From Pseudomonadota bacterium (GTDB taxonomy: Bacteria; Myxococcota_A; UBA9042; GCA-2863065): a DNA stretch of 64,000 nt. The notes under the pieces were generated by a model. It saw nothing but the letters and a program-made list of their open reading frames with translations. It had not been told where the DNA came from and did not search any database. This document shows positions 1 to 64,000 of the stretch, one piece after another. The position numbers were made by a program, and so were the translations under genes. The DNA is taken from NCBI GenBank assembly GCA_005776725.1, contig SXOO01000062.1, forward strand, positions 358-64,357. Direction: 5' to 3'. Each line of letters begins with the position of its first letter. Within the stretch, counting starts at the first letter, position 1.

Positions 1-1376
1 TCCGCCTCCGCATCGCCCACTCCCCCATCGCAGAGGGGCTCGATACCCACGCGGTGGTGTTGCGTGACATCGCCGAGGTCGGGGTTGAACGAGAACAGCG
101 GATCCAGGGTCATCTCGTCCGGCGACACGCGCGTGAACAGGCGGGTGAGGTAGGGGTGCTTCGCCACGAGCGCGTTGTACTGCTCGCCGGGAGCATCGAG
201 CTTCGCCTGCGCCGCGTCGACGATCTGGGCCACCGTGACAGCAGCGTCCGACGCTTGGTGGTAGGCGCGGCACTCGTCGTAGAGCGGCCCCCAGTAGCTC
301 GTGGGGTTCGCGCAGACGCCGGGGGCTCCCGGCTTCAGCGGCAGGACCTCGTAGAGCGCCTGTTCCACCTCGGGCGACCAGAAGTTGCCCACGAGGCTGA
401 TCAGCAGGGACTTTACGTCGGACGCTTGCTTCAGCCCGCTGAGGTCCGGCGCGACGACCGTAACCGGCGTGCCCGCCGTGGGTCCGGCGAACTCGGTGAC
501 GAACGCGTGGCCCTGGGCGGCGTCGGCCGCGGCGTTGACCAGGTTCCAGTACGCGGCGCCGCACCCGAAGGCGAACCCGCCGCCGCCGCAGGCTCCCCAA
601 GGCATGGCGCGCGCGTTGAGCGTGGTGTGGAAGTAATTCACGGGCACCGCGCGGGCCTTGCCGAGCACCCAGGTGCGCACCGGCATGTCCGGCGCGGCGG
701 CGAGCGAGGTGAGCTTCAGGGGAATGCAAGAGTAGCTCGATGACTCGTACGTCAGGACGATGGGCACGATGCTGCCACTGGTCGCGAACTTCTGAAGGCG
801 CACTGCCACGAACGTGAAGTCCAGGTTCACGTAGTGACCGATGAGCGGCGCCGTGCCGTCGGGCTGCGCGTAGCCGTTCTCCGAGAGCCAGTCCAGCACC
901 AGCGACGCGCTATCGCCTTTGATCACCGCGTACTCGTAGGGGCCAACGGCGCCGTTGGCCAACACGTCCACGCCGCCGTCTGTTGCGTCAGATGCGTCGA
1001 ATCCGTCGGCGGCATCCGTGCCGTCGGTGCCGTCGGCAGCGTCGGTGAACTGGCAGTCGGGAAACCTGCAGTTCGAGGAGGTCTTCCACAAGATCCCGAA
1101 GGTGGGGTCGGTGGCGTTGCGCAGGGCCGCGAAGACCCGACTCGAGCTGACGCCGATAGTGGGTTCGGACGGGACGGGCAGCACCCAGGAGAACTCCTCT
1201 GCGGGCCCTTGGTACTGGACCGAGACCACGGCGGTGACCGTGTCTCCGTCCACGGCGAAGAGGATGTCCTCTCCGGCTTGCTCCACCGGTTGCACCGCGT
1301 CGCAGAAGAGCCCGCCACAGGCGAGAGCGGACGGGGCGGCGCCGATGGCAGCCGCGAAGATCAGGTGGTACCGCAT
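1..1376 (-). CDS. DUF2330-like secreted protein (3' end lies beyond the left window edge)
   Basis: Missing from the ORF track because it runs off the edge. My own translation from the ATG at 1376 (minus) reads MRYHLIFAAAIGAAPSALACGGLFCDAVQPVEQAGEDILFAVDG... and stays open to position 1. It has a signal peptide followed by A-C-G-G-L-F-C, the N-terminal signature I associate with DUF2330. Plus-strand ORFs 54..743, 834..1724 and 955..1380 are its antisense shadows. Confidence 0.55.
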   Translation of the reverse strand, partial: MRYHLIFAAAIGAAPSALACGGLFCDAVQPVEQAGEDILFAVDGDTVTAVVSVQYQGPAEEFSWVLPVPSEPTIGVSSSRVFAALRNATDPTFGILWKTSSNCRFPDCQFTDAADGTDGTDAADGFDASDATDGGVDVLANGAVGPYEYAVIKGDSASLVLDWLSENGYAQPDGTAPLIGHYVNLDFTFVAVRLQKFATSGSIVPIVLTYESSSYSCIPLKLTSLAAAPDMPVRTWVLGKARAVPVNYFHTTLNARAMPWGACGGGGFAFGCGAAYWNLVNAAADAAQGHAFVTEFAGPTAGTPVTVVAPDLSGLKQASDVKSLLISLVGNFWSPEVEQALYEVLPLKPGAPGVCANPTSYWGPLYDECRAYHQASDAAVTVAQIVDAAQAKLDAPGEQYNALVAKHPYLTRLFTRVSPDEMTLDPLFSFNPDLGDVTQHHRVGIEPLCDGGVGDAEA

Positions 1377-1624
1377 GTGATTGCCTCGTTGTTGGTAGTG
1401 CGAGAACCGTCCCGCCTCAGCAAGCGCCGCGCCAGCCCGCGAAATCCCGTGTGGCCGCGGCGCACCGTACTCGCGGCTGTGGAGCCCCTCACCAGCGTGC
1501 GGTGTTTCTCCACATCGTCAGCGACCAGCCCGTGCTCGCGCAGAAGCGCGTCCGCCCACCGGAGCGGGCGTGGGACGCTGGCGTTCTGTGCCGCCCCTCC
1601 GAAGCAAGCGCCCCCCTTTCTGCC

Positions 1625-3547
1625 TTACCTTGGACATGCCCCACGGATCCGAAGGATCGCGTCACCCACGGCCAGCCGGTCGAGCGTGGCGAACCCGTCG
1701 ACCACGGCCCCGAAGTTCGTGTAGGTGCCGCCGAGGTGGGGGTGGGCCGTGTGTGTGATGAACCACTGCGAGGCCCCCGTGTCTTTGCCCGCGAGCGCCA
1801 TGCCCACCGCACCCGAGGTGAAGGGGCGGTCGTTGTTCTCGCACGGGATCGTGGCCGACAGGCCGCCCCAGCCGTCGCCCCGCGGGTCGCCAGTCTGCAC
1901 CACGAAGTCGGGGACGACGCGATGGAAGCGCAGCCCGGCGTACCGCCCGGCGCAGGCGAGCGCCGAGAGGTGACGGACGGTGGACGGCGCGGCCTCGGAG
2001 TCCAGCCGAAGCGTGAGGTCACCCACCTCCGTCTCCACGACCCACTCCTTGGGGGCGGCGCTTCCGGGTGCGGGCCGCGGCGCGGGCGGCAGCGGCGGGG
2101 AACGCAGGGGCAAACCGGCCGCGCGCGACACCGCCAGCCCCGACGGCGGCACGCGGTCCTTCAGCAAGGCCCCAAGCGCCTTGGCCGCCTTCAAGCAGTC
2201 GATCGCCGCCTCATCGTCGCCCGCCGCCAGCGCCTCCAGGGCGCGCCCGAGGACGACCTCCCCGAGCTCCGGCGAATTACCCGCGAGCTCGGCCAGGCGT
2301 GTACACGCCGTCGCCACCACGGGGCGGTCGGAGTCTGCCAAGGCTCCGCGCACCACGGCCAGATCACTGGTGTGCTCGAGCGCGGCCATGCGGCGCGTGG
2401 GCAGCGGGTCGCGGAGCCAGGGGGCCACCACGGCGTCCCGGCGCGTCGCCTCGGGCAGCTCGCCCTGCCCTGCCGCGGGCGCGCCCATGAGGGCCACGGC
2501 GCGCTCGACTCGGCTCGCCCCGGCGCAGGCTGCGTCGAGGGTCTCGGGTTGGGTGGCGGCAGCACAAACGAGCGCGTCACGTCGGCGACGCTCGGGCGGG
2601 GTGCCAGCCGGGAGCGCGGCGAGGGCCTCCAGCACCTCGGGGTCCGCAGGGGACGCCAAGGCGGCGAGCGCGGCGTGAAAGTCGGGGGACACCAGCGGCG
2701 CGCCGGCCGCTACGCGCCGCGCGAAGCTCAGGACGACGTTGCGGCTCACAGCGGGGTCCCGGAGCCCCTCGACCAGCGCCACGGCCTCGTGGGGTCCCGC
2801 GGTCTGCAACGCCGCAACGGCGTGGGCGCGCACCGCGGGCGGGACGCCGTGCCGCCGGACCACTCGGGCCGCGATCACGAGCTCCGCGCCGCCCAAGCTC
2901 AGCGCTCGGCCACGGGCCAGGGCGATCGGGGCGAGGTCCACGCCCGGCGCGGTCCGAGCCCATGCGTACAGCGCGGCCGCGCGGACCTCGGCGTCCCGGT
3001 CGTCGAGCAGCGCCACCCAGCGGGCGTCGGGGGCCTGGCCCAGGCGGGCAAGGCACAACGCCGCCGCCACCAGCGCCTTGGGCCGCACGGCGTCCTCCGC
3101 GAGAGCCGCGCTGATCGTGGCCTCCCCGCCCACTCTCCCCAGCGCCTGCCACGCGGCCAGCACCAACGGACCGTCGAGGAGCCGGAACAAGCGCGCCTCG
3201 ACCTGCAGGGCCAGCTCCGGGTTTGCCACCGCCAGCTGCCCGACGGCGAAGACCGCCTGGTGCGCCGCCGGCCCGTCGAGCGCTTCGAGGAGCTTCGGGA
3301 GCGCCGAGGGGTCCTCGATGCGCCCGAGGGCCAGCGCCGCCTCAGCGGCCAGCGGGGGCCGGTCGAGCGCTTCGATGAGCAAGGGGACTCCGGCCCGGGC
3401 ATCCGCCAGCTGGCGCACCGCGTCGACGGCCGCGTCTCCGCCGCCCTCCAGGCGCGCGCGCCACAAGGCTTCGGGGGACGCTTGAACGATAACGGTGGCG
3501 AGCAGCGTGAGCATCAGCGGACTATACCGCCAGGCTCGGAATGGCAC
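1625..3547 (-). CDS. HEAT-repeat protein with C-terminal cyclophilin-type peptidyl-prolyl cis-trans isomerase domain
   Basis: 640-aa ORF. The C-terminus (FHRVVPDFVVQTGDPRGDGWGG ... GAVGMALAGKDTGASQWFITH ... YTNFGAVVDG) matches the cyclophilin PPIase signature. The N-terminal ~450 aa are A/L-rich HEAT-like repeats (LIEALDRPP..., LLEALDGP...). GTG start at 3547; an alternative ATG at 3514 (MLTLLATVIVQA) gives a signal-like N-terminus. Confidence 0.8.
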   Translation of the reverse strand: MPFRAWRYSPLMLTLLATVIVQASPEALWRARLEGGGDAAVDAVRQLADARAGVPLLIEALDRPPLAAEAALALGRIEDPSALPKLLEALDGPAAHQAVFAVGQLAVANPELALQVEARLFRLLDGPLVLAAWQALGRVGGEATISAALAEDAVRPKALVAAALCLARLGQAPDARWVALLDDRDAEVRAAALYAWARTAPGVDLAPIALARGRALSLGGAELVIAARVVRRHGVPPAVRAHAVAALQTAGPHEAVALVEGLRDPAVSRNVVLSFARRVAAGAPLVSPDFHAALAALASPADPEVLEALAALPAGTPPERRRRDALVCAAATQPETLDAACAGASRVERAVALMGAPAAGQGELPEATRRDAVVAPWLRDPLPTRRMAALEHTSDLAVVRGALADSDRPVVATACTRLAELAGNSPELGEVVLGRALEALAAGDDEAAIDCLKAAKALGALLKDRVPPSGLAVSRAAGLPLRSPPLPPAPRPAPGSAAPKEWVVETEVGDLTLRLDSEAAPSTVRHLSALACAGRYAGLRFHRVVPDFVVQTGDPRGDGWGGLSATIPCENNDRPFTSGAVGMALAGKDTGASQWFITHTAHPHLGGTYTNFGAVVDGFATLDRLAVGDAILRIRGACPR

Positions 3548-3577
3548 CTTGGGCCCTTACTCGTGTCGTTGAGGAGC

Positions 3578-3727
3578 ATGCCGATACCCCACCAGCACCG
3601 CTTCTACGAGGATGCTTCTCGGGAGAGGTACGCCACGGCACATGCGCTGCTCGCTACCGAGCCCACCATGGCTCTGTACCTGTCTGGGGTGTCAATGGAG
3701 TGCATGCTACGACGTGCGATCACTTAG
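3578..3727 (+). pseudogene. Possible remnant of a HEPN-domain (toxin-like) gene, first ~49 codons only
   Basis: Lies in a visibly less GC-rich ~220-bp spacer between the PPIase start and the murA stop. The ORF reads MPIPHQHRFYEDASRERYATAHALLATEPTMALYLSGVSMECMLRRAIT*. The pattern F..A.R...A..LL....A.YL.G...EC.L+..I resembles the N-terminal helices of small HEPN proteins (..AYYLAGYAVECALKACI..). It stops after 49 codons, and downstream frames run into antisense murA. Confidence 0.3.
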
Positions 3728-3768
3728 CGCATGACGATCAGTGCAGCAACCCGGCTTCTGAGGTGGCG

Positions 3769-5004
3769 TCACACCACGGTGAGCCCCACGCCCAGCGAGC
3801 GGAGGCGCGCGGGCAGCGCCTCGTAGCCGCGCTCGAGCTGCTCGACCCCACGAAGCGCCACCGGCCCGCGCGCCACCAGCGCCGCCAGGAGCAGCGCCGC
3901 CCCGCCGCGGAGATCCGCTGCGTCCACGGCGCCGCCGTGCAGTGGAGCCGGGCCCCGCACCCTCACGACGCCCGGGGCCGCGAGCGTCACGTCGGCACCG
4001 AGCCGCCGCAGACCCTCCACGTAAGCGGTGCGCTGCGGGAACCTGATATCGACGAGCTCGCTCACGCCGGGCAGCACCAGCGCCAGCGCCGCGAGGAGCG
4101 GGTGAAGGTCGCTGCCGGGTCCTCCGGGCTCGCCAAAGCGAAGGGAGAAGGGGCGCGGCGCGAGGAGAGCGGCGCGAAAGACGGATTGCCCCACGCGCTC
4201 CAGTGTGGCCCCGGCGGCCTCGAGCACCGCGAACTGCGCGTCGTCCACGCCGGCGGCCTCCACCTCCAGCGCGCCGCCCGTGATCAGGCTGGCGATGAGC
4301 CACGTGAGCGCCTCGTCCGCGGTGGCGGGGACGGTCACGTCGAGGCCACGCGCCAGGGGCCCCACGATCTCCGCGCCGTCGGCGGTCACACGCACCTCCG
4401 CTCCCGCTGCGGCCAGCGCCGCGAGCAGCCCAAGGTTCTCCGCGCGCAGGTTCAGCCCCGTGAGGCGTGACGCGCCGGGCGCCAGCGCCGCGCAGACGAT
4501 CGCCACCTGGCTGGCCGTGGTGGATGGGAACGGCAGCTGGAGCCGGGTGGGCCGGAGCTGCCCGCTGGCCCGAAGCCGCGGCCCCTCCTCTCGCGCGTCC
4601 AGCCCGAACGCCCGCATGACCTCGAGGTGCAGTCGGATCGACCGCTCGCCGATCGCGCAGCCCCCGGGGGCAGGCGTCTCGGCGACCCCGTGGCGCCCCG
4701 CGAGCGCCGCGAGCAAGACGGGCGTGGAGCGAATGGCGGGCCCGTCAGCGACGCCCCCTGCGCTGGGGGAGTCTCCGAGGACACAGCCCGCGGAGCGTAG
4801 CAGCGTCGCCGCGGCGTCTACGTCGGTGAGTCCGGTGGGTAGTCGAAGGAGCCGCGACGCGCCGGGGGCCCCGGCGGCCGCCAGCATGAGGGGTAAGGCG
4901 GCGTTCTTTCCGCCGCTGAGCACCACCCTCCCGGGACCAGCGCTACCGAGCGGGGGGGCCGGCCCGAGGAGCCGCCAGACCGCCCCGCGGGGCGTGCCGC
5001 TCAC
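3769..5004 (-). CDS. murA: UDP-N-acetylglucosamine 1-carboxyvinyltransferase
   Basis: 411 aa. Motifs: LSGGKNAALPLMLAA (Lys22 region), APGGCAIGERSIRLHL (catalytic Cys115 loop), DLRGGAALLLAAL, and C-terminal ERGYEALPARLRSLG. The GTG start overlaps the stop of the upstream 3806-aa gene (GTGA at 5001..5004). Confidence 0.8.
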   Translation of the reverse strand: MSGTPRGAVWRLLGPAPPLGSAGPGRVVLSGGKNAALPLMLAAAGAPGASRLLRLPTGLTDVDAAATLLRSAGCVLGDSPSAGGVADGPAIRSTPVLLAALAGRHGVAETPAPGGCAIGERSIRLHLEVMRAFGLDAREEGPRLRASGQLRPTRLQLPFPSTTASQVAIVCAALAPGASRLTGLNLRAENLGLLAALAAAGAEVRVTADGAEIVGPLARGLDVTVPATADEALTWLIASLITGGALEVEAAGVDDAQFAVLEAAGATLERVGQSVFRAALLAPRPFSLRFGEPGGPGSDLHPLLAALALVLPGVSELVDIRFPQRTAYVEGLRRLGADVTLAAPGVVRVRGPAPLHGGAVDAADLRGGAALLLAALVARGPVALRGVEQLERGYEALPARLRSLGVGLTVV

Positions 5005-8000
5005 CCCAGCTTCTTCTGGAGCGCCAGGCCCTCCGCATGGGCAGGATCCAGCTGGAGGAGGCGCGCGACGTGGCGCTTCGCCTTCGCCTTGTCGCCCGCC
5101 TCGACGCAGACCTTCGCCAAGAGGACGAAGAGCTCGAGCCGCGCCGCGCTGTCCTCGAGCTCGTGCTGAACCAACAGCAGGGCCTGAAGGGTCTGGAGCG
5201 CCTTGTCGAGTCGGCCGGTCTCGAACGCGGTGCGCCCGAGGCCCAGCTGAACCACCACGTTGCGCGAGTCGGCCGTGCTGGCCACCTGGTAGGCGCTGTA
5301 GGCCTTGTCGGCGTCGCGCCGGGCCTCGTGCAACCGGGCTAGCCGAAGGGCCTGTGGCGCCAGCTCCTGGAACCGCCGCTTCGCCTCGAGATAGCTCACG
5401 TGCCAGGAGAGCAGCGGCAGCAGCTCCGCCGTGTCTCCGCGACGCTCGAGCTGGTCGATCATCGCCGCCACGAGCCCTGGGTGGTCGCGCTTCACCTCCA
5501 CGCCGCGCCGGAGCCAGCGCCAGGCGGCGTCGAGGTCCTTGACGCGGTCCGAGAGCACCGTGGCCAGCTCGAAGATGGCGTCTGCCTGCGCCCGCGCGTC
5601 CGAGGCCCGCTGCACCTCGCGCTCGAGCACGGGCACCAGCGCCTCCCAGCTCTCGCGGCGATAGAGCACCTCTTTGAGCCGCGCCGTGGCCTCTGCATGG
5701 TCCGGTCGCGCCCCGAGGATGTCTTTGTAGATCGCGAGCGCCTTCGTGGTGTTGTCTTTGCCGAAGAGGTGCAGGCGTCCCAGCGTGAGCTGGGTGGCGA
5801 TGCGCTCCTCGGGATCGTCTGAGCGGCGAACGAGGCCCTCGTAGGCCTCGATGGCCTTGTCGAGCTCGCCGGTGCGCTCGAAGAGCTGCGCCAAGAGGCC
5901 CAGCGTCACGCGGTTGTTGGGATCCAGCGCGTGGGCTGACTCCGCGACCTCCCGCGAGCGAGCCAGGTCCGAGAGCGGGTTCTCCCAGAGCTGCGCCGCC
6001 CGCACCAGGAGGCCGATGCGGTGGGCCACGTCGCGACTTACGGCTGCGCGTTGCTCGAGGAGCAGCGCGAGCCGGTCGAAGCGGCCCTGGGCCTCGGAGA
6101 CCCGGATCAGCGCGTCTAGCGCCCCCACCTCACCTGCGTCCAGCACGAGCATCTCCTCGAAGCGCGAGACGGCCAGCTCCAGGTCGCCCAGATCCTCCTC
6201 GGCGATCGTGGCGAGTCGCGCCAACACCGGGATCCGTGCCGCTCCGTTCAGGGCCTGGAGCCGCGTCCCGAGGATCCGCGCCAGGTCCTCCGGCATGGCG
6301 TGTTCGGTGTACAGGAGCTCGAGCGCGAGGAGCGCCGGCTCACACCACCCGTCGGCTTCGATGGCCTCCTCGTAGGCCTCGATGGCGCCGTCGGGGTCCG
6401 CCAGGAGCTCCCCACGGATCCGGCCGAGCTCCACCTTGAGCCGCGCGAGCACATCGGGGTCCTCGACGCGGCGCGCGCGCCGCTCCAGGATCTCGGCGAG
6501 GGCCGTGTAAGACTCCGCCGCGCGATAGTGCGCCTCGAGCGCCTGCAGGGCCTCCTCATCGCCGTCGTCCAGCTCCAGCACCCGACGCCAGCCGTCTTCC
6601 ACCCGGTCGGCGTCGCCAACGCGCCCGCCCGCCCGCGCCATCGTTCGCGCGAGCTCGAGGCGCTCCTCCCGATCGACCACGAGCGCGAAGAGGGCCTCGG
6701 CCACCCCCACGAGATCCGCGGGACGATCCTCGGCCGCGTACAACGCCAGAAGCGCCTGCAGCGCCTCGGTGTTCTCCGAGTCGACCACGAGCACCTCGCG
6801 GTAACACCGCTCGGCGACATCGCGCTTGCCCAGCGTGCTCCCCGCGAGCTGCGCGGCCCGGAGCAGGAGCTCGCGGCGCGTCTCGAGCGCGGTGGCCTTC
6901 CCGGCGGCCTGCACGGTGAGAGCCAGGAGCTCTTCCGCGCGGCTGATGGTCCCCTCCGAGAGGCCCGAGATGGCCGTGAGGCGCTGCAGCAGCTCGATGC
7001 GCTCCGGCGCCGCCAGCACGGCCAACTTCAGGTAGCCCCAGGCAGCGTCGGCGTCACCGAGGTGTTGCTCGGCCACAGCGGCGGCGGCCTCGAGCCGCTC
7101 GACGCGATCCGGCGCGTCATCGACCCCGGCGAGGAGCCAGCGCACCACGTCGTTCCACTGACCCTTCGACCGGTAGTGCGGCAGCAACATGCGCGCCGCC
7201 GAGTCGCGCAGCCAATCGTGCGCCTGACCGAGCAGGTCCAGCGCCATGACGCACTCTTCGTCCTCGGCGTCTTCCGCCACCAGCTCCACGTACAACTGGA
7301 AGGCAGCCTCCGGGTTCTGGACCTCCGTGTCCGTGATCTCCGCCAGGCGGCGCCGCAGGTGCCGGGACTCGGAGTGCGGCGCAATCGCGATCTCGCGGCG
7401 GAGAACGTCCACCCGCTCCTCGAAGCGACCGGTCGCCTCGAGCAGGCGCCCGAGCTCGGAGAGAGCCGTGGGCTCGAGCTCGTCGTAGGCGAGCACGGCG
7501 CGCCACGCGTCGATCGCCCCGCTGGGGTCGTCGAGGTGAGCCTCCGACAGACGGGCGATCCAGGCGTGCAGCGCCATCGCCAGCTCCGGCGAGCTGACCG
7601 CCCCGAGCGCGTCCCGCACAGAGTCCACGAGCACGGTCCAGCGGCCCGCGCCGCCCGCTACCTCCTCGAGGTTCTCCCGGAGCGCTTCGTCGCTGGGGTC
7701 CAGCGCGAAGGCCTCGCCCAGCGCGCGCAGCGCCCCGTCGGGATCGTCGAGCTCGTTGTTGCGAATCTCGGCGAGCCGCCTGAGGAGCTCGATGCGCTCG
7801 GCCCCGTCCATGCCGTCGCGGGCCCGGATCTCGAGCTGAAGCTCCATGGCGCGCTCGAGCGGCTTCCACCGCTCGGCGGTGAGATACACGGGCTCCAGCG
7901 CGAATGACGCCATGAGGGCCACGCGGGGATCTTCCAGCAGGCTCTCGAGCACGCCGACCGCCCCTTCGTGGGTCGGGAACTGGCCGAGGATGAGCCGCAA

Positions 8001-11000
8001 GAGGTCCAGCGCCCGATCCGGCTCGTCCAGCTCGTCGATCAGCAGCCGAGCGATCTGGAGATCGGCTTCTGCCTTCGCCCGGGGATCGGCGAACTGCCCA
8101 CGCTTCGCCTCGAGGATACGGAGGTGGCCCCGGTGGTCGGAGATCTGCGGATAGAGTCGCTCGAGGCTGGTGAGCGCGAGGATGTTCTGAGGCGAGAACA
8201 CCAGCGACTCCTCGTAGGTGCGCGCGGCGTCCTCGAGCTGCCCGAGCTCGCGCTCCTGAAGCCGCGCCAGATCGGTGAGCCAGTCCAGACGGTCTTCGTC
8301 GTCCTCCTGGGCGAGATCGATCTTCTGCCGTAGCACCGCAGCCAGCTCTGAGTGCGCGCCGCGAGCTCGGGTGGAGGCCTCGAGCCGGTCCAGTGCCCGC
8401 CGGTCCCCGGGCGCGAGCTCGCGGATCTCGGTCCAGCGCCGCTCGGCGGCGGCGACGTCGTTGAGGGACGCTGACAGGTCGCCCAGCCGGTGCAGCAGCG
8501 CGATCCGGTCGGCCTCGGTCTCCGCCACGTCGAGCCGCGCGGTGAGGACGCGAAGCACGGCGGCGTGGTCGCCTCGGGACTGGTAGTGCTGCTCCAGGGC
8601 CGCCAAGGCGGAGACATCGCCCGGCACCAGCTCGAGCCGCTGCTCGCGCCAGCGCGCAGCGGCGTCGGCGTCCGAGAGCGCGCCTTCCGCGAGCGCCGCG
8701 AGTCGCGCCAGGACGCGCACGCGCGCCTCGGATGGCATGGACTCGACGTGCTCTGAGTACACGCCATAGAGGGCGGCTTCGAGCCCGTGCCGTCCGGCCA
8801 CACCCTCGAGCGTCTGCTCGATCGCGGTGTTGCCCGGCTCCAGCGCGTAGGCCGCCGCGAACGCGGTCAACGCACGCTGGGGCTCACCAGCGCGCTCCTC
8901 GTACAGCTGTCCGAGCTCCTGTTGAAGGAGCATGCGGTGCTCGTGGTCTTCGCAGACCCCGAGCTGCGCGAGATAGACGGCCTCCCAGCGGTGCCAGGAG
9001 ACCTTGGAGTCGCCCGCGTACGCACGCTCCAGCAGATCCGCCGCAAGCCCGCGTAGCGCTGGCGCGTGATCCTCCTTCAGCACCTCCTCGGTGCTGGCGA
9101 TCGCCTTGCCCCGCAGCGAATGCCCAGTGGTGAGGCCCGCGAGTACCTCGCGCAGGAAGTCGAGGGCGCCTGCGGGATCTCCGCCCTCGAGGCGCAGCAG
9201 CGCCAGGCGATACCGGACCTCGCGCGCTTCGTCGTCGTGGCTCACGGCCAGCAGGCGGTGGAGCACGGACTCCACGTCCTCCGACACGCCGCGTTGCCTC
9301 GCCAGCGCCTCGAGGCGTGCGAGCGCCTGACGGTGCCCGGGCTCTACCGTGACGAGGCTCTCGAGGGCGCGAGCCGCTCCCTCGGCGTCGTCGAGGCGCT
9401 CGCGCAGGGCAGCGACCGCGAGCCACGCGCGCTCACGCTCGCGGCCCGACGCGCGCACAGCGAGGCGCTCCTCCAGATCGGCCAGCTCGCGCCAGCGCTC
9501 GAGCTGCTCGTAGAGCCGCCGCAGCGCCTGGGCGGCGCCGTCGTGCGACTCGTCGAACGCGCTCACCGACTCGTAGAACACCACCGCGTCCGACGGACGC
9601 TTGAGCCGCTCCTCTGCGAGCCGCGCGGCGCGCAACGCCAGGTCCACGTTGCTGGGATCGTCCTTCACGATCTGCCCGTAGACCCCAATGAGATCCACGA
9701 GCAGGCCGAGGCGCCCCGCCGAGTCCTCCGCCTGCTCCCAGCGTCGAGGCTCCGTGGGCGCCTTTCGGAGCATGGCCTTCTCGGTCTCGTAGGCCGCGGC
9801 GCGGTCCTGCAGCTCGGTGAGCTGGAGGGTGCGGATCGCGTCGAGCCCCTTCAGCAGCTCGCCCGGCATGGCCTCCACGCGCTGCCGGTGAAGGCCGATC
9901 AAGGTCTCGAAGTCGCGGGCGTCGCGATAGAGCTTCCCGAGCCGCTCGAAGACCACCTCGTCCGTCGGGTCCTCGGCGCTGAGCTGCTCGAGGACCGAGC
10001 GGCCCACGGGATCGGTGGGCGCCTCGCCGAGGAGCGCCACGGTGGCAGCGAAGGCCTGCTCCGGGTCGCCCAGCTGCTCCCGGCACAAGACCGCGAGTCG
10101 CTGGCGCAGGCCCAGCCGGTGCTCGGCGTCTCGCGTGACCGCGATCTCCCGCCGGAGCAACGCGGCGACGGCCGGGAAGTCGTTGTCGGCGAACCGAAGG
10201 GACTCGAGGGCTCGATAGGCGCGGGCCTCCGCGGGGTCGTTACGGAGGATCTCCTCGTAGGTGTCCGCTGCGCCGGCCGCGTCGTGCTCCCGTTCGAAGA
10301 GCAACGTGGCGATCCGATACAGCAGCGCGATCCGGTCCGAAGCCGCGGCGGTGCGCTCGACCTCGTGACGGAGCGTGTCGATGACCTCGCGTGTCCGGCC
10401 AGTGGCCTCGTACAGCGACCGCATGGCCTCGAGGGTCTCGCGGTGATCCGGGAAGCTCGACAGCGTCTCGCGCAGGATCCCCTCGGCCACGTCCAGATCG
10501 TTGCGGTCCTCGCGCGCTACGCGCCCCATCTCCAGCAGGATCTTGAGGCGAGCCTCATCGCCCCGCGCTCGCGCGAGCGCCTCTCGATCGAGGATCTCGA
10601 GGTCGTCGAAGGCGCCGGTGAGCCCGGCCAGCCGGACGAGCTCCGTGCGCAAGGTCCCCGTGGCGCGCCACTCGATGCCCGCAGCCTCGCCCAGCACCGC
10701 GAAAGCACGCCCGGGATCGCCGAGCCCCTCTTCGAGTAGCCGCGCGAGCCTGAGGCGCCCGCCAACCGCGTCGTCATCCGGCCAACGCGCGAGCCGGAGC
10801 TCTAGGATCTTCACCTGGCCCAGCACGTCGCCAGCCCCAACGTAGGCCCGGTCGAGCAGCTCAGCGGCGCGCGGACCGCTCTCGATGGAGTCGAGCGCCG
10901 CCTCCAGAGCGCGCCGGGCGGCCGCGAAGCTCGGGTCGCGCGAGAGGATTGCCTCGTAGCGGTCGAGCGCGTCGCTCGGTCGCGCGAGTTGGTTCTCGTA

Positions 11001-14000
11001 GAGCTGCGCCAGCATGTAGTCGGTGATCGTGGCCGTTCGGTCTTCCTCTGCGCGCGTCCGCGCGTCGAGGAGCAGGGCCTCGAGATCGTCCCACCGCTCC
11101 AGGATCCCGTAGAGCCGGCGAAGGTTCTGGAACGCCGTCGGCTCCTCCGGGACGCTGAGGCGCACCCGCTCGTAGAACAGCGTGGCGCCAGCCTCGTCGC
11201 CGAGCTCCACCTCGGACACCTCGGCCGCGCGGAAGAGCACCGCCACCCGCTCCACCGCGTCCACTCCGCGCACGCCGAGCACATCCGCCTTGCGGGCGAG
11301 CGCCTTGACCAGCGGCTCGTACGTGGCCTCGGTCTCGTAGACCCCGATGAGCCGATCGAGGGCCTCAGACACGGCCTCCTCGGTGACGGGATCCCCGCTG
11401 CGAACCACGCGCTCGTACGCGTCGGCGGCCGGGCCACCGTCGCCGAGCTCCTCGTAGAGCTGCCCCGCGAGCAACAAGAGGCGCCGGCGGCTCACCTCGC
11501 CGTCAGCGCGCTCCGCACGCCGCTCCACGATCGCCACCCGGTCGCGCAGGCGACCGGTGTCTGCGTAGAGCGCATCCAGCTGCTCGAGGGCACCGACGTG
11601 GTCGGGCTCGACCAGCAACACCCGCTCGAGGGCGTCCAGGGCACGATCGGAGTCGCGCAGCTCACGCCGCGCCACGTCGGCGAGCATGAGCAGCTGGCGC
11701 ACAGAGGCGTTCGAGGTGGCGTAAGGCGACACCTCGGCCAGCACGTCAGCGAGGTCGGCATGGCGGCCAAGCGCGTTCGCCGCGCGCTGGAGGCCACTCT
11801 CGGCCTCTCGTTCGTCGGGGTAGTGCCGCAGCGCGTCAGCATACGACTCGAACGCGCCGACCCAGTCGCCACCCTGGTGCTCGAAGCGGTCGCCGGCCTG
11901 CCGGAAGTACCCGGCGCGATCTCGGTCGCTGTCAGCGAGATCAGCCCGCACGGTGAGCATGCGCACCTCGCCCCGCCAATCTCCGGCGGCGCGGTACCAC
12001 GGCTGGAGCACGTCGGCGACGCGGCGCGCCAGCTCCGGCTGCTCCTCGACGGCCACGAGTCGGTCGAGCGCCTCTGCCGCTGCCTGAGCGGCGGCGCCTC
12101 GTTCGTCGCCGATCGCTGCGATCCACGCGTCGACCGCCAGCTCGTTCTGGCCGAGGTAATCTGCGAGCACTCGGCCGATCCGAACATACACGGACACCCG
12201 GTCGTCGCTTGTCGGGAGGCGCCGCCGGAGCAGCGCCACCAGATCGTCCCAGCGCTCGAAGCGCTGGAAGAGCCCCTCCAGCCGGTCCATCGCCTCGGCG
12301 TCGCGCTCGTCGAGCAGGAGCAGCGACTGATAGACCTCGATGGCGTCCTCGGCGCGCTCGAGCTCGTCCTCGAGCAGGTTCGCTGTGGCCGTATAGACGG
12401 CGCGTTTGTCCTCCACCTCCCAAACGAGGTCCGCCTTCCGGCGGTACACCGCGAGGAGGCTCTCCCAGTCCTGCCGTTGCGCGTGCAGGCGCTCGAGCGC
12501 GCCCAGGGTCTCGAGATCCTCGGGGTCTAGCGCGAGCACCCGCTCATAGCAGTGGGTGGCGCGCTCGAGGTCGCCGAGCTGCGCCTCGGTGAGCTCCGCC
12601 AGCCGGCGCGTGAGCACAGCCTCCGCGCCCGCGTCGTCGTCCAGGCGTGCCACCCGATCGACCGCTGCGAGCCGGTCACGGCCCGAAGGTCCGTCGTCCA
12701 GACCCAGTACGGCGCTGTACAAGGCGGCGACCTCGGCCCACCGGCCGAGCTGACCGGCCAGGGCTTCGAGCTGCGCGCGCGGCTTCGGCTCGCCGGGCGA
12801 GAGCGCGACCTGCTGAAGCCGGTGCATGAAGGCCACGGCGGGATCGACCGCGAGACCAGCCAGCTCGTCGTGCAGGCTCTCGAGCGTACCCACGTCGGCC
12901 TCGCGGCCGAGGCGATCGTTGAGGACGAGCGCGAGCCGCGCCGCATCCCCCTGCCGGCGCAGGACCGGCTCGATGAGCGACGTGACGCCCTCTCGGGCAC
13001 GGTCGGCCTCGAAGAGCTCCCAGAGCTGCAAGACAGCGGCGTCGTTGTCCGGGTGGTCGCTGAGCGAGCGCTCGAGGCGATCCAACGCCGCGTCGAGATC
13101 ACCGCTGCGGTCAGCCAGGATCCGCGCGGCCCGGGCGTCCAAGGCGGCGCGCTTCGCGCGGTCGCCCGTGAGCGCACGCTCGGCGTCCACGAGCCCCACG
13201 AGGTCGGCCCACCGCGACTCGGCCTCGTAGACGCGCTGTAGGCCATCGACCGCCTCGTCGTCACCGGGGATCCTAGCGAGGATGCGCTGATACGCCTCTG
13301 CCGCCAGCTCGGGCTGCTCGAGGATCTCCTCGTGGAGCCGACCGAGGCGAATGAGCGCCAGGCGAAGGCGATCCACGTCGCCCTCGGTCTCGAGCACGTC
13401 GATCCGCCGGCGGAGCACCCGCTCGTACGCCGGCCAATCCTGCTCGGAGTACGTGAGCTCCTCGAGCTCACCGATCGTGGCCACCGCGTTCTCGTCGAGG
13501 TCTAGGATGGCCTCCAGCGCGCGAGCGGCGTCGCGTGGGCGGCGGAGCCGGTGGAGCCAGATCTCCGCGGAGCGGCGCAGCAGCTCGATCCGCGCCCCGC
13601 TGGCGGCCGTGCCGGATCCGGCGCCTACCCGACCCTCGACCTCGCCGTACCAGGCTGCGAGCGTCTCGAAGTCGTCGCATGCCTCGGCCCAGCGCTCGAG
13701 CCCCGAGGTCAGGGGTCCGATGCCGATACGAGCGGCCGACCGGTCCAGCTCCACCTCGGCGGCCTGCCTCGCCCACTTGAACGCCTCGTCCTCGCGACGC
13801 CGCGCTCCCAAGGCGCGCGCGCCGCGCATCAGCGCCGACTCGGCCTCCTCCGTGGCGCCGGCCAGGTCCGCCACGCGCCGAAGGACCGGTAGGAGGCGAT
13901 CGACCTCCCCGGCGGCCTCGGAGCGCTCAGCGAGCCGCGTCGCGATGTCCAGGCGGGCGGGGTACAAGACGAAGAGGCGGCTCAGCCGCTCCGTGGCGCC

Positions 14001-16421
14001 TGCCGCATCGGCCAGCGGGCCGTCCACGACCGAGACACACTCGAGCTGCACCTCCAGTCGCAGCTGTGCATCGGTCTCTCGGCCGGCCTGCTCGTCGAGG
14101 AACGCCACGTAGCCCCGGTAGTCGCCTTGGGCCGCGTAAAATGCCTTGAGCTCTTCCCACGCCTTCTCGGCCACCAGGATCCGCTGCAGGCCGATCCGGG
14201 CCGGCGCGTGCCCCGGGACCGCTTCGAGCACCTCGCGCCACGCATCCTTGGCCTCGGCGCCGCGCTGGAGACGCTCCCAGAGCACCTCGGCCTGCTTCTC
14301 GAGGAGCTCAGCGCGACGCCGCTTGGTCTTGGAGTGTTCGAGTCGCGTGCCGAGGTGGGCGCACAGCTTCTCCCAGTAGCCCTCTGACTCGAACAGCGTG
14401 AGCAGGGCCTGCGCCGCGCGCTCGTTCTTCGGGTTGAGCTCGAGGAGCGCCTCCCAGTGCCGGATGGCCTCGTCGTTCCAGTGCAGCTTGTCCGTGGCCA
14501 GGGCGGCCAACTCGGCCAGGATCGGCTCGCGACGCGCCGGCTCGGTGAGGCCGAGCTCGGACGTGTAGGCGGCGTAGAGGCGCTCGAGGTTGTGCTTGGC
14601 CTTGTAGATGTCTCGGAGCTTCTGCACCACCTCGAGGTTCTGCGGGTCGATCTCGAGGATCCGCTCGAGGAAGGGCACCGCCTGGCTGTCGGAGCTCATC
14701 TTCGACAGATAGAGGTTGGCGACCTGGTGGAAGAGGTCGAGGAGCGTGTCCTCGTCGGTGGTGGCGGCGATCTTCTTCTGGAGGACCTGGACCAGCTCGG
14801 ACCAGCGGGCCGCGTCCTCGTACCGCTGGGCCAGAGTGTCGAGCGCCTTGGTGTTGGTGGGGGAGAGCTGGACGATGCGTCCGTAGGTCTGGACGACCAG
14901 CTCGTCCACCGGGAGCTTCTGAGGATCCTGATAGATATCGATGATCTGGAAGAGGTACTGGACCTTTTGCTCGGTCTCCTCGACCCCGTCGCCGAGGCGC
15001 CGGATCTGTCCGTTCAGGATCTCGACGAGCGCGTGCCACTTGCCCATCGCCCGGTAGAGCTCGGTGAGGCGTGCGGTGGCCACCTCGTTCGTGGCGTCCT
15101 CGGTGAGGACCCGCTTGAAAGCCTCCACGGCCATGTCGGGGCTCTCGAGGTGCGACTCGGCGAGGCGCGCCATCTCCAGTGCCACGGCCACCCGGTCCTC
15201 GCGGGGCACGATCGCCAGCTTCTGCGCGAGCACGGCGTGGAGTCGGCGGAAGTCGGCCTTCTCGGCGAAGTAGGCCTCGAAGAAGCCGATCGCCGTCATG
15301 TCGCGCGGGTCGGTGGCGCGCACGCGTCGGAACAGCTTCTCGGCCTCGTCGAGGTCGCCAGCGAGGCGCCAGGTGATCTCGCCCTCGCGGATGAGCCATC
15401 GCTTCTCGTCGTTGCGGCTCTTGGTGGACCGCCGCGCCGCCTGCAACAGCGCGCGAGCCCCCGCGGTGTCGCCGGCCGCGCTCATGGACCCCTCGAGCGC
15501 GTCGATCGCTTCGGGATCCGCTGGATCGGCCACGAGCGCCTCGCGCAGAAGCTCTGCTGCGAAGGCCTCCTCAGTGTGAATCAGCGCCAGCCCGCAGAGG
15601 CGGGCCGCAGCCACACGGGAGCTCCGCGCTGCCGCGAGGTGGGACTGCGCCACTGCGCGGTCTGGCGCCACCTGCAGAAGCTCCGCCGCGAGCTCCGGCG
15701 CCCCCGGATCTTCGTGGAATGCCTCGCGAAGGTGCGCGACGTCTTGGCTCTCGCCATAGAGCGCGAGGAGCGCCCGGGCGCGCTCGGCCCCGGGGGTGGC
15801 CGCGTCGGCCGCCGCGCGGAGGTCCATCGCCGAGAGCTCGGCTTGACGCTCGAGCTCTGTGACCGCGTCGAGGCCCGCCCGCACCACCGGATCCTCGCTG
15901 CCCGCCGCCAGCGCGCGCTCGAACGCGGCCCGCGCCTTCGCAGGCTCGTTGGCCTGGAGCGCCAGGGCGCCCCGGCGACCCTCGAGGGCAGCGCGACGCT
16001 CGGGCGACGCCGCCAGCGGCGCTGCCAGTTCGAGGTACCCGCGCTCTCGGGCCGCGTCCGGCTCGGCGCGCTCGGCCAACGCGGAGAGCGTGTCATCCGA
16101 GGGGCACGCCCGGAAGGCCTCGGCCAGCACCCTCGCTGCCTCTTCCGCGTCGCCCACGTGGAACAGGAGGCGGGCGCGACGCTCGAGCAGGCTCCCCCGC
16201 ACGGCGTCCGCCGCGAGGCGCTCCAGCACGGAGTCGAGCACGGAGAGCAGCCGAGCCCGAACGCTCTGCACCTCGTCGTGATCGAACACCGCCTCAGGAA
16301 CGCTCGCGGCCTGCTCGAGCAGCTGGTGGAGCGCCGAGGGTTCCGGCAGCCCGGCCTCGACGGCCGACTCCAGGAGTTCGAGCGGTTCCAACGTGGAGGA
16401 GCGAGCGGTGGATGCGGTCAT
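5001..16421 (-). CDS. Giant tetratricopeptide (TPR) repeat protein, 3806 aa
   Basis: A single uninterrupted 11.4-kb ORF. The sequence is almost entirely helical-repeat units with a recurring pattern such as ...A..AYERVL.LDP.D.EAL.ALE.LY...ERW.DL..LL.RR... (ERWDDLVALLRRRL, QDWESLLAVYRRKADL, ARWSELVQVLQKKI, GKWHALVEILNGQI and others). All listed plus-strand ORFs inside it are R/G/P-rich antisense shadows. Confidence 0.85.
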   Translation of the reverse strand: MTASTARSSTLEPLELLESAVEAGLPEPSALHQLLEQAASVPEAVFDHDEVQSVRARLLSVLDSVLERLAADAVRGSLLERRARLLFHVGDAEEAARVLAEAFRACPSDDTLSALAERAEPDAARERGYLELAAPLAASPERRAALEGRRGALALQANEPAKARAAFERALAAGSEDPVVRAGLDAVTELERQAELSAMDLRAAADAATPGAERARALLALYGESQDVAHLREAFHEDPGAPELAAELLQVAPDRAVAQSHLAAARSSRVAAARLCGLALIHTEEAFAAELLREALVADPADPEAIDALEGSMSAAGDTAGARALLQAARRSTKSRNDEKRWLIREGEITWRLAGDLDEAEKLFRRVRATDPRDMTAIGFFEAYFAEKADFRRLHAVLAQKLAIVPREDRVAVALEMARLAESHLESPDMAVEAFKRVLTEDATNEVATARLTELYRAMGKWHALVEILNGQIRRLGDGVEETEQKVQYLFQIIDIYQDPQKLPVDELVVQTYGRIVQLSPTNTKALDTLAQRYEDAARWSELVQVLQKKIAATTDEDTLLDLFHQVANLYLSKMSSDSQAVPFLERILEIDPQNLEVVQKLRDIYKAKHNLERLYAAYTSELGLTEPARREPILAELAALATDKLHWNDEAIRHWEALLELNPKNERAAQALLTLFESEGYWEKLCAHLGTRLEHSKTKRRRAELLEKQAEVLWERLQRGAEAKDAWREVLEAVPGHAPARIGLQRILVAEKAWEELKAFYAAQGDYRGYVAFLDEQAGRETDAQLRLEVQLECVSVVDGPLADAAGATERLSRLFVLYPARLDIATRLAERSEAAGEVDRLLPVLRRVADLAGATEEAESALMRGARALGARRREDEAFKWARQAAEVELDRSAARIGIGPLTSGLERWAEACDDFETLAAWYGEVEGRVGAGSGTAASGARIELLRRSAEIWLHRLRRPRDAARALEAILDLDENAVATIGELEELTYSEQDWPAYERVLRRRIDVLETEGDVDRLRLALIRLGRLHEEILEQPELAAEAYQRILARIPGDDEAVDGLQRVYEAESRWADLVGLVDAERALTGDRAKRAALDARAARILADRSGDLDAALDRLERSLSDHPDNDAAVLQLWELFEADRAREGVTSLIEPVLRRQGDAARLALVLNDRLGREADVGTLESLHDELAGLAVDPAVAFMHRLQQVALSPGEPKPRAQLEALAGQLGRWAEVAALYSAVLGLDDGPSGRDRLAAVDRVARLDDDAGAEAVLTRRLAELTEAQLGDLERATHCYERVLALDPEDLETLGALERLHAQRQDWESLLAVYRRKADLVWEVEDKRAVYTATANLLEDELERAEDAIEVYQSLLLLDERDAEAMDRLEGLFQRFERWDDLVALLRRRLPTSDDRVSVYVRIGRVLADYLGQNELAVDAWIAAIGDERGAAAQAAAEALDRLVAVEEQPELARRVADVLQPWYRAAGDWRGEVRMLTVRADLADSDRDRAGYFRQAGDRFEHQGGDWVGAFESYADALRHYPDEREAESGLQRAANALGRHADLADVLAEVSPYATSNASVRQLLMLADVARRELRDSDRALDALERVLLVEPDHVGALEQLDALYADTGRLRDRVAIVERRAERADGEVSRRRLLLLAGQLYEELGDGGPAADAYERVVRSGDPVTEEAVSEALDRLIGVYETEATYEPLVKALARKADVLGVRGVDAVERVAVLFRAAEVSEVELGDEAGATLFYERVRLSVPEEPTAFQNLRRLYGILERWDDLEALLLDARTRAEEDRTATITDYMLAQLYENQLARPSDALDRYEAILSRDPSFAAARRALEAALDSIESGPRAAELLDRAYVGAGDVLGQVKILELRLARWPDDDAVGGRLRLARLLEEGLGDPGRAFAVLGEAAGIEWRATGTLRTELVRLAGLTGAFDDLEILDREALARARGDEARLKILLEMGRVAREDRNDLDVAEGILRETLSSFPDHRETLEAMRSLYEATGRTREVIDTLRHEVERTAAASDRIALLYRIATLLFEREHDAAGAADTYEEILRNDPAEARAYRALESLRFADNDFPAVAALLRREIAVTRDAEHRLGLRQRLAVLCREQLGDPEQAFAATVALLGEAPTDPVGRSVLEQLSAEDPTDEVVFERLGKLYRDARDFETLIGLHRQRVEAMPGELLKGLDAIRTLQLTELQDRAAAYETEKAMLRKAPTEPRRWEQAEDSAGRLGLLVDLIGVYGQIVKDDPSNVDLALRAARLAEERLKRPSDAVVFYESVSAFDESHDGAAQALRRLYEQLERWRELADLEERLAVRASGRERERAWLAVAALRERLDDAEGAARALESLVTVEPGHRQALARLEALARQRGVSEDVESVLHRLLAVSHDDEAREVRYRLALLRLEGGDPAGALDFLREVLAGLTTGHSLRGKAIASTEEVLKEDHAPALRGLAADLLERAYAGDSKVSWHRWEAVYLAQLGVCEDHEHRMLLQQELGQLYEERAGEPQRALTAFAAAYALEPGNTAIEQTLEGVAGRHGLEAALYGVYSEHVESMPSEARVRVLARLAALAEGALSDADAAARWREQRLELVPGDVSALAALEQHYQSRGDHAAVLRVLTARLDVAETEADRIALLHRLGDLSASLNDVAAAERRWTEIRELAPGDRRALDRLEASTRARGAHSELAAVLRQKIDLAQEDDEDRLDWLTDLARLQERELGQLEDAARTYEESLVFSPQNILALTSLERLYPQISDHRGHLRILEAKRGQFADPRAKAEADLQIARLLIDELDEPDRALDLLRLILGQFPTHEGAVGVLESLLEDPRVALMASFALEPVYLTAERWKPLERAMELQLEIRARDGMDGAERIELLRRLAEIRNNELDDPDGALRALGEAFALDPSDEALRENLEEVAGGAGRWTVLVDSVRDALGAVSSPELAMALHAWIARLSEAHLDDPSGAIDAWRAVLAYDELEPTALSELGRLLEATGRFEERVDVLRREIAIAPHSESRHLRRRLAEITDTEVQNPEAAFQLYVELVAEDAEDEECVMALDLLGQAHDWLRDSAARMLLPHYRSKGQWNDVVRWLLAGVDDAPDRVERLEAAAAVAEQHLGDADAAWGYLKLAVLAAPERIELLQRLTAISGLSEGTISRAEELLALTVQAAGKATALETRRELLLRAAQLAGSTLGKRDVAERCYREVLVVDSENTEALQALLALYAAEDRPADLVGVAEALFALVVDREERLELARTMARAGGRVGDADRVEDGWRRVLELDDGDEEALQALEAHYRAAESYTALAEILERRARRVEDPDVLARLKVELGRIRGELLADPDGAIEAYEEAIEADGWCEPALLALELLYTEHAMPEDLARILGTRLQALNGAARIPVLARLATIAEEDLGDLELAVSRFEEMLVLDAGEVGALDALIRVSEAQGRFDRLALLLEQRAAVSRDVAHRIGLLVRAAQLWENPLSDLARSREVAESAHALDPNNRVTLGLLAQLFERTGELDKAIEAYEGLVRRSDDPEERIATQLTLGRLHLFGKDNTTKALAIYKDILGARPDHAEATARLKEVLYRRESWEALVPVLEREVQRASDARAQADAIFELATVLSDRVKDLDAAWRWLRRGVEVKRDHPGLVAAMIDQLERRGDTAELLPLLSWHVSYLEAKRRFQELAPQALRLARLHEARRDADKAYSAYQVASTADSRNVVVQLGLGRTAFETGRLDKALQTLQALLLVQHELEDSAARLELFVLLAKVCVEAGDKAKAKRHVARLLQLDPAHAEGLALQKKLG

Positions 16422-16571
16422 CGAGCCTCGGGAGCGGCGCTATTTCACGTCTGGGGGGCGGGTCGCGCGAGCTTACGCTCAATGACGGAGACCGGCCAGA
16501 CTACCACCTCGTCGCTTCGCAGCGATGCCGCCAAGCGCCCCTCGCGGCGGCCGTGTCGCCCACTCACACGA

Positions 16572-17450
16572 TCAGTGCACCCACTTGTCGGGCGGGCGGA
16601 CCACCCGGAGATGCGACGGCTTGTTCTTCGGCTCGCCCGCGAACGCTCGGCGCAGCTTGCCAGGACGCCACATCCCCGAGGTCATCAGGTAGGCCGTGAG
16701 CATCCCGCCGAGGTGCGCCAGGGCTTGTGAGGCCCCGGGCGCGAGGTCTCCATAACGCGCACTGGGGATGAGGTCTATTGCGCTCAGCAAGACCAGTCCG
16801 ATGACGAGGTAGCTCGCCTTGAGCGGGAGCACCATGCTGGCCATGATCGTGGTGTTCGGCTGGTAGACCGCGAACGCAACGATGAGGCCCTGCGAGGCGC
16901 CGGAGAAGCCAGCCACGGCCACCTCCGGCCAGCTGTCCACGAGCGCGTCGCCCGCCACCACCGCGACCCCGCCGCCGGCCACGCATGAGAGCAGGAAGAC
17001 GAGGAAGCGCCTGGCTCCCCAGCTTCGCTCGAACTGCGGGCCGAACCAGACCAGCGCGAACGCGTTGAAGAGGAGGTGAAAGCCGGCGCCATGCCCGAGG
17101 TGCTGGATCAACGTGGCGATGACGAACGCCGCCACGAACAGCAGCCCCCGCTCGTTCTGGCCCCACGGAGAGCGCCAGGCCACGACGAGCCCGCCGAGGA
17201 ACAGCGCCGCCAGGACGGCGTCCAAGAGCGGGTTGGTGCCCACGAGGTGGAGCGCGCCGTAGCTCAAGACCCGCCAGACCTCCCCGGCCAGGACCCGAGT
17301 GGTGACGAGTGTGCCGTACACCTCGAGCTCCGGGCGGCGCAGCACTGCCATGACGAGCTGCACGAGGTACACCGCGACGAGCGCGAAGAGCACGCGACGG
17401 ACCGTGTGCGGGAGGGCGGTCAGGCCGAGGAAGCGTAGTAGGGCATTCAC
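16572..17450 (-). CDS. Rhomboid-family intramembrane serine protease
   Basis: The C-terminal 293 codons of track ORF 16572..18062. It is multi-TM, with HLLFNAFALVWFG, the catalytic GFSGA (GxSG) motif and AHLGGMLTAYL (catalytic His). I place the start at the GTG at 17450 (VNALLRFLGL...), because the longer N-terminal extension is antisense to the Omp85 gene. Confidence 0.8.
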   Translation of the reverse strand: MNALLRFLGLTALPHTVRRVLFALVAVYLVQLVMAVLRRPELEVYGTLVTTRVLAGEVWRVLSYGALHLVGTNPLLDAVLAALFLGGLVVAWRSPWGQNERGLLFVAAFVIATLIQHLGHGAGFHLLFNAFALVWFGPQFERSWGARRFLVFLLSCVAGGGVAVVAGDALVDSWPEVAVAGFSGASQGLIVAFAVYQPNTTIMASMVLPLKASYLVIGLVLLSAIDLIPSARYGDLAPGASQALAHLGGMLTAYLMTSGMWRPGKLRRAFAGEPKNKPSHLRVVRPPDKWVH

Positions 17451-17505
17451 GGGGGCGCATGATAGGGGGTGTCCGCCGGGGGTCAAAAGGGCGTACGCTG
17501 CCCGG

Positions 17506-19236
17506 GTGTCGCGACTCGGCGCCCCCCTGCTCCTGTGCCTCTCTGTCGGGCTCGCCCCCCCCTGCCGCGCCGATCGCCTGGCCGAGCTGGGCGTGTTCGA
17601 GCGCGAGTCCGTGGAGGCCGCGCTCACGGAGCTGGGCCTCGAGGTCGACAATGCCCCCGACGGCAAGCGGCTCGGCCTCGTGCGCGTGAAGAACTTCGAG
17701 GTCTTCGGGGAGAAGGACTCCTCGTTCCTGCGGTGGTTCAACCTCTTCCATCGCACCACCACGGAGGAGACCATCGCCCGCGAGGTGCTCCTGCGTCCGG
17801 GAGACCGCTGGGACCAGGAGCGGGTCGACGAGACGGTCAGAAACCTCCAGAGCCCGGTGTATTCCAACGTCATCGTGGCCGTCCCCACCCGGTCGGCGGA
17901 GCGCGACACGGTCGACCTCCTGATCGTCACGCGGGACGTATGGAGCCTCCGCTTCAACTCGAACATCCAGTTCCAGGGGGACTCCATCACCCTCTTGTCC
18001 TTCTCCCTCGCCGAGAACAACTTCCTCGGCTGGCGGAAGCAGATGAACGTCTTCTTCAACATGGATCAGGGCGCGTTCGAGGTGGGCCCGGCGTACGTGG
18101 ACCCGAACATCCTCGGCACCCACCTCACCCTCGACAGCCGCGCGAGCGTCATCTTCGGGCGCGACACCCTGGAAGCCGAGGGGACGCGGAGCGCCACCAC
18201 GCTCGAGTACCCGCTCTGGTCGCTGGACCAGACGCTCGGCGGGAGCGTCAACGTCACGCACTACGACTCGCTGGTCCGCAGCTACCAGGGCTCGGGGGTA
18301 CGCACCTACGACGCCCCCGGCACGCTCGGCGACGACGCCATCCCGTGGGCCTACCGCTACACCTACGTCGAGGGCTCGGCGAAGGCCAAGGCCGCGTTCG
18401 GGCGCGGACTGAAGCACCTCGTGAGCGCCGGCTACGAGGCGTACTGGCTGGAAGCCTCGCTGCCGGACGACTTCGCGTACACCGGCGTGGCGCGGAGGCA
18501 GTTCGAGTACGTCGCGCTCCCGCGGGGCGAGCTGTCCTCGGCGCTCACCGCCAGCTACGAGCTCTACACGCCGAAGTACGCCACCTACCGCGACTTCGCC
18601 ACCTACGATCTCCGCGAGGACTACCTCGTGGGCCCCTACTTCGGGTACTTCGTCACCCAGGGCCTCCGCGCTCTGGGCAGCGACGACACCTACACACGCG
18701 TCGCGACCACGCTCCAGGTCGCGGACTCGGTGGGTGGCGCCTACCTCAAGGCCTCGGCCAGCTGGTCCGCGCGGCTCGAGGTGGGCTCCTTGCGGGACCA
18801 TCGAAGCACGCTCTCGTTCTACGGGGCCACGCCTTCGCTCTTCTCCGCCCTCCGCGTCGTCGTACGCTCGGACCTCAGCGCGTGGCTCTCAGGAGAGAAC
18901 GTCGGGACCTACGCCCTGGGCGGCGACTCCGGCCTTCGCGGCCACTCCGTGGGGGCGCTGAACGGCTCGCGCCGGTTCCGGACCAACGTGGAGCTCCGCT
19001 CGATCCCTTGGCGGGTCTGGGCGCTGCGTGTGGGCGGCGTGGTGTTCTGGGACTTCGGCGACGCCGTGAACGACCTCAGCGACCTCGCGCCGGTGCACGA
19101 CGTCGGGCTGGGCCTCCGCATCCTCATCCCTCAATTCAACACGTACGTCTTCCGGCTGGACTGGGCCTTCGCCACCGAAGGGGTCGAAGCCGGCTGGCCA
19201 GGACGCCTGAGCTTCGGCTTCCTTCAGGCGTTCTGA
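17506..19236 (+). CDS. Omp85/BamA-family outer-membrane beta-barrel protein with POTRA-like N-terminus
   Basis: In-frame GTG at 17506 gives VSRLGAPLLLCLSVGLAPPCRA (signal peptide). POTRA-like segment: LGLVRVKNFEVFGE...REVLLRPGDRWDQERVDETVRNL. The rest has long alternating beta-strand-like sequence. C-terminal RLDWAFATEG...GRLSFGFLQAF ends in an aromatic Phe, as is typical of OM barrels. Divergent from the rhomboid gene, with a 55-bp spacer. Confidence 0.75.
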   Translation: MSRLGAPLLLCLSVGLAPPCRADRLAELGVFERESVEAALTELGLEVDNAPDGKRLGLVRVKNFEVFGEKDSSFLRWFNLFHRTTTEETIAREVLLRPGDRWDQERVDETVRNLQSPVYSNVIVAVPTRSAERDTVDLLIVTRDVWSLRFNSNIQFQGDSITLLSFSLAENNFLGWRKQMNVFFNMDQGAFEVGPAYVDPNILGTHLTLDSRASVIFGRDTLEAEGTRSATTLEYPLWSLDQTLGGSVNVTHYDSLVRSYQGSGVRTYDAPGTLGDDAIPWAYRYTYVEGSAKAKAAFGRGLKHLVSAGYEAYWLEASLPDDFAYTGVARRQFEYVALPRGELSSALTASYELYTPKYATYRDFATYDLREDYLVGPYFGYFVTQGLRALGSDDTYTRVATTLQVADSVGGAYLKASASWSARLEVGSLRDHRSTLSFYGATPSLFSALRVVVRSDLSAWLSGENVGTYALGGDSGLRGHSVGALNGSRRFRTNVELRSIPWRVWALRVGGVVFWDFGDAVNDLSDLAPVHDVGLGLRILIPQFNTYVFRLDWAFATEGVEAGWPGRLSFGFLQAF

Positions 19237-19257
19237 CGCACACCGGCAGTTCGTTGT

Positions 19258-22200
19258 ATGCTGCTGCGCGTGAAGCGCGTCATCGTGGCCCTATTCGTCT
19301 TCGGCTGCAGCGAGTTCCGAGACCGCGTCCCGTCCGATACGGGCGAGACCGGTACCGACTCCGCCGACATCAAGAACCCCTGCGCCGGCGTCGACTGCGA
19401 CGACGGCGACCCGTGCACCTCCGATCGGTGCGTCGCGGCTACCGGCGAATGTGAGCACCCGCCCGTCCCGGACGGCGCTTCCTGCGACGATGGCGCGTTC
19501 TGCACCGCCAACGACTCCTGCTCGGCCGGGGTCTGCGGAGGCACTGCCACGAGCTGTCCCACCGACGGGACCCCGTGCACCACCGGCGTGTGCGACGAGG
19601 ACGGAAACACCTGCAAGGTCGTGCCGCTGGCCGACGCAGCCCCCTGCGACGACGGCGACACCTGCACAACGGGGGAGACGTGCGCCGCGGGCGCATGCGG
19701 CGGGGGGAGCCCGGTCGCCTGCGAGGGTGCCATCGGGACGTGCACTCCGTCGGTCTGCGTGAGTGGACAGGGCTGCGTCGCCACGCCCGCGCCCGACTCC
19801 ACGAGCTGCGACGACGGAGACGCGTGCACCGAGGGTGACGTGTGCACCGGCGGGACCTGTACCGGGGTGCCCAAGGACTGCTCGGGCCTCGACGAGAAAT
19901 GCAGGATCGCCGTGTGCTTCGAAGGGCAATGCTCGCTAACCAACGCCCCGGCCGGCCCCTGCGACGATGGAGATGCCTGCACGGTGGGCGACGCTTGCGC
20001 GGCGGGCGCCTGCCAGGGGGCGCCTTTGGACTGTTCGCTGGTGGACGGGCCCTGCGCCGTCGGCTTCTGCGATCCCGGGGGCGCTGGCTGCATCCAGAAC
20101 CCGGTGAACGAGGCTCAGCCGTGCGAGGACGGCGATCTCTGCAGCATCACGTCGGCGTGCGTCTCCGGGTTCTGCGCACTGGTCACCGCGGTCGACTGCT
20201 CTTCTCTGGATGGCCCTTGCGCCATCGGCGCGTGCGTCGTGGCCACGGGCGAGTGCACCACGAAGCCGGTGCTCGACGGCGTCGCCTGCTCCGACGGCGA
20301 CGCGTGCACGCTCGGCGATCAGTGCCTCTCCGGTCTGTGCCTCGGAGACGCCAAGGACTGCGGGAAGTCGGTGATCGCCTGCTGGTCGGTCACCTGCGAC
20401 CCCACCGACGGAAAGTGCAACACGGGCCCAGACGCGCTCCTCGACGGGACGCCCTGTGCCGACGACCTCTTCTGCACCGTCGACGGCGCGTGCGCGGCCG
20501 GCACGTGCGCGAGCGCGCCGCGTGACTGCTCCGGCGCCGCCGGCACATGCCAGGTCGCCGTTTGCGACGAGGGCAACGACGCCTGCGCCCCGGTGCCCGC
20601 CGACGATGGCTCGCCGTGTTCGGATGGGCAGGGCTGCACCACCAGCGACGTCTGCGTCGCGGGCTCTTGCGTCGGACTCGGCACGCTCAGTTGCTCGCAG
20701 CTGGACGGCCCCTGCCACATCGGCGAGTGCAGCGAGGCGGTCGGTGGGTGTACGGCCACGCCGCGCCCCGAGAACGCGGATTGCTCGGACGGGTCCACCT
20801 GCACCACCGGAGATGCCTGCAAGAACGGTGAGTGTATCGGCGGCGCGGTCGACTGCTCCCACCTCACGAGCGGCTGCGCCGTCGGCGTCTGCACCCAAGA
20901 CGCGGGCTGTGTCGCAAACCCGGTGCCGGACGGCGCGTCGTGCTCGGATGGCGTCGAGTGCACTCAAGGCGACGACTGCATCGCCGGCGCGTGTACGCCC
21001 GGCGTCCCCGTCGGGTGCCCGTGCCCGAATCCCGGTCGCGCGATCGAGCTCACGGACGGCTGCGTCACTACGGCCGGCGGTCCACTGCTCGACTCCCAGA
21101 GAGGCTTCACCGTGGCCTTCTGGATGCGGACCACCACGGTCGCCTCGGCCCGTCTGCTCGACCAGCGGGTCAGCGCGTCCGCCGGAGACTCCGACTGGTC
21201 GATCACCTACGAGGCGCCCGGCGGGGTCGGGCAGCTGCGATTCCAGTACGGCAACACTGTGGGAGCCGACAGCCAGCTGGGCATGAGCGGCGTCGCCCTG
21301 AACGACGGGCTCTGGCACTACGTGGCGCTGGTGCGGGACGGCGACGACCTCCGCTGGTGGGTAGACGGGATCGGGCAGCCGGTGGCGACCGCCACGAACC
21401 TCCTGGCACTCACCAACCCTGCGCCGCTTGCGATCGGCTGTGGGCGCTTCGGCGGGGAGCTGTTCAACGGCGCCATCGACGAGGTGGCGATCTGGAACTA
21501 CCCTCGGTATCGCACCTCGCACGCGCCGCCGGACCGCCACCCGGTCACGGCCGGCCTCGTCTCCCTCTTCCGCTTCGACGAGTCGCCTCCCGCGCCGGCG
21601 GACGCCATTACGGGCCTCGCGGCCAACCTCTCTGGCGGCGCCGCCAGCACGGAGTCCGTCTCACCTTCGATGTTCGGCTGTTGCGGCAACGGCTTCGTCG
21701 AGACCGGAGAGGCGTGCGAGCCCGGCTCGAACCCGGGGTGCAGCGGCGCCTGCGAGCTGCCCGCGATCCCGGCGCAGTCAGCCGACTTCGACGGCTCGGG
21801 CTGCATCGTCGTGGACTCCCAGACCCTCATCCCGAGCGTCTCCCTGCTCACCGTGGAGTTCTGGGTGCAGACGACGCAGAAGCCCGCGATTCTCCTCGCC
21901 AAGACCTCCAGCGACGGCAACTCAGGGTGGCGCATCGAGCTCGACGACGCCGGTAAGCCCGTGTTCCGCGGCTTTGACATCAACGGGGGACCCGTGGTCC
22001 ACCTCGGGTCCGCCACGGTCTCGAACGGCCTCTGGCACCACGTCGCGCTCATGAACTTCGCCGGGAACAAGCTCCGCTGGTTCGTCGACGGCGTCGCGGC
22101 GCCCACCAGCACGCTCGACAAGCTGGTCCCGCTCGGCAACACGCACCCGACGCGCCTCGGCTGCGGGCCCACGGGCGCCACGCTACTCGGCCGGCTCGAC

Positions 22201-22395
22201 GGGGTGCACGTGAGCCGGGCGCTGCGGTACTCCACCAACTTCACGCCCTCGAAGTCGCCCGCTCCGGACGCCAACACCGACCTCTTGTTCACCTTCGACC
22301 TCCCGGCGGTGAACGGCACTGTGGTGGACCTCTCGCCCGGTCTGCACGACGGGGCGGGCAACAGCGGGGTCACGATCTTGCCGGTCGCGCCGTGA
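19258..22395 (+). CDS. Cys-rich-repeat lipoprotein with two LamG/concanavalin-like (Laminin_G_3-type) domains, 1045 aa
   Basis: Lipobox ALFVFGC. Roughly 550 aa of reiterated C-D-D-G-[DN]-x-C-T-x-x-D-x-C modules. These are followed by GFTVAFWMRTT...LWHYVALVRDGDDLRWWVDG...FNGAIDEVAIWNY (LamG-like), a CCGNGFVETGEACE myxococcal-type Cys-rich repeat, and a second LamG-like domain (LTVEFWVQTT...LWHHVALMNFAGNKLRWFVDG). Starts 21 bp after the Omp85 stop. Confidence 0.8.
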   Translation: MLLRVKRVIVALFVFGCSEFRDRVPSDTGETGTDSADIKNPCAGVDCDDGDPCTSDRCVAATGECEHPPVPDGASCDDGAFCTANDSCSAGVCGGTATSCPTDGTPCTTGVCDEDGNTCKVVPLADAAPCDDGDTCTTGETCAAGACGGGSPVACEGAIGTCTPSVCVSGQGCVATPAPDSTSCDDGDACTEGDVCTGGTCTGVPKDCSGLDEKCRIAVCFEGQCSLTNAPAGPCDDGDACTVGDACAAGACQGAPLDCSLVDGPCAVGFCDPGGAGCIQNPVNEAQPCEDGDLCSITSACVSGFCALVTAVDCSSLDGPCAIGACVVATGECTTKPVLDGVACSDGDACTLGDQCLSGLCLGDAKDCGKSVIACWSVTCDPTDGKCNTGPDALLDGTPCADDLFCTVDGACAAGTCASAPRDCSGAAGTCQVAVCDEGNDACAPVPADDGSPCSDGQGCTTSDVCVAGSCVGLGTLSCSQLDGPCHIGECSEAVGGCTATPRPENADCSDGSTCTTGDACKNGECIGGAVDCSHLTSGCAVGVCTQDAGCVANPVPDGASCSDGVECTQGDDCIAGACTPGVPVGCPCPNPGRAIELTDGCVTTAGGPLLDSQRGFTVAFWMRTTTVASARLLDQRVSASAGDSDWSITYEAPGGVGQLRFQYGNTVGADSQLGMSGVALNDGLWHYVALVRDGDDLRWWVDGIGQPVATATNLLALTNPAPLAIGCGRFGGELFNGAIDEVAIWNYPRYRTSHAPPDRHPVTAGLVSLFRFDESPPAPADAITGLAANLSGGAASTESVSPSMFGCCGNGFVETGEACEPGSNPGCSGACELPAIPAQSADFDGSGCIVVDSQTLIPSVSLLTVEFWVQTTQKPAILLAKTSSDGNSGWRIELDDAGKPVFRGFDINGGPVVHLGSATVSNGLWHHVALMNFAGNKLRWFVDGVAAPTSTLDKLVPLGNTHPTRLGCGPTGATLLGRLDGVHVSRALRYSTNFTPSKSPAPDANTDLLFTFDLPAVNGTVVDLSPGLHDGAGNSGVTILPVAP

Positions 22396-23876
22396 CCTTC
22401 GCGGAGGTCGCGGAGCAAGCGGGCGTGTGGGTCGAGACCGTCGAACACTTCGCCCGGCGCGGACTCCTCCCACGCGAAGGCGAGCTCGAGCCGGCGCACG
22501 TGGCCCTCGTACGCCTCGTCGTTCGTTTCCAGGCCGAGCACCAGCTCTCACTCGACACGCTCAAGGCCGTCGTGGCCGACGAGTGCGGCCACGATCTCGC
22601 TCGAGCGGAGCGGGCGCTGGAGGCGCGCGTCGAGCCTGATCCGAACCAGGCTGGGCCCGGCCCGGTCACCCGCGCGCGCCTCGCCACGGACTCCGGGGTC
22701 TCCGCCGAGACCCTGGACACGCTCGTACGCGCTGGCGTGCTCCCGGACGCCGGGCCGTACGGCGGCCACCATGTCTGGATGACCGAGTCCGCCGCCGCGC
22801 TGGACTCCCTAGGGATCCACCGAGACGGCGCGGCCAAAGCCGTGGCGCTGGCGCTCGAGGTGGCCGCGCTGGAGACCGACGCGCTCCTGGTCGACGTGGG
22901 ACGGGGAGCGGCCCCACGGGACGCGCTCCGCGACAGCCGCGAGCGACGGGCCGCGGTGGGGAGGCTCCTCACAGCGGCGCGCAGCACCACCACCGCCGAG
23001 CAGCTCGCGCGCGTGGCCCGCGCCACGGCGGGGTCGAAGGAGCTCGCCCTGGTCGCCACCCACGTGCCGAGCCCCTTGTTCGTGGCGCGTCACCGCATCG
23101 ACGTAGCCGAAGCCGAGGCCAAGGCGCGCTACGAGGCCGGCGACACCACCGCGGGGCGCGAGCTGGCGCGCCTCCTCGTAGGTCTCGGCCGGTTTACGGA
23201 GGCGCTGCAGCTCCTCGAGGGCCTCGCTCGCCCCCCCGTACCCGACACCGGCCTCCGGGCGCTCCCCATGCTGGCGCCCGAGCCGGTGGACGCTGTTCTC
23301 TACCGCGGTCTGTGCCTCTCGCTCGTAGGCGAGGACGGTGACGCCATCGCCGCGGTAGAGGGGGCGGAGGCCCGCGAGCCAGCCAACCCGAAGGCGTCGG
23401 CGTTCGTCGCGGCGGCCCACTTCGTGGCGGCGGGACGCTCCGGCGACCTGCTCGACGCCACCGTCCACGTCGAGGCCGCGCTCACCGCCCTGGCGCGCAG
23501 CCGGGCGCTCCCCGCGCGCTCGGCCGTGGAGCACGCTGAGGCGCGCCTGACCACGGGGCGGATCGCGCTGGTGCTCCCGGCGGCCTTCGGCCTGGCGGCG
23601 GGCGGGCGCGCGGATCTCGAGGCCGTCCTCGAGGCCACTCGTGGGACTGGGGGCGATGAGGCCGGCTACGGCGTCACCGGGGCGCGCGACCTCGTGAGGA
23701 TCACCGCGCTGTTCTTCCTGGGGAGTCACCTCGCAGATCACGGCGACCCGGGCGCGCCCGAGCTGCTGCGGGAGGTGATCGCGCTCGATCCAATGGCCAA
23801 CTTCGCACGGATGGCTTGGCGGCGGCTCTCGCAACGAAACGAGACTCGACCCGCGGAGGGGGGCGCGTGGGGCTGA
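22392..23876 (+). CDS. Tandem MerR-like HTH protein with TPR-like C-terminal region
   Basis: The GTG start overlaps the upstream stop (GTGA at 22392..22395). It has two MerR-type HTH-like segments: MTFAEVAEQAGVWVETVEHFARRGLLP and VTRARLATDSGVSAETLDTLVRAGVLP. The C-terminal half is A/L-rich and helical-repeat-like. Confidence 0.55.
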   Translation: MTFAEVAEQAGVWVETVEHFARRGLLPREGELEPAHVALVRLVVRFQAEHQLSLDTLKAVVADECGHDLARAERALEARVEPDPNQAGPGPVTRARLATDSGVSAETLDTLVRAGVLPDAGPYGGHHVWMTESAAALDSLGIHRDGAAKAVALALEVAALETDALLVDVGRGAAPRDALRDSRERRAAVGRLLTAARSTTTAEQLARVARATAGSKELALVATHVPSPLFVARHRIDVAEAEAKARYEAGDTTAGRELARLLVGLGRFTEALQLLEGLARPPVPDTGLRALPMLAPEPVDAVLYRGLCLSLVGEDGDAIAAVEGAEAREPANPKASAFVAAAHFVAAGRSGDLLDATVHVEAALTALARSRALPARSAVEHAEARLTTGRIALVLPAAFGLAAGGRADLEAVLEATRGTGGDEAGYGVTGARDLVRITALFFLGSHLADHGDPGAPELLREVIALDPMANFARMAWRRLSQRNETRPAEGGAWG

Positions 23877-24565
23877 CGCGGCCGACGTGGGTCTTCGGCG
23901 ACGACTTCGAGTTCCCGCCGCCGGCGCGAGCCAGCCGAGACGGGGTCGTGGCGCTCGGCGGGGAGGTCACCCCGCGGACGCTCCGCCGCGCGTATCAGGC
24001 CGGGATCTTCCCGTGGCCGGTGCGGGAGGACCTCCCGATGTTCTGGTTCTCCCCGAACCCGCGCTTTCTCCTCGAGCTCGATCGCCTTCACATCTCCCGA
24101 TCCCTTGCGAAGATCCTGCGCCGCGACCCGCCGGAGATCCGCTTCGACACGGCCTTCCCGGAAGTGCTGCTGCGGTGCGCGCGGGCCCGCCGGGACGGGG
24201 GCGGCACCTGGATCGACTCGCGGATCGTGCGCGGCTTCGTCCACCTCCACACCGAAGCGGCCCAAGACAACGTGCGCGTCCACAGCGTGGAGGCCTGGCG
24301 CGGGGACACGCTGGTCGGGGGGCTCTATGGGGTCCAGGCCGGCGCGGCGTTCGCAGGCGAGTCGATGTTCTTCATCGAGCCCGACGCGGGCAAGGTCGCG
24401 CTGGTCGCGCTGGTCGAGCGCCTTCGCGCGCGGGGCTTCCACTTCCTCGACTGCCAGGTCGAGACGGAGAACCTGAGCCGGTTCGGGGCGAGGAACGTGC
24501 CTCGGGAAGAGTTCCTCGCGCGGCTCGCGGATGCCCGCCTCGAGTCCGTGACGCTCACGGGCTGA
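23867..24565 (+). CDS. aat: Leucyl/phenylalanyl-tRNA--protein transferase
   Basis: Close motif correspondence to E. coli Aat: LRRAYQAGIFPWP, MFWFSPNPRFLLELDRLHISRSL, GGTWIDSRIVRGFVHLH, HSVEAWRGDTLVGGLYGV, FAGESMF, FLDCQV. The in-frame GTG at 23867 (VGLTRPTWVFG) is preferred over the track start at 23816, which overlaps the upstream gene more deeply. Confidence 0.85.
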   Translation: MGLTRPTWVFGDDFEFPPPARASRDGVVALGGEVTPRTLRRAYQAGIFPWPVREDLPMFWFSPNPRFLLELDRLHISRSLAKILRRDPPEIRFDTAFPEVLLRCARARRDGGGTWIDSRIVRGFVHLHTEAAQDNVRVHSVEAWRGDTLVGGLYGVQAGAAFAGESMFFIEPDAGKVALVALVERLRARGFHFLDCQVETENLSRFGARNVPREEFLARLADARLESVTLTG

Positions 24566-24598
24566 GCTGCTCCGCTCGGGACGGAGCGACCGAGCGGA

Positions 24599-25384
24599 TC
24601 ACTCACGCTCGACGACGAGACCGCGGACCTTCGCCGCCCAGCGCGACAGGTGAAGCGACGCCTCGCCCCCGTCCAGAGCCGCCCATCGCCCCTCGCGCAC
24701 CACGCCGAACCGCATCGCGTCTTCCACGCCGCGGGCCCCGGGCACGCGCGGGCGGGGCGAAGAGGGGAGCTCGTGGTCATCGCGATAGCTGTAGTACCGC
24801 TTGGGCGCCGCGTCGTCCTCCACGCGACAGAGCGTCACGGGAACCGGCGTGAGCGTGGGGGAGCCATCAACGCCGTCTACGCGAGCCCCGCCGACGTCGA
24901 GCCAGAACCCAGAGGGGTGGGGCAACGTGGCCACCACGGGGACCCGGGGCGCCTGGAACACGGCCACGGAGCGCGCCAGGCCGCAGTGGACCAGCATCCA
25001 TTGGCCCGCGACCACCACGCGGTCCAGCGCCGCCTCACGGAGCCGCACGCCAAAGCCATCCGGCAGCACCACGGCCCACCCGCGCCCACCGGCGGGGAGG
25101 GGCTGGGCCGAGCGATAGACCCGCGCCCGGTGCCCGAGCAGCCACTGGCGGCGGACCGCGTACGTCACGAGCCCCCCGGCGATCCCGAGCGCGAGCCAGC
25201 TGGACGGGCGATGCGGGGCCTCGATGACGCCCACCGCGGTGAGCAGGAGCCCCGCGCCCATCGCGGCGCGGCGGCGGTTGTGCAGGTAAGGGGCGAGCTC
25301 GTCCCGGCCCGCCAACGTGTAGGCGAGGTACGCCGCGGTTCCGGACGCCACGAGGCCCACTCCGGCGACGCTCGCGACCTTCAC
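24599..25384 (-). CDS. Hypothetical membrane protein (N-terminal TM helices plus soluble C-terminal domain)
   Basis: The in-frame GTG at 25384 overlaps the stop of the upstream oxidoreductase gene (GTGA at 25381..25384). The product starts VKVASVAGVGLVASGTAAYLAYTL and has 2-3 predicted hydrophobic helices. The long N-terminal extension of track ORF 24599..25753 is R/G/P-rich and overlaps the oxidoreductase gene. No family recognised. Confidence 0.5.
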   Translation of the reverse strand: MKVASVAGVGLVASGTAAYLAYTLAGRDELAPYLHNRRRAAMGAGLLLTAVGVIEAPHRPSSWLALGIAGGLVTYAVRRQWLLGHRARVYRSAQPLPAGGRGWAVVLPDGFGVRLREAALDRVVVAGQWMLVHCGLARSVAVFQAPRVPVVATLPHPSGFWLDVGGARVDGVDGSPTLTPVPVTLCRVEDDAAPKRYYSYRDDHELPSSPRPRVPGARGVEDAMRFGVVREGRWAALDGGEASLHLSRWAAKVRGLVVERE

Positions 25385-26385
25385 GTCACGCGCCCCGCGA
25401 GCCCGCGGACCACGGCACCTGCGTCTTCCGCGAACCCACGCAGGAACCCGGAGCGCCGCGTCCGCTGACACGGTAAGCCCAGATAACCGACCCCGCGGTG
25501 CCCGAGCGAGAGGCCTCCCCGGTGGCGCGGGGCGCCGAGCAGGGGCGCCGTGAAGTCCACCTCGCGGCGGAAGCCCGTGCACCAGACGATGCGGTCTGCC
25601 GCTACCCGGCGCCCTGTTGCGTCCACGGCGCCAGCAGGCTCCAGGGAGACCAGGCGTGAGACCTGAGTCACTCGACCCGCCGTGACCGCGTCGAAGAGCT
25701 CGGGGTCTACGACAGGGGTTCGCTCCGAGCAGCCGCCGTCGCCGGGCACCCACCGGAGCGGCACAGCCGACAGCCGATAGAGCGCCTCCCGGGCCCAGGG
25801 GGGCGCGGGGTTAGGGCGCGTCAGCGGGTCCGGCGTGGCCACGCTGACCTCGGCGCCCGCTTGCAGCGCCGCCACGGCCGCCTCAGCACCAGAGTTCCCG
25901 GCGCCCACGATGAGGACCCGCTCGCCGGGCCGGAGCTCCGCCGCTCGAAAGTCCCTGTAGTGCACGCTGGTCCCCCCGAAGACCCCCGTCAGGGTGGGGG
26001 TGTAGGGCCGCCCGAACTCGCCGGTGGCCACAACCAGCGAGCGCGTGGTGATCGGGCCGCGGCTGGTCTCGAGCACGAGCGCGTCACCCCGTGTGCGCAA
26101 GGAGGTGGCGGAGACCGACGGCTGTACCCGGAACTTGTGTCGGCGCTGAAACCGCTCGAGCAGGGCCACCACCGCGCTTCGGTGCGCCCGCTCTTCGGGC
26201 GCGTCTGGGAAGTCGCCGTCCGGCATCACGTCGTGCTGCCGTGGGGACAAACAACGGAGCCCCTGCGGCATGAGGCGCCACGCCCCGCCCACGGTCTCGG
26301 CCCGCTCGAGCACCAGGGGCGAGAGGCCCAGCCGCCGCGCGTGCCAGGCAGCGGAGAGCCCCGCGGCGCCGGCGCCGACGATCAC
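25381..26385 (-). CDS. FAD/NAD(P)-binding oxidoreductase (flavin monooxygenase-like, two Rossmann motifs)
   Basis: 334 aa. N-terminal IVGAGAAGLSAA (GxGxxG) and a second dinucleotide motif VLIVGAGNSGAEAA. WCTGFR near the C-terminus is typical of class B flavoprotein-like oxidoreductases. Confidence 0.7.
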   Translation of the reverse strand: MIVGAGAAGLSAAWHARRLGLSPLVLERAETVGGAWRLMPQGLRCLSPRQHDVMPDGDFPDAPEERAHRSAVVALLERFQRRHKFRVQPSVSATSLRTRGDALVLETSRGPITTRSLVVATGEFGRPYTPTLTGVFGGTSVHYRDFRAAELRPGERVLIVGAGNSGAEAAVAALQAGAEVSVATPDPLTRPNPAPPWAREALYRLSAVPLRWVPGDGGCSERTPVVDPELFDAVTAGRVTQVSRLVSLEPAGAVDATGRRVAADRIVWCTGFRREVDFTAPLLGAPRHRGGLSLGHRGVGYLGLPCQRTRRSGFLRGFAEDAGAVVRGLAGRVT

Positions 26386-26405
26386 GCAACGTTCGTCAGT
26401 GAGGC

Positions 26406-27185
26406 TCAGGGGCGAACCGCGGACGTCGCAGACGGTGGCGCGGACGCGTCGGGCACGGCCACGCCGACCTGAGTCAGGATGCCGCGGGCGAGTACACGCA
26501 CCGTCTCGTCGGGGTCGTTGGCGGCGGACTCGAGGAGCGGCACGAAGGCCGGCTCGTGGTACTGCACCCGCATGACGCGGACCGCGAGGCGCCGCTCGTC
26601 TGGCGTAGGGCTGGCCATGGCCTTTGTGAGCGCCTCGAGCCCCTCCGCCAGGTACTTACCGCCAAGCTCCACGAGGCCGAGCGCCCCGTCGAGGCGCGTC
26701 ATGAGGAGCGGGTGTGCGACGCTACCGCGGAAGAACGCGGAGGCCTCCTCGGGATAGGTGGGCCGCCCGGAGCGCTCCCCGGTCTGGAGGGCCCGCCGAA
26801 GCTTGCCGCCGCGGTCGCGGAGACGCTCGAGGTGGTTCAGCGTCTCGCGCCCCGGGCGAAGGCGGTGCAGCGCCACGGTCGCCTCGAACTCGACGATGGG
26901 GTCCGCGCTGCGCTCGAGGATCACCAACGTGGGGATGGCGCGCTTGCTGTGTCGGCTGGTGACCGCCTTGGCCGCGATCGCCCGCTCCCAGTCGGCGCCC
27001 TCCTCGAGGATGCGGAGAAAGGTCCCCTCGTCTTCGGGCGCCACTGACGCGCCGAGGCGCAGGATCTCCTCGGCGCGCGTCGCCCGGGCGTTGCGGTCGA
27101 TCGTTCCGGGGGGCGCATCCGGCGGCGCGGCGGCTACGAGAGCGGGGAACCCGAGGAGCAGCGTGAACGCGAGTCGTGTGAGCAT
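26406..27185 (-). CDS. Secreted HEAT-repeat protein
   Basis: The internal ATG at 27185 gives MLTRLAFTLLLGFPALVAAAPP (signal peptide). HEAT/PBS-lyase-like repeats: AIPTLVILERSADPIVEFEATVAL and LLESAANDPDETVRVLARGIL. The upstream extension in the track ORF is R/G-rich. Confidence 0.6.
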   Translation of the reverse strand: MLTRLAFTLLLGFPALVAAAPPDAPPGTIDRNARATRAEEILRLGASVAPEDEGTFLRILEEGADWERAIAAKAVTSRHSKRAIPTLVILERSADPIVEFEATVALHRLRPGRETLNHLERLRDRGGKLRRALQTGERSGRPTYPEEASAFFRGSVAHPLLMTRLDGALGLVELGGKYLAEGLEALTKAMASPTPDERRLAVRVMRVQYHEPAFVPLLESAANDPDETVRVLARGILTQVGVAVPDASAPPSATSAVRP

Positions 27186-27364
27186 GGCCGCGATTACAAC
27201 GGTCGCGGTTCCCGGGGTCAACCTCGCCGAGAGCCACCCGCACGCGGCTCGGCCCACAGCACCACCGTCGCGGAGAGAGCGGTTTCTACGCGGCCCCACA
27301 CGGGGAACACGAATCCGGGTGCTCCGCGGGTTCCCTTGCCGGGTCTGTTTCCGTATCCTGCGCC

Positions 27365-27388
27365 CGCACCTGGATCCCCCCAGGTGCG
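27365..27388. promoter_or_regulatory. 9-bp inverted repeat upstream of the lipoprotein operon (possible operator or 5'-UTR hairpin)
   Basis: cgcacctgg-atcccc-ccaggtgcg read directly from the sequence, ~33 nt upstream of the ATG at 27422, in the 236-bp divergent intergenic region. Function not established. Confidence 0.25.
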
Positions 27389-27421
27389 CTGCGCAAACGC
27401 CCGGGGGGCCGGAGTCCTACG

Positions 27422-30418
27422 ATGAAAAGACCTCTCCTCTGGGCGGCTGTGCTCCTCTTCGCGTGTGAGTCCGGAGACACCGGCGGCGGCGCTTCGCTGA
27501 ATGCCGGCGACGCTCGTGCGAACGGCAAGACGGACACGCCGTCTGCGGGCGACGACAGCGGTACGCCGGGCTCCGGCAGCGACGGCAGCGACGGCAGCGA
27601 CGGCAGCGACGGCACCCCGAACCCCTGCGCCGAGGACCAGTGTCACATCGACGACGCCTGCTGGGACGCAGGCGACGCGCCCGAGGGCGACCCGTGCCGC
27701 GTCTGCGAGCCCGAGCGCGACGTCTTCACGTGGAGCGACACAGACTCCGCTTGTGATGACGGCGACGCGTGCACCCTGGGCGACGGCTGCACCCTCGGCG
27801 CCTGTATCGGCGCGCCCAAGGTCTGCGTCGACGGCGATCCGTGCACCAACAGCCAGTGCGAGAACGGCGAGTGCGTGCACCCAGGGCGGGCCGGCCCCTG
27901 TGACGACGGCGACGCGTGCACGATCAACGACCGCTGCATGAGCGCGAAGTGCTCCGGCGGGCTCCCGAAGTGCGACGACGGCAACAGCTGCACCACCGAC
28001 GCCTGCGCAGACGGCGCCTGCGATCACACGGTGCTCAACAGCGCCCCATGCGACGACGGCAACCCGTGCACCGAGTCCACCACCTGCGTGGCAGGAGCGT
28101 GCGTCGGCGGCACGCCGGCGCCCTGCGACGACGGCGATCTCTGCACGGCGGACGCCTGCGTGCTGACGGGACCGCTCGGCGCCGGTGGCTGCGTGCACAC
28201 CTCCGTCGCGGCGTACTGCGAAGACTCGAACCCCTGCACCGACGAGGCCTGTGACGCCGCCAAGGGCTGCGTCTACCCGTTCAACTCCATCCCGTGCAAC
28301 GACGACGACGAGTGCACGCTCGCTGACAAGTGCACCACTGGCGCGTGCCGCGGCGAAGACGTCCTCCTCTCCGACAACAACCCGTGCACCAACGACTACT
28401 GCGACCCCGTCGACGGCGTCTACCACACGAACAACCAGTTCCCGTGCGAGGACGGCGACGCGTGCACGGTGGGCGACCTGTGCGACGCCGGGCAGTGTAC
28501 GCCGGGGACGGGCGAGCTCCCTTGCGACGACGGCGAGCCTTGCACAGACGACGCGTGCGAAAAGACGGCGGGTTGCTTCACCACACCGAACACCGCCACC
28601 TGCGACGATGGGTCGGTCTGCACCGAGGACGACGTCTGCGCCAACGGTGAGTGCGACGGCCACGCGATCACGTGCGACGACAGCAACGCCTGCACCACCG
28701 ACAGCTGCGACAAGGTGGAGGGATGCCGCTTCACGCTGATCGTCTCGAACGCCTGCCGCCCCGACATCACGATCACGTACCCGCCCCGCGGCGCGACCAT
28801 CCAGGGGTCTTCGAAGTCAATCACCGTGACGGGAATTGTCACGAGCGGCGCCGCCCCGATGGACACCTTCACGATCAACGGGGCGCCGGTGACGCTGGCC
28901 CCCGACGGGAGCTTCGCGCACCCCGTGGCCACCGAGGTGGGGGGCAACACGCTGGTGATCGACGCCGTGGACGAGCTGGGGGCGGTGCGCCACCGGGTCC
29001 AGGCGTTCCATTGGTCAAGCGTCTATGCGCTGCCCGACAACCTCGAGCAGAAGACGGGCATGGCGGAGCAGGGCCTGGCGATCTGGCTGTCTGGCTCCGC
29101 GCTCGACAAGCTAACCCAGGTGTTCCAGAGCATCGTGGCCGGCCTCACGATCGGGGACTCCATCCAGAACCCGGTGCTTCAGCAGGCGGGCTACAAGATC
29201 CACGTGAACAACCTCACCCATGGCACACCGCAGGTGGCCATGAAGCCCGTGAACGGAGGCATCGAGCTCACCGTCACCGTGAAGAACATCAAGGCCGACA
29301 TCAACGCCGACGGTCAGAGCTTCCTCACCCCTGACTTCGACGGGACCATGACGGTGGCCACGCTCACTGCGACCGCCCAGGTGCAGCTGTCGGTGGACCC
29401 GAGCACGCACACTCTGGTGGCCACGGTCGGCACCGTGAACGTGGCGATGAGCAACCCTTCGATCTCGATCAGCGGCATCATCGGCCTGCTCATCTCCCCG
29501 CTCATCAACCTGCTCGTGCCGATCTTCAAGGGAGACATCGAGAGCACCTTCAGCAGCACGCTCAAGGACGTCATCGGGCCGCTCGTGGCAGACGCGCTGA
29601 ACGGCCTCGCGCTCTCGTTCGACTTCGACCTGCCCTCCTTCGACCCAACGGCCGACCCGGTGGCCGTCCAGGTGGTCACCGACTTCCAGGCGGTCGACTT
29701 CACGCCCGCCGGCGGCGCCCTGATCCTGCGCGGTGGCGCCTACACGAGCCCGGTGGTCACTCCCTACACGAACCTCGGGTCGGTCATTCGAGGCAACTGC
29801 GGCGCACCGGGCTTCAAGCTCACGCCGCCGAAGGCCGCGCCTCTGGAGCTGCTCCTCTCGGACGACCTCATCAACGAGATCCTGTACTCCGCATGGCGGG
29901 GCGGCTTCCTGGAGTTCGATGTGCCGCCGGAGCTGCTCGCCGGCGTCGACGTCTCCCAATTCGGGATCGGCAAGCTCGACGTCAGCGTCTCGGCGATGTT
30001 GGCGCCGGTGGTCAGCGACTGCGCCACGGGGACCTCGACCGTCCACATCGGCGACCTCAAGATCAACGCCGCGCTCGACCTCTTCGGGCAGCAGATGGAC
30101 GTGGTGATGCACGTCAGCCTCACCACGGAGATCGTGTTCTCGGCGGCCGATGGCGAGCTGTCGTTCGGCCTGGCCGCGATCGAGTCGATCGACAGCGACA
30201 TCGCCGTGCTCCAGGAGCACCTCGTGGCGTCGGAGGGCGCCGTGGCCGATCTCGTGAACCAGAACCTGATCCCCGCGCTCATCGGGGGACTCGGCGGCGG
30301 CGCCCTCGGCTCGTTCCCGCTCCCCGAGCTGGACGTGAGCGGCGTCAAGATCGCCATCGAACCTACGTCCGTGAGCCGCGGCCCGGGCCAGACCGTCGTC
30401 TCGGGGAACCTCAAGTGA
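27422..30418 (+). CDS. Cys-rich-repeat lipoprotein with Ig-like domain and C-terminal BPI/LBP-like (TULIP) two-barrel region, 998 aa
   Basis: Lipobox VLLFAC, then a D/G/S linker and ~370 aa of CDDG[DN]xCTxDxC modules. Ig-like segment: [23 protein letters not shown]...[14 protein letters not shown]...[14 protein letters not shown]. The last ~470 aa align by eye to both halves of BPI. N half: [14 protein letters not shown].., [79 protein letters not shown]. C half: [27 protein letters not shown].., ..[22 protein letters not shown]. Confidence 0.75.
   Translation: [998 protein letters not shown]
27575..27610 (+). repeat. In-frame 9-bp microsatellite (GGCAGCGAC) x4 encoding (GSD)n linker
   Basis: Four perfect tandem copies read directly from the sequence, inside the post-lipobox linker of the 27422 gene. 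Confidence 0.9.
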
Positions 30419-32394
30419 AGCGAATCGCCCTCGCCCTCATCACGCTCCTCGGCTGCCACGACCATGGCGACAACGGGAAGCACCTCCCGGTACCAGCCGT
30501 CGCGGCCGATGGCGCAGACGGTGCCGAGAGCGCAGACGGTGCCGACGGTGCCGACAGTGCCAACGGTGCCGACAGCGCGGACGGCACCGAGGGTGCAGAC
30601 AACACCGATGCCAGAGACGGCGGCGCGAGCTGCACGGCCGACGCCGACTGCGACGACGGCCTCGCTTGCACTACCGACGCCTGCGAGGACAGCGCCTGCA
30701 AGCACTCCGTGGCGGCGGACGCGTGCCTCGTGTCCGCGACGTGCCTTGCTGCCGGCGAGCCTGGGCCCGAGCCCTGCCTCGTCTGCGACCCGGCCCAGTC
30801 GCAGAGCTCCCTGACGCCCGCGGCCGGCCCCTGCGACGACGGCGAACCGTGCACCGAGGCCGACAGCTGCTCAGAGGGTGCGTGTGTCGGCGGGCCTGAG
30901 CCCGAGTGCGACGACGGGCTCCCCTGCACCACTGACGCGTGCGCGCTCGAGGTGGGCTGCGTCCACGTTTCGAACGACGAGCCGTGCGACGACGGCGACG
31001 CCTGCACGGAGGGCGACACCTGCCTCCTGGGCCTCTGCGTAGCCGGGGCCACCCAGCAATGCGACGACGAGAACCCCTGCTCGGCCGACTCCTGCGCCGA
31101 GGGCGCCTGCGTCAACGACGTGACCGCGTTCGAGGGCCAGCCCTGCGACGACGGGGACGCGTGCGTCGGCGGGACGGCGTGCTCCGGCGGCGCCTGCGGT
31201 GGAGGCTTGGCGCTGGCCTGCGACGACGGCAACGCCTGCACGATCGACTACTGCGACACGCTCGCCGGGTGCGGGTCGCTCCCCACCGAGTCCCCATGCT
31301 GCACCGGCGTCGTCAGCGTCTGCGACGACGGCGACCCCTGCACCGCCGATGTCTGCGACCCGGTCACGACTGACTGCACCAATCAGCCCATGCTGGCGGG
31401 CACCTCCTGTGACGATGGAGAGCCGTGCACCTCCGGCGACGTCTGCGACACCGATGGCGTCTGCGACGGCGCCGTCACGGCGTGCGACGACGGGAACGTG
31501 TGCACCTCCGACGTGTGCCTCCTGGGCGAGGGCTGCAAGGGCTTCCCCGTGGAGGGCGCGTGCGACGATGGGCTCGAGTGCAGCACCGGCGACACCTGCG
31601 TACTGGGGTTGTGCAAAGCCGACACCACCGCTTGCGGCTGCGTGGCGCCCCACGGCGTCGATGCGGCGAAGGTGGCGTCGCTGCAGATCTCGACCACCTC
31701 CGAGACGGGCGCAGCCCTTGACCTCGACGGCGACCCGACGACCTGTGCGCCCTCCGGCAGCTGCTCGGGAGGGGTCCACAACAGCTTCAGCGTGCTGGCC
31801 GGCCTCGCGAACACGGCCCTCGCCGACTCAATCGCCGGTGGAAGCATCGTGCTCCTGGTCACCGCGCCGGCCGCCGCCTCTGGCGCCTTCGACCTCGTGC
31901 TCTACCAGGGCGAGCTCGACCCGGCCAACGCCGCGTGCGATCTCAACGCCGCCACCTGCGACTACCTCATCGACGCGGCCAGCTTCGATGACGCGTGCAA
32001 GGCGCGCTTCGTGCTCCCCGCCACGCTCTCCGGCACCAAGCTCTCGGCCGGCTCGGTCGACAGCCAGATCCCGTTCTCCATCCCCATCCAAGGGATCACG
32101 CTCGAGGTGGTGGTCTACGCCGCGCGCCTCGAGGGAGAGGTCACGCTGGACGGTGGGAACATCACGGCCTTCACCGGGGTTCTTGGCGGCGCGATCAGCC
32201 AGAGCGCTTTGTTCACCGCGATCGACAACCTCCCGGCGGAGGGGCTCCCCGTTCCGAAGGACCTCATCAAGACGATCCTGCAGACGTCGCTCGAGTACGA
32301 CATCGACACCGACGGCGACGACAAGGGCGATGCGGCCAGCATCGGCCTCACGCTCTCGGGAATCGACGCGGCGCTCACCGGCGTCGCCCCCTAG
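30415..32394 (+). CDS. Cys-rich-repeat lipoprotein with unknown C-terminal domain, 659 aa
   Basis: The in-frame GTG at 30415 overlaps the upstream stop (GTGA at 30415..30418). [14 protein letters not shown] is a lipobox. Next come an A/D/G-rich linker from imperfect 9-bp repeats, ~330 aa of CDDG-type modules, and a ~250-aa Cys-poor C-terminal domain (no family recognised). The track ORF 29893..32394 N-terminal extension overlaps the upstream gene out of frame. Confidence 0.8.
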   Translation: [659 protein letters not shown]

Positions 32395-32480
32395 CTGGCC
32401 CACGCCTCAGCGCTCGCCGGGGAACCCCTCCAACGAAGGCCCTGCAAGGCCCCCTGCTCACCCGCTCCCAAGGTCACCGT

Positions 32481-33617
32481 ATGCACCGCTCCACGCCCTT
32501 CGGGGCGCTCTTCTGCGCCCTCTCCTTCGCTTGCGCCGCCGAGACCACGGAGTCTGCCGAAGCGGCAGCTGACGGCAACGGCGCCGCGGACTCGGCAGAC
32601 GCCGTCGCGGACGCCGCCGACGCCGCCGACGCATCCGATGCCTCTGCTGACGGCGCAGACGGCGCCGACGGCATCGACGGCGCCACCGATGGCACCGACG
32701 CGGCGCTCGTCGATCCCCCGCTCCCGGATTGGCCAGCGAACCAGCCGGGGCTCGACGACCCCACGGCGCGTAAGTGGTTCCGCGCCGGCGCCTGGTACAA
32801 GGAGAACCCGGACGAGCTCGATACGCAGATGAAGGGGCTCTTCGACGCTGCCTACACCGGTCCGCTCGGCGATCCCGCCGGCATCGTCACCTGCCACGCC
32901 GGCTCCAAGGCCAGCGGAGCAACCGCCGCCAAGGTGTGGTCGCGTATCCACGTCCCGGACACGGTCATCGTGCTGGCGCCCAACCACGTCAACGTCGGCG
33001 CCCCCGCCGCCATCTGGAACGCCGGTCCCTGGCTCGTCCCGGGCCTCGCCGTTCCGGTTCGCGACGACATCGTGACGCGTTTCCTCGAGCTGCTCCCGGG
33101 CGAGCTCGAGGGTGATCGCGTGGCCTTCGAGCACCAGAACGCACACCCGAGCGAGATGATGCTCCCGTACCTCACGCGGAAGAACCCGAACGCGAAGGTG
33201 GTGTTCCTCTCGTTCTTCGACGAGGAGAAAGCCGACTATGCGAACTTCGACGCGGCGCGCGTGAAGACGTTTGCGTCCGCGGTGGCGACCGTGGTCCGGG
33301 AGCTCGAGGCGAAGGGCGAGAAGGTCCTGCTCATCGCGTCTATGGACCTCTCGCACTATGAGGCCCTCGTCGACTTCGACCCCAAAGACGCCATCATGAT
33401 GGACCACATCGGGCGCTTCGACACGGCGGGGCTTCGGACCTCCGTGGTTGAGGGCAACTTCACGATCTGCGCCGAGATCGCCGTCTCGATCTGGATGGAG
33501 GCCATGCTGGAGCTGGGCTACACGGGCCTAGACTTCAACGAACGCGGCAACTCGGTCCACCTCTCGGGCGTGGACGCCGCGGTCGGTTACCCTGCGGGTA
33601 TCGTGTGGCGCCGATGA
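32481..33617 (+). CDS. Memo-family (AmmeMemoRadiSam system protein B-like) protein with lipoprotein signal
   Basis: The ATG at 32481 gives [18 protein letters not shown] (lipobox), followed by an acidic A/D linker. Memo-like motifs: [25 protein letters not shown] (HAGxxxSG), VLAPNH, SMDLSHY and NFTICAEI. The track ORF start at 31995 is an upstream extension overlapping the previous gene. Confidence 0.7.
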   Translation: [378 protein letters not shown]

Positions 33618-34996
33618 GCGACGCCTCTGCCACGCCAGGGCGGTGGATACGCCGGCTCCCGCTCGTGGTGCTGCTCTCCCTAGGCTGCGCGTCCACCGAG
33701 ACCAGCAGCGGCCCAGCGCCCGCCGCCGACGTGTTCGTGTTCGTGCCGGACGCCAGCGCCCCCGCGCCCGAAGTCGCGGGCGAAGACGCACCAACGGGCT
33801 TCGGAGCAGAGTCCCTGCCTCGCGTCGAGCTGCCCGCCGACCTCTCGGGTCTCAAGCCCCCCTTGGCCGTGGTGGGCTCCGACACCGGTGAGGCGGGCCT
33901 CGTCTACGCCGCCGCCTTGTCCGGCTACTTCCTGCTGCGCGTCCAGCAGGCCGATGGCAGCTTCAAGTACGAGTACTTGCCCATCAGCGACACCTGGTGC
34001 TGGCAGGACGTCATCCACCGCCAGGTGGGCCCGGCGTATGCGCTCGTGCTCCTCTATGGCGCCACGAAGCGGGACGAGTTCCGCCTGGCCGCGGACTGGG
34101 CGTTCGAATACGCGAAGCCCCGCATCGCCGACCAAGGTGACGGCGAGCTGCGCATCACCGACATGGGCGCCACCAGCATCCTGATCTTCGGGCTCGCCCA
34201 CTACGGCGCGTTCGCCACTGCGAACGGGGCACCGGACGCCTCCAAGTGGCATGACACGCTCGTGGGCCTCGGGAAGCACCTCCTCGCGCGCCAGAACGAG
34301 GACGGCTCGTTCAAGGAAGGCAGCCCGCTCGGCCGCGGTCAGGCCGTGCAAGCGCTCTCGCACCTCGACCGGTATGTCCCGGGAGGCGCCTATCGCGACG
34401 CCCTCCTCCGCGCCGCCGGGTACTCGTGCGACCACAAGGACGAGATCGCCACCGGCGACGTTCCGTATTTCCTGCTCTACGCGGGCGAAGCGCTACGCCA
34501 CCTCAACGCCGTCACAGGCGACGCGCGGTGGAACGAGTGCAGTGTGGCCCTCACGGACGTCAACATCGCCAATCAGTACACCTCCGAGGACAAGGTCGAT
34601 CCGAGCTGGCACGGCGGCTTCGGCAAGACCGACGGCTCCACCCCCACGTGGTCGGCGTCGCTGCGCCTCGAGTCCATGGCGGACGCCCTGGGCCTGGCAC
34701 GAGACCGGGGAGACACCGCCCGGGCCGAGCTGTTGGAGGATCGCCTCCGCGTCGGAGCCGAGTTCGTCATGCGCCAACAATGGCGCGTAGGCGAGACCAC
34801 GGGCTATCCGAACCCAGAGGAGATCCTGGGCTGCTACCCATACTTCCTGCCCAACGACAACCCGGCGGACCTCACCTGCGAGTCCACCAAGCTGTCGTGG
34901 CCGAAGTCGCGCACGGATCTGGCGTGGCACGGCACCGCCATGTTGGTGAAGACCGCGAGAGTCCTGGGTGAAGAGGTCGTCGCCCCGGTCCCCTAA
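33614..34996 (+). CDS. Lipoprotein with alpha/alpha-toroid (prenyltransferase / terpene-cyclase-like repeat) features
   Basis: The ATG at 33614 overlaps the Memo-like stop (ATGA at 33614..33617). RRLPLVVLLSLGC is a lipobox. It has repeated QxxDGSF-type motifs (VQQADGSFKYEY, ARQNEDGSFKEGS) and helical-hairpin-like spacing reminiscent of prenyltransferase/squalene-cyclase repeats. The fold assignment is inference. Confidence 0.6.
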   Translation: MSDASATPGRWIRRLPLVVLLSLGCASTETSSGPAPAADVFVFVPDASAPAPEVAGEDAPTGFGAESLPRVELPADLSGLKPPLAVVGSDTGEAGLVYAAALSGYFLLRVQQADGSFKYEYLPISDTWCWQDVIHRQVGPAYALVLLYGATKRDEFRLAADWAFEYAKPRIADQGDGELRITDMGATSILIFGLAHYGAFATANGAPDASKWHDTLVGLGKHLLARQNEDGSFKEGSPLGRGQAVQALSHLDRYVPGGAYRDALLRAAGYSCDHKDEIATGDVPYFLLYAGEALRHLNAVTGDARWNECSVALTDVNIANQYTSEDKVDPSWHGGFGKTDGSTPTWSASLRLESMADALGLARDRGDTARAELLEDRLRVGAEFVMRQQWRVGETTGYPNPEEILGCYPYFLPNDNPADLTCESTKLSWPKSRTDLAWHGTAMLVKTARVLGEEVVAPVP

Positions 34997-35084
34997 CCGC
35001 CCCTCGTATCGCCGCCTACCGCTGCGGCGTCGTTGACAGAGGGTGCTTTCCGTCGGAGCCTGCCGCCTCGTTTCAGGAGGTCAT

Positions 35085-35849
35085 GTGCTCGGCGAGTTCT
35101 TGCTTCGGTCCGTCATCAGCGGCGCCATCGCGACCACGCTCTACCTGGTCTTCGCGTGGTCATTCTCACGGAAGTACTCGCGCATGGTCTCGCGAGACGT
35201 GCTCCGCCACGACATCTTCTGGGGCGTCGCGTCCCTCGCGGTGGGCTCGCCCATCCTGCAGGTATTCGGGCTGCTCCATGAGCAACACGGGATCAGCATG
35301 ATGTACATGGGCTTCGCCGACTACGGTTGGATCTGGTGGGCGCTCTCGATCCCCATCTACGTGATGCTGTGGGACCTGGTCTTCTACGGCGGCCACCTCA
35401 TCCTCCACTGGCCGCTCGTCTATCGGAAGTCTCACTTCCGGCACCATATGTGCCGCCCGCCGGTGCCGTGGTCCGGGATCGCGATCGACCCCGTCGAGAC
35501 ACTGCTCTCCGGCATCCTCCCGTACGTCGTGCCGCTGTTCATCCTCCCGTTCCACATCTACACCGTCTATGCCATCAACATCCTGCTGATGGCCTGGGCC
35601 ACTCTGGTCCACTCCTCGGCCAACTGGGTCGGCACCTCGGTGATGCTCGGGACGAAGGACCACAATCTGCACCACGCGTTCGGCCTCAAGAACCACAACT
35701 TCGGCGCGGTCTTCACGTTCTGGGACCGGATGTTCGGCACACTCAACCGGAAGGACACGGCGCCCTGGTGGGGCAAGGCCACGTGGGGCAAGTCCGCGGG
35801 AGCCATCCACGAGGCCGCCCGCCACGGCGACGCCGCCCCGGGCCTGTAG
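35085..35849 (+). CDS. Fatty acid hydroxylase / sterol desaturase family membrane protein
   Basis: Three His boxes in the expected order: HLILH, HFRHH and HNLHH, plus FTFWDRMFGT. It has several TM helices. The GTG at 35085 is preceded by AGGAGG (35075..35080); the track start at 35043 is an alternative. Confidence 0.8.
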   Translation: MLGEFLLRSVISGAIATTLYLVFAWSFSRKYSRMVSRDVLRHDIFWGVASLAVGSPILQVFGLLHEQHGISMMYMGFADYGWIWWALSIPIYVMLWDLVFYGGHLILHWPLVYRKSHFRHHMCRPPVPWSGIAIDPVETLLSGILPYVVPLFILPFHIYTVYAINILLMAWATLVHSSANWVGTSVMLGTKDHNLHHAFGLKNHNFGAVFTFWDRMFGTLNRKDTAPWWGKATWGKSAGAIHEAARHGDAAPGL

Positions 35850-35856
35850 CCACGCG

Positions 35857-37788
35857 CTAGAAGTACCGATCGAGCCAACGCGCGGCGTTGATCACGGGCC
35901 AGGACCAGCGCCACAGCCCCTTGGGTGGCGCGATCAGGTGCTCTCGGATCGCTGGCGAGAACACCTCCTTCACCACATGTGAGCGCTGCAACACGTCGGA
36001 GTCGGCAGACAACCACCCCTCGAAGGGCAGCGGGAAGCTCACTTTGGGGCGATCTACCGTCCAAGCCGGGAGGAGGTCGCGGAACGCCTCGCGCAGCACG
36101 CGCTTGCCGAGGGCGCCGCCGGTGACCGCCCGCGCGGCGACCTCGGGCCCGTGTGAGGACTGGTCGACCTTGAGCCGCCACGGGATTCGACTCGCCAGCT
36201 CGGCCACTCGAACGTCCGCGAACGGCGTCCGCCCTTCGACGGACGCGGCCATCGTCGAGCTGTCGAGGCGACCCAAGAGGCCCGTGAGGTTGACCCGTCG
36301 ATGCAGCCGGAGCATGGCCTCCATCTCAGCGTCCTCCACCGACTCCCCCAGCGAGGCGCGCCCGATGTCGGCGAGCTCGTCGTGCAGCTCCTGGCGCAGC
36401 GCCGCAACCCCGCCGGTGGCCCACGGCGCGAGCACCTCGGACTCGAGCTGCGGCGCCACCCACGACGTCACGCGAAGATAGTGGTCCACGAGGCCCCCGA
36501 GCTCGTGCGTCGAGTAGGCCTCTTCGAGTTCAGCGGTGTAACGGGCGCGCGCGGTCTCTGGGAGCGTCGCCACCCGCCTCACCCCATCCAGGGCGGCGAA
36601 GACCGGGTGGACATAGCCCCCGAAGAGCTCGTCCGCCCCCTCGCCGGAGAACGCCACCGTCGCGTGGGGCTTGAGCGCGCGCGACACCGCCAGGATGGCC
36701 GTCTCATTCGGCGTGGAGAGCGGGAGCGCGTTGGCCTCGAGCAGCTCCGTCCAGAGCGCTCGGAACTGCCCTCGACCGAGCTCGACCCGTGTGTGCGCGG
36801 TACCGAGCCAGCCAGAGAGCGCGTCAGCGTGACTCAGGTCGTCTTCGCCAGCGGGTTCACCGTTCAGCGGGACGCTAGGCCATCCAACTGGAGTCCCGGC
36901 GCACCACGTGCGCATCAGGTCGGCCTCGCCCCGCTGGCGGAGGAGCGCGGTGAGTATCCCGGAGTCGAGCCCCCCGGAGAGAAGGGCACACCGGGGCACG
37001 TCCGAGCGAAGGTGCGCCTCAACGGACGCCTCCACCGCAGACCGCACCGCGGCGGCCGCTTCGCCGGGCTCCATGGCCTCGACCGAGGGCTCCGTCCATC
37101 GCATTCGCAGCGCGAAGGGCGACACCGCGGAGACAGGCCGTCTCAGGTCGAGGGTGAGCGTCTCCCCCGGTCGCACGGTCTCGATCCCCTCGAAGAGGGT
37201 CTTCGAGCCTAGAGTGGTCCGGAGGGTCACGAGGTAGGCCGAGAGGGCTGCGAGGTGAGGCCGCCGCGGGATCTCGGGGTGGGCGAGCAGCGCCGGGAGC
37301 TGGCTACCAAAGACGAGCTCTCCCCGCACAGCGGTCGAGTAGAACAGCGGCTTCACGCCCAGCGGGTCACGCGAGAGGATCAGCGAGTCCTTCAGGCGGT
37401 CATGGAACGCGACGGCGTACATGCCGCGCAGGCGCCGGGGCGCGTCCGGCCCGAACACAGCGAAGGCCCACAGGACGGTCTCGGTGTCGGAGCGGGTCTT
37501 GAAGACCACGCCCCGCTCAGTCAGCGCGAGCCGAACCTCGGCGTCGTTGTAGAGCTCGCCGTTGTAGACCACGCCGTAGCGACCGTCGGGCGAGGTCATG
37601 GGCTGAGCGCCCGCTTCACCCCCCACGACCGACAAGCGACGGTGAGCGAACAACACGTTCCCCCGGTCAGAGCGCCCGGAGCCGTCGGGGCCTCTGGCGT
37701 TCAGGGTGTTCGCCATAGCGTCCAGCTGCTCCCACGACAGCGCAGGCGTCGCTCCGCGTGCAGCCGCCACCCCAACGAATCCGCACAT
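35857..37788 (-). CDS. asnB: Asparagine synthase (glutamine-hydrolysing)
   Basis: 643 aa. N-terminal MCGFVG (Ntn catalytic Cys2), then YNGELYN, and the synthetase-domain SGGLDS PP-loop (LLSGGLDSG). Confidence 0.9.
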   Translation of the reverse strand: MCGFVGVAAARGATPALSWEQLDAMANTLNARGPDGSGRSDRGNVLFAHRRLSVVGGEAGAQPMTSPDGRYGVVYNGELYNDAEVRLALTERGVVFKTRSDTETVLWAFAVFGPDAPRRLRGMYAVAFHDRLKDSLILSRDPLGVKPLFYSTAVRGELVFGSQLPALLAHPEIPRRPHLAALSAYLVTLRTTLGSKTLFEGIETVRPGETLTLDLRRPVSAVSPFALRMRWTEPSVEAMEPGEAAAAVRSAVEASVEAHLRSDVPRCALLSGGLDSGILTALLRQRGEADLMRTWCAGTPVGWPSVPLNGEPAGEDDLSHADALSGWLGTAHTRVELGRGQFRALWTELLEANALPLSTPNETAILAVSRALKPHATVAFSGEGADELFGGYVHPVFAALDGVRRVATLPETARARYTAELEEAYSTHELGGLVDHYLRVTSWVAPQLESEVLAPWATGGVAALRQELHDELADIGRASLGESVEDAEMEAMLRLHRRVNLTGLLGRLDSSTMAASVEGRTPFADVRVAELASRIPWRLKVDQSSHGPEVAARAVTGGALGKRVLREAFRDLLPAWTVDRPKVSFPLPFEGWLSADSDVLQRSHVVKEVFSPAIREHLIAPPKGLWRWSWPVINAARWLDRYF

Positions 37789-37898
37789 GGTGCCTCCCCG
37801 GCCTCCTGGGTCACCGTCGACCCACCATCGGAACGGGACGCTTGGGCGCGACGTAAGCCCTTCCTCCTACCCCGCTGAGGCGTTACGGTGCGGCACTC

Positions 37899-39023
37899 GT
37901 GAGCTGGCACAGGGGCACAGACGTCGTGGTGGTCGGGGCCGGTTTCGCCGGCGCCGTGGTGGCCGAGCGCCTGGCCACAGCCGGGCTCACCGTGCGGGTC
38001 CTGGAGAAGCGTGACCACCTCGCCGGAATGGCGCACGACGCTGTGGACGCCAGCGGCATTCGCGTCCAGACCTACGGGCCGCACTACTTCCGCACCAGCG
38101 CGCAGCACGTGGTCGACTACCTCTCGCGCTTCACGGCGTGGCATCCGGTGGAATACCGCGCCGCCGCGTGGGCCGAAGGGCGCCTCTGGCCCTTCCCGAT
38201 CTCGCTCGAGACCTTCGAGGCACTGGCCGGCAAGGAGGCCACCTCCCACGAGTTCGAGCGCTGGCTCAGCGCCGAGCGGGTCCCCATCGCGTCACCCACC
38301 ACGAGCGAGGAGCTGGTCCTGTCCACCGTGGGACGGCGGCTCTACGAGCTGTTCTACGCAGGCTATACCTCGAAACAGTGGGCCCGCCCCGCCTCGGAGC
38401 TGCCGGCATCCCTGGCCGGCCGGATCCCCGTCCGCACGACGCGCGATCGTCGTTATCTCGTCGAGCCTTTCCAGGCCGTGCCCGTGGACGGATACACCCG
38501 CCTCTTCGAGCGCCTGCTCGACCACCCGCGCATCACCGTGGAGCTCGGGCGAGCGTTCCGCCTGGACGACCGCCGTGCGGGGGCACACCTGGTCTACACC
38601 GGCCCGCTGGATGCTTTGTACGACTACCGCCTAGGCGCCCTGCCCTGGCGCTCGGTCCGCTGGGAGCGGGAGACGGTGTATCGCGCCCCAGCGCAGGCGG
38701 AGATGCAGGTGAACTACCCGAATGACCATGCGTATACGCGCGTGCTCGAGCCGCGCTGGCTCATGCCCTCGCCCCCCGCCGGGGTCAGCACCCTGGTCCG
38801 CGAATACCCGGTCGACTGGGCGCCCGGGCTCGAGCCCTACTACGCGCTGCCCACGCTCGAGGCCAGGGCGCACTACGCCCGGTACCGCGCGCTGGCCGAA
38901 GCCGACTCGGAGCTGACGGTGCTCGGGCGCCTCGGGCGATACACCAACTACAACATGGACCAGGTCACCGCGCAGGCCCTCGAGGTGGCGGCGGCGCTGG
39001 TGGCGCGGCTGTGTCCGCGATGA
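37899..39023 (+). CDS. glf: UDP-galactopyranose mutase
   Basis: 374 aa. Motifs: VVVVGAGFAGAV (FAD GxGxxG), YGPHYFRT, YTSKQW, and C-terminal GRLGRYTNYNMDQV, matching the Glf signature. Confidence 0.85.
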   Translation: MSWHRGTDVVVVGAGFAGAVVAERLATAGLTVRVLEKRDHLAGMAHDAVDASGIRVQTYGPHYFRTSAQHVVDYLSRFTAWHPVEYRAAAWAEGRLWPFPISLETFEALAGKEATSHEFERWLSAERVPIASPTTSEELVLSTVGRRLYELFYAGYTSKQWARPASELPASLAGRIPVRTTRDRRYLVEPFQAVPVDGYTRLFERLLDHPRITVELGRAFRLDDRRAGAHLVYTGPLDALYDYRLGALPWRSVRWERETVYRAPAQAEMQVNYPNDHAYTRVLEPRWLMPSPPAGVSTLVREYPVDWAPGLEPYYALPTLEARAHYARYRALAEADSELTVLGRLGRYTNYNMDQVTAQALEVAAALVARLCPR

Positions 39024-39730
39024 GCAGCACCGCGCTGGTCGTAGCGCGCTACCAGGAGCGCCTAGAGTGGCTCCGCCGCGTCCCGGCCACGATGAGCGTC
39101 TACGTCTACGACAAGGACGACCGCCCGGAGCCGCGTGAGCCGGTCGCTCTCCCCAGGACGCCCAAGGTCGCCGAGCGCCTCACGAACCTCGGCCGAGAGG
39201 CCCACACCTACCTGCACCACATCCTCCGGCGCTGGGACTCGCTCGAAGACGTCACGGTGTTCGCCCAGGGCCACCCGTTCGACCACGCGTCCGACTTCCA
39301 CGCGGTGCTGAAGGGGCTGGCCGCGGCGCCGGAGGCCCTGCCCGAGTCGGGCTTCCGCTGGCTCGGCTTCATCATCGACTCCGACGACCCGCGTGGGCGG
39401 CGCCTCTTCGTCCCGTGGTCCAAGAACGAGGACGGCCGCGAGCTGCGCACGGACCTCTTCTACGACGCCCTCTTTGGCGCGCCGGCCCCGGAGTGGCTGC
39501 ACTTCTATCCGGGCGGTCAGTTCGTGGCGACGCGGGCGGCCATCCACGCCCGACCGCGGGCATTTTACGAGCGGGCGTTCATGCTGGCCGCCACGTTCCC
39601 GGACGGGGCGCATTGCTTCGAGCGGCTGTGGGATCGCGTCTTCCGAGCAGAAGGCGCTGCTGAGGCGCAGCTAGACGGCGCCTTGTGCCGCTACCTGAAG
39701 CCGGTGCGGCGAGGGCTGGAACCTGGGTGA
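39020..39730 (+). CDS. DUF3431-like protein
   Basis: The ATG at 39020 overlaps the glf stop (ATGA at 39020..39023). ALVVARYQERLEWL...VYVYDKDD...NLGREAHTYLHHILRRWDSLEDVTVFAQGHP matches the DUF3431 pattern I recall (..NKGREa..YLtyIi..Yd.L.d...F.H). Confidence 0.6.
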   Translation: MSSTALVVARYQERLEWLRRVPATMSVYVYDKDDRPEPREPVALPRTPKVAERLTNLGREAHTYLHHILRRWDSLEDVTVFAQGHPFDHASDFHAVLKGLAAAPEALPESGFRWLGFIIDSDDPRGRRLFVPWSKNEDGRELRTDLFYDALFGAPAPEWLHFYPGGQFVATRAAIHARPRAFYERAFMLAATFPDGAHCFERLWDRVFRAEGAAEAQLDGALCRYLKPVRRGLEPG

Positions 39731-39816
39731 TTCGTAAGAAGAGGGGGACCGGTCGCAGACACTCATGGGTCCTCGAACGCGTCCGCCGCCCAGGGGGCGC
39801 GTTGGTCCACCCCAGA

Positions 39817-39847
39817 CCCCGGCCCGAACGACGTCCGGGCCCGGGGG
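39817..39847. terminator. GC-rich imperfect hairpin between convergent genes (possible bidirectional terminator)
   Basis: ccccggccc ...11-nt loop... gggc(c)ccgggg: a 9-bp stem with one bulge, read from the sequence between the DUF3431 stop (39730) and the Tex-like stop (39853). No U-tract. Confidence 0.25.
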
Positions 39848-39852
39848 CGAGG

Positions 39853-41574
39853 TCAGCTCGCGGGCTTCTTGAAGAGGTTCTCGAGATCCCGCAGCGCCTT
39901 CGCGCGGTCCTGAGGATCGGAGGCCCCCGACGGCCCGCCGAACGCGCTCATGTCGTCCATGCGAGGCCCAGGGCCCGTGGGGCGGGCGCTCATGGACATG
40001 GCCCGACGCGGCGGCGGACGCGAAGCCAGGGGGTCTCGACCCATGCGCGGAGGTCCCCGTGTGGGTCCCCGCGCGGCGGCCGCCTCCGAGCGCAGCGAGA
40101 GCGCGATGCGCCCACGGTCTGCGTCCACGGTGATGACGCGCGCCGTGACCTGTTGGCCGGCCTGCACCACATCCGAGGGCTCTGGCACGAACTCGTCGGC
40201 CAGCTCGGAGATGTGTACGAGGCCCTCCTGCTTGATGCCGAGGTTCACGAACGCCCCGAACTTGGTGACGTTGGTGATGAGGCCCTTCACCTGCAGGCCG
40301 GGACGCAGGTCTCGGATCGAGCTGATGTCCGGGTTCAGCGGCGCTGTGGCGCGCGCGCGGATCCCACCCGTGACCACAGGCGCGTTGCTCAGCGGCTGTA
40401 CCGACGCGATGACGCGCTCGCGGATCACCTGGAGCAGCTCCAGGAGCCGAATAGGCTCGAGCTCCCCCTGCACCCGCGACAACCCGATGCGACCCGGATC
40501 CACGCGGCACCACTCGTCGAGCGGTTTGGACGCGCGACGAAGAAGCACCACCGCCGACGCCTCCTCGGGGCTGACGCGCTTCAAAACCGGATCATCGATG
40601 GTCCGGGCCTCTACGAGGCCTGCGGGGCTCACCCGAACCGTGCGCAGCTTCTGGTCGTTGCAGTAGGTGTCCAGGTCGTTCAGCCACTCGCCCGCGGGCG
40701 CCGTGGTGGGGATCACGACGAGTCGCGCCTTCTGGTCGCGCATCCAGCGCACGACGCGGTCGGTCCAGTCGCCGGTGGGGCGGAGCGGAGCGGTGGCCGC
40801 GATCGCCCCGCGCTTATCGAGGAGCGCCAGACCCACGCGCTGCTTGTCGGTGCCCACGTAGACCGCGCCGAGCGGCTGCACCTTCAGCGGCGCGACCTCC
40901 AGCAGAGCCCGATACTCGGCGGCGACGATGCGCAGCACGGCCTCCTCGTGGAGCGCCGTGAGTCGATCGGCGAGGCGGGACTCGGCTCCTGCGAGCAGCT
41001 CGCGAAGCGCCGCGGCCACCTTCTTCTTCCCGATCAGCCCCTCGAGCGTCTGCCGGTGTGCCGACGCCTCCAGGGTTGCCTCGTACGGGAGCTCCCAGGC
41101 CAGCTTGGCTGCGCCATCTTTCTCCGAGCGGGCCAGGTTGAGCCAGGTCTCTGACGCAATCTCGGCGAGCTTGTACTCACCCTCGAGGGCGCTGCCGGTG
41201 GCACGGACGGAGCCGCTCACGAGGCTAGCCTCGATGAGTTCGCCGTCGAACGCGAGCAGCGCAGCGCGGTTCGCCACATCTGGGTCCGTGGAGAGCGCTT
41301 TTACCGCCGTGAGCCGGTCGCGGCGCGGCGCGGGGCCTACGGCCTCGAGCTGCTCGTCGCTGAGGCCCTTCGACCGCGTGAGGCTGTCGAGCCATCGGTG
41401 GCGAATGATCACCAGCTCGACGAGCGCTTCGACTTCGACCGCGCGCAGCGCCGGGCGTAGCCCGCTGAGCGGCTCTGTGAGATCGCGCACGGCGTCGCTC
41501 TCGAAGAGCTCGGCGGCGTTTCGGGGAAGGGGTTGCTCGAGCCCAGCGGCTCCTAGAAACGCCTCGAGTTTCAT
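39853..41574 (-). CDS. Tex-like S1 RNA-binding protein (YqgF/RNase-H-like plus S1 domain)
   Basis: I place the start at the ATG at 41574 (MKLEAFLGAAG). YqgF-like segment: LGAVYVGTDKQRVGLALLDKRGAIAAT. S1 domain: GLQVKGLITNVTKFGAFVNLGIKQEGLVHISELADEFV...VTARVITVDADRGRIALSLR. Basic/Pro-rich tail. The 66 upstream codons of the track ORF are R/G-rich. Confidence 0.7.
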   Translation of the reverse strand: MKLEAFLGAAGLEQPLPRNAAELFESDAVRDLTEPLSGLRPALRAVEVEALVELVIIRHRWLDSLTRSKGLSDEQLEAVGPAPRRDRLTAVKALSTDPDVANRAALLAFDGELIEASLVSGSVRATGSALEGEYKLAEIASETWLNLARSEKDGAAKLAWELPYEATLEASAHRQTLEGLIGKKKVAAALRELLAGAESRLADRLTALHEEAVLRIVAAEYRALLEVAPLKVQPLGAVYVGTDKQRVGLALLDKRGAIAATAPLRPTGDWTDRVVRWMRDQKARLVVIPTTAPAGEWLNDLDTYCNDQKLRTVRVSPAGLVEARTIDDPVLKRVSPEEASAVVLLRRASKPLDEWCRVDPGRIGLSRVQGELEPIRLLELLQVIRERVIASVQPLSNAPVVTGGIRARATAPLNPDISSIRDLRPGLQVKGLITNVTKFGAFVNLGIKQEGLVHISELADEFVPEPSDVVQAGQQVTARVITVDADRGRIALSLRSEAAAARGPTRGPPRMGRDPLASRPPPRRAMSMSARPTGPGPRMDDMSAFGGPSGASDPQDRAKALRDLENLFKKPAS

Positions 41575-41970
41575 CGCGTCCTCGCGGGGATATGCACCGC
41601 TGGGCCGCCGGGCGGTCTCGCTGCGTGTGCCATGGGTAACTTGGCTTGGGGTCCCGGCCTGGCGGGACATCCAGCCGGCGACCGACGCGCGCATTGCGCA
41701 CCGAGCCGACTGCGTTGGAATCTGGGGGCCTCCCCCAACACGGGGCGAGGAGCGGCGGACCGCGCCTCTCAAGGGGGGAGCACAGTAAGTCTACCCGAGC
41801 ACGCGGGGTCGTCAATGTCGTCAGCGTCGCCGGTGGATGCAAGTTCGGCCGGAGCCACCATGTTGGCGCGGGTCGCGTGGTGAGGCGCGGCCCGCGCTCG
41901 GTTCCCCATGGCGGCCCTCCCCGGGCTGTCCCTCGACACCTGACGACCGAGCAGCTAACGTCCCAGCGCC

Positions 41971-42420
41971 GTGGAGAAGCTCATCGCGCAGAACAAGAAG
42001 GCTCGGCACGAGTTCGAGCTCGAGGACGAGCTCGAAGCAGGGCTCGTCCTCGTAGGCAGCGAGGTGAAGAGCCTGCGTGCCGGGAAGGCGTCGCTCGACG
42101 GCGCCTGGGTGATGCTCCGCTCGGGCGAGCTGTACCTCGTGGGCGCGCACATCGCCATCTACCCCCAGGCCAACCGCTTCAACCACGAGCCCATGCGCGA
42201 GCGGAAGCTGCTCGTACGCCGCGGCGAGCTCGACAAGCTCTCCACCCGTGTGAAGGAGCGTGGCTTCACGCTGGTGCCGATGCGGCTCTATTGGAAGGAC
42301 GCGCACGTGAAGCTGCAGTTCGGCCTCGGCAAGGGCAAGAAGCTGTACGACAAGCGCCAGGATCTGCGGGCAAAGGACGACCGCCGGGAGATGGACCGGG
42401 CCCTCAAGGCATACCGCTGA
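41971..42420 (+). CDS. smpB: SsrA-binding protein
   Basis: 149 aa. Motifs: IAQNKKARHEFELEDELEAGLVLVGSEVKSLR, NHEPMRERKLLVRRGELDKL, LVPMRLYWKD..VKLQFGLGKGKKLYDKR; all are canonical SmpB. Confidence 0.9.
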   Translation: MEKLIAQNKKARHEFELEDELEAGLVLVGSEVKSLRAGKASLDGAWVMLRSGELYLVGAHIAIYPQANRFNHEPMRERKLLVRRGELDKLSTRVKERGFTLVPMRLYWKDAHVKLQFGLGKGKKLYDKRQDLRAKDDRREMDRALKAYR

Positions 42421-43514
42421 TGTCCGGCCAGAAGCGAATGGAGCTCTGGGTCGGGCTGCTCATCGTCGTGTGCGGTGGGCTGCTCGTCGCGTTCCTCTTC
42501 CTGCTCAGTGGGTGGCGGCGTGGCGAGACGTCGCTGCTCTCGGTCGACTTCGACACGAGCTCAGGCCTCAAGGTGGGCGCGGCCGTTCGGATCGCCGGTA
42601 TGGAGGCCGGCCGCGTGGAGGGCGTCGAGTTCCTGGGTGGCGCGGTCGATCCCGCCACCAACCGCGCCACGTGGGTTCGCGTCGCACTGAGCCTCACCCC
42701 CGAGATGCGCGCCACGCTTCGCAGCGACGCGAAGTTCTACATCACCACCGCCGGGCTCCTGGGCGAGAAGTACGTCGAGATCGACCCCGGCGGAGAGGCC
42801 TCGCCCCTCCCGGAGGGCATCGGCCGGGGCATGCCGCCCATGCGCCTCGAGGTGGTCGCCGCCCAGGCCCAACGCGCGCTCGAGACCGTCAATGCGGTCT
42901 TGTCCGAGAACCGCGAGACCATCACCGAGACGATCCGCGAGGTGAAGCGCACGGTCGAGCTGGCGAGGCTGGCCCTCGAAGACGGTCGCACGTTCATCAG
43001 CCGCGCGTCGGCCGCGCTCGAGACGCTGGAACCCAAAGGCTCGAAGCTCCTCGACGTGGCCACCGCGGCGATCTCCGAATACACGCCGGGCACGGGAGAC
43101 ACCGGCAACGCCATTCGTGACGCGGTCACGGCCGGGCGAGCCACGATCGAGCGCGTGCGAAACGTGGTCGACAGCGGCAAGGTCGACGCGATCCTCGAGG
43201 AGACCCACGGGGCCGTCACCGACGCCCGCGGCCTCATGCGGGACGCGGGCGTGGAGCTCTCCGGCGTCTCCGGCCGGGTGAAGGGCGTGCTCGACCGCGC
43301 GGACGGCGCCATGGTTTCGGGAGAGGCCGCCGTGCTGGCAGCGCTCCAGAAGGTCGACACGATCATCGAAGACGCGAAGGTGGTGGCCCAGCGCATCCGC
43401 CGGGGCGAGGGGACGGTCGGCGCCCTGCTCGCTGACCGCGAGCTCTTCGACGACGCCCGCGAGCTGATGAAGGACATCAAGCGTCACCCCTGGAAGGTTC
43501 TCTGGAAGGAGTGA
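42420..43514 (+). CDS. MlaD/MCE-family protein (N-terminal TM, MCE domain, long helical C-terminus)
   Basis: The ATG at 42420 shares one nt with the smpB stop (TGATG). MELWVGLLIVVCGGLLVAFLFLL is a TM helix. The MCE core reads SGLKVGAAVRIAGMEAGRVEGVEF...TAGLLGEKYVEIDPG. The track ORF 41646..43514 N-terminal part overlaps smpB out of frame. Confidence 0.75.
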   Translation: MSGQKRMELWVGLLIVVCGGLLVAFLFLLSGWRRGETSLLSVDFDTSSGLKVGAAVRIAGMEAGRVEGVEFLGGAVDPATNRATWVRVALSLTPEMRATLRSDAKFYITTAGLLGEKYVEIDPGGEASPLPEGIGRGMPPMRLEVVAAQAQRALETVNAVLSENRETITETIREVKRTVELARLALEDGRTFISRASAALETLEPKGSKLLDVATAAISEYTPGTGDTGNAIRDAVTAGRATIERVRNVVDSGKVDAILEETHGAVTDARGLMRDAGVELSGVSGRVKGVLDRADGAMVSGEAAVLAALQKVDTIIEDAKVVAQRIRRGEGTVGALLADRELFDDARELMKDIKRHPWKVLWKE

Positions 43515-44893
43515 CCATGGCGCGCATCGTCGAACGACATCGCGTGATCCGCGACCTCCTCCGCGCCCTCAGGACGAAGCGGTTCCTGATCCTCGCGGGG
43601 ATCAGCGGCACCGGCAAGACGCAGCTCGCGCGCCGCCTGGCGGCTTCGATCACCGCCGTCGACCGCGTGGACGGCAACGGCCGTGGCTTCGCCCGGGTGG
43701 AGGAGGCGCTCGACCGCGCCGTGGCGGGCGAGCCCAACTTCCTCTTCGAGCCGATCCCGGGACATCCGGACCACGTCCACGTGGTGGACGTTGGCTCGGG
43801 CGGCGAACACGCGCGGGCCGACGCCCTGTTCGACCGCCGCGTCGGCTTCGTGCCCGTCCGGCCCGACTGGACCGACTCGAAGCGCGTCCTCGGTTACTAC
43901 AACCCGCTCACCGGGCGTTATTACCCCACCGATGTGCTGGTGGTGCTCTTGAACGCGTGGCGCGAGTTCGCCGAGCACGGGGACGAGGCCGGCAGCCACT
44001 TCATCGTGCTCGACGAGATGAACCTCGCGCGGGTCGAGTACTACCTGGCCGATCTGCTGTCGCTCATGGAGTCCGGTGCCTCCGTAGATCCCGACCACCC
44101 GGATCGCGTCCGCCTCGGCGAGCTGGCACGGGTTCACCCGCTCGATACCCTCGTGGTGAGTCAGGGCACGCGTGGGGTGCACGACCAACGCTCGGAGGCC
44201 GAGGCGCAGGCGGCGTTCGCCAACGTCGACACCGGCGGGAAACGCGTGATGGGGGCCGCCCGCACGGGCACCCTGGAGCAGCTGGTGCCGCTCCGAGAGC
44301 TGGACGAGCGGCGGTTCGTGTACGAGGCGCTCGTCCGCGGCCAAGAGTTCATCACGCGCCCGAAGCAGCCGCTGCCGCCCATCGATCCGGTCCGGCACGC
44401 TCTAGCGCTCCTCTACCCCATCCCGCCCCGCATCGCGTTCCCCCCCAACGTCACCCTGATTGGCACGATCAACGTCGACGAGACCACACACGGGCTCTCG
44501 CCCAAGGTGCTGGACCGCGCCTTCGTGCTCGAGTTCAGCGAGGTCTCTTACGCCGCTGCGCTGGGCTCCCACCCGGAGTTCTCGAGTGTCGGCCCGCACC
44601 TCGAGGCGCTCCACGCGGCGCTCGAGCCGTCCACGCTGCACTTCGGCTACCGGGTGGCCCACGAGATCCTGGAGTACGTCGCTGGCGCGCCAACCGCTCC
44701 GCTGGCGGAGTCGATGGACTTCCTGCTCACCAGCAAGGTGCTACCGAAGCTCCGCGGCCCCGAGTCAACGCTCGGGGAGGCGGTCTCCGCGCTCCTCAAC
44801 TACACACGCGCGCACGGCCTCCCCCGCGCCGAGCGGAAGCTTGTCGCCATGCAGCGGCAGCTCGAACACCATGGCTACGCCAGCTTCTTCTGA
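43511..44893 (+). CDS. McrB-family AAA+ (GTPase/ATPase) protein without N-terminal DNA-binding domain
   Basis: The GTG at 43511 overlaps the mlaD-like stop (GTGA); an ATG at 43517 is the alternative. Walker A: FLILAGISGTGKTQLA. Clade-typical motifs: VRPDWTDSKRVLGYYNPLTGRYYPT, Walker B plus signature FIVLDEMNLARVEYYLADLLSLMES, and NVTLIGTINVDETTHGLSPKVLDRAFVLEF. Confidence 0.75.
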   Translation: MTMARIVERHRVIRDLLRALRTKRFLILAGISGTGKTQLARRLAASITAVDRVDGNGRGFARVEEALDRAVAGEPNFLFEPIPGHPDHVHVVDVGSGGEHARADALFDRRVGFVPVRPDWTDSKRVLGYYNPLTGRYYPTDVLVVLLNAWREFAEHGDEAGSHFIVLDEMNLARVEYYLADLLSLMESGASVDPDHPDRVRLGELARVHPLDTLVVSQGTRGVHDQRSEAEAQAAFANVDTGGKRVMGAARTGTLEQLVPLRELDERRFVYEALVRGQEFITRPKQPLPPIDPVRHALALLYPIPPRIAFPPNVTLIGTINVDETTHGLSPKVLDRAFVLEFSEVSYAAALGSHPEFSSVGPHLEALHAALEPSTLHFGYRVAHEILEYVAGAPTAPLAESMDFLLTSKVLPKLRGPESTLGEAVSALLNYTRAHGLPRAERKLVAMQRQLEHHGYASFF

Positions 44894-45440
44894 GGGCGCC
44901 CCGAAGGGCCGTCCGGCGGCGTCCGAGGCCTTACCGGACCCGCAGAGGTTGGTGGACGTCCTGCACAGCGGCAGCCCGGCGCTCCTCCAGGTGTTGCTGG
45001 AGCTCGCGCGCCATCCGCGCTTCGAGCTGACCCACGGGCTCGTGATCGGGGCCATCGACGAAGCGACGGACGTGGAGGTCGACGCGATCCCCGACCTGGC
45101 CACGGCCCCGGGGGTGCTGGAGCCGTCCCCGGACGACACGGTGCACGCCGAGGCCGACGGGCTGAAGCTCCGCCTCTCCATGTTGCCCAATCGGCGCATG
45201 GAGCTCACGGCCAACTCTCTGCCAAATCGCTTCGTGAAGGGCTTCGTGCTCCGGGCGGTCCGAGCGCTGCAGGGCGCTCCCGAGCACGCGGCCGTGCGCC
45301 GACGCCTCCTGGCCCTCGTGGCCACCGGCGAGCTCAGCGACGTAGAACCGCTGACCTCCCTGCACTACCGCTCGAACGCCGTTCTCGAGAGAGACCCGCG
45401 GTACCGGCGGGTGCTGGAGGCAGCGCTGGCCTTGCGCTGA
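44871..45440 (+). CDS. Short McrC/DUF2357-N-terminal-like partner protein (189 aa, no nuclease core seen)
   Basis: The ATG at 44871 overlaps the last 23 nt of the McrB-like gene. SLPNRFVKGFVLRAV resembles the (E)NRF(V/L)K motif of McrC/DUF2357 proteins. The protein ends at ...RDPRYRRVLEAALALR*, where I would expect a PD-(D/E)xK domain to follow. The stop is 4 nt from the convergent fadD-like stop. Confidence 0.45.
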   Translation: MATPASSEGAPKGRPAASEALPDPQRLVDVLHSGSPALLQVLLELARHPRFELTHGLVIGAIDEATDVEVDAIPDLATAPGVLEPSPDDTVHAEADGLKLRLSMLPNRRMELTANSLPNRFVKGFVLRAVRALQGAPEHAAVRRRLLALVATGELSDVEPLTSLHYRSNAVLERDPRYRRVLEAALALR

Positions 45441-45444
45441 GGCG

Positions 45445-47241
45445 CTACTCGCCCCCCGAGTACATCGCCTCGATCTCCTTCGAGTATTTCTCGGCGACCA
45501 CCTTGCGCTTGACCTTGAGCGTGGGCGTGAACTCCCCGCCCTCGATGCTGAAGTCGGTGGGCAAGACGGTGAACTTTCGGATCCACTCCACCTGCGCGAA
45601 CTCCGAGTTCACGGCGTCCACCACCTTCTGCATCGCTGCTGTGAGCGCGGGTGACGATGGGACCTTCTCGGAGGCTATCCCGTGGGACTTCGCGAACGCG
45701 TCCACGGCCTCCGGCTTCAGGGTGATGAGCGCGGAGAGGAACTTGCGCCGGTCTCCGATCACCACCGCCTGCGAAACGAGCTCGTGGTTGCGCAGTGAGG
45801 CCTCGATGTTCTTCGGCGCGATGTTCTTCCCGCCGGCCGTGATGATGATCTCCTTCTTGCGCCCCGTGATCCAGAGGTAGCCGTCGGCGTCGAACTTCCC
45901 GATGTCACCGGAGTGGAGCCACCCGTTGATCAGGGTCTCGTCTGTGGCGACCTGATCCTTGAAGTAGCCGAGGAAGACGTTTGGCCCGCGGACGAGGATC
46001 TCGCCGTCTTCAGCCAGCTTCACCTCGACGCCCGGCAGTGCGGGTCCCACCGAGCCAATGCGCGTACGCCCGGGGAGATTGAACGAGGTCGGCCCCGTGT
46101 CCTCGGACTGGCCATAGACCTCGCGGATCGGCAGATCGAGCTCGGAGAAGAACTCGAGCACCTCTTTGCCGATCGGGGCTGCACCGCTGACGCAGACGCG
46201 CGCGTTCTTCAGGCCCACGGCCTCCTTGAGCTTGCTGAATATGAGCTTGCTCGCCACGGCGTACCGGACGCCGAGGAGACCGCCCACCTGGCCGCCCGCG
46301 TCCTTCACGGCGTTGACCTCACGCCCGGTAGAGCGCGCGAAGCTCAGCAGCGCCTTCTTTGCGCCGGTGGCCTGGGCCAGCTTCCCAGCGATACCAGCGT
46401 GCATCTTCTCCCAGACCCGCGGCACGCCGAAGAGCACCGTGGGTTGGACCTCCTTCATGTTGTCGAGCAGCTTCTCCATCGACTCCGCGAAGTAGACCTG
46501 GCTGCCCGAGGTAACCGGCACGTGCAGGGTGAACATCTGCTCGGCGATGTGGGAGAGCGGCAGGTAGGAGAGGCTGGCGTCGGCCGAGTTGACCCCCACG
46601 ACGTTGGTGGCGCAGTCCGCGGTCCAGGTGAGGTTCTTGACGGACAACATCACCGCCTTCGGGGGGCCCGTGGTCCCGGAGGTGTAGATGTACGTGGCCG
46701 TGTCGGTCTCGCGGATGGCTTCGATCCGCCGGTCGAGCTCGGACTCTGGCGTAGCGTCGGCGCATGCGTCGAACGCCTCCCAGGACATGGCGGCGTCATC
46801 GCCCTCGGGCGCGCGCGTGCCCTTCATGAACACAATCCAGCGGAGGCGCGGGAGCTTCCCCGCGTCTCGCTCGCTCTGCACCTTCCGGTACTGAGCCAGG
46901 TTCTCGACCAGCACCACGGGCGCTTCCGCGTGGTCCACGATGTAGCTGACCTCGGTGGGCGAGCACGTGGTGTAGATGCCCGCCGGCGCGCCGCGCGCCA
47001 TCATGCAGGCGAGATCCATGATCGCCCACTCGGGTCGGTTGTAGCCGAGGATGGCGACGGAGCCGCCCTCCGCCATCCCGAGCGAGATCAGCGCGCGCGC
47101 CGCACGCCGGACCTCCCTCGCGTAGGTGGCCCAGTCCGTGGGGGTCCACGTGCCCGTGGCCGCTCGGACGTAGTAGGCCGGGCTCGTCGGGCGGGACTTG
47201 GCCTTCTCGAGCAGGCGGCGAGGGATAGAGTCGACGGCCAT
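45445..47241 (-). CDS. fadD: Long-chain-fatty-acid--CoA ligase (AMP-dependent synthetase)
   Basis: I place the start at the ATG at 47241 (MAVDSIPRRLLEKAK). AMP-binding motif YIYTSGTTGPPKAV, then GYGQSE-like EVYGQSEDTG, WLHSGDIG, ITGRKKEIIITAGGKNIAP and C-terminal FTPTLKVKRKVV. The track N-terminal extension overlaps the upstream gene. Confidence 0.85.
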   Translation of the reverse strand: MAVDSIPRRLLEKAKSRPTSPAYYVRAATGTWTPTDWATYAREVRRAARALISLGMAEGGSVAILGYNRPEWAIMDLACMMARGAPAGIYTTCSPTEVSYIVDHAEAPVVLVENLAQYRKVQSERDAGKLPRLRWIVFMKGTRAPEGDDAAMSWEAFDACADATPESELDRRIEAIRETDTATYIYTSGTTGPPKAVMLSVKNLTWTADCATNVVGVNSADASLSYLPLSHIAEQMFTLHVPVTSGSQVYFAESMEKLLDNMKEVQPTVLFGVPRVWEKMHAGIAGKLAQATGAKKALLSFARSTGREVNAVKDAGGQVGGLLGVRYAVASKLIFSKLKEAVGLKNARVCVSGAAPIGKEVLEFFSELDLPIREVYGQSEDTGPTSFNLPGRTRIGSVGPALPGVEVKLAEDGEILVRGPNVFLGYFKDQVATDETLINGWLHSGDIGKFDADGYLWITGRKKEIIITAGGKNIAPKNIEASLRNHELVSQAVVIGDRRKFLSALITLKPEAVDAFAKSHGIASEKVPSSPALTAAMQKVVDAVNSEFAQVEWIRKFTVLPTDFSIEGGEFTPTLKVKRKVVAEKYSKEIEAMYSGGE

Positions 47242-47261
47242 TTTGTCTCCGCTTTGGGGGG

Positions 47262-48173
47262 CTATTTCTTCTTGAACAGCCGGTCGAGACCGAAGGGCCA
47301 CTTCGAGGCCGGCTTCTCGGGCTCCGCTGCCTTGCCGCCAGGCGAGGAGCTGGTCCGGGATGTGGCCACCGACGGCTTGGTGGTTGACTTCGAGGCAGGC
47401 ACGGAGCCCTGGGGCGCGAGGCCCCGCATCTCGAGCAGGCGGAGCTCCCGCCGGGCCTCGATGAAGTTCGGGCGCTTCTCCAGGGCCTTCTGGAGGTGGC
47501 CACGGCACTTGTCGTTGTCGTTCGACTGCTTCCAGAGGAGCGCCATGTAGTAGTGCGCCTCAGGGTTGTCCGGGTCGCTGGTGACGGCCTTCTCGAGGTG
47601 CTCGCGCGCCATGGAGAGGCGCTTTCCGTCGGGCCGGGTGGTGTTCTGGAACACGGCCCAGCCCATCTGCAGGAGGTACCGCGCGTTGTCCGGGTCGGCA
47701 TCGAGGGCCTTCTGAAGCATGCCCTCCGCCTCGCCGTACGCGCCCTTCTTAACGAGCGACACGCCCTTGTGAAAGAAGACCTTCGCCGCCTCTTTGGACG
47801 AGATGCCGAGCTCGTCGGCGTTGCGACGCAGGAGCTCCTGGGTGGACTGGGTGGAGACCCGCGCCTGGATCTCCTCGGTGGAGGCGCCGGCCATGGGGTG
47901 TTTGCGCTGGTAGTCGTCACGACGCTTCGGATCCATCAGCACCGACTGCGCCTCGGTCACCGCCCCGAAGACCCGCTTCGCCTCAGCGTCCAGGTCCTTC
48001 AGCCCTCGTTTCGAAATGCGGTCGGGGTGAAGGATCTTCGCGAGCTCGAAGTACGCTTTGGCGATCTCTGCCTTCGACGACTGGCCCGTCACCCCGAGCA
48101 GCGCGAAGAAGTCCTCCCGGTCGACCGCCTTGGCCTTGTCGGCCACCAGCGCCCGGATGTCGTCGTCGGTCAC
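47262..48173 (-). CDS. J-domain (DnaJ-like) protein with TPR repeats
   Basis: The GTG at 48173 is preceded by AGGAGA, 5 nt upstream. J domain: DFFALLGVTGQSSKAEIAKAYFELAKILHPDR (HPD motif). TPR-like: AEGMLQKALDADPDNARYLLQMGW, LEKAVTSDPDNPEAHYYMALL. The remaining 612 N-terminal codons of track ORF 47262..50012 are antisense to gene 48288..50156. Confidence 0.8.
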   Translation of the reverse strand: MTDDDIRALVADKAKAVDREDFFALLGVTGQSSKAEIAKAYFELAKILHPDRISKRGLKDLDAEAKRVFGAVTEAQSVLMDPKRRDDYQRKHPMAGASTEEIQARVSTQSTQELLRRNADELGISSKEAAKVFFHKGVSLVKKGAYGEAEGMLQKALDADPDNARYLLQMGWAVFQNTTRPDGKRLSMAREHLEKAVTSDPDNPEAHYYMALLWKQSNDNDKCRGHLQKALEKRPNFIEARRELRLLEMRGLAPQGSVPASKSTTKPSVATSRTSSSPGGKAAEPEKPASKWPFGLDRLFKKK

Positions 48174-48287
48174 TACATTCTCCTGGTTCGCGGGCGCCGT
48201 GTTATCGGCGCGCCGGAGGATAACAGCGCGACCGGATACGAGGAAGGGGGGTGCGACGCCGCAGTCGAGCCATGGTAGGCTCAGACC

Positions 48288-50156
48288 GTGTTCCGCCCTG
48301 GCATGAAACGCGTTCTCACCGCCCTCAGCTGCCTCGCCGCCTGCGCCACAGAGACCGTGGCGGGCAGTCCCGCCGAAGCCGGCGCCCTCGGCGCGGCCGG
48401 ATGGCCCGAGGCCGTCCTCCTCAGAGGGACGCAGCTCACGTTCGAAGGAGAGAACTTCCTGGTCCCGGAGCTGGGCGATCAGCGCTTGATCGTGGACGGG
48501 GGCGGCAAGCGCCTCACCCTCCCGTTGACGTTCGAGTCGACGACGCAGCTGCGGCTCACGGTCGGTGACGACTTCCTCTCCGTCTTTCCCACAGGCTCGC
48601 GGGTCTCTGGCGCCGCCAGCATCGTCCGTACCCTCTACGAGACGGGCGCCTCTGACGAAGCCGCCTTCCAGGTGTCTTTCGAGGTGGTCGACAACGTCAA
48701 CCCGGCCGTCGACTCCATCGCCGGGGTAGACGCGGACGGCAGCGTGTACCCCGGCGACCTCCTGGTGCTGGAGGGCAAGGGGTTCCTGAAGCGGGGCGAG
48801 GGCCAGACGATCGTGGGCCTCCAGGGAGCCTTCGAGAGCCAGACGCCGCCAGAGACCCTGGCTGTCGACGTGGTGGTGCCGGCAACGGGCACCACGCGCG
48901 AGCGCCTCGAGCTGATCCTCACGCCGGACATCTTCGGCGTTCGCCCTGGCACGTTCCGGGGCGACATCACGCTCGTCAACGAGGCCTTCGGCGGCACCGC
49001 CGAGGGGCCGCGGGTCCCGGCCCTCGAGTGGCGCCTCCGGCCACCCCGCATCGACGCCCTCGCGCCCACGCTCGCCGGCCGCGGCCAACCGATCACCGCG
49101 CAAGGGCGCGGCCTCCTCCGCACCGACCCGCTGTACGAGGCCACCACCCTCTTCCGCCTGGAGGGGTCGTTCCTCGCGCGCCTCACCGGCGTGGAGACGC
49201 CGCTGATCGGCCCCACTGCGCTGGCGCTCTTTCCCGACGAGTTCATCGGCAACACGGCCATGCGCTACATCCTGCGCGTGACCCAGACGCCAAGCGGCGA
49301 GCTCGAGGGTCTGGGCCTCGTGGCCGGCGCTTTTACCGGTCGCGTCACGCCCATGATCATCAGCGGCGGCGACACGATCCTCGGGCAGGGCGTGGACGTG
49401 GTCCTCGAGGTGGCGCTGCAGAAGCAGGTGGTCTTCGTGAAGTTCCTCCCGGGGTTCTCCGCCACGGTGAGCGAGATGGGGCTCGGCCCGCGCGAGGCCG
49501 ACATCCGCGCGCGAATCCTCGAGGTCTGCGCGCGGGACTACGTGAACGTCAACATCGAGTTCCGCGACACGCGCCCCACCGACTACTCCGAGTACGGCGT
49601 CATCGAGGTCGGCGGCGAAGACCCGAACGGCCAGGGCCTCTTCGGCCTCGACAACACCGCGGGCAAGGACGTGGGCAACATCCGCTTCAACGACGTGATC
49701 GGCGGGGCCAACGCCGAGACCGCGGAGCAGGGTTACTACGCGTTCGGCGGGGTCTTCGTGCGCAGCTTCTTCCAGATGAGCCCCACGCTCGGCGCCGACG
49801 CGAACCTCCCGATCGCCTCGCTCCGGTTCGACCAGATCTTCGCGCCGTTCATGGTCGGTCTCGGTGGCGCCCCGCTCGAGCAGAACCCCGCCCCGGCGCG
49901 GCGCGCGCTGGCCGACGAGGCGGTGCGCGTGCTCGGCAACATCGTCGGGAACACCGTGGTCCACGAGGTGGGCCACTCGCTCGGCCTCACGGCAATCGAG
50001 GGCGAGTACCACAACATCGGCGACAACGACGGCTGGATCATGGACAGCGGCAACTACCGCCCCTTCAGCGAGCGCGCCGAGATCGACGGTAACGGCTCCC
50101 CGGTCTGGGCGCCCTTCGATCGCGACTACCTCGAGCGCATCCTCCCCACCGACTGA
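48288..50156 (+). CDS. Lipoprotein with C-terminal HExxH zinc-metalloprotease-like motif
   Basis: Lipobox LSCLAAC, with an alternative ATG start at 48303 (MKRVLTAL). The N-terminal two-thirds is beta-rich (IPT/TIG-like, inference). C-terminal VVHEVGHSLGL (HExxH). The third ligand is not at the canonical HExxHxxGxxH spacing. Confidence 0.65.
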   Translation: MFRPGMKRVLTALSCLAACATETVAGSPAEAGALGAAGWPEAVLLRGTQLTFEGENFLVPELGDQRLIVDGGGKRLTLPLTFESTTQLRLTVGDDFLSVFPTGSRVSGAASIVRTLYETGASDEAAFQVSFEVVDNVNPAVDSIAGVDADGSVYPGDLLVLEGKGFLKRGEGQTIVGLQGAFESQTPPETLAVDVVVPATGTTRERLELILTPDIFGVRPGTFRGDITLVNEAFGGTAEGPRVPALEWRLRPPRIDALAPTLAGRGQPITAQGRGLLRTDPLYEATTLFRLEGSFLARLTGVETPLIGPTALALFPDEFIGNTAMRYILRVTQTPSGELEGLGLVAGAFTGRVTPMIISGGDTILGQGVDVVLEVALQKQVVFVKFLPGFSATVSEMGLGPREADIRARILEVCARDYVNVNIEFRDTRPTDYSEYGVIEVGGEDPNGQGLFGLDNTAGKDVGNIRFNDVIGGANAETAEQGYYAFGGVFVRSFFQMSPTLGADANLPIASLRFDQIFAPFMVGLGGAPLEQNPAPARRALADEAVRVLGNIVGNTVVHEVGHSLGLTAIEGEYHNIGDNDGWIMDSGNYRPFSERAEIDGNGSPVWAPFDRDYLERILPTD

Positions 50157-50662
50157 TGCGAGCCACCGTCGCCAGTCTCTTCTGCGCCCTCACCCTCGCG
50201 TGCGGGAGCAACGAGCCGCTCGGCCTCAGCCCGGCGCTGCCGCCCACCCCCGCGCTCACGGCCCGGGTGAGCTTCCCGGAGGTGCCTGGCGCGCCGTTTG
50301 TCGAGGGCCTGGTGCGCGCCACGCTCGACGAGACGGCCCTTGGGCTCATGTACCGCAAGGAGCTGCTGGGGGAGCACGAGGGGATGTTGTTCGTCTTCGG
50401 CCACGACGCCGACCACTCCTTCTGGATGAAGAACACGTTCGTCCCGCTCGACATGGTCTTCGTCACGGCTTCGGGCGAGGTTGCGGGGGTGGTTGCTGAC
50501 GTGCCGCCCGAGACCACGGCCTCCCGGCGCGTGGGCAAGCCGTCGCGTTATGTGCTCGAGGTCGGCGGCGGCTGGGCGAAGGCGCACGGCGTTGGAGCGG
50601 GTGCCGTCGCCCGGATCGAGCTACGGCAGGCTCAGCCCGCTGTGGCCCGCCTCGCGCAGTAG
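50156..50662 (+). CDS. DUF192-domain lipoprotein
   Basis: The ATG at 50156 shares one nt with the upstream stop (TGATG). Lipobox ALTLAC. DUF192 pattern: GLMYRKELLGEHEGMLFVF...SFWMKNTFVPLDMVFV..SGEV. Confidence 0.75.
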   Translation: MRATVASLFCALTLACGSNEPLGLSPALPPTPALTARVSFPEVPGAPFVEGLVRATLDETALGLMYRKELLGEHEGMLFVFGHDADHSFWMKNTFVPLDMVFVTASGEVAGVVADVPPETTASRRVGKPSRYVLEVGGGWAKAHGVGAGAVARIELRQAQPAVARLAQ

Positions 50663-50676
50663 GATCTTCGCCCCCC

Positions 50677-51927
50677 GTGGCGCGCGTGTTGCTCATCCAC
50701 GTTCCGGTCGGCTTCGAGGAGGCCTACCCGCTGGCGTTGGCGTCCCTCGCGGCCCCGCTGCTGGCGCGGGGACACGCCGTGGAGGGGCTCGACGTGGCCC
50801 GCGTGGGCCTCCCGGGCCTCCGCCGGAGGCTCGCGCGCGGCGACGTGGACGTGGCCGCGCTCAGCGTCTGGTCGCCGGGCCTCGCCGCAGCCCGCAGCGT
50901 GGTGGCGGTTCTTCGCGAGCAGCGGCTGCGGGTCGTCGTGGGCGGTCCGCACGCGAGCCTGGCGCCCGATGACCTGGACGCGGACGTGGTGGTTCGCGGA
51001 GAAGGCGAAGCGGCCATCGTGGACGCGGTGGAGGGCGCCCGCAGCGGGGTGCTCGGGCCCGGAGCGCCCCTGGATCTGGCCGCGCTCCCCTTACCGGATC
51101 GTACGGTGTTCCGGGTGGCCGACTACCACCGCGATCACAACCCGCGCGGCGCCACTTACACCCCCTCCGTCACCAGCCGTGGCTGCCTCCACTCATGTAC
51201 GTTCTGCTCCGCGCCCGCGCTCTGGGGCCGCGGGCACCGTGTCCGCCCAGCGGAGCAGGTAGTCGAGGAGTGGGCACGCCTGGCAAGCGATCACAACGTC
51301 GCCGCCGTCCTCGTGGAGGACGACCTGTTCACGCAGGACGCCAGCCGCACAACGCAGCTCTGCGAGGCTCTCGGCGCGCGGCGCGACCTGCCGCGCTTCG
51401 AGGTGATCAACGGCATTCGGCCCGAGACGATCACGGCGGGCCTCGCGCACCTCCTCGCGCGCGCCGGCTGCACGCGGGTGGCGCTGTCGCTCGAGACCCA
51501 CAGCCCGGCGCAGCTCCGTGCCCTGGGCCGGGGCGACGACCTTCCACGCGTGGCGCGGGCCGTCGCCGCGCTCTCGAGCGCACGGATTGGCGTCACCGGC
51601 TACTTCATGCTGGGGCTGCCCGGCGAGACCGCCGCCGACCGCCTCGCGCTCTTCAACTACGCTCGCGAGCTGCCGCTCGACATGGCGCACTTCTCCCGCG
51701 CCAGCGCGTGGCCGGGCACTTCATGGGCGGCGCCCCTCTCCGAGGTATCGGCAGCCGAGCGGGCTGCGTTATACGCCGCCTGGTATCTCCACCCGGGGCG
51801 CGCTCGCCGCGCCGCACACCTGCTCGGCGCGGGACCCAGGGATCTTCCTCGAATGGCGCGCCGCCTCGTCGATTGGATGGTCCGGCCGCTCGAGGCACGC
51901 CACGCCGACCTCGGCGGCCCGAAATGA
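50677..51927 (+). CDS. B12-binding-domain radical SAM protein
   Basis: N-terminal cobalamin-binding-like domain: VLLIHVP...DVAALSVWSPG...RVVVGGPHAS. Radical SAM cluster motif: SRGCLHSCTFC (CxxxCxxC). Starts 14 bp after the DUF192 gene. Confidence 0.8.
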   Translation: MARVLLIHVPVGFEEAYPLALASLAAPLLARGHAVEGLDVARVGLPGLRRRLARGDVDVAALSVWSPGLAAARSVVAVLREQRLRVVVGGPHASLAPDDLDADVVVRGEGEAAIVDAVEGARSGVLGPGAPLDLAALPLPDRTVFRVADYHRDHNPRGATYTPSVTSRGCLHSCTFCSAPALWGRGHRVRPAEQVVEEWARLASDHNVAAVLVEDDLFTQDASRTTQLCEALGARRDLPRFEVINGIRPETITAGLAHLLARAGCTRVALSLETHSPAQLRALGRGDDLPRVARAVAALSSARIGVTGYFMLGLPGETAADRLALFNYARELPLDMAHFSRASAWPGTSWAAPLSEVSAAERAALYAAWYLHPGRARRAAHLLGAGPRDLPRMARRLVDWMVRPLEARHADLGGPK

Positions 51928-52880
51928 GGCGCCGCTGGCTCGTCCTGGCCCTGATGCTGGCCACCGCCGCGGCGCTGGTGTGGGCGATCTTCCGCGGCGT
52001 GGACGTAGACGGCGTCTTGGCCGCCCTCAAGGGCGCGTCGGTGCCCGCGCTCGCGCTCCTGGTGGTGTTCTCCACAGCCATCTGGTTGGTCATGCCCACG
52101 CTGCGGTGGTCCGCGGTGCTCCAGGTGCTCGGGGTCTCGGTCTCCTTCCGCCAGCTCCTCCGGGTGCGCGTCGGCGCTCAGCCGCTCAAGCTCGTCGTCC
52201 CTCTCCGCGGGGGCGAGGCGGTCCGCGCGCTCTGGCTCCGCAAGCGCGCGGGCACGCCGCTCGCGGTGGGCCTCGCTTCCATCGTCTTCGACATGGGGCT
52301 CGTCGCCCTGGGCCAGCTCGGGCTCGCGACGGTCGCCCTCGCGGCAGTCACGGTGGGCGGCGGGCCGCCGGCCGCGCTTGTCGTGGCCAGCGGAATGCTG
52401 GTCCTCGCGGCCGTGGGCCTCGGGTCGTCGAGTGCGCAAGCGCTGGGGCTCCGTCTCGTGGGCGCCGCCTCAGGGCGGCTCGCAGACCGCCTGCGCCCGG
52501 TGGTCACCGCCGTCGCAGCTTGCACCGCGCTGTCGAAAGCTCGGCTGGTGGCGCTGACCCTGGCCACCGAGCTCCCCGAGATCGTCTCGCTCTGGGCCGC
52601 GTTCCAGGTGGTGGGCGCCGACATCTCGCTGGTCGCCGTAGCGAAGGGGCTGCCCTTCGTCATCGCCGCGGGGCTCCTGCCGATCTCCGTCGGCGGCTTC
52701 GGCACGCGCGAGTACGCGATCACAGCAGTCTTCGCAGGTTTGGCGTCGCCCGAGGCCCTCGTGGCCGGGGCGCTGGTCTTCTCCGCGGTCGAGTTCGCGC
52801 TCCCCGCGGTCCTGGGCCTCGTGGCTACCGCGAGCGTTCTGGCCGACCTCGCCGCCGAAGACGAACAGCGCGCGGGCTGA
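51924..52880 (+). CDS. Flippase-like / lysylphosphatidylglycerol-synthase-TM-region (UPF0104) family membrane protein
   Basis: The ATG at 51924 overlaps the radical SAM stop (ATGA). The 318-aa polytopic protein carries R(W)..VL, PLRGGEAVRALWL, and LPISVGGFGTRE near the C-terminus, typical of the LPG_synthase_TM family. Confidence 0.65.
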   Translation: MRRRWLVLALMLATAAALVWAIFRGVDVDGVLAALKGASVPALALLVVFSTAIWLVMPTLRWSAVLQVLGVSVSFRQLLRVRVGAQPLKLVVPLRGGEAVRALWLRKRAGTPLAVGLASIVFDMGLVALGQLGLATVALAAVTVGGGPPAALVVASGMLVLAAVGLGSSSAQALGLRLVGAASGRLADRLRPVVTAVAACTALSKARLVALTLATELPEIVSLWAAFQVVGADISLVAVAKGLPFVIAAGLLPISVGGFGTREYAITAVFAGLASPEALVAGALVFSAVEFALPAVLGLVATASVLADLAAEDEQRAG

Positions 52881-52901
52881 CGACCCGAACGTCCGCCTGG
52901 G

Positions 52902-55154
52902 TCAGCGCGACGGGGGCCGGGGACGGGCCGCGAGGTACTGCTTCGGCCAGGGCACCGACACGCCCTGCTCCGCCGCGGCGTGAAGGGTGAAGGCGGGGTC
53001 GAAGAGGTGCGGTCGGGCCAGGGCGCACAGATCGGCCCGGCCGCTCCCGATGATCGTGTTGACGTGGTCCCAGCTCTGGATCGCGCCCACGGCCATCGTG
53101 GCCACGCCCACGCTCTGCCGGATGAGGTTCGCGTAGGGCGTCTGGAACATCCGGCCGTACTCGGGTCGCGCGTCCGGTGTGGTCTGACCGGTTGAGACGT
53201 CCACGAGGTCCACCCCGTGCTCCGCGAGAAGGCGCGCGACTGCGACGGCCTCGTCCGCCTCCACTCCCCCCGGCGCCCAGTCAGTGGCCGAGACGCGCAC
53301 ACTCAGCGCCTTGGGCCACACCGCCCGCACGCGACGGAGGACCTCCAGCGGGAACCGCATCCGGTTCTCCAGCGCGCCCCCGTAGGCGTCGTCTCGCTGA
53401 TTGGACAACGGCGTGATGAAGCTCGAGAGCAGATAACCGTGGGCCATGTGGAGCTCGAGGAGGTCGAAACCCGCGTCGAGCGCCAGGCGCGCGGCGCCCT
53501 CGTGCTCCTCAGCCACCCGCAGCATCGCGGCGCGGTCCATCGCCGTGGGCGTGACCGAGCCCGGGCGATACGGCAGCGGCGACGGCGCAAGGATCTCCCA
53601 GGCCTCGCGCGCTGCGAGAGGCGCGTCCGGTGGGCCCTCCCAAGGCAGCCGCGTGGCGCCCTTTCGACCGGCGTGGCCGAGCTGCATCCCGATCGCGGCC
53701 CCCGTGTGGCGGTGGACGAAGTCGACCACGCGGCGCCACGCCACCGCGTGGTCGCGCGTCCAGAGGCCTGCGCACCCGGGGGTGATCCGCGCGTCGGGGC
53801 TGACGGCGGTCATCTCGGCGATCACCAGCCCTGCCCCGCCGACCGCGCGCGCTCCGAGGTGTACGAGGTGCCAGTCGTCGATGCAGCCGTCGGACGCCGC
53901 CGAGTACTGGCACATCGGTGAGACGACCACGCGGTTCGACAGCTCGAGCCCGTTGATACGGAACGGCGTGAACATGGGCGGCACCGGCGCCTTGGCGCCC
54001 GCCTCCTGCGCCACCCAGCTCTCGAGGGCCCCCACGAGCGCCGGGTCCCGTAGCCGCAGGTTCTCCCACGTGACCCGCCGCGACCGCGTCATCATGCTGC
54101 CCACGAGCTGCAGCGGCGTGAGCCGAGCTTGCATCACAGCGGCCCGCTCGAACCACGCCTGGCTCACGCGAGCCGTGCGTTGAAGCCTCGCCACGTCGTC
54201 CCGTCGCGCGGCCTCGTACGCCGCGATGGCCCCGGGGACATCCGCCGCCGCCGACAGCGCCTCGACCAGCGCGATCCCGTCCTCCCTCGCCAGCTTGGTG
54301 CCGCTGCCGATGGAGAAGTGCGCGGTGTGTGCGGCGTCCCCGATGAGCACCACCGGCGCCTCGCCCTTCGTGGTGGCGCGCCAGCTCGCGTTCTCGACGT
54401 GCCTGAAACGAATCCACGGCGCCCGGTTTGCGTAGAGGCGTGCCCCGCCGAGCTCGCTGGCGAAGACCCGCTCGAGCTCGGCGATAGACTCCGCCTCGCT
54501 GCGCTCCGCGAAGCGGCCACGAGTGAAGGTCTCCTCGTCGGTCTCCACGATGAACGTGCTGCGTTCGGCGGAGAACGGGTACGCGTGCACCCGGAACGAC
54601 CCGTACTCGCAGCGCTTGAAGAGGAACGTGAACGCCTCGAAGACGCGGTCAGTGCCCAGCCAGACGAAGGGCGCGCTCCCCCAGGTGACCGACGGGCGGA
54701 ACGCGTCCTCGTACGTCGCGCGAGTTCGGGAGTTGATCCCGTCAGCGGCGATGATGAGGTCGGCGTCCAGCGCCTCGACGTCCACCTCGACGCCGTGCCG
54801 CACCTCCACCCCCAGCGCCACCGCGCGGTCCTCCAGCGCGTCGATGAGCTCGAGCCGCGCGATGCCGCAGAAGCCGTGGCCGGAGCTACGAACCCGCGCG
54901 GGCCCCGTGTCGGTGTCGACCCAGGTGTCGATGTCCGTCCAGCGCACGAAGCGGCTCGTGATCTCCGCGAAGCTGGGCGGATCGGCGGCCTCGAAGTGCC
55001 CGAGCGTCTCGTCGGAGAAGACCACGCCCCAGCCGAAGGTGTCGCTCCGGGCGTTGCGCTCGCTCACGACTACGTTCACCTGCGGGAGACGGGTCTTGAG
55101 CAGGATGGCGGCGTAGAGCCCACCAGGCCCTCCGCCGATCACGTGGACGTTCAT
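52902..55154 (-). CDS. Fused FAD aromatic-ring (aryl-CoA) monooxygenase / Old-Yellow-Enzyme-type flavin oxidoreductase (salicylyl-CoA 5-hydroxylase / 2-aminobenzoyl-CoA monooxygenase-reductase family)
   Basis: The ATG at 55154 (MNVHVIGGGPGGLYAA, GxGxxG) overlaps the upstream ligase stop (ATGA). N-terminal half: LIGDAAHTAHFSIGSGT (FAD-monooxygenase motif). C-terminal half: LSNRVVVSPMCQYSA and GMQLGHAGRKG (OYE motifs). The track N-terminal extension to 55445 is R/G-rich. Confidence 0.75.
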   Translation of the reverse strand: MNVHVIGGGPGGLYAAILLKTRLPQVNVVVSERNARSDTFGWGVVFSDETLGHFEAADPPSFAEITSRFVRWTDIDTWVDTDTGPARVRSSGHGFCGIARLELIDALEDRAVALGVEVRHGVEVDVEALDADLIIAADGINSRTRATYEDAFRPSVTWGSAPFVWLGTDRVFEAFTFLFKRCEYGSFRVHAYPFSAERSTFIVETDEETFTRGRFAERSEAESIAELERVFASELGGARLYANRAPWIRFRHVENASWRATTKGEAPVVLIGDAAHTAHFSIGSGTKLAREDGIALVEALSAAADVPGAIAAYEAARRDDVARLQRTARVSQAWFERAAVMQARLTPLQLVGSMMTRSRRVTWENLRLRDPALVGALESWVAQEAGAKAPVPPMFTPFRINGLELSNRVVVSPMCQYSAASDGCIDDWHLVHLGARAVGGAGLVIAEMTAVSPDARITPGCAGLWTRDHAVAWRRVVDFVHRHTGAAIGMQLGHAGRKGATRLPWEGPPDAPLAAREAWEILAPSPLPYRPGSVTPTAMDRAAMLRVAEEHEGAARLALDAGFDLLELHMAHGYLLSSFITPLSNQRDDAYGGALENRMRFPLEVLRRVRAVWPKALSVRVSATDWAPGGVEADEAVAVARLLAEHGVDLVDVSTGQTTPDARPEYGRMFQTPYANLIRQSVGVATMAVGAIQSWDHVNTIIGSGRADLCALARPHLFDPAFTLHAAAEQGVSVPWPKQYLAARPRPPSR

Positions 55155-56659
55155 TCCCTGCTCGCTCCCAAGCGACGGAGCTCGCCGCGATCGATCTTCC
55201 CGAGGTGGGTCCGAGAGAACGCGTGTACCACGATGACCTCGCGCGGGACCTTGTAGGCCTGAAGGCGCGCGCGCAGGTAGGTGCCAAGTCGCGTCGGCAG
55301 CTCGGCGGCGTCGTAGCCGGGCGCCGGCAGCACGTAGGCACAGAGCCGCGTGAGCCCGTGCGCGTCCGCTACGCCCACCACCGCGCACTCGTGGACCGCG
55401 ACGTGTTCGGAGAGGCAGCTCTCCACGTCGCGCGGCGCGACCCACTTGCCGCTCACCTTCAGCATGTCGTCGCCGCGACCGCAGTAGGTGAAGACGCCGT
55501 CGGCGTCGCGCCGAACCATGTCACCGGACACGTACCACTCGCCCTGGAACGCGCGCGCCGTGGCCTCGAGCGCGCGGACGTAGCCGAGCGCTCGCGACCG
55601 GCCACGCACCCACAACCACCCAGTGTCGCCGTCGGGCAAGGGGCGCCCCTCGTCGTCGCGCACCTCCACCTCGAAGCCGGGGACCGGCCTCCCGAGCGTA
55701 CCGGGGCGAACCTGGCCCGGCCGGTTCGTGAGGAAGACGTGCCACATCTCGGCGGTGCCGAGGCCGTCGAGGAGCTCCACGCCGAACTGCTCGCGGAACG
55801 CCACGAAGAGCGCCTCGGGCAGCGCCTCGCCCGCGGAGGTTGAGAGCCGCACGCTGGAGAGATCCGCGTGCGGCGCGTCGCGCAGCAGCTTCCCCACGAA
55901 GGTCGGCACGTTGACCAGCACGGTCGGGCGGTGGCGCGCGACCAGCCCGGCGACGCGCTCGGGAGTGCACCGGTCGGGGAAGAGCACCGCGCGCGCCCCC
56001 ACGGAGAATGGGAACAGCAGGTTCATGCCCGTCGCGTAGCCGAAGTAGAGCTTCGGGACGCTGAGGGTCACGTCGTCCGGGCCGTACCCATAGACACCGT
56101 GGGCGGTGAGGACCGTGGTGTTCACGAAGGCGCCGTGGCTCTGGGCGACGGCCTTTGGCCGTCCCGTGGTGCCGCCCGAGAACAGCCAGATCGCGCCGTC
56201 GTCGCGGTGGGTGTTGGCCCGCGGCGGGCAGGCGTGGTCGCCCAACGGCCCCAGGATCGTCGCACGGCCTGTGAGCCGCTCTTCCACGCGCGGCGCCGCC
56301 ACGACCATCCGGATCCCGGTGTAGTCGACGAGGCCAAGGAGCTCGTCTCCGTCGAGGTCGGGGTTCAGCAGCACCACGACGGCCCCGAGGTGCAGGATGC
56401 CGAAGAAGGCGCCCACCCAGTCCGCGCCGTCGTCGAGCGCAATCCCGACCCGCTCCTCGGGGCGTACGCCGGCCGCGTGGAGAGCCGCTGCGTAGCGATG
56501 CGCCAGCGCGAGGACCTCGGCGTAGGTGACGTTCCGCACCTCGCCATCGGGGGAGTCGATGGTCAGCGCCACCCGGGCGCCGCGCCCCTCGGCGAGCCGC
56601 CGCTCGAGGAAGTACTCGACGAGGTTGAGGTGGTCGGGGAGGTCCACTTCGGGCGTCAC
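55151..56659 (-). CDS. Benzoate/aryl-carboxylate--CoA ligase family protein
   Basis: GTG at 56659 (VTPEVDLPDHLNLVEYFLERR), with GAGGAG ~10 nt upstream. AMP-binding motifs: LFSGGTTGRPKAV, DGLGTAEM, WYVSGD, GRGDDMLKVSGKWV, and C-terminal GKIDRGELRR. Confidence 0.8.
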   Translation of the reverse strand: MTPEVDLPDHLNLVEYFLERRLAEGRGARVALTIDSPDGEVRNVTYAEVLALAHRYAAALHAAGVRPEERVGIALDDGADWVGAFFGILHLGAVVVLLNPDLDGDELLGLVDYTGIRMVVAAPRVEERLTGRATILGPLGDHACPPRANTHRDDGAIWLFSGGTTGRPKAVAQSHGAFVNTTVLTAHGVYGYGPDDVTLSVPKLYFGYATGMNLLFPFSVGARAVLFPDRCTPERVAGLVARHRPTVLVNVPTFVGKLLRDAPHADLSSVRLSTSAGEALPEALFVAFREQFGVELLDGLGTAEMWHVFLTNRPGQVRPGTLGRPVPGFEVEVRDDEGRPLPDGDTGWLWVRGRSRALGYVRALEATARAFQGEWYVSGDMVRRDADGVFTYCGRGDDMLKVSGKWVAPRDVESCLSEHVAVHECAVVGVADAHGLTRLCAYVLPAPGYDAAELPTRLGTYLRARLQAYKVPREVIVVHAFSRTHLGKIDRGELRRLGASRE

Positions 56660-56834
56660 GGGATTCGCTCCTCGAGAGGGGTGTGGGCGCGAGCGCGCCG
56701 GCCGTGGGCACGTCGTCTCAAAAGGGGCGCCGGAGCGCAAGCCCCGTCTGGGCGGCGACCGTCAGACCTCGGAGCGACTCGCTCACGCTCGGTACTTCCG
56801 TATTGGGGCCCCCTCGGCGCCCCTGCCGGACGGG

Positions 56835-57251
56835 CTACGCGCCCGCAGTCATGAAGCCGGTCGCGCGGGCGGCAGTAGCCAACTGGGCATCGTGGGTCGC
56901 AAGAACCGGCGCCTCGAGGCGCCCCTCGCGCCAGAGGGTGGCCGTAGCGAGGTGGATGGCGTCGAGCGTGCCCAGCGGTGTTGGGAACGGGTCCGCGGCC
57001 CGACGAAGCACGGCGGGGGACACGTCAACCCGATCCATGCGCTCCAGCAGCCGCAGCACCAGCCCGCGGCGGTCCGCCAGCTCCTCCGCGTCGAGAAGCC
57101 CGAGACGCAGACGCCGGTCCAGCGTACGGAGGCACTCGACCTCCGTGAGCGCGCTCGTGACCGCCTTCTGAATTGACGCCCACTCCGGCAGACGGTCGGC
57201 TTGGGACAGCGCCACCCGAAGGAGGACAGAGGAATCGACGTACGCGATCAA
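56835..57251 (-). CDS. vapC: PIN-domain ribonuclease toxin (VapC-like)
   Basis: 138 aa. MIAYVDSSVLL carries the first acidic residue, followed by TSALTEVEC, TLDAIHLATA and LATHDAQL, in the arrangement typical of PIN domains. The TTG start overlaps the antitoxin stop (TTGA at 57248..57251). Confidence 0.8.
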   Translation of the reverse strand: MIAYVDSSVLLRVALSQADRLPEWASIQKAVTSALTEVECLRTLDRRLRLGLLDAEELADRRGLVLRLLERMDRVDVSPAVLRRAADPFPTPLGTLDAIHLATATLWREGRLEAPVLATHDAQLATAARATGFMTAGA

Positions 57252-57508
57252 AACCGGTCGCTGCGCTCGTCGCGGAGCTGTTCGAGGACGTCGACGGACG
57301 ATCGGCTGGGCCCGAGAAGTGCAACCTCGTGAAGCGCCCCCTTCGCCGGACGGATGACGAGCTCGAGCCCGACGGCCCCTACCGGAACAATGCGCGCGAT
57401 AGGCTCTCGGCGGTCGAGTACGACGATCGTCTCCCCGCGCCGAACGGCCTGGAGATGCTCGCTGAGGTGGGCTTTTAGATCGGCAGTGCCTACGGAGGTC
57501 ATGACCAT
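57248..57508 (-). CDS. Phd/YefM-type antitoxin
   Basis: 86 aa. VGTADLKAHLSEHLQAVRRGETIVVLDRREPIARIVP matches the prevent-host-death/YefM N-terminal fold pattern. It lies directly upstream of, and coupled to, the PIN gene. Confidence 0.75.
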   Translation of the reverse strand: MVMTSVGTADLKAHLSEHLQAVRRGETIVVLDRREPIARIVPVGAVGLELVIRPAKGALHEVALLGPSRSSVDVLEQLRDERSDRF

Positions 57509-57512
57509 ATGC

Positions 57513-57528
57513 TAGTCATGCATGACTA
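57513..57528. promoter_or_regulatory. Perfect 16-bp palindrome, probable toxin-antitoxin operator
   Basis: TAGTCATGCATGACTA read directly from the sequence. It starts 5 nt upstream of the antitoxin ATG (57508, minus), in a locally AT-rich patch of an otherwise GC-rich window. Type II antitoxins typically autoregulate through palindromic operators. Confidence 0.5.
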
Positions 57529-57641
57529 TCTGATCAAACGCCGTCGAAGCTGATTCCCCCCGACTGCGGGGGCCCGCGCAAGAGCCGGCGCGTCGGAGTA
57601 GACTCGGGCGGCCCCCCGAACCGAGGGCCCAGGAGTTTGCC

Positions 57642-59378
57642 ATGCGCCTTTTCGGGCCCCGCGCGGCTCGCCCAGCCCGCCTCGCGCTCCTCGTCGTCGC
57701 AGGGGCCTTGTGGACCGCCGCCTGCGGTGACGCGGCCAGCGACCCCGCGGCCCAGCCGGTCGACGCCGCCGTAGCTGACGGGGCCGACTCAGCGGGCGGC
57801 GGCACGCCCGCCGACGCGACGACGGGGCCTGGCCGAGCCGACGCGAGCACCCACAACGACGCCCTCAGCGGGGTCGACACTCTCGCCGCACCCGATGACA
57901 GCGGCGGCGTTGCCGACTCGGGACCCGACCTCGACACCTCGAACGCCAACGAGGACGCGCCCTCGCCACCCGACGCCTCCACCGAGCCCCCGCCCGACGC
58001 CCCGGAGGTGAGCGACGCGCCCTCCCCGCCCGACGCCTCCACGGAGCCCCAGCCGGACGCCGTCGCGTGCCCGGCGTCCTGCGACGACGCGCTCGACTGC
58101 ACGGTGGACAGCTGCGACGCGAACACGGGGACGTGCGTCCACGACTCCGCGGCGTGCCCCAAGGACCCCCTCGCGGTCTTCGGCAGCCGCTACTGGACCG
58201 TATACCGCCCGCACTTCCTCTCGGACTTCTACGAGGCGGGGCGCGTGACTGATCGCGTGACTGCCGGCGTACGCATGTTCGGCGACACGAACATCTTCAT
58301 GGGTTACGCGCTCTCCACCTTCGTCTACGAGTACCGCGCCGCGCACCTCCCCGAGTCGCTCGCCCTGGTGCACGAGATCCTCGACGCCTACGCCGCCCTC
58401 GACGCGCTCCCCGCCAACGCGACCTTCGGCTACCTCATCGACGACCCGCTGGACGGGTACGTCTACCGGAGCGACCGCGGCCCCGACTACGAGACCAACA
58501 ACTGCCTGTTGCTGAGCGGGTTCTGCCTACCGCAGCTGGCCACGCGCAACAACGAGCCCTCCGGCGACCAGCTCCTGGGCACGCTCCGAGCGCTGAAGGA
58601 CGTGGTGGACTTCCCTGGGCCGCTGGTCCACGGCGGCGTCGACCTGAAGAGCCTGGCACGCGCCCACGCGCACCGGATCGGCGTCTACCTGCGCGAGAGC
58701 GCGTTCGTCATGCATAACCGCTTCGGCCAGCCGGTGAAGCGCGGCGAGGACCAGCGGTGGGCCTCATGGGCGTTCCAGCGCGGCGTGGCGGCGGTAACGG
58801 GCAACCCCAAGAGCGACTACGAGGCGACATGGTCACTGGGGATCCTCCCGGTGGCGCCCGCGCAGCAGCGGGCGATCAGCCACCTGTTCATCCGGGGGGC
58901 CGTGACGTTCACTGCGTCGTGCGTAGCCGGCGCCCAGATCGACGTGGGCCCGCTGCTCGGTATCCCGTTCACGCTCGACCTCGAGTGCAACGAGTTCAAC
59001 ATCGGCCTCGGCGGCGACTCGGCAGTGATCAGCCTCTCGCCCGACCCGGCCAGCGAGGACTGGTTCTCCAAGGTAGTGCAGCGCGCCGACCTGGTGGCGG
59101 AGGGCAGCGCGCTCTACGCCCTCTACGCCCGGCTGCACTTCAACGACGACGCGCCGGAGCTGCTGGACACCGCGGCGCGCTTCCTCGCGGCCCCTTCCAC
59201 GCCACCCACGGGCACGAACCTCGACCCCAACGGCTGGTGCGTTTCGTGGCGGTGGGCTCACGACTACGACAACCCCAACCGCTGCATCGAGGAGCCCCAC
59301 CTCGGCGAGGTCTACAGCGGACTCGACTACATGCTGCCCCGGGCCTTTGCGTCTGCTTTCGGCATCCTCCCGGAGTAG
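57642..59378 (+). CDS. Lipoprotein with acidic/Pro-rich repeat linker, one Cys-rich module and ~400-aa domain of unknown function
   Basis: Lipobox ALWTAAC. The linker contains a duplicated DAPSPPDASTEP.PDA unit. One module reads CPASCDDALDCTVDSCDANTGTCVHDSAAC. I recognise no family for the remainder. Confidence 0.7.
   Translation: MRLFGPRAARPARLALLVVAGALWTAACGDAASDPAAQPVDAAVADGADSAGGGTPADATTGPGRADASTHNDALSGVDTLAAPDDSGGVADSGPDLDTSNANEDAPSPPDASTEPPPDAPEVSDAPSPPDASTEPQPDAVACPASCDDALDCTVDSCDANTGTCVHDSAACPKDPLAVFGSRYWTVYRPHFLSDFYEAGRVTDRVTAGVRMFGDTNIFMGYALSTFVYEYRAAHLPESLALVHEILDAYAALDALPANATFGYLIDDPLDGYVYRSDRGPDYETNNCLLLSGFCLPQLATRNNEPSGDQLLGTLRALKDVVDFPGPLVHGGVDLKSLARAHAHRIGVYLRESAFVMHNRFGQPVKRGEDQRWASWAFQRGVAAVTGNPKSDYEATWSLGILPVAPAQQRAISHLFIRGAVTFTASCVAGAQIDVGPLLGIPFTLDLECNEFNIGLGGDSAVISLSPDPASEDWFSKVVQRADLVAEGSALYALYARLHFNDDAPELLDTAARFLAAPSTPPTGTNLDPNGWCVSWRWAHDYDNPNRCIEEPHLGEVYSGLDYMLPRAFASAFGILPE
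57954..58061 (+). repeat. 60-bp tandem duplication (about 1.8 copies) inside the lipoprotein linker
   Basis: gacgcgccctcgccacccgacgcctccaccgagccc... repeats at 58014 as gacgcgccctccccgcccgacgcctccacggagccc..., read directly from the sequence. Confidence 0.8.
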
Positions 59379-59401
59379 ACCCGGGGGAGAGTCTGGGTCA
59401 C

Positions 59402-61009
59402 TCAGAGCCCCAGGGCTGCCTTGATCGCCGGCTCAACCTCGGAGGCCTGACTCGCGTAGCGCTTCAGGTAGGTGATCTTGCCGCCCGCCTTGAGCACCAC
59501 GTTCTGCTCGTTCGCACCCGCGAAGGCGAAGTGGGCCTTGAGGGCCTGCGTGGGATCGTAGAGCACGGGGATCGTGAGGTTGTACTTGGTGCGGATCTGC
59601 TTGCAGAGGGTTGAGGTGGCAGGCCCGCCCGAGCCCTCTTCGATCACGAGGATCGAGGTGAGACCAGCGGCTGCGTAGAGGTCCTGACGTTGTTGGATCA
59701 CCGAACCGGCGACCTGCTTGCAGCCACTTCACCAGTCCGCATATCCGAACAGGTACGCCGCTTTGGACGCGCAGAGGTCGTGAAGGCTCACCGAGTTGCC
59801 ATCGCAATCTTTCAGTGTGAGGTCAGCGACCGTCGCGCCTACCGTGGTCCCGTAAGGACCTACTGGCGGGCAGGTCACTGCGGTGCTGCAGACACCCGCG
59901 GAGCAGGCCTGGCCGGCGCCGCAGGTACCGCAGGTGCCGCCGCAGCCATCGTCGCCGCACACCGCATCCCCGCACGACGGATCGCACTTGCAGGCCCCCC
60001 CTTCGCACGAGAAGCCCGCCGAACACGCGCCGCAGGTGCCGCCGCAGCCGTCGTCGCCGCAGGACTTCCCGTCGCACGCGGTGATGCACTCGCAGGTCCC
60101 GGCTTCGCATGAGAAGCCCGCCGAGCAAGCGCCGCAGGTGCCGCCGCAGCCGTCGTCGCCGCAGGACTTCCCGTCGCACGAGGCCACGCACTCGCAGGCT
60201 CCCGCGTCGCACGAGAAACCCGCCGAACACGTGCCGCATACGCCACCGCAGCCGTCGTCCCCGCAGGACTTCCCTTCGCATGACGGGACACACTGGCAGG
60301 CCCCGCCGACGCAGGCCTCCCCCTCGCCGCACCCCCCGCAGCTCCCCCCGCAGCCGTCGGCGCCACAGGGCTTGGCCACGCAGGACGCGGTGCACGACGC
60401 CACGCACTGCCCGCTGGCGCAGAACTGCGACGCGTCGCACTCGCCACAAGAGCTGCCGCAGCCACCGTCACCGCACACCTTGTCACCGCACTGGGCGGTG
60501 CAGACACACTCCCCGCTCTCGCAGGTGCTCGGGCTCGCGCAGGAGCCGCAGGTGCCACCACAGCCGTCGTCACCGCAGTCGACGCCCCCGCAGCTGGGCA
60601 CGCAGAGGCACTGCCCGCCGGCACAAGCGGTGCCAGCGGAGCACGTCCCGCAGGAGCCGCCGCAGCCATCATCGCCACAAGCGCTGCCGGCGCAGGAAGG
60701 CACGCAGCTCGGCACGTCCGGTGCCCCGCCCGTGTCTGCCGGGCCGATGTCTGCCGGGCCGGTGTCTGTTGGGCCGGTGTCTGCCGGGGCTCGGTCAACC
60801 ACGTCGTCCTCAGGGAGCGGCGCCGCCACGTCCTCGACGGGAGACTCTGCAGCGTCGTTGGCGACACCCCCGGAGTCTTCGTCGGAGAGCACAGCGTCCG
60901 CGGCGCCCGCCACGTCCGGTGGGTCTGAGGTCGCGTCGGGCGCGGCCTCGGTCCCGCCAGACTGCGCGGTGCAGCCCAGAGCAAGGAGAATGAGGAGGAG
61001 TCGTTGCAT
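59402..61009 (-). CDS. Cys-rich-module lipoprotein with C-terminal TlpA/thioredoxin-like domain; in-frame TGA at 59729..59731 at the first Cys position of WCxxC (candidate selenocysteine, otherwise a pseudogene)
   Basis: Track ORFs 59729..61009 and 59402..59701 are in the same frame, separated only by one TGA. Read-through gives ...SVSLHDLCASKAAYLFGYADW-[TGA]-SGCKQVAGSVIQQRQDLYAAAGLTSILVIEEG...IPVLYDP...NVVLKAGGKITY..., a continuous TlpA/ResA-like thioredoxin fold with the TGA exactly where WC(x)xC has its first Cys. Lipobox LLALGC at the N-terminus. Confidence 0.55.
59696..59714 (-). promoter_or_regulatory. SECIS-like stem-loop downstream of the in-frame UGA
   Basis: mRNA sequence: UGA AGUGGCUGCAAGCA GGUCGCCG-GUU-CGGUGAUC. 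The stem pairs G18-C36, G19-U35, U20-A34, C21-G33, G22-U32, C23-G31, C24-G30 and G25-C29 (numbered from the U of UGA). The apical GGUUC/GUU loop contains G-U. The stem begins 14 nt after the UGA, comparable to the position of bacterial SECIS elements. Confidence 0.45.
59880..60710 (-). repeat. Eight tandem ~34-codon Cys-rich modules (C-x-x-x-C-G-D-D-G-C-G-G-x-C-G-x-C-x-x-G-x-x-C-x-x-G-x-C-x-C)
   Basis: Read from the translation: PSCAGSACGDDGCGGSCGTCSAGTACAGGQCLCV and seven further copies. The central three (..SCEGKSCGDDGCGGVCGTCSAGFSCDAGACECV / ASCDGKSCGDDGCGGTCGACSAGFSCEAGTCECI / TACDGKSCGDDGCGGTCGACSAGFSCEGGACKCD) are also near-identical at the DNA level, with a ~102-nt period around 59990..60300. 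Coordinates of the array are approximate. Confidence 0.8.
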
Positions 61010-61144
61010 CGCCGGTCTTACTCCCCAGCGAGCGACGGGTTACGCCGAGGCGCGCGAGAAATTCACCGAAGCGCGAGAGCGCGGAGGTGAACCGGGCCGG
61101 GAGCTCTGCTGCCCCTGCCCCAACCTGAATCCTAAAGAGGTGCA

Positions 61145-61168
61145 CGCAGCCGCACCTGGCCGGCTGCG
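61145..61168 (-). terminator. Possible intrinsic terminator after the G1PDH-like gene
   Basis: cgcagccg-cacctggc-cggctgcg: a perfect 8-bp GC-rich stem with an 8-nt loop, 14 nt downstream of the stop at 61182 on the minus strand. It is followed on that strand by ugcaccucuuuagg (a weak U-tract). Confidence 0.4.
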
Positions 61169-61181
61169 CGTGTGCCAGCGG

Positions 61182-62525
61182 TTACAGCCAGCCGAGATCA
61201 GCGGCCAGATCGAACACGGTGAATCGGGCCCGGATGTCCCGCGCGATTGCCCATGTCTCCAGGCCCCCCGCGAGCTCCGGAGCGAGCTGCTCGGGGCGCG
61301 TCAGGCCTCCGGCGGCGTCGAGCGCGGCGCGGATGGCGCCAAGGGGCAACAGGGCTGAGGTCACCGCTGCCACGATCGCCTCGCGACGAGCCACGACCGC
61401 CTCGAGCCGGGCGCGTAGCGCGTCCGCGGGCAACCACTTCTTCAGCGCTTCGGCCACGACGGCCTCGCGCACCGCCACAGGCAGGCGATCGTGGCGCGCC
61501 CGGACACGCTCGGCGAGGGCCTCGCGGCTCGGAGCTGCCGCGGCGACCCGGGCCTCCACGTCGATCAGGGGCTGTCCCGCCACGCGACCGTGCGCGGACA
61601 AGGCTCCGGCGACCCGGTGGTGTAGGGCCTCGACCAGACAACAAGCGATCCCGACCTGCGTCCCGTGCAGTCCGTAGAGCTCCCGGCCGGTGGCGTAGCA
61701 CATCATGTCCCAGTAGTGGCTGATGAGGTGCTCGGCGCCGCTGGCGGGGCTGGAGGCGCCCGCGACCGACATGGAGAGGCCCGACAACAGCACCGCCTCC
61801 CCCAAGGCCCGCAGCGCCTCGGGCTCTGCGCGCCCAATGGCCGGGGCGGCGTCGACCATGCGCTCGAAGGCGCCGGTGAGGAGCCCACCCGGCTCAGGGA
61901 ACCAGTCCTCGCCCGTGACGTGGTGCGCGAGGCGCCAGTCGGCCTCGCTGAACGGCTTGGAGAGCATGTCGCCGAGCCCAGCCAAGGTGAGTGAGCGCGG
62001 AGCGGCGGCGCAGACATCGAGGTCGAGGATCACGCCGATCGGCGGCCGGATCGGCAACGTGCGCTTCACGCCATCGACGAGGAGGGCGGAGATCGCGCTG
62101 GTGTAGCCGTTCATGCTGAGGGCGGTGCCCACGGCGAGCTGCGCCTTTCCCTGGCTTGACGCAGCGGACTTCGCGATGTCCGTGAGGGTTCCGGAGCCCA
62201 CTGAGACCACCGCGTCGCAGGCGGCAAGTCGCTCGGCCGTCTCCTCGACGGCCGGCGGAGCGGCCACCGGGTGATGCCCGAAGACCTGCGCGACCACCTC
62301 GAAGCCCGCGGCCGCGAGGCGCTCCCGAGTCTCGGCGCCCGCGACGGGATCCGTGTCGCTGTCCGAGACGACGAGGAGGCGCCGCCCGAGGCCCAGGGCG
62401 AGCGCGGCGTCACCCACCCCGCGCAGCGCGCCGCGCTCCACCGCGGCGAGCCGAGTGTCGATAGCGGCCACGCGCCCGTTGGCGCAGCGGACCTCGGATC
62501 CGAGGAGACGCGCGAGCTCTGTCAC
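61182..62525 (-). CDS. Iron-containing alcohol dehydrogenase superfamily protein, sn-glycerol-1-phosphate dehydrogenase (EgsA/AraM)-like
   Basis: 447 aa; the GTG start overlaps the upstream stop (GTGA at 62522..62525). Motifs: VVSVGSGTLTDIAKSAA (GGGxxxDxxK-like), ALSMNGYTS, ILDLDV, SGAEHLISHYWD, LHGTQVGI, and a C-terminal ARDIRARFTVFDLAADLG that resembles the G1PDH-type ..R.RYT.LDL.. tail. Confidence 0.55.
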   Translation of the reverse strand: MTELARLLGSEVRCANGRVAAIDTRLAAVERGALRGVGDAALALGLGRRLLVVSDSDTDPVAGAETRERLAAAGFEVVAQVFGHHPVAAPPAVEETAERLAACDAVVSVGSGTLTDIAKSAASSQGKAQLAVGTALSMNGYTSAISALLVDGVKRTLPIRPPIGVILDLDVCAAAPRSLTLAGLGDMLSKPFSEADWRLAHHVTGEDWFPEPGGLLTGAFERMVDAAPAIGRAEPEALRALGEAVLLSGLSMSVAGASSPASGAEHLISHYWDMMCYATGRELYGLHGTQVGIACCLVEALHHRVAGALSAHGRVAGQPLIDVEARVAAAAPSREALAERVRARHDRLPVAVREAVVAEALKKWLPADALRARLEAVVARREAIVAAVTSALLPLGAIRAALDAAGGLTRPEQLAPELAGGLETWAIARDIRARFTVFDLAADLGWL

Positions 62526-63442
62526 GGGGAACTCTCCGGGAGCGGGGCGGTCGGTTCGGGGCGGGCTTGGCCGGTGCCCTCGCCGCCGCCCGCGTCAACG
62601 GCCACGCCCATCTCCAAGCGAGACTCGGTGAGCGGGCGCTTACCCATCTTGAGAGAGAACGACGACCGGATGCGACCCTTCGAGGGGCAGTAGAGGTCGC
62701 GGTAGGTGTAGCGGGTGCCGTGGTCGGACGCGATCGAGCGGTCGATGACCACTGCGTCCTTGCAGGCCCTGGCCTCGTCGGCGTTCGGTCGAACCACCTC
62801 GAGGCTCGCGTCGTTGAACGTGTCGTCCTTCCGGAAGCTCCCCGACCAGCGGACCTCGAGCACCGGGGCCGCGGGCAGGACAAGGACCGGGGGGACGAAG
62901 TCGCGGCGCCTCCCGCCCTGGATCACCGCCACCTGCCAGCGCCCCGCGGCGTCCTCTCGGTAGATCGCCGTGTGGTCCGGCGGGCTCCCACCGGCGTACT
63001 CGGTGGTGCAGTGCCACTCGACGCGGTGACCGGGGTCGACGGGGAGTGGCGCCTCCGGCGCTGCCACAGCCGTGGGCGCACCCGAGGCCCGACGGTCGTC
63101 CAATCCCAGGATCATCGCGCGCACGCGGCGACTGGCCTTGGCCAGCTGGGCCTGGCGAGGCTTGTGCTTGGGCACACGCTCCTGACGAAGCACCGGGGTG
63201 GGTGGCGGCTTCGGCGTGACGGGGACCGTGGTCTCTGGCCCGGGCACAGTGACGCGCAGGCAGCGCTCCACGAGCTCGAGGCGGCGGGCCACACCCGCGT
63301 CGGTGATCACCTCGCGACCGGGGGTCCACTCGCGCAAGGGGAAACGCGACCCGGCGGTGAGCGCCTTCTCAGCGGGCGCTGGCCGGGCCGGCGGCTCACT
63401 CCCCAGCAACGCCAACGCAGTGATCAAGACTCCGACCATCAC
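62522..63442 (-). CDS. Hypothetical secreted protein
   Basis: 306 aa, with a hydrophobic N-terminus (MMVGVLITALALLG) and a Pro-rich segment. No family recognised. Codon usage is consistent with its neighbours, and it is coupled to the downstream gene. Confidence 0.5.
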   Translation of the reverse strand: MMVGVLITALALLGSEPPARPAPAEKALTAGSRFPLREWTPGREVITDAGVARRLELVERCLRVTVPGPETTVPVTPKPPPTPVLRQERVPKHKPRQAQLAKASRRVRAMILGLDDRRASGAPTAVAAPEAPLPVDPGHRVEWHCTTEYAGGSPPDHTAIYREDAAGRWQVAVIQGGRRRDFVPPVLVLPAAPVLEVRWSGSFRKDDTFNDASLEVVRPNADEARACKDAVVIDRSIASDHGTRYTYRDLYCPSKGRIRSSFSLKMGKRPLTESRLEMGVAVDAGGGEGTGQARPEPTAPLPESSP

Positions 63443-63502
63443 AGAAACTCCTGGACCGCTTGCCCCGGCGCACCGCGAACAGGCGCACGGCCCGAGGCGA
63501 CG

Positions 63503-64000
63503 CTACTCCATGAGCTTGCCGGCGTGTCGCACATCCGTACCACGAACGAGGAATATCACCTCCTCGGCGAGGTTGGTTGCGTGGTCGCCAATCCGCTCCA
63601 GCACCTTGCACACGGACTGCAGGTGGATCCCCTCCTCAATAGCGGTGGGGTCGGCGGTCATGGCCGCCAGGATCGCCTCGAAGAGGTCGTGGTAGCCGTC
63701 GTCGACATGGTCGTCGCTGGCGATCACGGCCTCTGCCCGATCCACGTCGTGGGCGACGAAGGCGTCGATCGCGCTGCGCACCATGGCCTGGACGGCGTCG
63801 GCGAGGCGCTCGATCCCCGAGGTGGGCACGACGAGGCGCCGTCCCGCGAGGTCCACTGCGCGCTCGCATAGGTTGACCGCCAGATCGCCGATGCGCTCGA
63901 GGTCGGTGACCATCTTGAGCGCGAGCGTGACGAACCGAAGATCGGACGCAAGCGGGTGCCGCTTGGCGAGGATCAGGAGGCATAGCTCGTCGATCTCGCG
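63503..64000 (-). CDS. phoU: Phosphate signalling complex protein PhoU (5' end beyond the right window edge)
   Basis: The track shows 63503..63913, but the frame stays open to the window end. My translation of the last bases gives REIDELCLLILAKRHPLASDLRFVTLALKMVTDLERIGD..., and the second repeat reads ...HLQSVCKVLERIGDHATNLAEEVIFLV. Both PhoU repeat signatures (D/ERIGD) are present. Confidence 0.85.
   Translation of the reverse strand, partial: REIDELCLLILAKRHPLASDLRFVTLALKMVTDLERIGDLAVNLCERAVDLAGRRLVVPTSGIERLADAVQAMVRSAIDAFVAHDVDRAEAVIASDDHVDDGYHDLFEAILAAMTADPTAIEEGIHLQSVCKVLERIGDHATNLAEEVIFLVRGTDVRHAGKLME

Follow-up and report, generated by a model that had tools for sequence, protein, structure and literature searches.

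The C-terminal ~450 residues of a 998-aa protein encoded by a Myxococcota bacterium are predicted to form a double-TULIP module of the BPI/LBP/CETP type. The assignment is supported by structural models of the module, and profile searches show that its N-terminal barrel is homologous to BPI and LBP. TULIP lipid-transfer proteins have long been regarded as eukaryotic, and bacterial examples are few and poorly studied. The initial annotation of the DNA analyzed here (a stretch of 64,000 nucleotides, hereafter the window) held two-barrel BPI-like proteins to be mainly eukaryotic, a view that is now outdated. Bacterial BPI-like double barrels have already been published, through AFDB clustering in 2023 (PMC10584675) and in the TipA/TipB work of 2025/26 (bioRxiv 10.1101/2025.09.09.675085), and the surprise of our finding is therefore limited. 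The family described here combines large size, BPI/LBP N-domain homology, the full two-barrel form and a conserved partner. It adds useful evidence on the origin of BPI/CETP-type proteins and is a candidate for the handling of foreign or own lipids by uncultured Myxococcota.

Gene and domain organization

The open reading frame (Table 1) begins at an ATG with GGAG located 7 nt upstream. As the initial annotation had it, the N-terminus reads as a bacterial lipoprotein signal, with LFA/C as the lipobox, and a Cys-rich array is fused to the barrel module (Pfam Dicty_CTDC, E=3.6e-21, nine stretches). The array is presumed to be a disulfide-rich stalk. Since a lipobox signal is combined with 55 cysteines that would require an oxidising compartment, both features being read from the sequence, the best explanation is that the product is exported and lipid-anchored. 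An Ig-like sandwich directly precedes the double barrel throughout the family, with Glucodextran_B matching 18 of 23 members. It is modelled as all-beta (pLDDT 87-96), and Foldseek matched it in part to sulfite dehydrogenase and glucodextranase, in their Ig-like modules. An NCBIfam search with the 998-aa protein and its neighbour gave no meaningful match.

The two-barrel region had been placed from position 29010, which is one base out of frame; the in-frame region is 29012-30415, with the barrels themselves starting at ~29063. The five sequence motifs quoted for it are present, at aa 551, 591, 681, 808 and 961.

Table 1. Positions in the window of the double-barrel gene, its domains and the adjoining partner gene
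Feature	Position	Strand	Basis or remark
998-aa open reading frame	27422..30418	+	
Start codon and lipoprotein-type signal peptide	27422..27466	+	Read from translation; lipobox Cys15, +2 residue Glu
Gly/Ser/Asp linker, acidic, low-complexity, aa 16-68	27467..27625	+	Composition; pI 4.05
Cys-rich repeat array, ~9 repeats, aa 69-443, 55 Cys	27626..28750	+	Pfam Dicty_CTDC
Ig-like beta-sandwich, aa 444-530	28751..29011	+	Pfam Glucodextran_B, E=6e-8, 32.9 bits (cut-off 27)
Predicted N-terminal TULIP barrel and central-sheet strands, aa 548-775	29063..29746	+	Pfam, family profile, model, Foldseek
Inter-barrel loop, aa 776-806, nearly invariant Cys793	29747..29839	+	Least confident part of the model
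Predicted C-terminal TULIP barrel, aa 807-998, and stop codon	29840..30418	+	Model, Foldseek
Partner gene, 659-aa lipoprotein, Cys-rich repeats and 258-aa C-terminal domain	30415..32394	+	GTGA overlap with the double-barrel gene
Partner C-terminal domain, 258 aa, no recognised family	31618-32391	+	No Pfam, NCBIfam or PDB match

Predicted two-barrel fold

AlphaFold (AF2) models of the module, built on a 23-sequence alignment, reached pLDDT 80.4 with pTM 0.77 and pLDDT 85.1 with pTM 0.83, and five independent models were concordant (pLDDT 77-85). The predicted structure is a pair of helix-beta-sheet-helix barrels that both feed a central sheet lying between them. When the model was compared with BPI, LBP and CETP structures using Foldseek (1ewf, 1bp1, 4m4d and 2obd), E-values ranged from 1.7e-21 to 1.4e-19 and TM scores from 0.47 to 0.60, which bears out the paired-barrel fold proposed in the initial annotation. 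These alignments span ~500 columns, so those to BPI and CETP cover both halves. The five best matches were all BPI, LBP or CETP (E 1e-21 to 1e-18, TM ~0.5-0.6). Bacterial P47/OrfX and the single-barrel TULIPs SPLUNC1, Der f 7, YceB and Mdm12 ranked lower. The RMSD to BPI is high, at ~8 Å, with a TM score of only ~0.6.

In the model, the N-terminal barrel runs from a strand through helix A and long antiparallel strands to a 41-residue helix B. Pfam LBP_BPI_CETP (PF01273) matches aa ~584-721 significantly, with E=2.3e-7 to 3.7e-7, as anticipated from the initial reading of the sequence. The isolated region scores 30.4-31.1 bits against a gathering cut-off of 28.8, whereas the full-length protein, at 27.9 bits, falls slightly below it; 12 of the 23 family members are matched at E≤1. 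A search of the PDB with the single sequence gave only noise (best, DNA polymerase eta, E=1.3), and a family profile was therefore required. Searched with HMMER, the profile of 23 members retrieved BPI (1bp1, E=2.1e-6) and LBP (4m4d, E=1.1e-6) as the sole significant matches among 177,635 PDB sequences, and all three of the by-eye alignments of the N half to BPI were reproduced. At the level of these profiles, the N-terminal barrel resembles BPI and LBP far more closely than chance would allow.

The second half of the module is modelled as helix A', three long strands, helix B' and closing strands. The loop that leads into it has a pLDDT of 54-56 (fragment residues 250-270). This barrel holds Cys867 and the majority of the family-invariant residues; two cysteines, C263 and C337 of the modelled fragment, are conserved at ≥90% and correspond to the pair Cys793/Cys867. 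Pfam LBP_BPI_CETP_C (PF02886) gave E=0.023-0.044 on this half (13.6-14.6 bits, cut-off 23) and matched one of the 23 family members. The C-half alignment in the initial annotation (LELLLSDD...) thus lies on the best stretch of that family, at a score that is insignificant. A profile restricted to the C half retrieved no BPI-family entry from the PDB; the best match, a trypanosome VSG at E=0.09, was taken as chance. For a BPI-type barrel in the C half, support thus comes from the predicted fold and none from sequence alone.

Family, hosts and partner gene

The family comprises 1116 clusters at E≤1e-10, and its genome matches are almost all to uncultured Myxococcota, all members stemming from MAGs of uncultured organisms, with host groups that include Bradymonadia and Nannocystaceae. 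Predators are found within these lineages. Contamination by eukaryotic DNA was considered and rejected: the window has ~70% G+C, the lipobox is bacterial, the gene overlaps its neighbour by 4 nt, and relatives lie on MAG contigs of up to 1.9 Mb and on one 9.3 Mb chromosome. Some relatives carry C-type lectin domains (Lectin_C in relative P0021), which would fit targeting to a cell surface. We found nothing specific in the literature on a BPI-like protein of Myxococcota.

The partner gene starts within the stop of the double-barrel gene, and this GTGA overlap suggests that the two are translationally coupled. Its product carries the same type of Cys-rich repeats (Pfam Dicty_CTDC, E=7.4e-14). 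The partner gene also lies directly 3' of the double-barrel gene in two other loci (L001 and L002). Of 51 related loci, 23 encode its C-terminal domain downstream and on the same strand. Profile searches of that domain against Pfam, NCBIfam and the PDB returned no match, and a word-indexed homologue search returned one relative. When the domain was aligned to the double-barrel family with hhalign, the match was limited to the Cys-rich repeats of one alignment member.

The short Nannocystaceae-type relatives lack the partner, and the open reading frames downstream of these, where an alternative partner was sought, show no conservation across the clade. A downstream frame of ~225-256 aa does recur in three closely related Nannocystaceae-type genomes. 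Its resemblance to a fatty-acid hydroxylase lies in histidine motifs seen by eye only and was given no weight. Around the pair in the window lie genes for HEAT-repeat, Memo-like, LamG and TPR proteins. One neighbouring gene encodes another stalked lipoprotein with a lectin-like head (Laminin_G_3, at 19258-22395).

Proposed role

We propose that the protein presents a double-TULIP lipid-binding tube, together with the Ig-like sandwich, at the distal end of a long disulfide-rich stalk. The two barrels would enclose hydrophobic pockets that accept acyl chains or other lipids, as assumed from the fold. The module may then act as a carrier or extractor that moves lipids between the envelope of the producing cell and another membrane; that membrane could belong to a prey or neighbour cell, or the transfer could take place across the producer's own periplasm. 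The partner, on a similar stalk, might modulate the module or receive its cargo, as TipB acts on TipA. Such a stalk-displayed carrier or extractor is favoured over an LPS-binding bactericidal role, and we regard it as fairly probable.

The charge of the module bears on this choice. It is strongly acidic: its pI is 4.2, its net charge lies at -27 to -28, and all 21 full-length relatives range from -15 to -75. The acidity extends to the N-terminal barrel (pI 4.26, 8 K+R against 19 D+E), so the cationic LPS-binding N domain that marks the BPI/LBP subgroup is missing here. The module has a GRAVY of +0.42 and the stalk one of -0.37; the positive value, together with the long amphipathic elements, fits a lipid tube. 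From the strong acidity, lipid handling of the CETP/PLTP/TipA kind is expected, rather than electrostatic LPS binding of the BPI kind.

It is doubtful, for these reasons, that the protein is an antibacterial weapon which binds the LPS of Gram-negative prey and permeabilises the outer membrane in the manner of neutrophil BPI. To bind LPS, BPI relies on a strongly cationic N-terminal domain, against which the charges given above stand. Human BPI also has a conserved N-domain disulfide (Cys135-Cys175); no cysteine occurs between aa 446 and 792 of the present protein, so the corresponding bond is missing. Such a role would nevertheless suit a protein to which BPI and LBP come closest in structure and in sequence and whose hosts are Myxococcota, including Bradymonadia; many Myxococcota are predators. 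TipA, moreover, destabilises bilayers, and its authors suggest a BPI-like permeabilisation (bioRxiv 10.1101/2025.09.09.675085).

A similarly small chance attaches to a carrier or sensor of a hydrophobic small molecule that is not part of a membrane, such as a carotenoid, a signalling lipid or a secondary metabolite, comparable to insect Takeout/JHBP or the beta-carotene-binding protein. TULIP barrels of similar type bind such ligands, Myxococcota produce many hydrophobic metabolites, and 9ink, the beta-carotene-binding protein (E~2e-4), is among the Foldseek matches along with SPLUNC1 and Der f 7. Those proteins are single-barrel, however, whereas full-length lipid-transfer proteins with two barrels match best here, and no biosynthetic genes adjoin the pair.

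Least likely is that the barrel pair serves just as a head on a surface stalk, structural or adhesive and devoid of lipid cargo, with the fold reused or its likeness to BPI overstated by prediction from a shallow alignment: the 23 sequences behind the models, the TM score of ~0.6 and RMSD of ~8 Å to BPI and the lectin-like heads of neighbouring stalked lipoproteins and of relative P0021 would allow it, but the HMMER matches to BPI and LBP are independent of AF2, the five models agree, and the hydrophobicity of the module suits a lipid tube.

Beyond the favoured reading of a stalk-displayed lipid carrier or extractor, we offer a more speculative extension, to which we assign a low probability. 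The pair would be a two-component cell-surface device for extracting lipids from other cells, in which the partner domain gates the barrel as TipB does, and the family would be the closest prokaryotic sequence kin of eukaryotic BPI/LBP/CETP. If the Myxococcota family were indeed closest to these proteins, the two-barrel architecture would have been born in bacteria or would have moved between Myxococcota and early eukaryotes.

Comparison with known systems

The vertebrate proteins BPI, LBP, CETP and PLTP (PF01273 plus PF02886) and the module described here share two pseudo-symmetric barrels, as predicted in our case, with a central sheet, a length of ~450 residues and an extracytoplasmic location. 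The present protein differs in being bacterial, with the module placed C-terminally in a lipoprotein of 998 aa, where a Cys-rich stalk and an Ig-like domain precede it, and in a C-terminal barrel that scores under the Pfam threshold. In contrast to cationic BPI, it is strongly acidic, and in place of the N-domain disulfide it has two conserved cysteines, one in the linker and one in the C-terminal barrel.

TipA of Bdellovibrio bacteriovorus (bd2538/bd2539 = TipA/TipB) is a double TULIP resembling BPI and known from crystal structures; it is secreted, has lipids inside its lumen and both binds and destabilises bilayers, and its operon partner TipB opens it. Bacterial homologues with fusions to further domains are listed by its authors (bioRxiv 10.1101/2025.09.09.675085). 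In common with the present pair are an exported double TULIP, a two-gene operon with a partner, a beta-sandwich associated with the N-terminal barrel, and predation-linked host lineages. DUF2785, the (mis)annotation of TipA, matched none of the 23 family members at E≤1 and so gave no sign of close kinship, in what is a weak test that compares TipA by annotation only. TipB is a 170-aa C2-like sandwich, whereas our double-barrel protein is paired with a stalked lipoprotein of 659 aa whose C-terminal domain matches no recognised family. The sandwich in our protein is fused N-terminally and is Ig/Glucodextran_B-like, as compared with TipA through its description only, and C2 or ExsB structures were not among the Foldseek top 50 for the module with the sandwich.

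Human BPI clusters with bacterial AlphaFold models in AFDB, among them A0A2D5ZNG0, a predicted structure with a TM score of 0.81 to human BPI (Barrio-Hernandez et al. 2023, PMC10584675). Those bacterial models and the present module are alike in matching BPI over its entire length as predicted structures. For A0A2D5ZNG0, compared here by description only, the paper mentions no stalk, lipoprotein anchor or partner.

YceB (DUF1439) and Clostridium P47/OrfX share the superfamily fold with our module. Foldseek placed them far below BPI, with E~1e-9 and TM 0.25-0.34 for P47/OrfX and E 2e-3 for YceB, which is single-barrel whereas the present protein has two; DUF1439 scored E=0.22 on it, at 11.8 bits against a cut-off of 25.9. 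For YceB and P47/OrfX, the bacterial TULIP families known in 2019, no link to eukaryotic TULIPs is detectable in sequence (Levine 2019, PMC6791001), whereas the present family does have such a link, through the N domain of BPI and LBP.

Results

Domain order of the double-barrel protein

The gene of the 998-aa double-barrel protein lies in a window of ~70% G+C throughout, with a GGAG 7 nt upstream of its ATG. All motifs quoted in the initial annotation were found in the protein (aa 551, 591, 681, 808 and 961), and the region that it delimited is real, although its start at 29010 is off the reading frame by one base. The N-terminus reads as a lipoprotein signal, after which comes an acidic Gly/Ser/Asp linker; the Cys-rich stalk spans ~375 residues with 55 Cys. 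Together with the Pfam matches, these features give the order lipobox, linker, Cys-rich stalk, Ig-like sandwich and BPI-like region. The suggested fusion of a BPI-like region to a Cys-rich array in a bacterial lipoprotein is supported by the lipobox and the Dicty_CTDC repeats. The protein is exported and probably lipid-anchored, and its stalk would end in a predicted BPI-type double barrel.

Features of the window and of related loci (window positions unless a locus is named)
Feature	Position	Strand	Details
Giant ORF	5001-16421	-	3806 aa, mostly TPR repeats
ORF upstream of LamG lipoprotein gene	17299-19236	+	645 aa
LamG lipoprotein-like protein	19258-22395	+	1045 aa; Cys-rich repeats, two C-terminal Laminin_G_3/ConA-like domains
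Double-barrel ORF	27422..30418	+	998 residues
Dicty_CTDC Cys-rich repeats	998-aa protein		n=9; Pfam, E=3.6e-21
Glucodextran_B-type Ig-like sandwich	aa 447-525		Pfam, E=6e-8 on fragment
BPI-like region, in frame	29012-30415		
LBP/BPI/CETP family N-terminal domain	aa ~584-721		Pfam
Inter-barrel loop (predicted)	29747-29839		contains Cys793
C barrel (predicted)	29840-30415		contains Cys867
Partner gene	30415-32394	+	659 aa; GTG start overlaps double-barrel stop codon in GTGA
Partner C-terminal domain	31618-32391	+	258 aa
Memo-like (PF01875) gene	32445-33617	+	L001: 13101-14195
ORF after short double-barrel gene	L030: 5575-6309; L044: 5519-6193; L045: 3007-3777		hydroxylase/desaturase-like by eye

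Sequence relationship to BPI

The Pfam scan that had been proposed was significant for the N-terminal family. PF01273 matched the isolated region at 30.4-31.1 bits (E=2.3e-7 to 3.7e-7; gathering score 28.8 bits) and the full-length protein at 27.9 bits, and 12 of the 23 relatives matched it individually. With a single sequence as query, the PDB gave no match; the 23-member family profile had LBP and BPI as its sole significant matches among 177,635 PDB sequences (mouse LBP 4m4d, E=1.1e-6; human BPI 1bp1/1ewf, E~2e-6). These alignments recover the three N-half pairings with BPI first made by eye, and on sequence grounds the N-half resemblance is beyond chance. For the C half, PF02886 reached at best 13.6-14.6 bits (E=0.023-0.044), which is not significant, and its weak match falls exactly on the LELLLSDD... 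stretch originally paired with BPI; a C-half family profile retrieved no BPI relative from the PDB. The C-half pairing is therefore upheld by the predicted fold and not by sequence.

Predicted fold

AlphaFold2 models were built on the 23-sequence alignment, and every structural statement here is a prediction. Residues 531-998 gave a mean pLDDT of 80.4 and pTM of 0.77, and residues 444-998, which include the Ig-like domain, 85.1 and 0.83. In the model, the first barrel opens with a strand and helix A, continues through long antiparallel strands and ends in a helix B of 41 residues. Strands of the central sheet and a loop would lead to the second barrel, in which a strand and helix A' precede three long strands, a helix B' of 26 residues and the closing strands. 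Foldseek against the PDB ranked BPI best (1ewf, E=1.7e-21, TM 0.59/0.60, 497 columns; 1bp1, E=9.4e-21), then LBP (E=6.4e-20) and CETP (E=1.4e-19), and a second run agreed with this ranking. Clostridium P47/OrfX followed (E about 1e-9, TM 0.25-0.34), and below it the single-barrel TULIPs SPLUNC1, BPIFA1, beta-carotene-binding protein, Der f 7, YceB and Mdm12. Neither of the two outcomes that would have counted against the BPI-like reading was thus obtained: there is a significant profile match to the BPI N-terminal family, and the predicted fold has two barrels.

Family and distribution

Six homologues came from a word-indexed search, a number that rose to 23 with a profile as query; those that are named are all hypothetical proteins of Myxococcota MAGs. 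An exhaustive HMM search of 1.84 billion representatives returned 1930 clusters at E<=1e-3, of which 1116 reached <=1e-10 and 382 reached <=1e-30. Most of the best 150 matches cover the sandwich and both barrels and reach the C-terminus, in proteins of about 550-1300 aa. Scanning one genome per GTDB species with sequence patterns gave 49 loci, none from a cultured isolate and almost all labelled Myxococcota, Myxococcales, Nannocystaceae, Bradymonadia, Polyangia or 'Deltaproteobacteria'; the patterns were drawn from the C half of the family, so the scan does not inform on more distant bacterial double barrels. There are two main architectures, one of ~1000-1030 aa with a long Cys-rich stalk, as in the window, and one of ~650-700 aa with a single repeat; C-type lectin domains are present in part of the family.

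Partner gene and neighbourhood

The stalked double-barrel protein is co-encoded with a similarly built partner, composed of a lipobox, an acidic linker, Cys-rich repeats and a terminal domain that matched no Pfam, NCBIfam or PDB sequence. In the related MAG loci L001 and L002 (module identity to that of the window 59% and 38%), the partner gene is directly 3' of the double-barrel gene and aligns end to end. By tblastn, 23 of the 51 related loci have its C-terminal domain encoded downstream in the same orientation, and these form the long-stalk clade; neither this domain nor any other conserved neighbour was found at Nannocystaceae-type loci.

In the window, and also in L001, the closest MAG relative, the pair is followed by a Memo-like gene. 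In L030, L044 and L045, three Nannocystaceae-type MAGs closely related to each other, the ORF that comes after the short double-barrel gene resembles, by eye and from its histidine motifs, a fatty-acid hydroxylase/sterol desaturase-type membrane protein, and is common only to these near-identical genomes. A third, LamG-bearing lipoprotein-like protein suggests that, in the genome of the window, one type of stalk is fitted with different 'heads'. The ORF directly upstream of that gene has high third-position G+C and the look, by eye, of an Omp85-type outer-membrane barrel, with no Pfam match at E<=0.001.

Discussion

By analogy with all characterised members of the fold, the barrels would hold lipid, and the protein may carry or extract lipids, moving them between the envelope of the producer and a further membrane. 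LPS binding by BPI relies on its cationic N domain. In contrast, the module has a strongly acidic character, with a pI of 4.2 and a net charge of -27 to -28, and all 21 full-length relatives carry a net charge of -15 to -75. The N-domain disulfide of BPI is also absent; the family has a different, near-invariant Cys pair, with Cys793 in the inter-barrel loop and Cys867 in the C barrel. The most conserved residues of the family sit in the C half, yet it is the N half that resembles BPI by sequence. The acidity, the missing disulfide and the C-half conservation point away from BPI's own mechanism.

That BPI-like double barrels are mainly eukaryotic, a premise of the initial annotation, was generally accepted until about 2016-2017 and has since been superseded. 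Barrio-Hernandez et al. (2023, PMC10584675) reported one cluster that unites human BPI and bacterial AlphaFold models, e.g. A0A2D5ZNG0 (TM 0.81), and crystal structures are reported in the TipA/TipB preprint (bioRxiv 10.1101/2025.09.09.675085). Our literature search found no paper on the Myxococcota double-barrel family, its stalk or its partner. YceB and P47/OrfX are reported to lack a detectable sequence link to eukaryotic TULIPs (Levine 2019, PMC6791001); the direct, statistically significant link of this family to the eukaryotic N domain merits follow-up, as does the conserved partner with its unmatched C-terminal domain.

The nearest functional precedent, by analogy, is Bdellovibrio bacteriovorus TipA. 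This BPI-like double TULIP is secreted, carries lipids, binds and destabilises bilayers, and is opened by TipB, its partner from the same operon; the TipA authors also describe fusions of bacterial double TULIPs to beta-rich and other domains (bioRxiv 10.1101/2025.09.09.675085). DUF2785, the annotation that TipA carried, matched no member of our family. TipA was compared by description, and the likeness is architectural only: here the sandwich is fused and Ig-like, not C2-like as in the TipA/TipB system, and the partner, unlike TipB, is a large stalked lipoprotein.

Follow-up and report, generated by a model that had tools for sequence, protein, structure and literature searches.

A candidate lipid-anchored Redoxin-type selenoprotein with a Cys-rich repeat stalk in a Myxococcota-like bacterium

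The locus described here raises the question of whether a TGA codon that divides a long open frame terminates a gene or encodes selenocysteine (Sec). The frame lies on the minus strand of the window (the whole stretch of DNA analysed, 64 kb in length). It begins with ATG at 61009..61007 and runs through 426 sense codons to a TGA at 59731..59729, which is followed by another 108 sense codons and a TGA at 59404..59402. Translation of the minus strand agreed with the original prediction that the open reading frames 59729..61009 and 59402..59701 share one frame and are parted by this single stop; the codons around it, GCG GAC TGG TGA AGT GGC TGC AAG, read A D W stop S G C K. TGA is the usual stop codon in the source genome, and any read-through must therefore be site-specific. 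Judging from sequence comparisons, we consider it likely (with a probability of about 0.85) that this is one gene, whose product would be a lipid-anchored, exported thiol-disulfide oxidoreductase with Sec as the attacking active-site residue, and the selenoprotein reading of the internal TGA is supported by the same comparisons.

Read in this manner, the gene (59402..61009, minus strand, as are all features given below) would encode 535 residues, with U at position 427, in one frame with a single internal TGA in addition to the terminal TGA. The N-terminus has the pattern M-Q-R-(L/I/A)8-L-G-C13, in which a lipoprotein signal peptide was recognised by inspection (60971..61009; MQRLLLILLALG followed by C, the lipobox Cys13 being encoded at 60971..60973). 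Lipobox-type N-termini were also found in 13 other loci with TGA at the equivalent position (Sec forms), as well as in homologues with Cys at this position (Cys forms). The signal peptide is followed by an acidic, Pro/Ala-rich low-complexity linker (60710..60970), defined from the translation and by TRF, which located a 15-nt tandem repeat (PADTG-type) at 60728..60788; in homologues, the equivalent place is occupied by linkers rich in PD, GE or ND.

The central part of the gene (59855..60709) is an array of Cys-rich modules with the consensus C-x-C-x3-C-x4-CGDDGCGG-x-CG-x-C-x6-C-x4-C. A regular-expression search for CGxxGCG[GS] counted eight modules with a period of 34 aa (102 nt), which contain 65 Cys in 285 residues, and TRF reported the 102-nt period at 59928..60304. 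The eight CGDDGCGG modules and the lipobox had both been predicted, and the count and the inspection of the sequence bear them out. The further claim that the architecture is unusual did not hold, since nine other Sec loci have between 2 and 10 modules, and several Cys forms have one each; the combination of lipobox and modules is recurrent and conserved in the clade and is not unique to the window. Repeat copy number differs between assemblies, the related contig L038 having nine modules. No Pfam, NCBIfam or PDB sequence match was obtained for the array, and a literature search found no occurrence of the string CGDDGCGG. The array would most likely form a rigid, disulfide-bonded spacer.

The remainder of the gene encodes a redoxin (thioredoxin-fold) domain, which the TGA divides into an N-terminal part, ending with Trp426 (59732..59854), and a C-terminal part of 108 codons (59405..59728) that is translated only upon UGA recoding. 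When the last 160 residues were searched with the stop replaced by C, the Pfam family Redoxin (PF08534) was matched with E=1.9e-11 (44.4 bits, cut-off 26.6), from residue 390 of the protein onward and over positions 2-139 of the 148 in the profile, while AhpC-TSA (PF00578) was matched with E=2.8e-11 (43.8 bits, cut-off 26); both matches span the TGA. The N-terminal part holds the conserved motifs CPPxGPxG..DCDG..HDLC..W, and the C-terminal part shows 53-66% identity with homologues, the invariant PVLYDPT and KRYASQ being among the shared residues. Read-through thus yields a complete Redoxin/AhpC-TSA domain, as had been foreseen, but the proposed likeness to TlpA/ResA is present at the superfamily level only: the NCBIfam ResA model (NF002854) gave 21.5 bits, below its curated cut-off of 170, and membership of that family was rejected.

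The placement of the stop at the first Cys of a WCxxC motif, another element of the original prediction, was confirmed by the Cys homologues and by alignment to thioredoxin-family proteins of the PDB, in which W-[U]-S-G-C-K was aligned to WCGPCK of 2yp6/4hqz (E about 3e-5). By this alignment, the UGA at 59729..59731 would encode U427, the first position of a U-S-G-C redox motif, and the TGC at 59720..59722 would encode the resolving Cys430 of UxxC, a column that is invariant across all homologues. An AlphaFold model of the Cys homologue P0001, built from a 4-row alignment, had a pLDDT of 43.

Comparison with homologues provides the first line of evidence on the internal TGA. A TGA was found at the same column in 25 further distinct loci, which makes 26 distinct sequences with that of the window. 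Its carriers are L001, L005 and L009 (the latter two being paralogues in one Myxococcales MAG, CAZJHX01) and 24 metagenomic loci, which were found with a pattern ending at the second Cys; the metagenome scan used a DNA pattern requiring TGGTGA, and one genome-scan pattern included WC and was able to find Cys forms only. In every locus not cut by a contig end, the TGA is followed by 103-179 open homologous codons that encode the remainder of the domain. Both Cys and TGA are represented at this column among the homologues, and conservation continues past the TGA in every complete locus. The downstream frame of the window (59405..59728) has a GC3 of 0.84, similar to that of other genes. Furthermore, four separate assemblies of the same population (the window, L038, L003 and L004) all have the TGA followed by an intact frame.

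The majority of relatives have Cys at this column (WCPPC), the Cys forms reading WC(P/G)xC, and the 323 representatives are mostly WCxxC lipoproteins. The closest relatives, P0001/L002 (65%) and P0004 (56%), are Cys forms with WCPIC/WCPNC, and the Sec forms fall into at least five clusters interspersed with Cys forms. Two near-identical contigs carry a nonsense SNP (AAG to TAG) at 59422, six codons ahead of the normal stop, which could mean either that the loss of a few C-terminal residues is tolerated or that constraint is relaxed.

The second line of evidence is a SECIS-type hairpin located at 59696..59714. An 8-bp stem starting 14 nt past the UGA had been predicted here and its position proved exact, with two G-U pairs included: the 5' arm occupies 59714..59707, the loop (GUU) 59706..59704 and the 3' arm 59703..59696. 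Its conserved core consists of 6 bp (59713..59708 paired with 59702..59697) enclosing the loop GGUUC, and this core was recovered independently by RNAalifold on the Sec forms. The register of the hairpin is fixed across the 26 distinct Sec-form sequences despite the varied peptides that they encode (VAGSV, FIGQM, FVSLM, HAGSA and others). In the Sec forms, 81% of cells are paired, in comparison with 69% in shuffles (0 of 500 as high) and 27-52% in slid controls. Seven of the eight pairs vary on both sides, i.e. show compensatory changes (pair 29-37, for instance, is CG in 18 sequences and UA in 7), and the covariation score of 0.49 compares with 0.26 in shuffles, none of the 500 reaching the observed value. 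The loop consensus is RGUYN, with G26 and U27, the G being present at 90% or more.

The hairpin is absent from all five Cys-form DNAs, in which only 1-4 of the 6 core pairs are formed and core energies range from -2.6 to +8.0 kcal/mol, as opposed to -3.3 to -9.2 in 25 of the 26 Sec forms. It is therefore kept, with compensatory changes, wherever the TGA is kept, and is missing where Cys is encoded. The hairpin of the window, GUCGCCGGUUCGGUGAU, is identical in L005 and differs from that of L018 at the first base only (AUCGCC...). The presence of this clade-typical hairpin argues for an ancestrally Sec lineage and not for a recent TGC-to-TGA mutant.

On the sequence of the window alone, the hairpin is weak evidence, and its weight comes from the comparative data. 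The single-sequence fold of 81 nt (59660..59740) is not distinctive (z=-1.05), and in the window 0.6-0.7% of all positions, or of TGA triplets, are followed by a hairpin of this class (at least 7 bp, a loop of 3-5 nt that contains GU, and a start 12-18 nt downstream). Rfam, searched at gathering thresholds over the whole window and at E up to 10 on 59500..59900, gave only matches dismissed as noise (mir-1193 and KCNQ1OT1), and no general bacterial SECIS family was matched.

The machinery of Sec incorporation was sought in the surrounding DNA. Neither selA, selB, selD nor tRNA-Sec was found in the 64-kb window, in the 8.5 kb to its right or in DNA flanking the related loci: tblastn with SelA, SelB and SelD of E. 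coli MG1655 gave no matches in the window and all loci, ARAGORN detected no tRNA-Sec in the window and 25 loci, and Pfam annotation of about 28 ORFs of the window revealed no sel genes and no ccdA/dsbD. The absence of sel genes from 64 kb and flanks is uninformative, given a genome of several Mb. No other candidate selenoprotein (an in-frame TGA with coding signal on both sides and UxxC or CxxU) was present in the window, where the other in-frame TGAs were mostly antisense-frame artefacts without UxxC/CxxU context.

Other explanations of the TGA have to be set against these data. It might be a SECIS-dependent recoding site into which no Sec is inserted, either because the Sec pathway has been lost, leaving a fossil, or because a SelB-dependent, Cys-accepting tRNA decodes the UGA. 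Recoding of Sec as Cys is reported from some bacteria, and such a history would agree with the failure to see any of the Sec machinery in the window, 8.5 kb beyond it and the related loci, as well as with the frequent Sec-to-Cys switches in a family whose Sec forms make up at least five clusters. We nevertheless regard it as improbable: the TGA and hairpin are intact in the four assemblies and throughout the clade, their retention implying that decoding is still being selected for, and Sec-to-Cys recoding tRNAs are rare, with no sign of one here. Even less probable is a nonsense pseudogene, i.e. a recent TGC-to-TGA change in a Cys-type redoxin whose downstream frame is still undecayed. The Cys at this site in the two closest relatives, the second nonsense polymorphism (AAG to TAG) in two near-identical contigs and, again, the lack of visible Sec machinery in the DNA searched would fit a decaying gene; however, such a mutation does not account for the 25 other distinct, strongly diverged loci that have TGA at this column and an unbroken frame after it. 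A fresh mutant of a Cys form would, moreover, be without the hairpin, which the window has in full, and the downstream frame retains its GC3 of 0.84 and all family-invariant residues.

The locus could also be read as two genes, encoding a 426-aa Cys-rich lipoprotein and an independent 99-aa protein starting from GTG at 59701. Gene callers, which routinely divide selenoprotein genes of this class, produce exactly such a split: in the ENA contig ERZ27257034 k141_1571788, which is approx. 99% identical to the window, the gene is called as two (460 + 99 aa), and post-UGA fragments of approx. 100 aa account for about 18 of the 150 top family representatives (approx. 1 in 8). This arrangement is very improbable, since neither half is a complete fold and the Pfam domain crosses the junction, which in all loci falls exactly at the catalytic Cys column. 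In addition, the nine intervening codons, with the second Cys among them, are conserved, while the first downstream start codon varies in position and some loci have none nearby. An error of one base in sequencing or assembly is scarcely credible; although the source is a metagenomic assembly, and repeat-array copy number differs between assemblies, four independent assemblies show the identical TGA, and 25 divergent loci have it too.

As a selenoprotein gene, the locus adds to the UxxC class of Prx-like/Redoxin selenoproteins, which was catalogued years ago from marine metagenomes and Deltaproteobacteria. The GOS study described "Prx-like 1" (pfam00578, UxxC) and "Prx-like 3" (pfam08534, UxxC) selenoproteins and noted that Prx-like 3 can be fused to additional domains containing Cys (PMC2398784, including Table 2); a "Prx-like protein" selenoprotein appears in PMC1088965, and a review lists "Redoxin family protein PF08534 UxxC" and "Prx-like thiol:disulfide oxidoreductase" (PMC13188914). 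The protein of the window resembles these in its matches to pfam00578/pfam08534 above cut-offs, in the predicted Sec at the first position of UxxC, in Cys homologues that far outnumber Sec homologues, and in a SECIS-type hairpin directly downstream with G in a small apical loop. It is unlike the published families in having a signature of its own (CPPxGPxG, DCDG, H[DE]LC, W-U-x-x-C and PVLYDP) and a lipobox, to which the clade of the window adds the 2-10 CGDDGCGG modules. A motif search of the GOS supplement, the only search made of it, found one read with a similar context (..LYDFC..AADWUGAC..) and none with DCDGN.

Like the SECIS of E. coli fdhF, the hairpin is situated in the coding region right after the UGA and has a short, G+C-rich upper helix and a small loop whose 5' side carries G-U (GGUC in fdhF; GGUUC, GGUCA or AGUUC in the Sec redoxin loci). 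The GU lies at +26/+27 from the U of UGA, 3 nt further than in fdhF (+23/+24), a shift that E. coli SelB may not tolerate. Unlike the fdhF element, the redoxin hairpin is without a bulged U, and a conserved lower helix was not detected.

The best PDB matches were the Streptococcus pneumoniae thioredoxin-family structures 2yp6/4hqz/4hqs, which we take to be Etrx1/Etrx2 and whose WCGPCK aligns with W-U-S-G-C-K. As in Etrx and ResA/TlpA/CcmG, a lipoprotein or membrane anchor would place the catalytic domain (here by prediction) outside the cytoplasm, and multihaem cytochrome c genes adjoin the gene, as expected for a ResA/CcmG-like role, only in the L009-type subfamily. The protein of the window differs from these redoxins in the presumed Sec for Cys, in four extra conserved Cys, which are C5, C27, C38 and C94 of the 160-residue domain, and in the long Cys-rich stalk. 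NF041054 ("ResA-like WAxxUGC motif-containing protein") is another curated family of ResA-like selenoproteins, and Sec in ResA-like domains is therefore already recognised; our protein is not a member, since it has another motif and scored 14.7 bits (cut-off 300). In the myxobacterial surface receptor TraA, tandem Cys-rich repeats lie between the anchor and the functional head (PMC6626042). This arrangement in a Myxococcota surface protein may be a structural analogue of the module array, for which no sequence match was obtained with Pfam or NCBIfam.

If the established bacterial Sec pathway operates here, the hairpin would act as a SECIS, binding SelB.GTP.Sec-tRNA(Sec) and delivering Sec at the UGA, and the 535-residue product would contain a U-S-G-C selenenylsulfide/selenol-thiol redox centre. 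Should selenium or recoding be lacking, residue 426 would be the last to be translated, and the product would be a Cys-rich stalk with no functional catalytic domain. Once the protein is exported and lipidated at Cys13, its redoxin head would be active outside the cytoplasm as a protein disulfide reductase or isomerase, by analogy with the extracytoplasmic redoxins TlpA/ResA/CcmG/Etrx. A bolder and rather doubtful proposal is that the clade that combines a lipobox and a CGDDGCGG stalk with a Sec-redoxin might represent a distinct, undescribed cell-surface disulfide reductase/isomerase selenoenzyme, mounted on a rigid disulfide-knotted stalk, which folds or repairs the very large Cys-rich-repeat secretome of Myxococcota-like bacteria. 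In that event, the reach of the enzyme would be adjusted through the number of modules in its stalk (2-10, and 8 versus 9 within one population).

The Sec reading repairs the gene models in public databases, which divide the gene between a 426/460-aa "Cys-rich protein" and an orphan of approx. 100 aa, and would add a lipid-anchored, extracytoplasmic selenoprotein subfamily to the Myxococcota-like bacteria. Within the family, Sec and Cys have also replaced each other repeatedly (there are at least five Sec clusters), which provides a clean natural series in which the SECIS-type element comes and goes with the codon. What is known of Sec decoding, and of the kinds of protein that use Sec, is unchanged by these results.

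With respect to gene neighbourhood, no neighbour gene is conserved across the family, and neither ccdA/dsbD nor genes for cytochrome c maturation or for substrates were found near the gene of the window. The 8.5 kb past the right end of the window contain suf, pst and phoU. Three proteins with Dicty_CTDC repeats are encoded in the window, and such proteins also adjoin the gene in L014, L026 and L028.

The gene runs on the minus strand as one continuous frame from an ATG at 61009 to a stop at 59404..59402, its sole break being a TGA at 59731..59729. The two ORFs of the original prediction (59729..61009 and 59402..59701) thus share one reading frame, which is borne out by the ORF list, and the residues around the break read Y A D W * S G C K Q V A G S V I Q Q. 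When the stop is replaced by Cys, two Pfam families match the final 160 residues: Redoxin (44.4 bits, cut-off 26.6, E=1.9e-11, over profile positions 2-139 of 148) and AhpC-TSA (E=2.8e-11), the TGA lying inside both matches. In the best solved-structure relatives by sequence, the thioredoxin-family entries 2yp6/4hqz (E ~3e-5), W-C-G-P-C-K aligns with W-[TGA]-S-G-C-K of the window. The stop therefore occupies the place of the N-terminal, attacking Cys of CxxC, the first Cys of WCxxC to which it had been assigned. The 108 codons after the TGA have a GC3 of 0.84, as in neighbouring genes, and look translated. Genes of this genome ordinarily stop at TGA too, so any recoding must be local.

The part of the gene upstream of this domain encodes a lipoprotein-type N-terminus (MQRLLLILLALG-C13), an acidic Pro/Ala-rich linker containing a 15-nt repeat, and a Cys-rich array (59855..60709, minus strand) of eight 34-residue CGDDGCGG modules with a DNA period of 102 nt and 65 Cys in 285 residues. 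The lipobox and the eight modules were confirmed on inspection of the sequence; the architecture, described in the original prediction as unusual, is real, but it recurs across the clade and is not peculiar to this locus. No match to the CGDDGCGG module was found in Pfam, NCBIfam, PDB or the literature. The number of modules differs inside one population: the related ENA contig ERZ27257034 k141_1571788 (L038; 262 kb, ~99% identical to the window) has nine (L038 11517..12899), with an additional unit of 102 nt and changes at two residues nearby.

Relatives carry either a Cys codon (Cys forms) or TGA (Sec forms) at the redox-active column. A first protein search gave three matches: P0001, a Cys form (65% identical, YADWCPICKE) whose locus L002 also encodes CGDDGCGG modules; P0002, a post-TGA fragment (99% identical); and P0003, a fragment of ~100 aa (53% identical). 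The DNA of the last (L001), with F A G W TGA S G C K N V A G Q V M, shows that conservation of the TGA extends to a divergent homologue. A genome scan (one genome per species) yielded six loci. Two of them, L005 (W-U-GGC) and L009 (W-U-PTC), have the TGA and belong to one Myxococcales MAG, L005 with the full architecture of lipobox, PD linker, Cys-rich modules and redoxin domain; the other four encode WCPPC lipoproteins, in a Sandaracinaceae MAG and in MAGs labelled Deltaproteobacteria, proteobacterium or 'bacterium'. Metagenomes were scanned with a DNA pattern, verified locally beforehand, that describes only protein features upstream of and including the redox motif (DC[DE]G-15 nt-H[DE]LC-36 nt-TGG TGA-6 nt-TGY), and 24 further TGA loci were obtained. 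In every one not ended by a contig edge the open frame persists for 103-179 codons past the TGA, and these codons encode the remaining domain, including a (V/L)LYDP motif that is absent from the scan pattern. Conservation thus continues beyond the stop.

An exhaustive HMMER search of 1.84 billion cluster representatives with the Cys form P0001 returned 323 relatives at E <=1e-3, most of them full-length WCxxC lipoproteins. Among the best 150 of these, ~18 are ~100-aa pieces that start directly after the U column. They are mis-called halves of Sec forms, some of them (for example P0079 and P0104) being identical to the post-TGA parts of Sec loci (L014 and L029, respectively), and they amount to a systematic mis-annotation in public gene calls. 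Such 'orphan' representatives include P0002, P0003, P0005, P0006, P0063, P0073-P0080, P0087, P0104 and P0105. In a rough NJ tree at least five Sec clusters lie amid Cys forms, and the nearest neighbour of the window is a Cys form. Six Sec forms (L011, L013, L017, L019, L027 and L034) possess an extra Cys-rich C-terminal tail of ~65 residues after the redoxin domain, of the type GECS..C..C..C..GDDSTCP.GE.C.

The predicted hairpin was found exactly as claimed, at 59714..59696 on the minus strand: a stem of 8 bp including two G-U pairs, with a GUU tip, 14 nt from the UGA. On the window sequence alone it stands only weakly above chance, and the case rests on comparison. The fold of 81 nt is not better than shuffles (z=-1.05), and hairpins of the same class follow 0.6-0.7% of all positions, and likewise of all TGA triplets, in this window of 71% G+C. 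From a gap-free 54-nt alignment across the TGA in 26 distinct sequences of the Sec form, RNAalifold, unaided, drew a 6-bp helix with a 5-nt loop (columns 25-30 with 36-41), which in the window is 59713..59708 paired with 59702..59697. Standard pairs fill 81% of cells in the 8-pair version (69% in column shuffles) and covariation scores 0.49 (0.26 in shuffles), with 0/500 shuffles as high in either case. Seven of the eight pairs show changes on both sides; at pair 29-37, for example, 18 sequences have C-G and 7 have U-A, and at pair 27-39 there are 22 with C-G and 3 with G-C. Sliding the 3' arm by 1-3 nt lowers pairing to 27-52%. The peptides encoded across the hairpin vary (VAGSV, FIGQM, FVSLM, FAGRA, HAGSA), which indicates that the constraint acts on the RNA. 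The loop consensus is R-G-U-Y-N, with G in >=90% of Sec-form sequences. All six core pairs are formed in 20 of the 26, and in L015 the hairpin is displaced by 1 nt. The E. coli fdhF SECIS has an upper helix capped by GGUC, with G23 and U24 counted from the U of UGA; the window has its GU at +26/+27 and, unlike fdhF, no bulged U.

The hairpin is kept where the TGA is kept, whereas the DNAs of five Cys forms form 1-4 of the six core pairs (-2.6 to +8.0 kcal/mol). A fresh TGC-to-TGA mutation, leaving a pseudogene, is contradicted by this difference, because the hairpin of the window is intact and typical of its clade, and by the presence of the TGA in four assemblies of the population (the window, L038 and the near-identical contigs L003 and L004). 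The same replicate assemblies exclude an assembly error. Two separate genes are what gene callers report, but neither half makes up a fold, and the catalytic column is where the split occurs in every case. It could also be that the SECIS site is genuine but that this organism does not decode it as Sec, the site being a fossil or the UGA being read as Cys. Taken together, the UGA at the catalytic Cys column, the Sec/Cys pairs, the downstream conservation and a covarying hairpin tied to the UGA state support the proposed selenoprotein, and we put the probability that UGA 59731..59729 is decoded as Sec at about 0.85. In the closest Cys form a palindrome of another sequence, GAGCUCGCGAGCUC (L002 1262..1275), starts 13 nt past the TGC codon; it is outside the SECIS register, lacks a GU loop and could be, but need not be, a remnant.

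By analogy with the established SelA/SelB/SelC/SelD pathway, the hairpin would recruit SelB.GTP.Sec-tRNA(Sec) and Sec would be inserted at codon 427, the product being a lipoprotein of 535 residues whose redox centre is U-S-G-C; if recoding failed, only a stalk of 426 residues that lacks a functional head would be made. To judge from its family and its lipobox, the enzyme would be an extracytoplasmic thiol-disulfide reductase or isomerase. Neither tRNA-Sec (ARAGORN) nor tblastn matches to E. coli SelA, SelB and SelD were found in the window or related loci, and no sel genes occur among the ~28 annotated ORFs of the window or in 8.5 kb beyond it; these negatives cover a 64-kb sample of a multi-Mb genome and carry little weight either way. 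Among myxobacteria, Anaeromyxobacter is documented as using Sec (PMC1794560).

UxxC selenoproteins with pfam00578/pfam08534 domains have been catalogued from Sargasso Sea and GOS data, including 'Prx-like 1' (225 sequences), 'Prx-like 3' (68) and fusions to extra Cys-containing domains (PMC2398784, PMC1088965), and a 2026 review lists 'Redoxin family protein, PF08534, UxxC' (PMC13188914). The gene therefore belongs to an already known kind of selenoprotein, and a Sec redoxin is neither surprising nor mechanistically new. It does not fit the NCBIfam models for a ResA-like selenoprotein (NF041054; 14.7 bits against 300) or ResA (21.5 against 170). It may be that no description exists yet of the subfamily signature or of an architecture that joins lipobox and stalk. 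The Sec reading is solid and helps annotation, and the family offers a tidy natural series of Sec/Cys-SECIS switches.

Comparison of related loci revealed no gene neighbour conserved across the family. Sec forms of the L009 type adjoin multihaem cytochrome c genes (L009 3317..5740, minus strand; L015 1057..2463, plus strand; also L019 and L027) with Pfam MtrC/MtrF domains II/IV and Cytochrome_C7, which suggests a ResA/CcmG-like role of the cytochrome-maturation type for this branch. In three loci of the window's clade the gene adjoins large Dicty_CTDC Cys-rich proteins. The window itself encodes three large Dicty_CTDC Cys-rich repeat proteins (19258..22395, 27422..30418 and 29893..32394, plus strand), also with Laminin_G, Glucodextranase_B and LBP/BPI/CETP-like domains; given an overlap of ~500 nt between the second and third ORFs, one or more boundaries must be wrong.

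Near the 3' end of the gene, L003 (633..635) and L004 (639..641) read TAG where the window has AAG; this A-to-T change at window 59422 is the sole base difference between them and the window over 1.2-1.3 kb and shortens the protein by six residues. The loss may be tolerated, or it may hint at relaxed constraint. The convergent neighbour (57642..59378, plus strand; 578 residues), which ends 24 nt from the selenoprotein stop, is of low complexity in an N-terminal region, contains a short Cys-rich motif and has no Pfam match; it is not kept beside homologues. Elsewhere, a giant protein of 3806 residues, largely TPR repeats, is encoded at 5001..16421 (minus strand), and the 87-nt tRNA-Arg(TCG) called inside it by ARAGORN (12211..12297, minus strand) is probably spurious; if not, it would be an oddity. 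A PhdYeFM/PIN toxin-antitoxin pair, called in L038, lies ~2 kb from the selenoprotein gene (window ~56835..57508, minus strand), and just past position 64000 (L038 1..9023) there are a suf Fe-S assembly operon, pst phosphate transporter genes and phoU.
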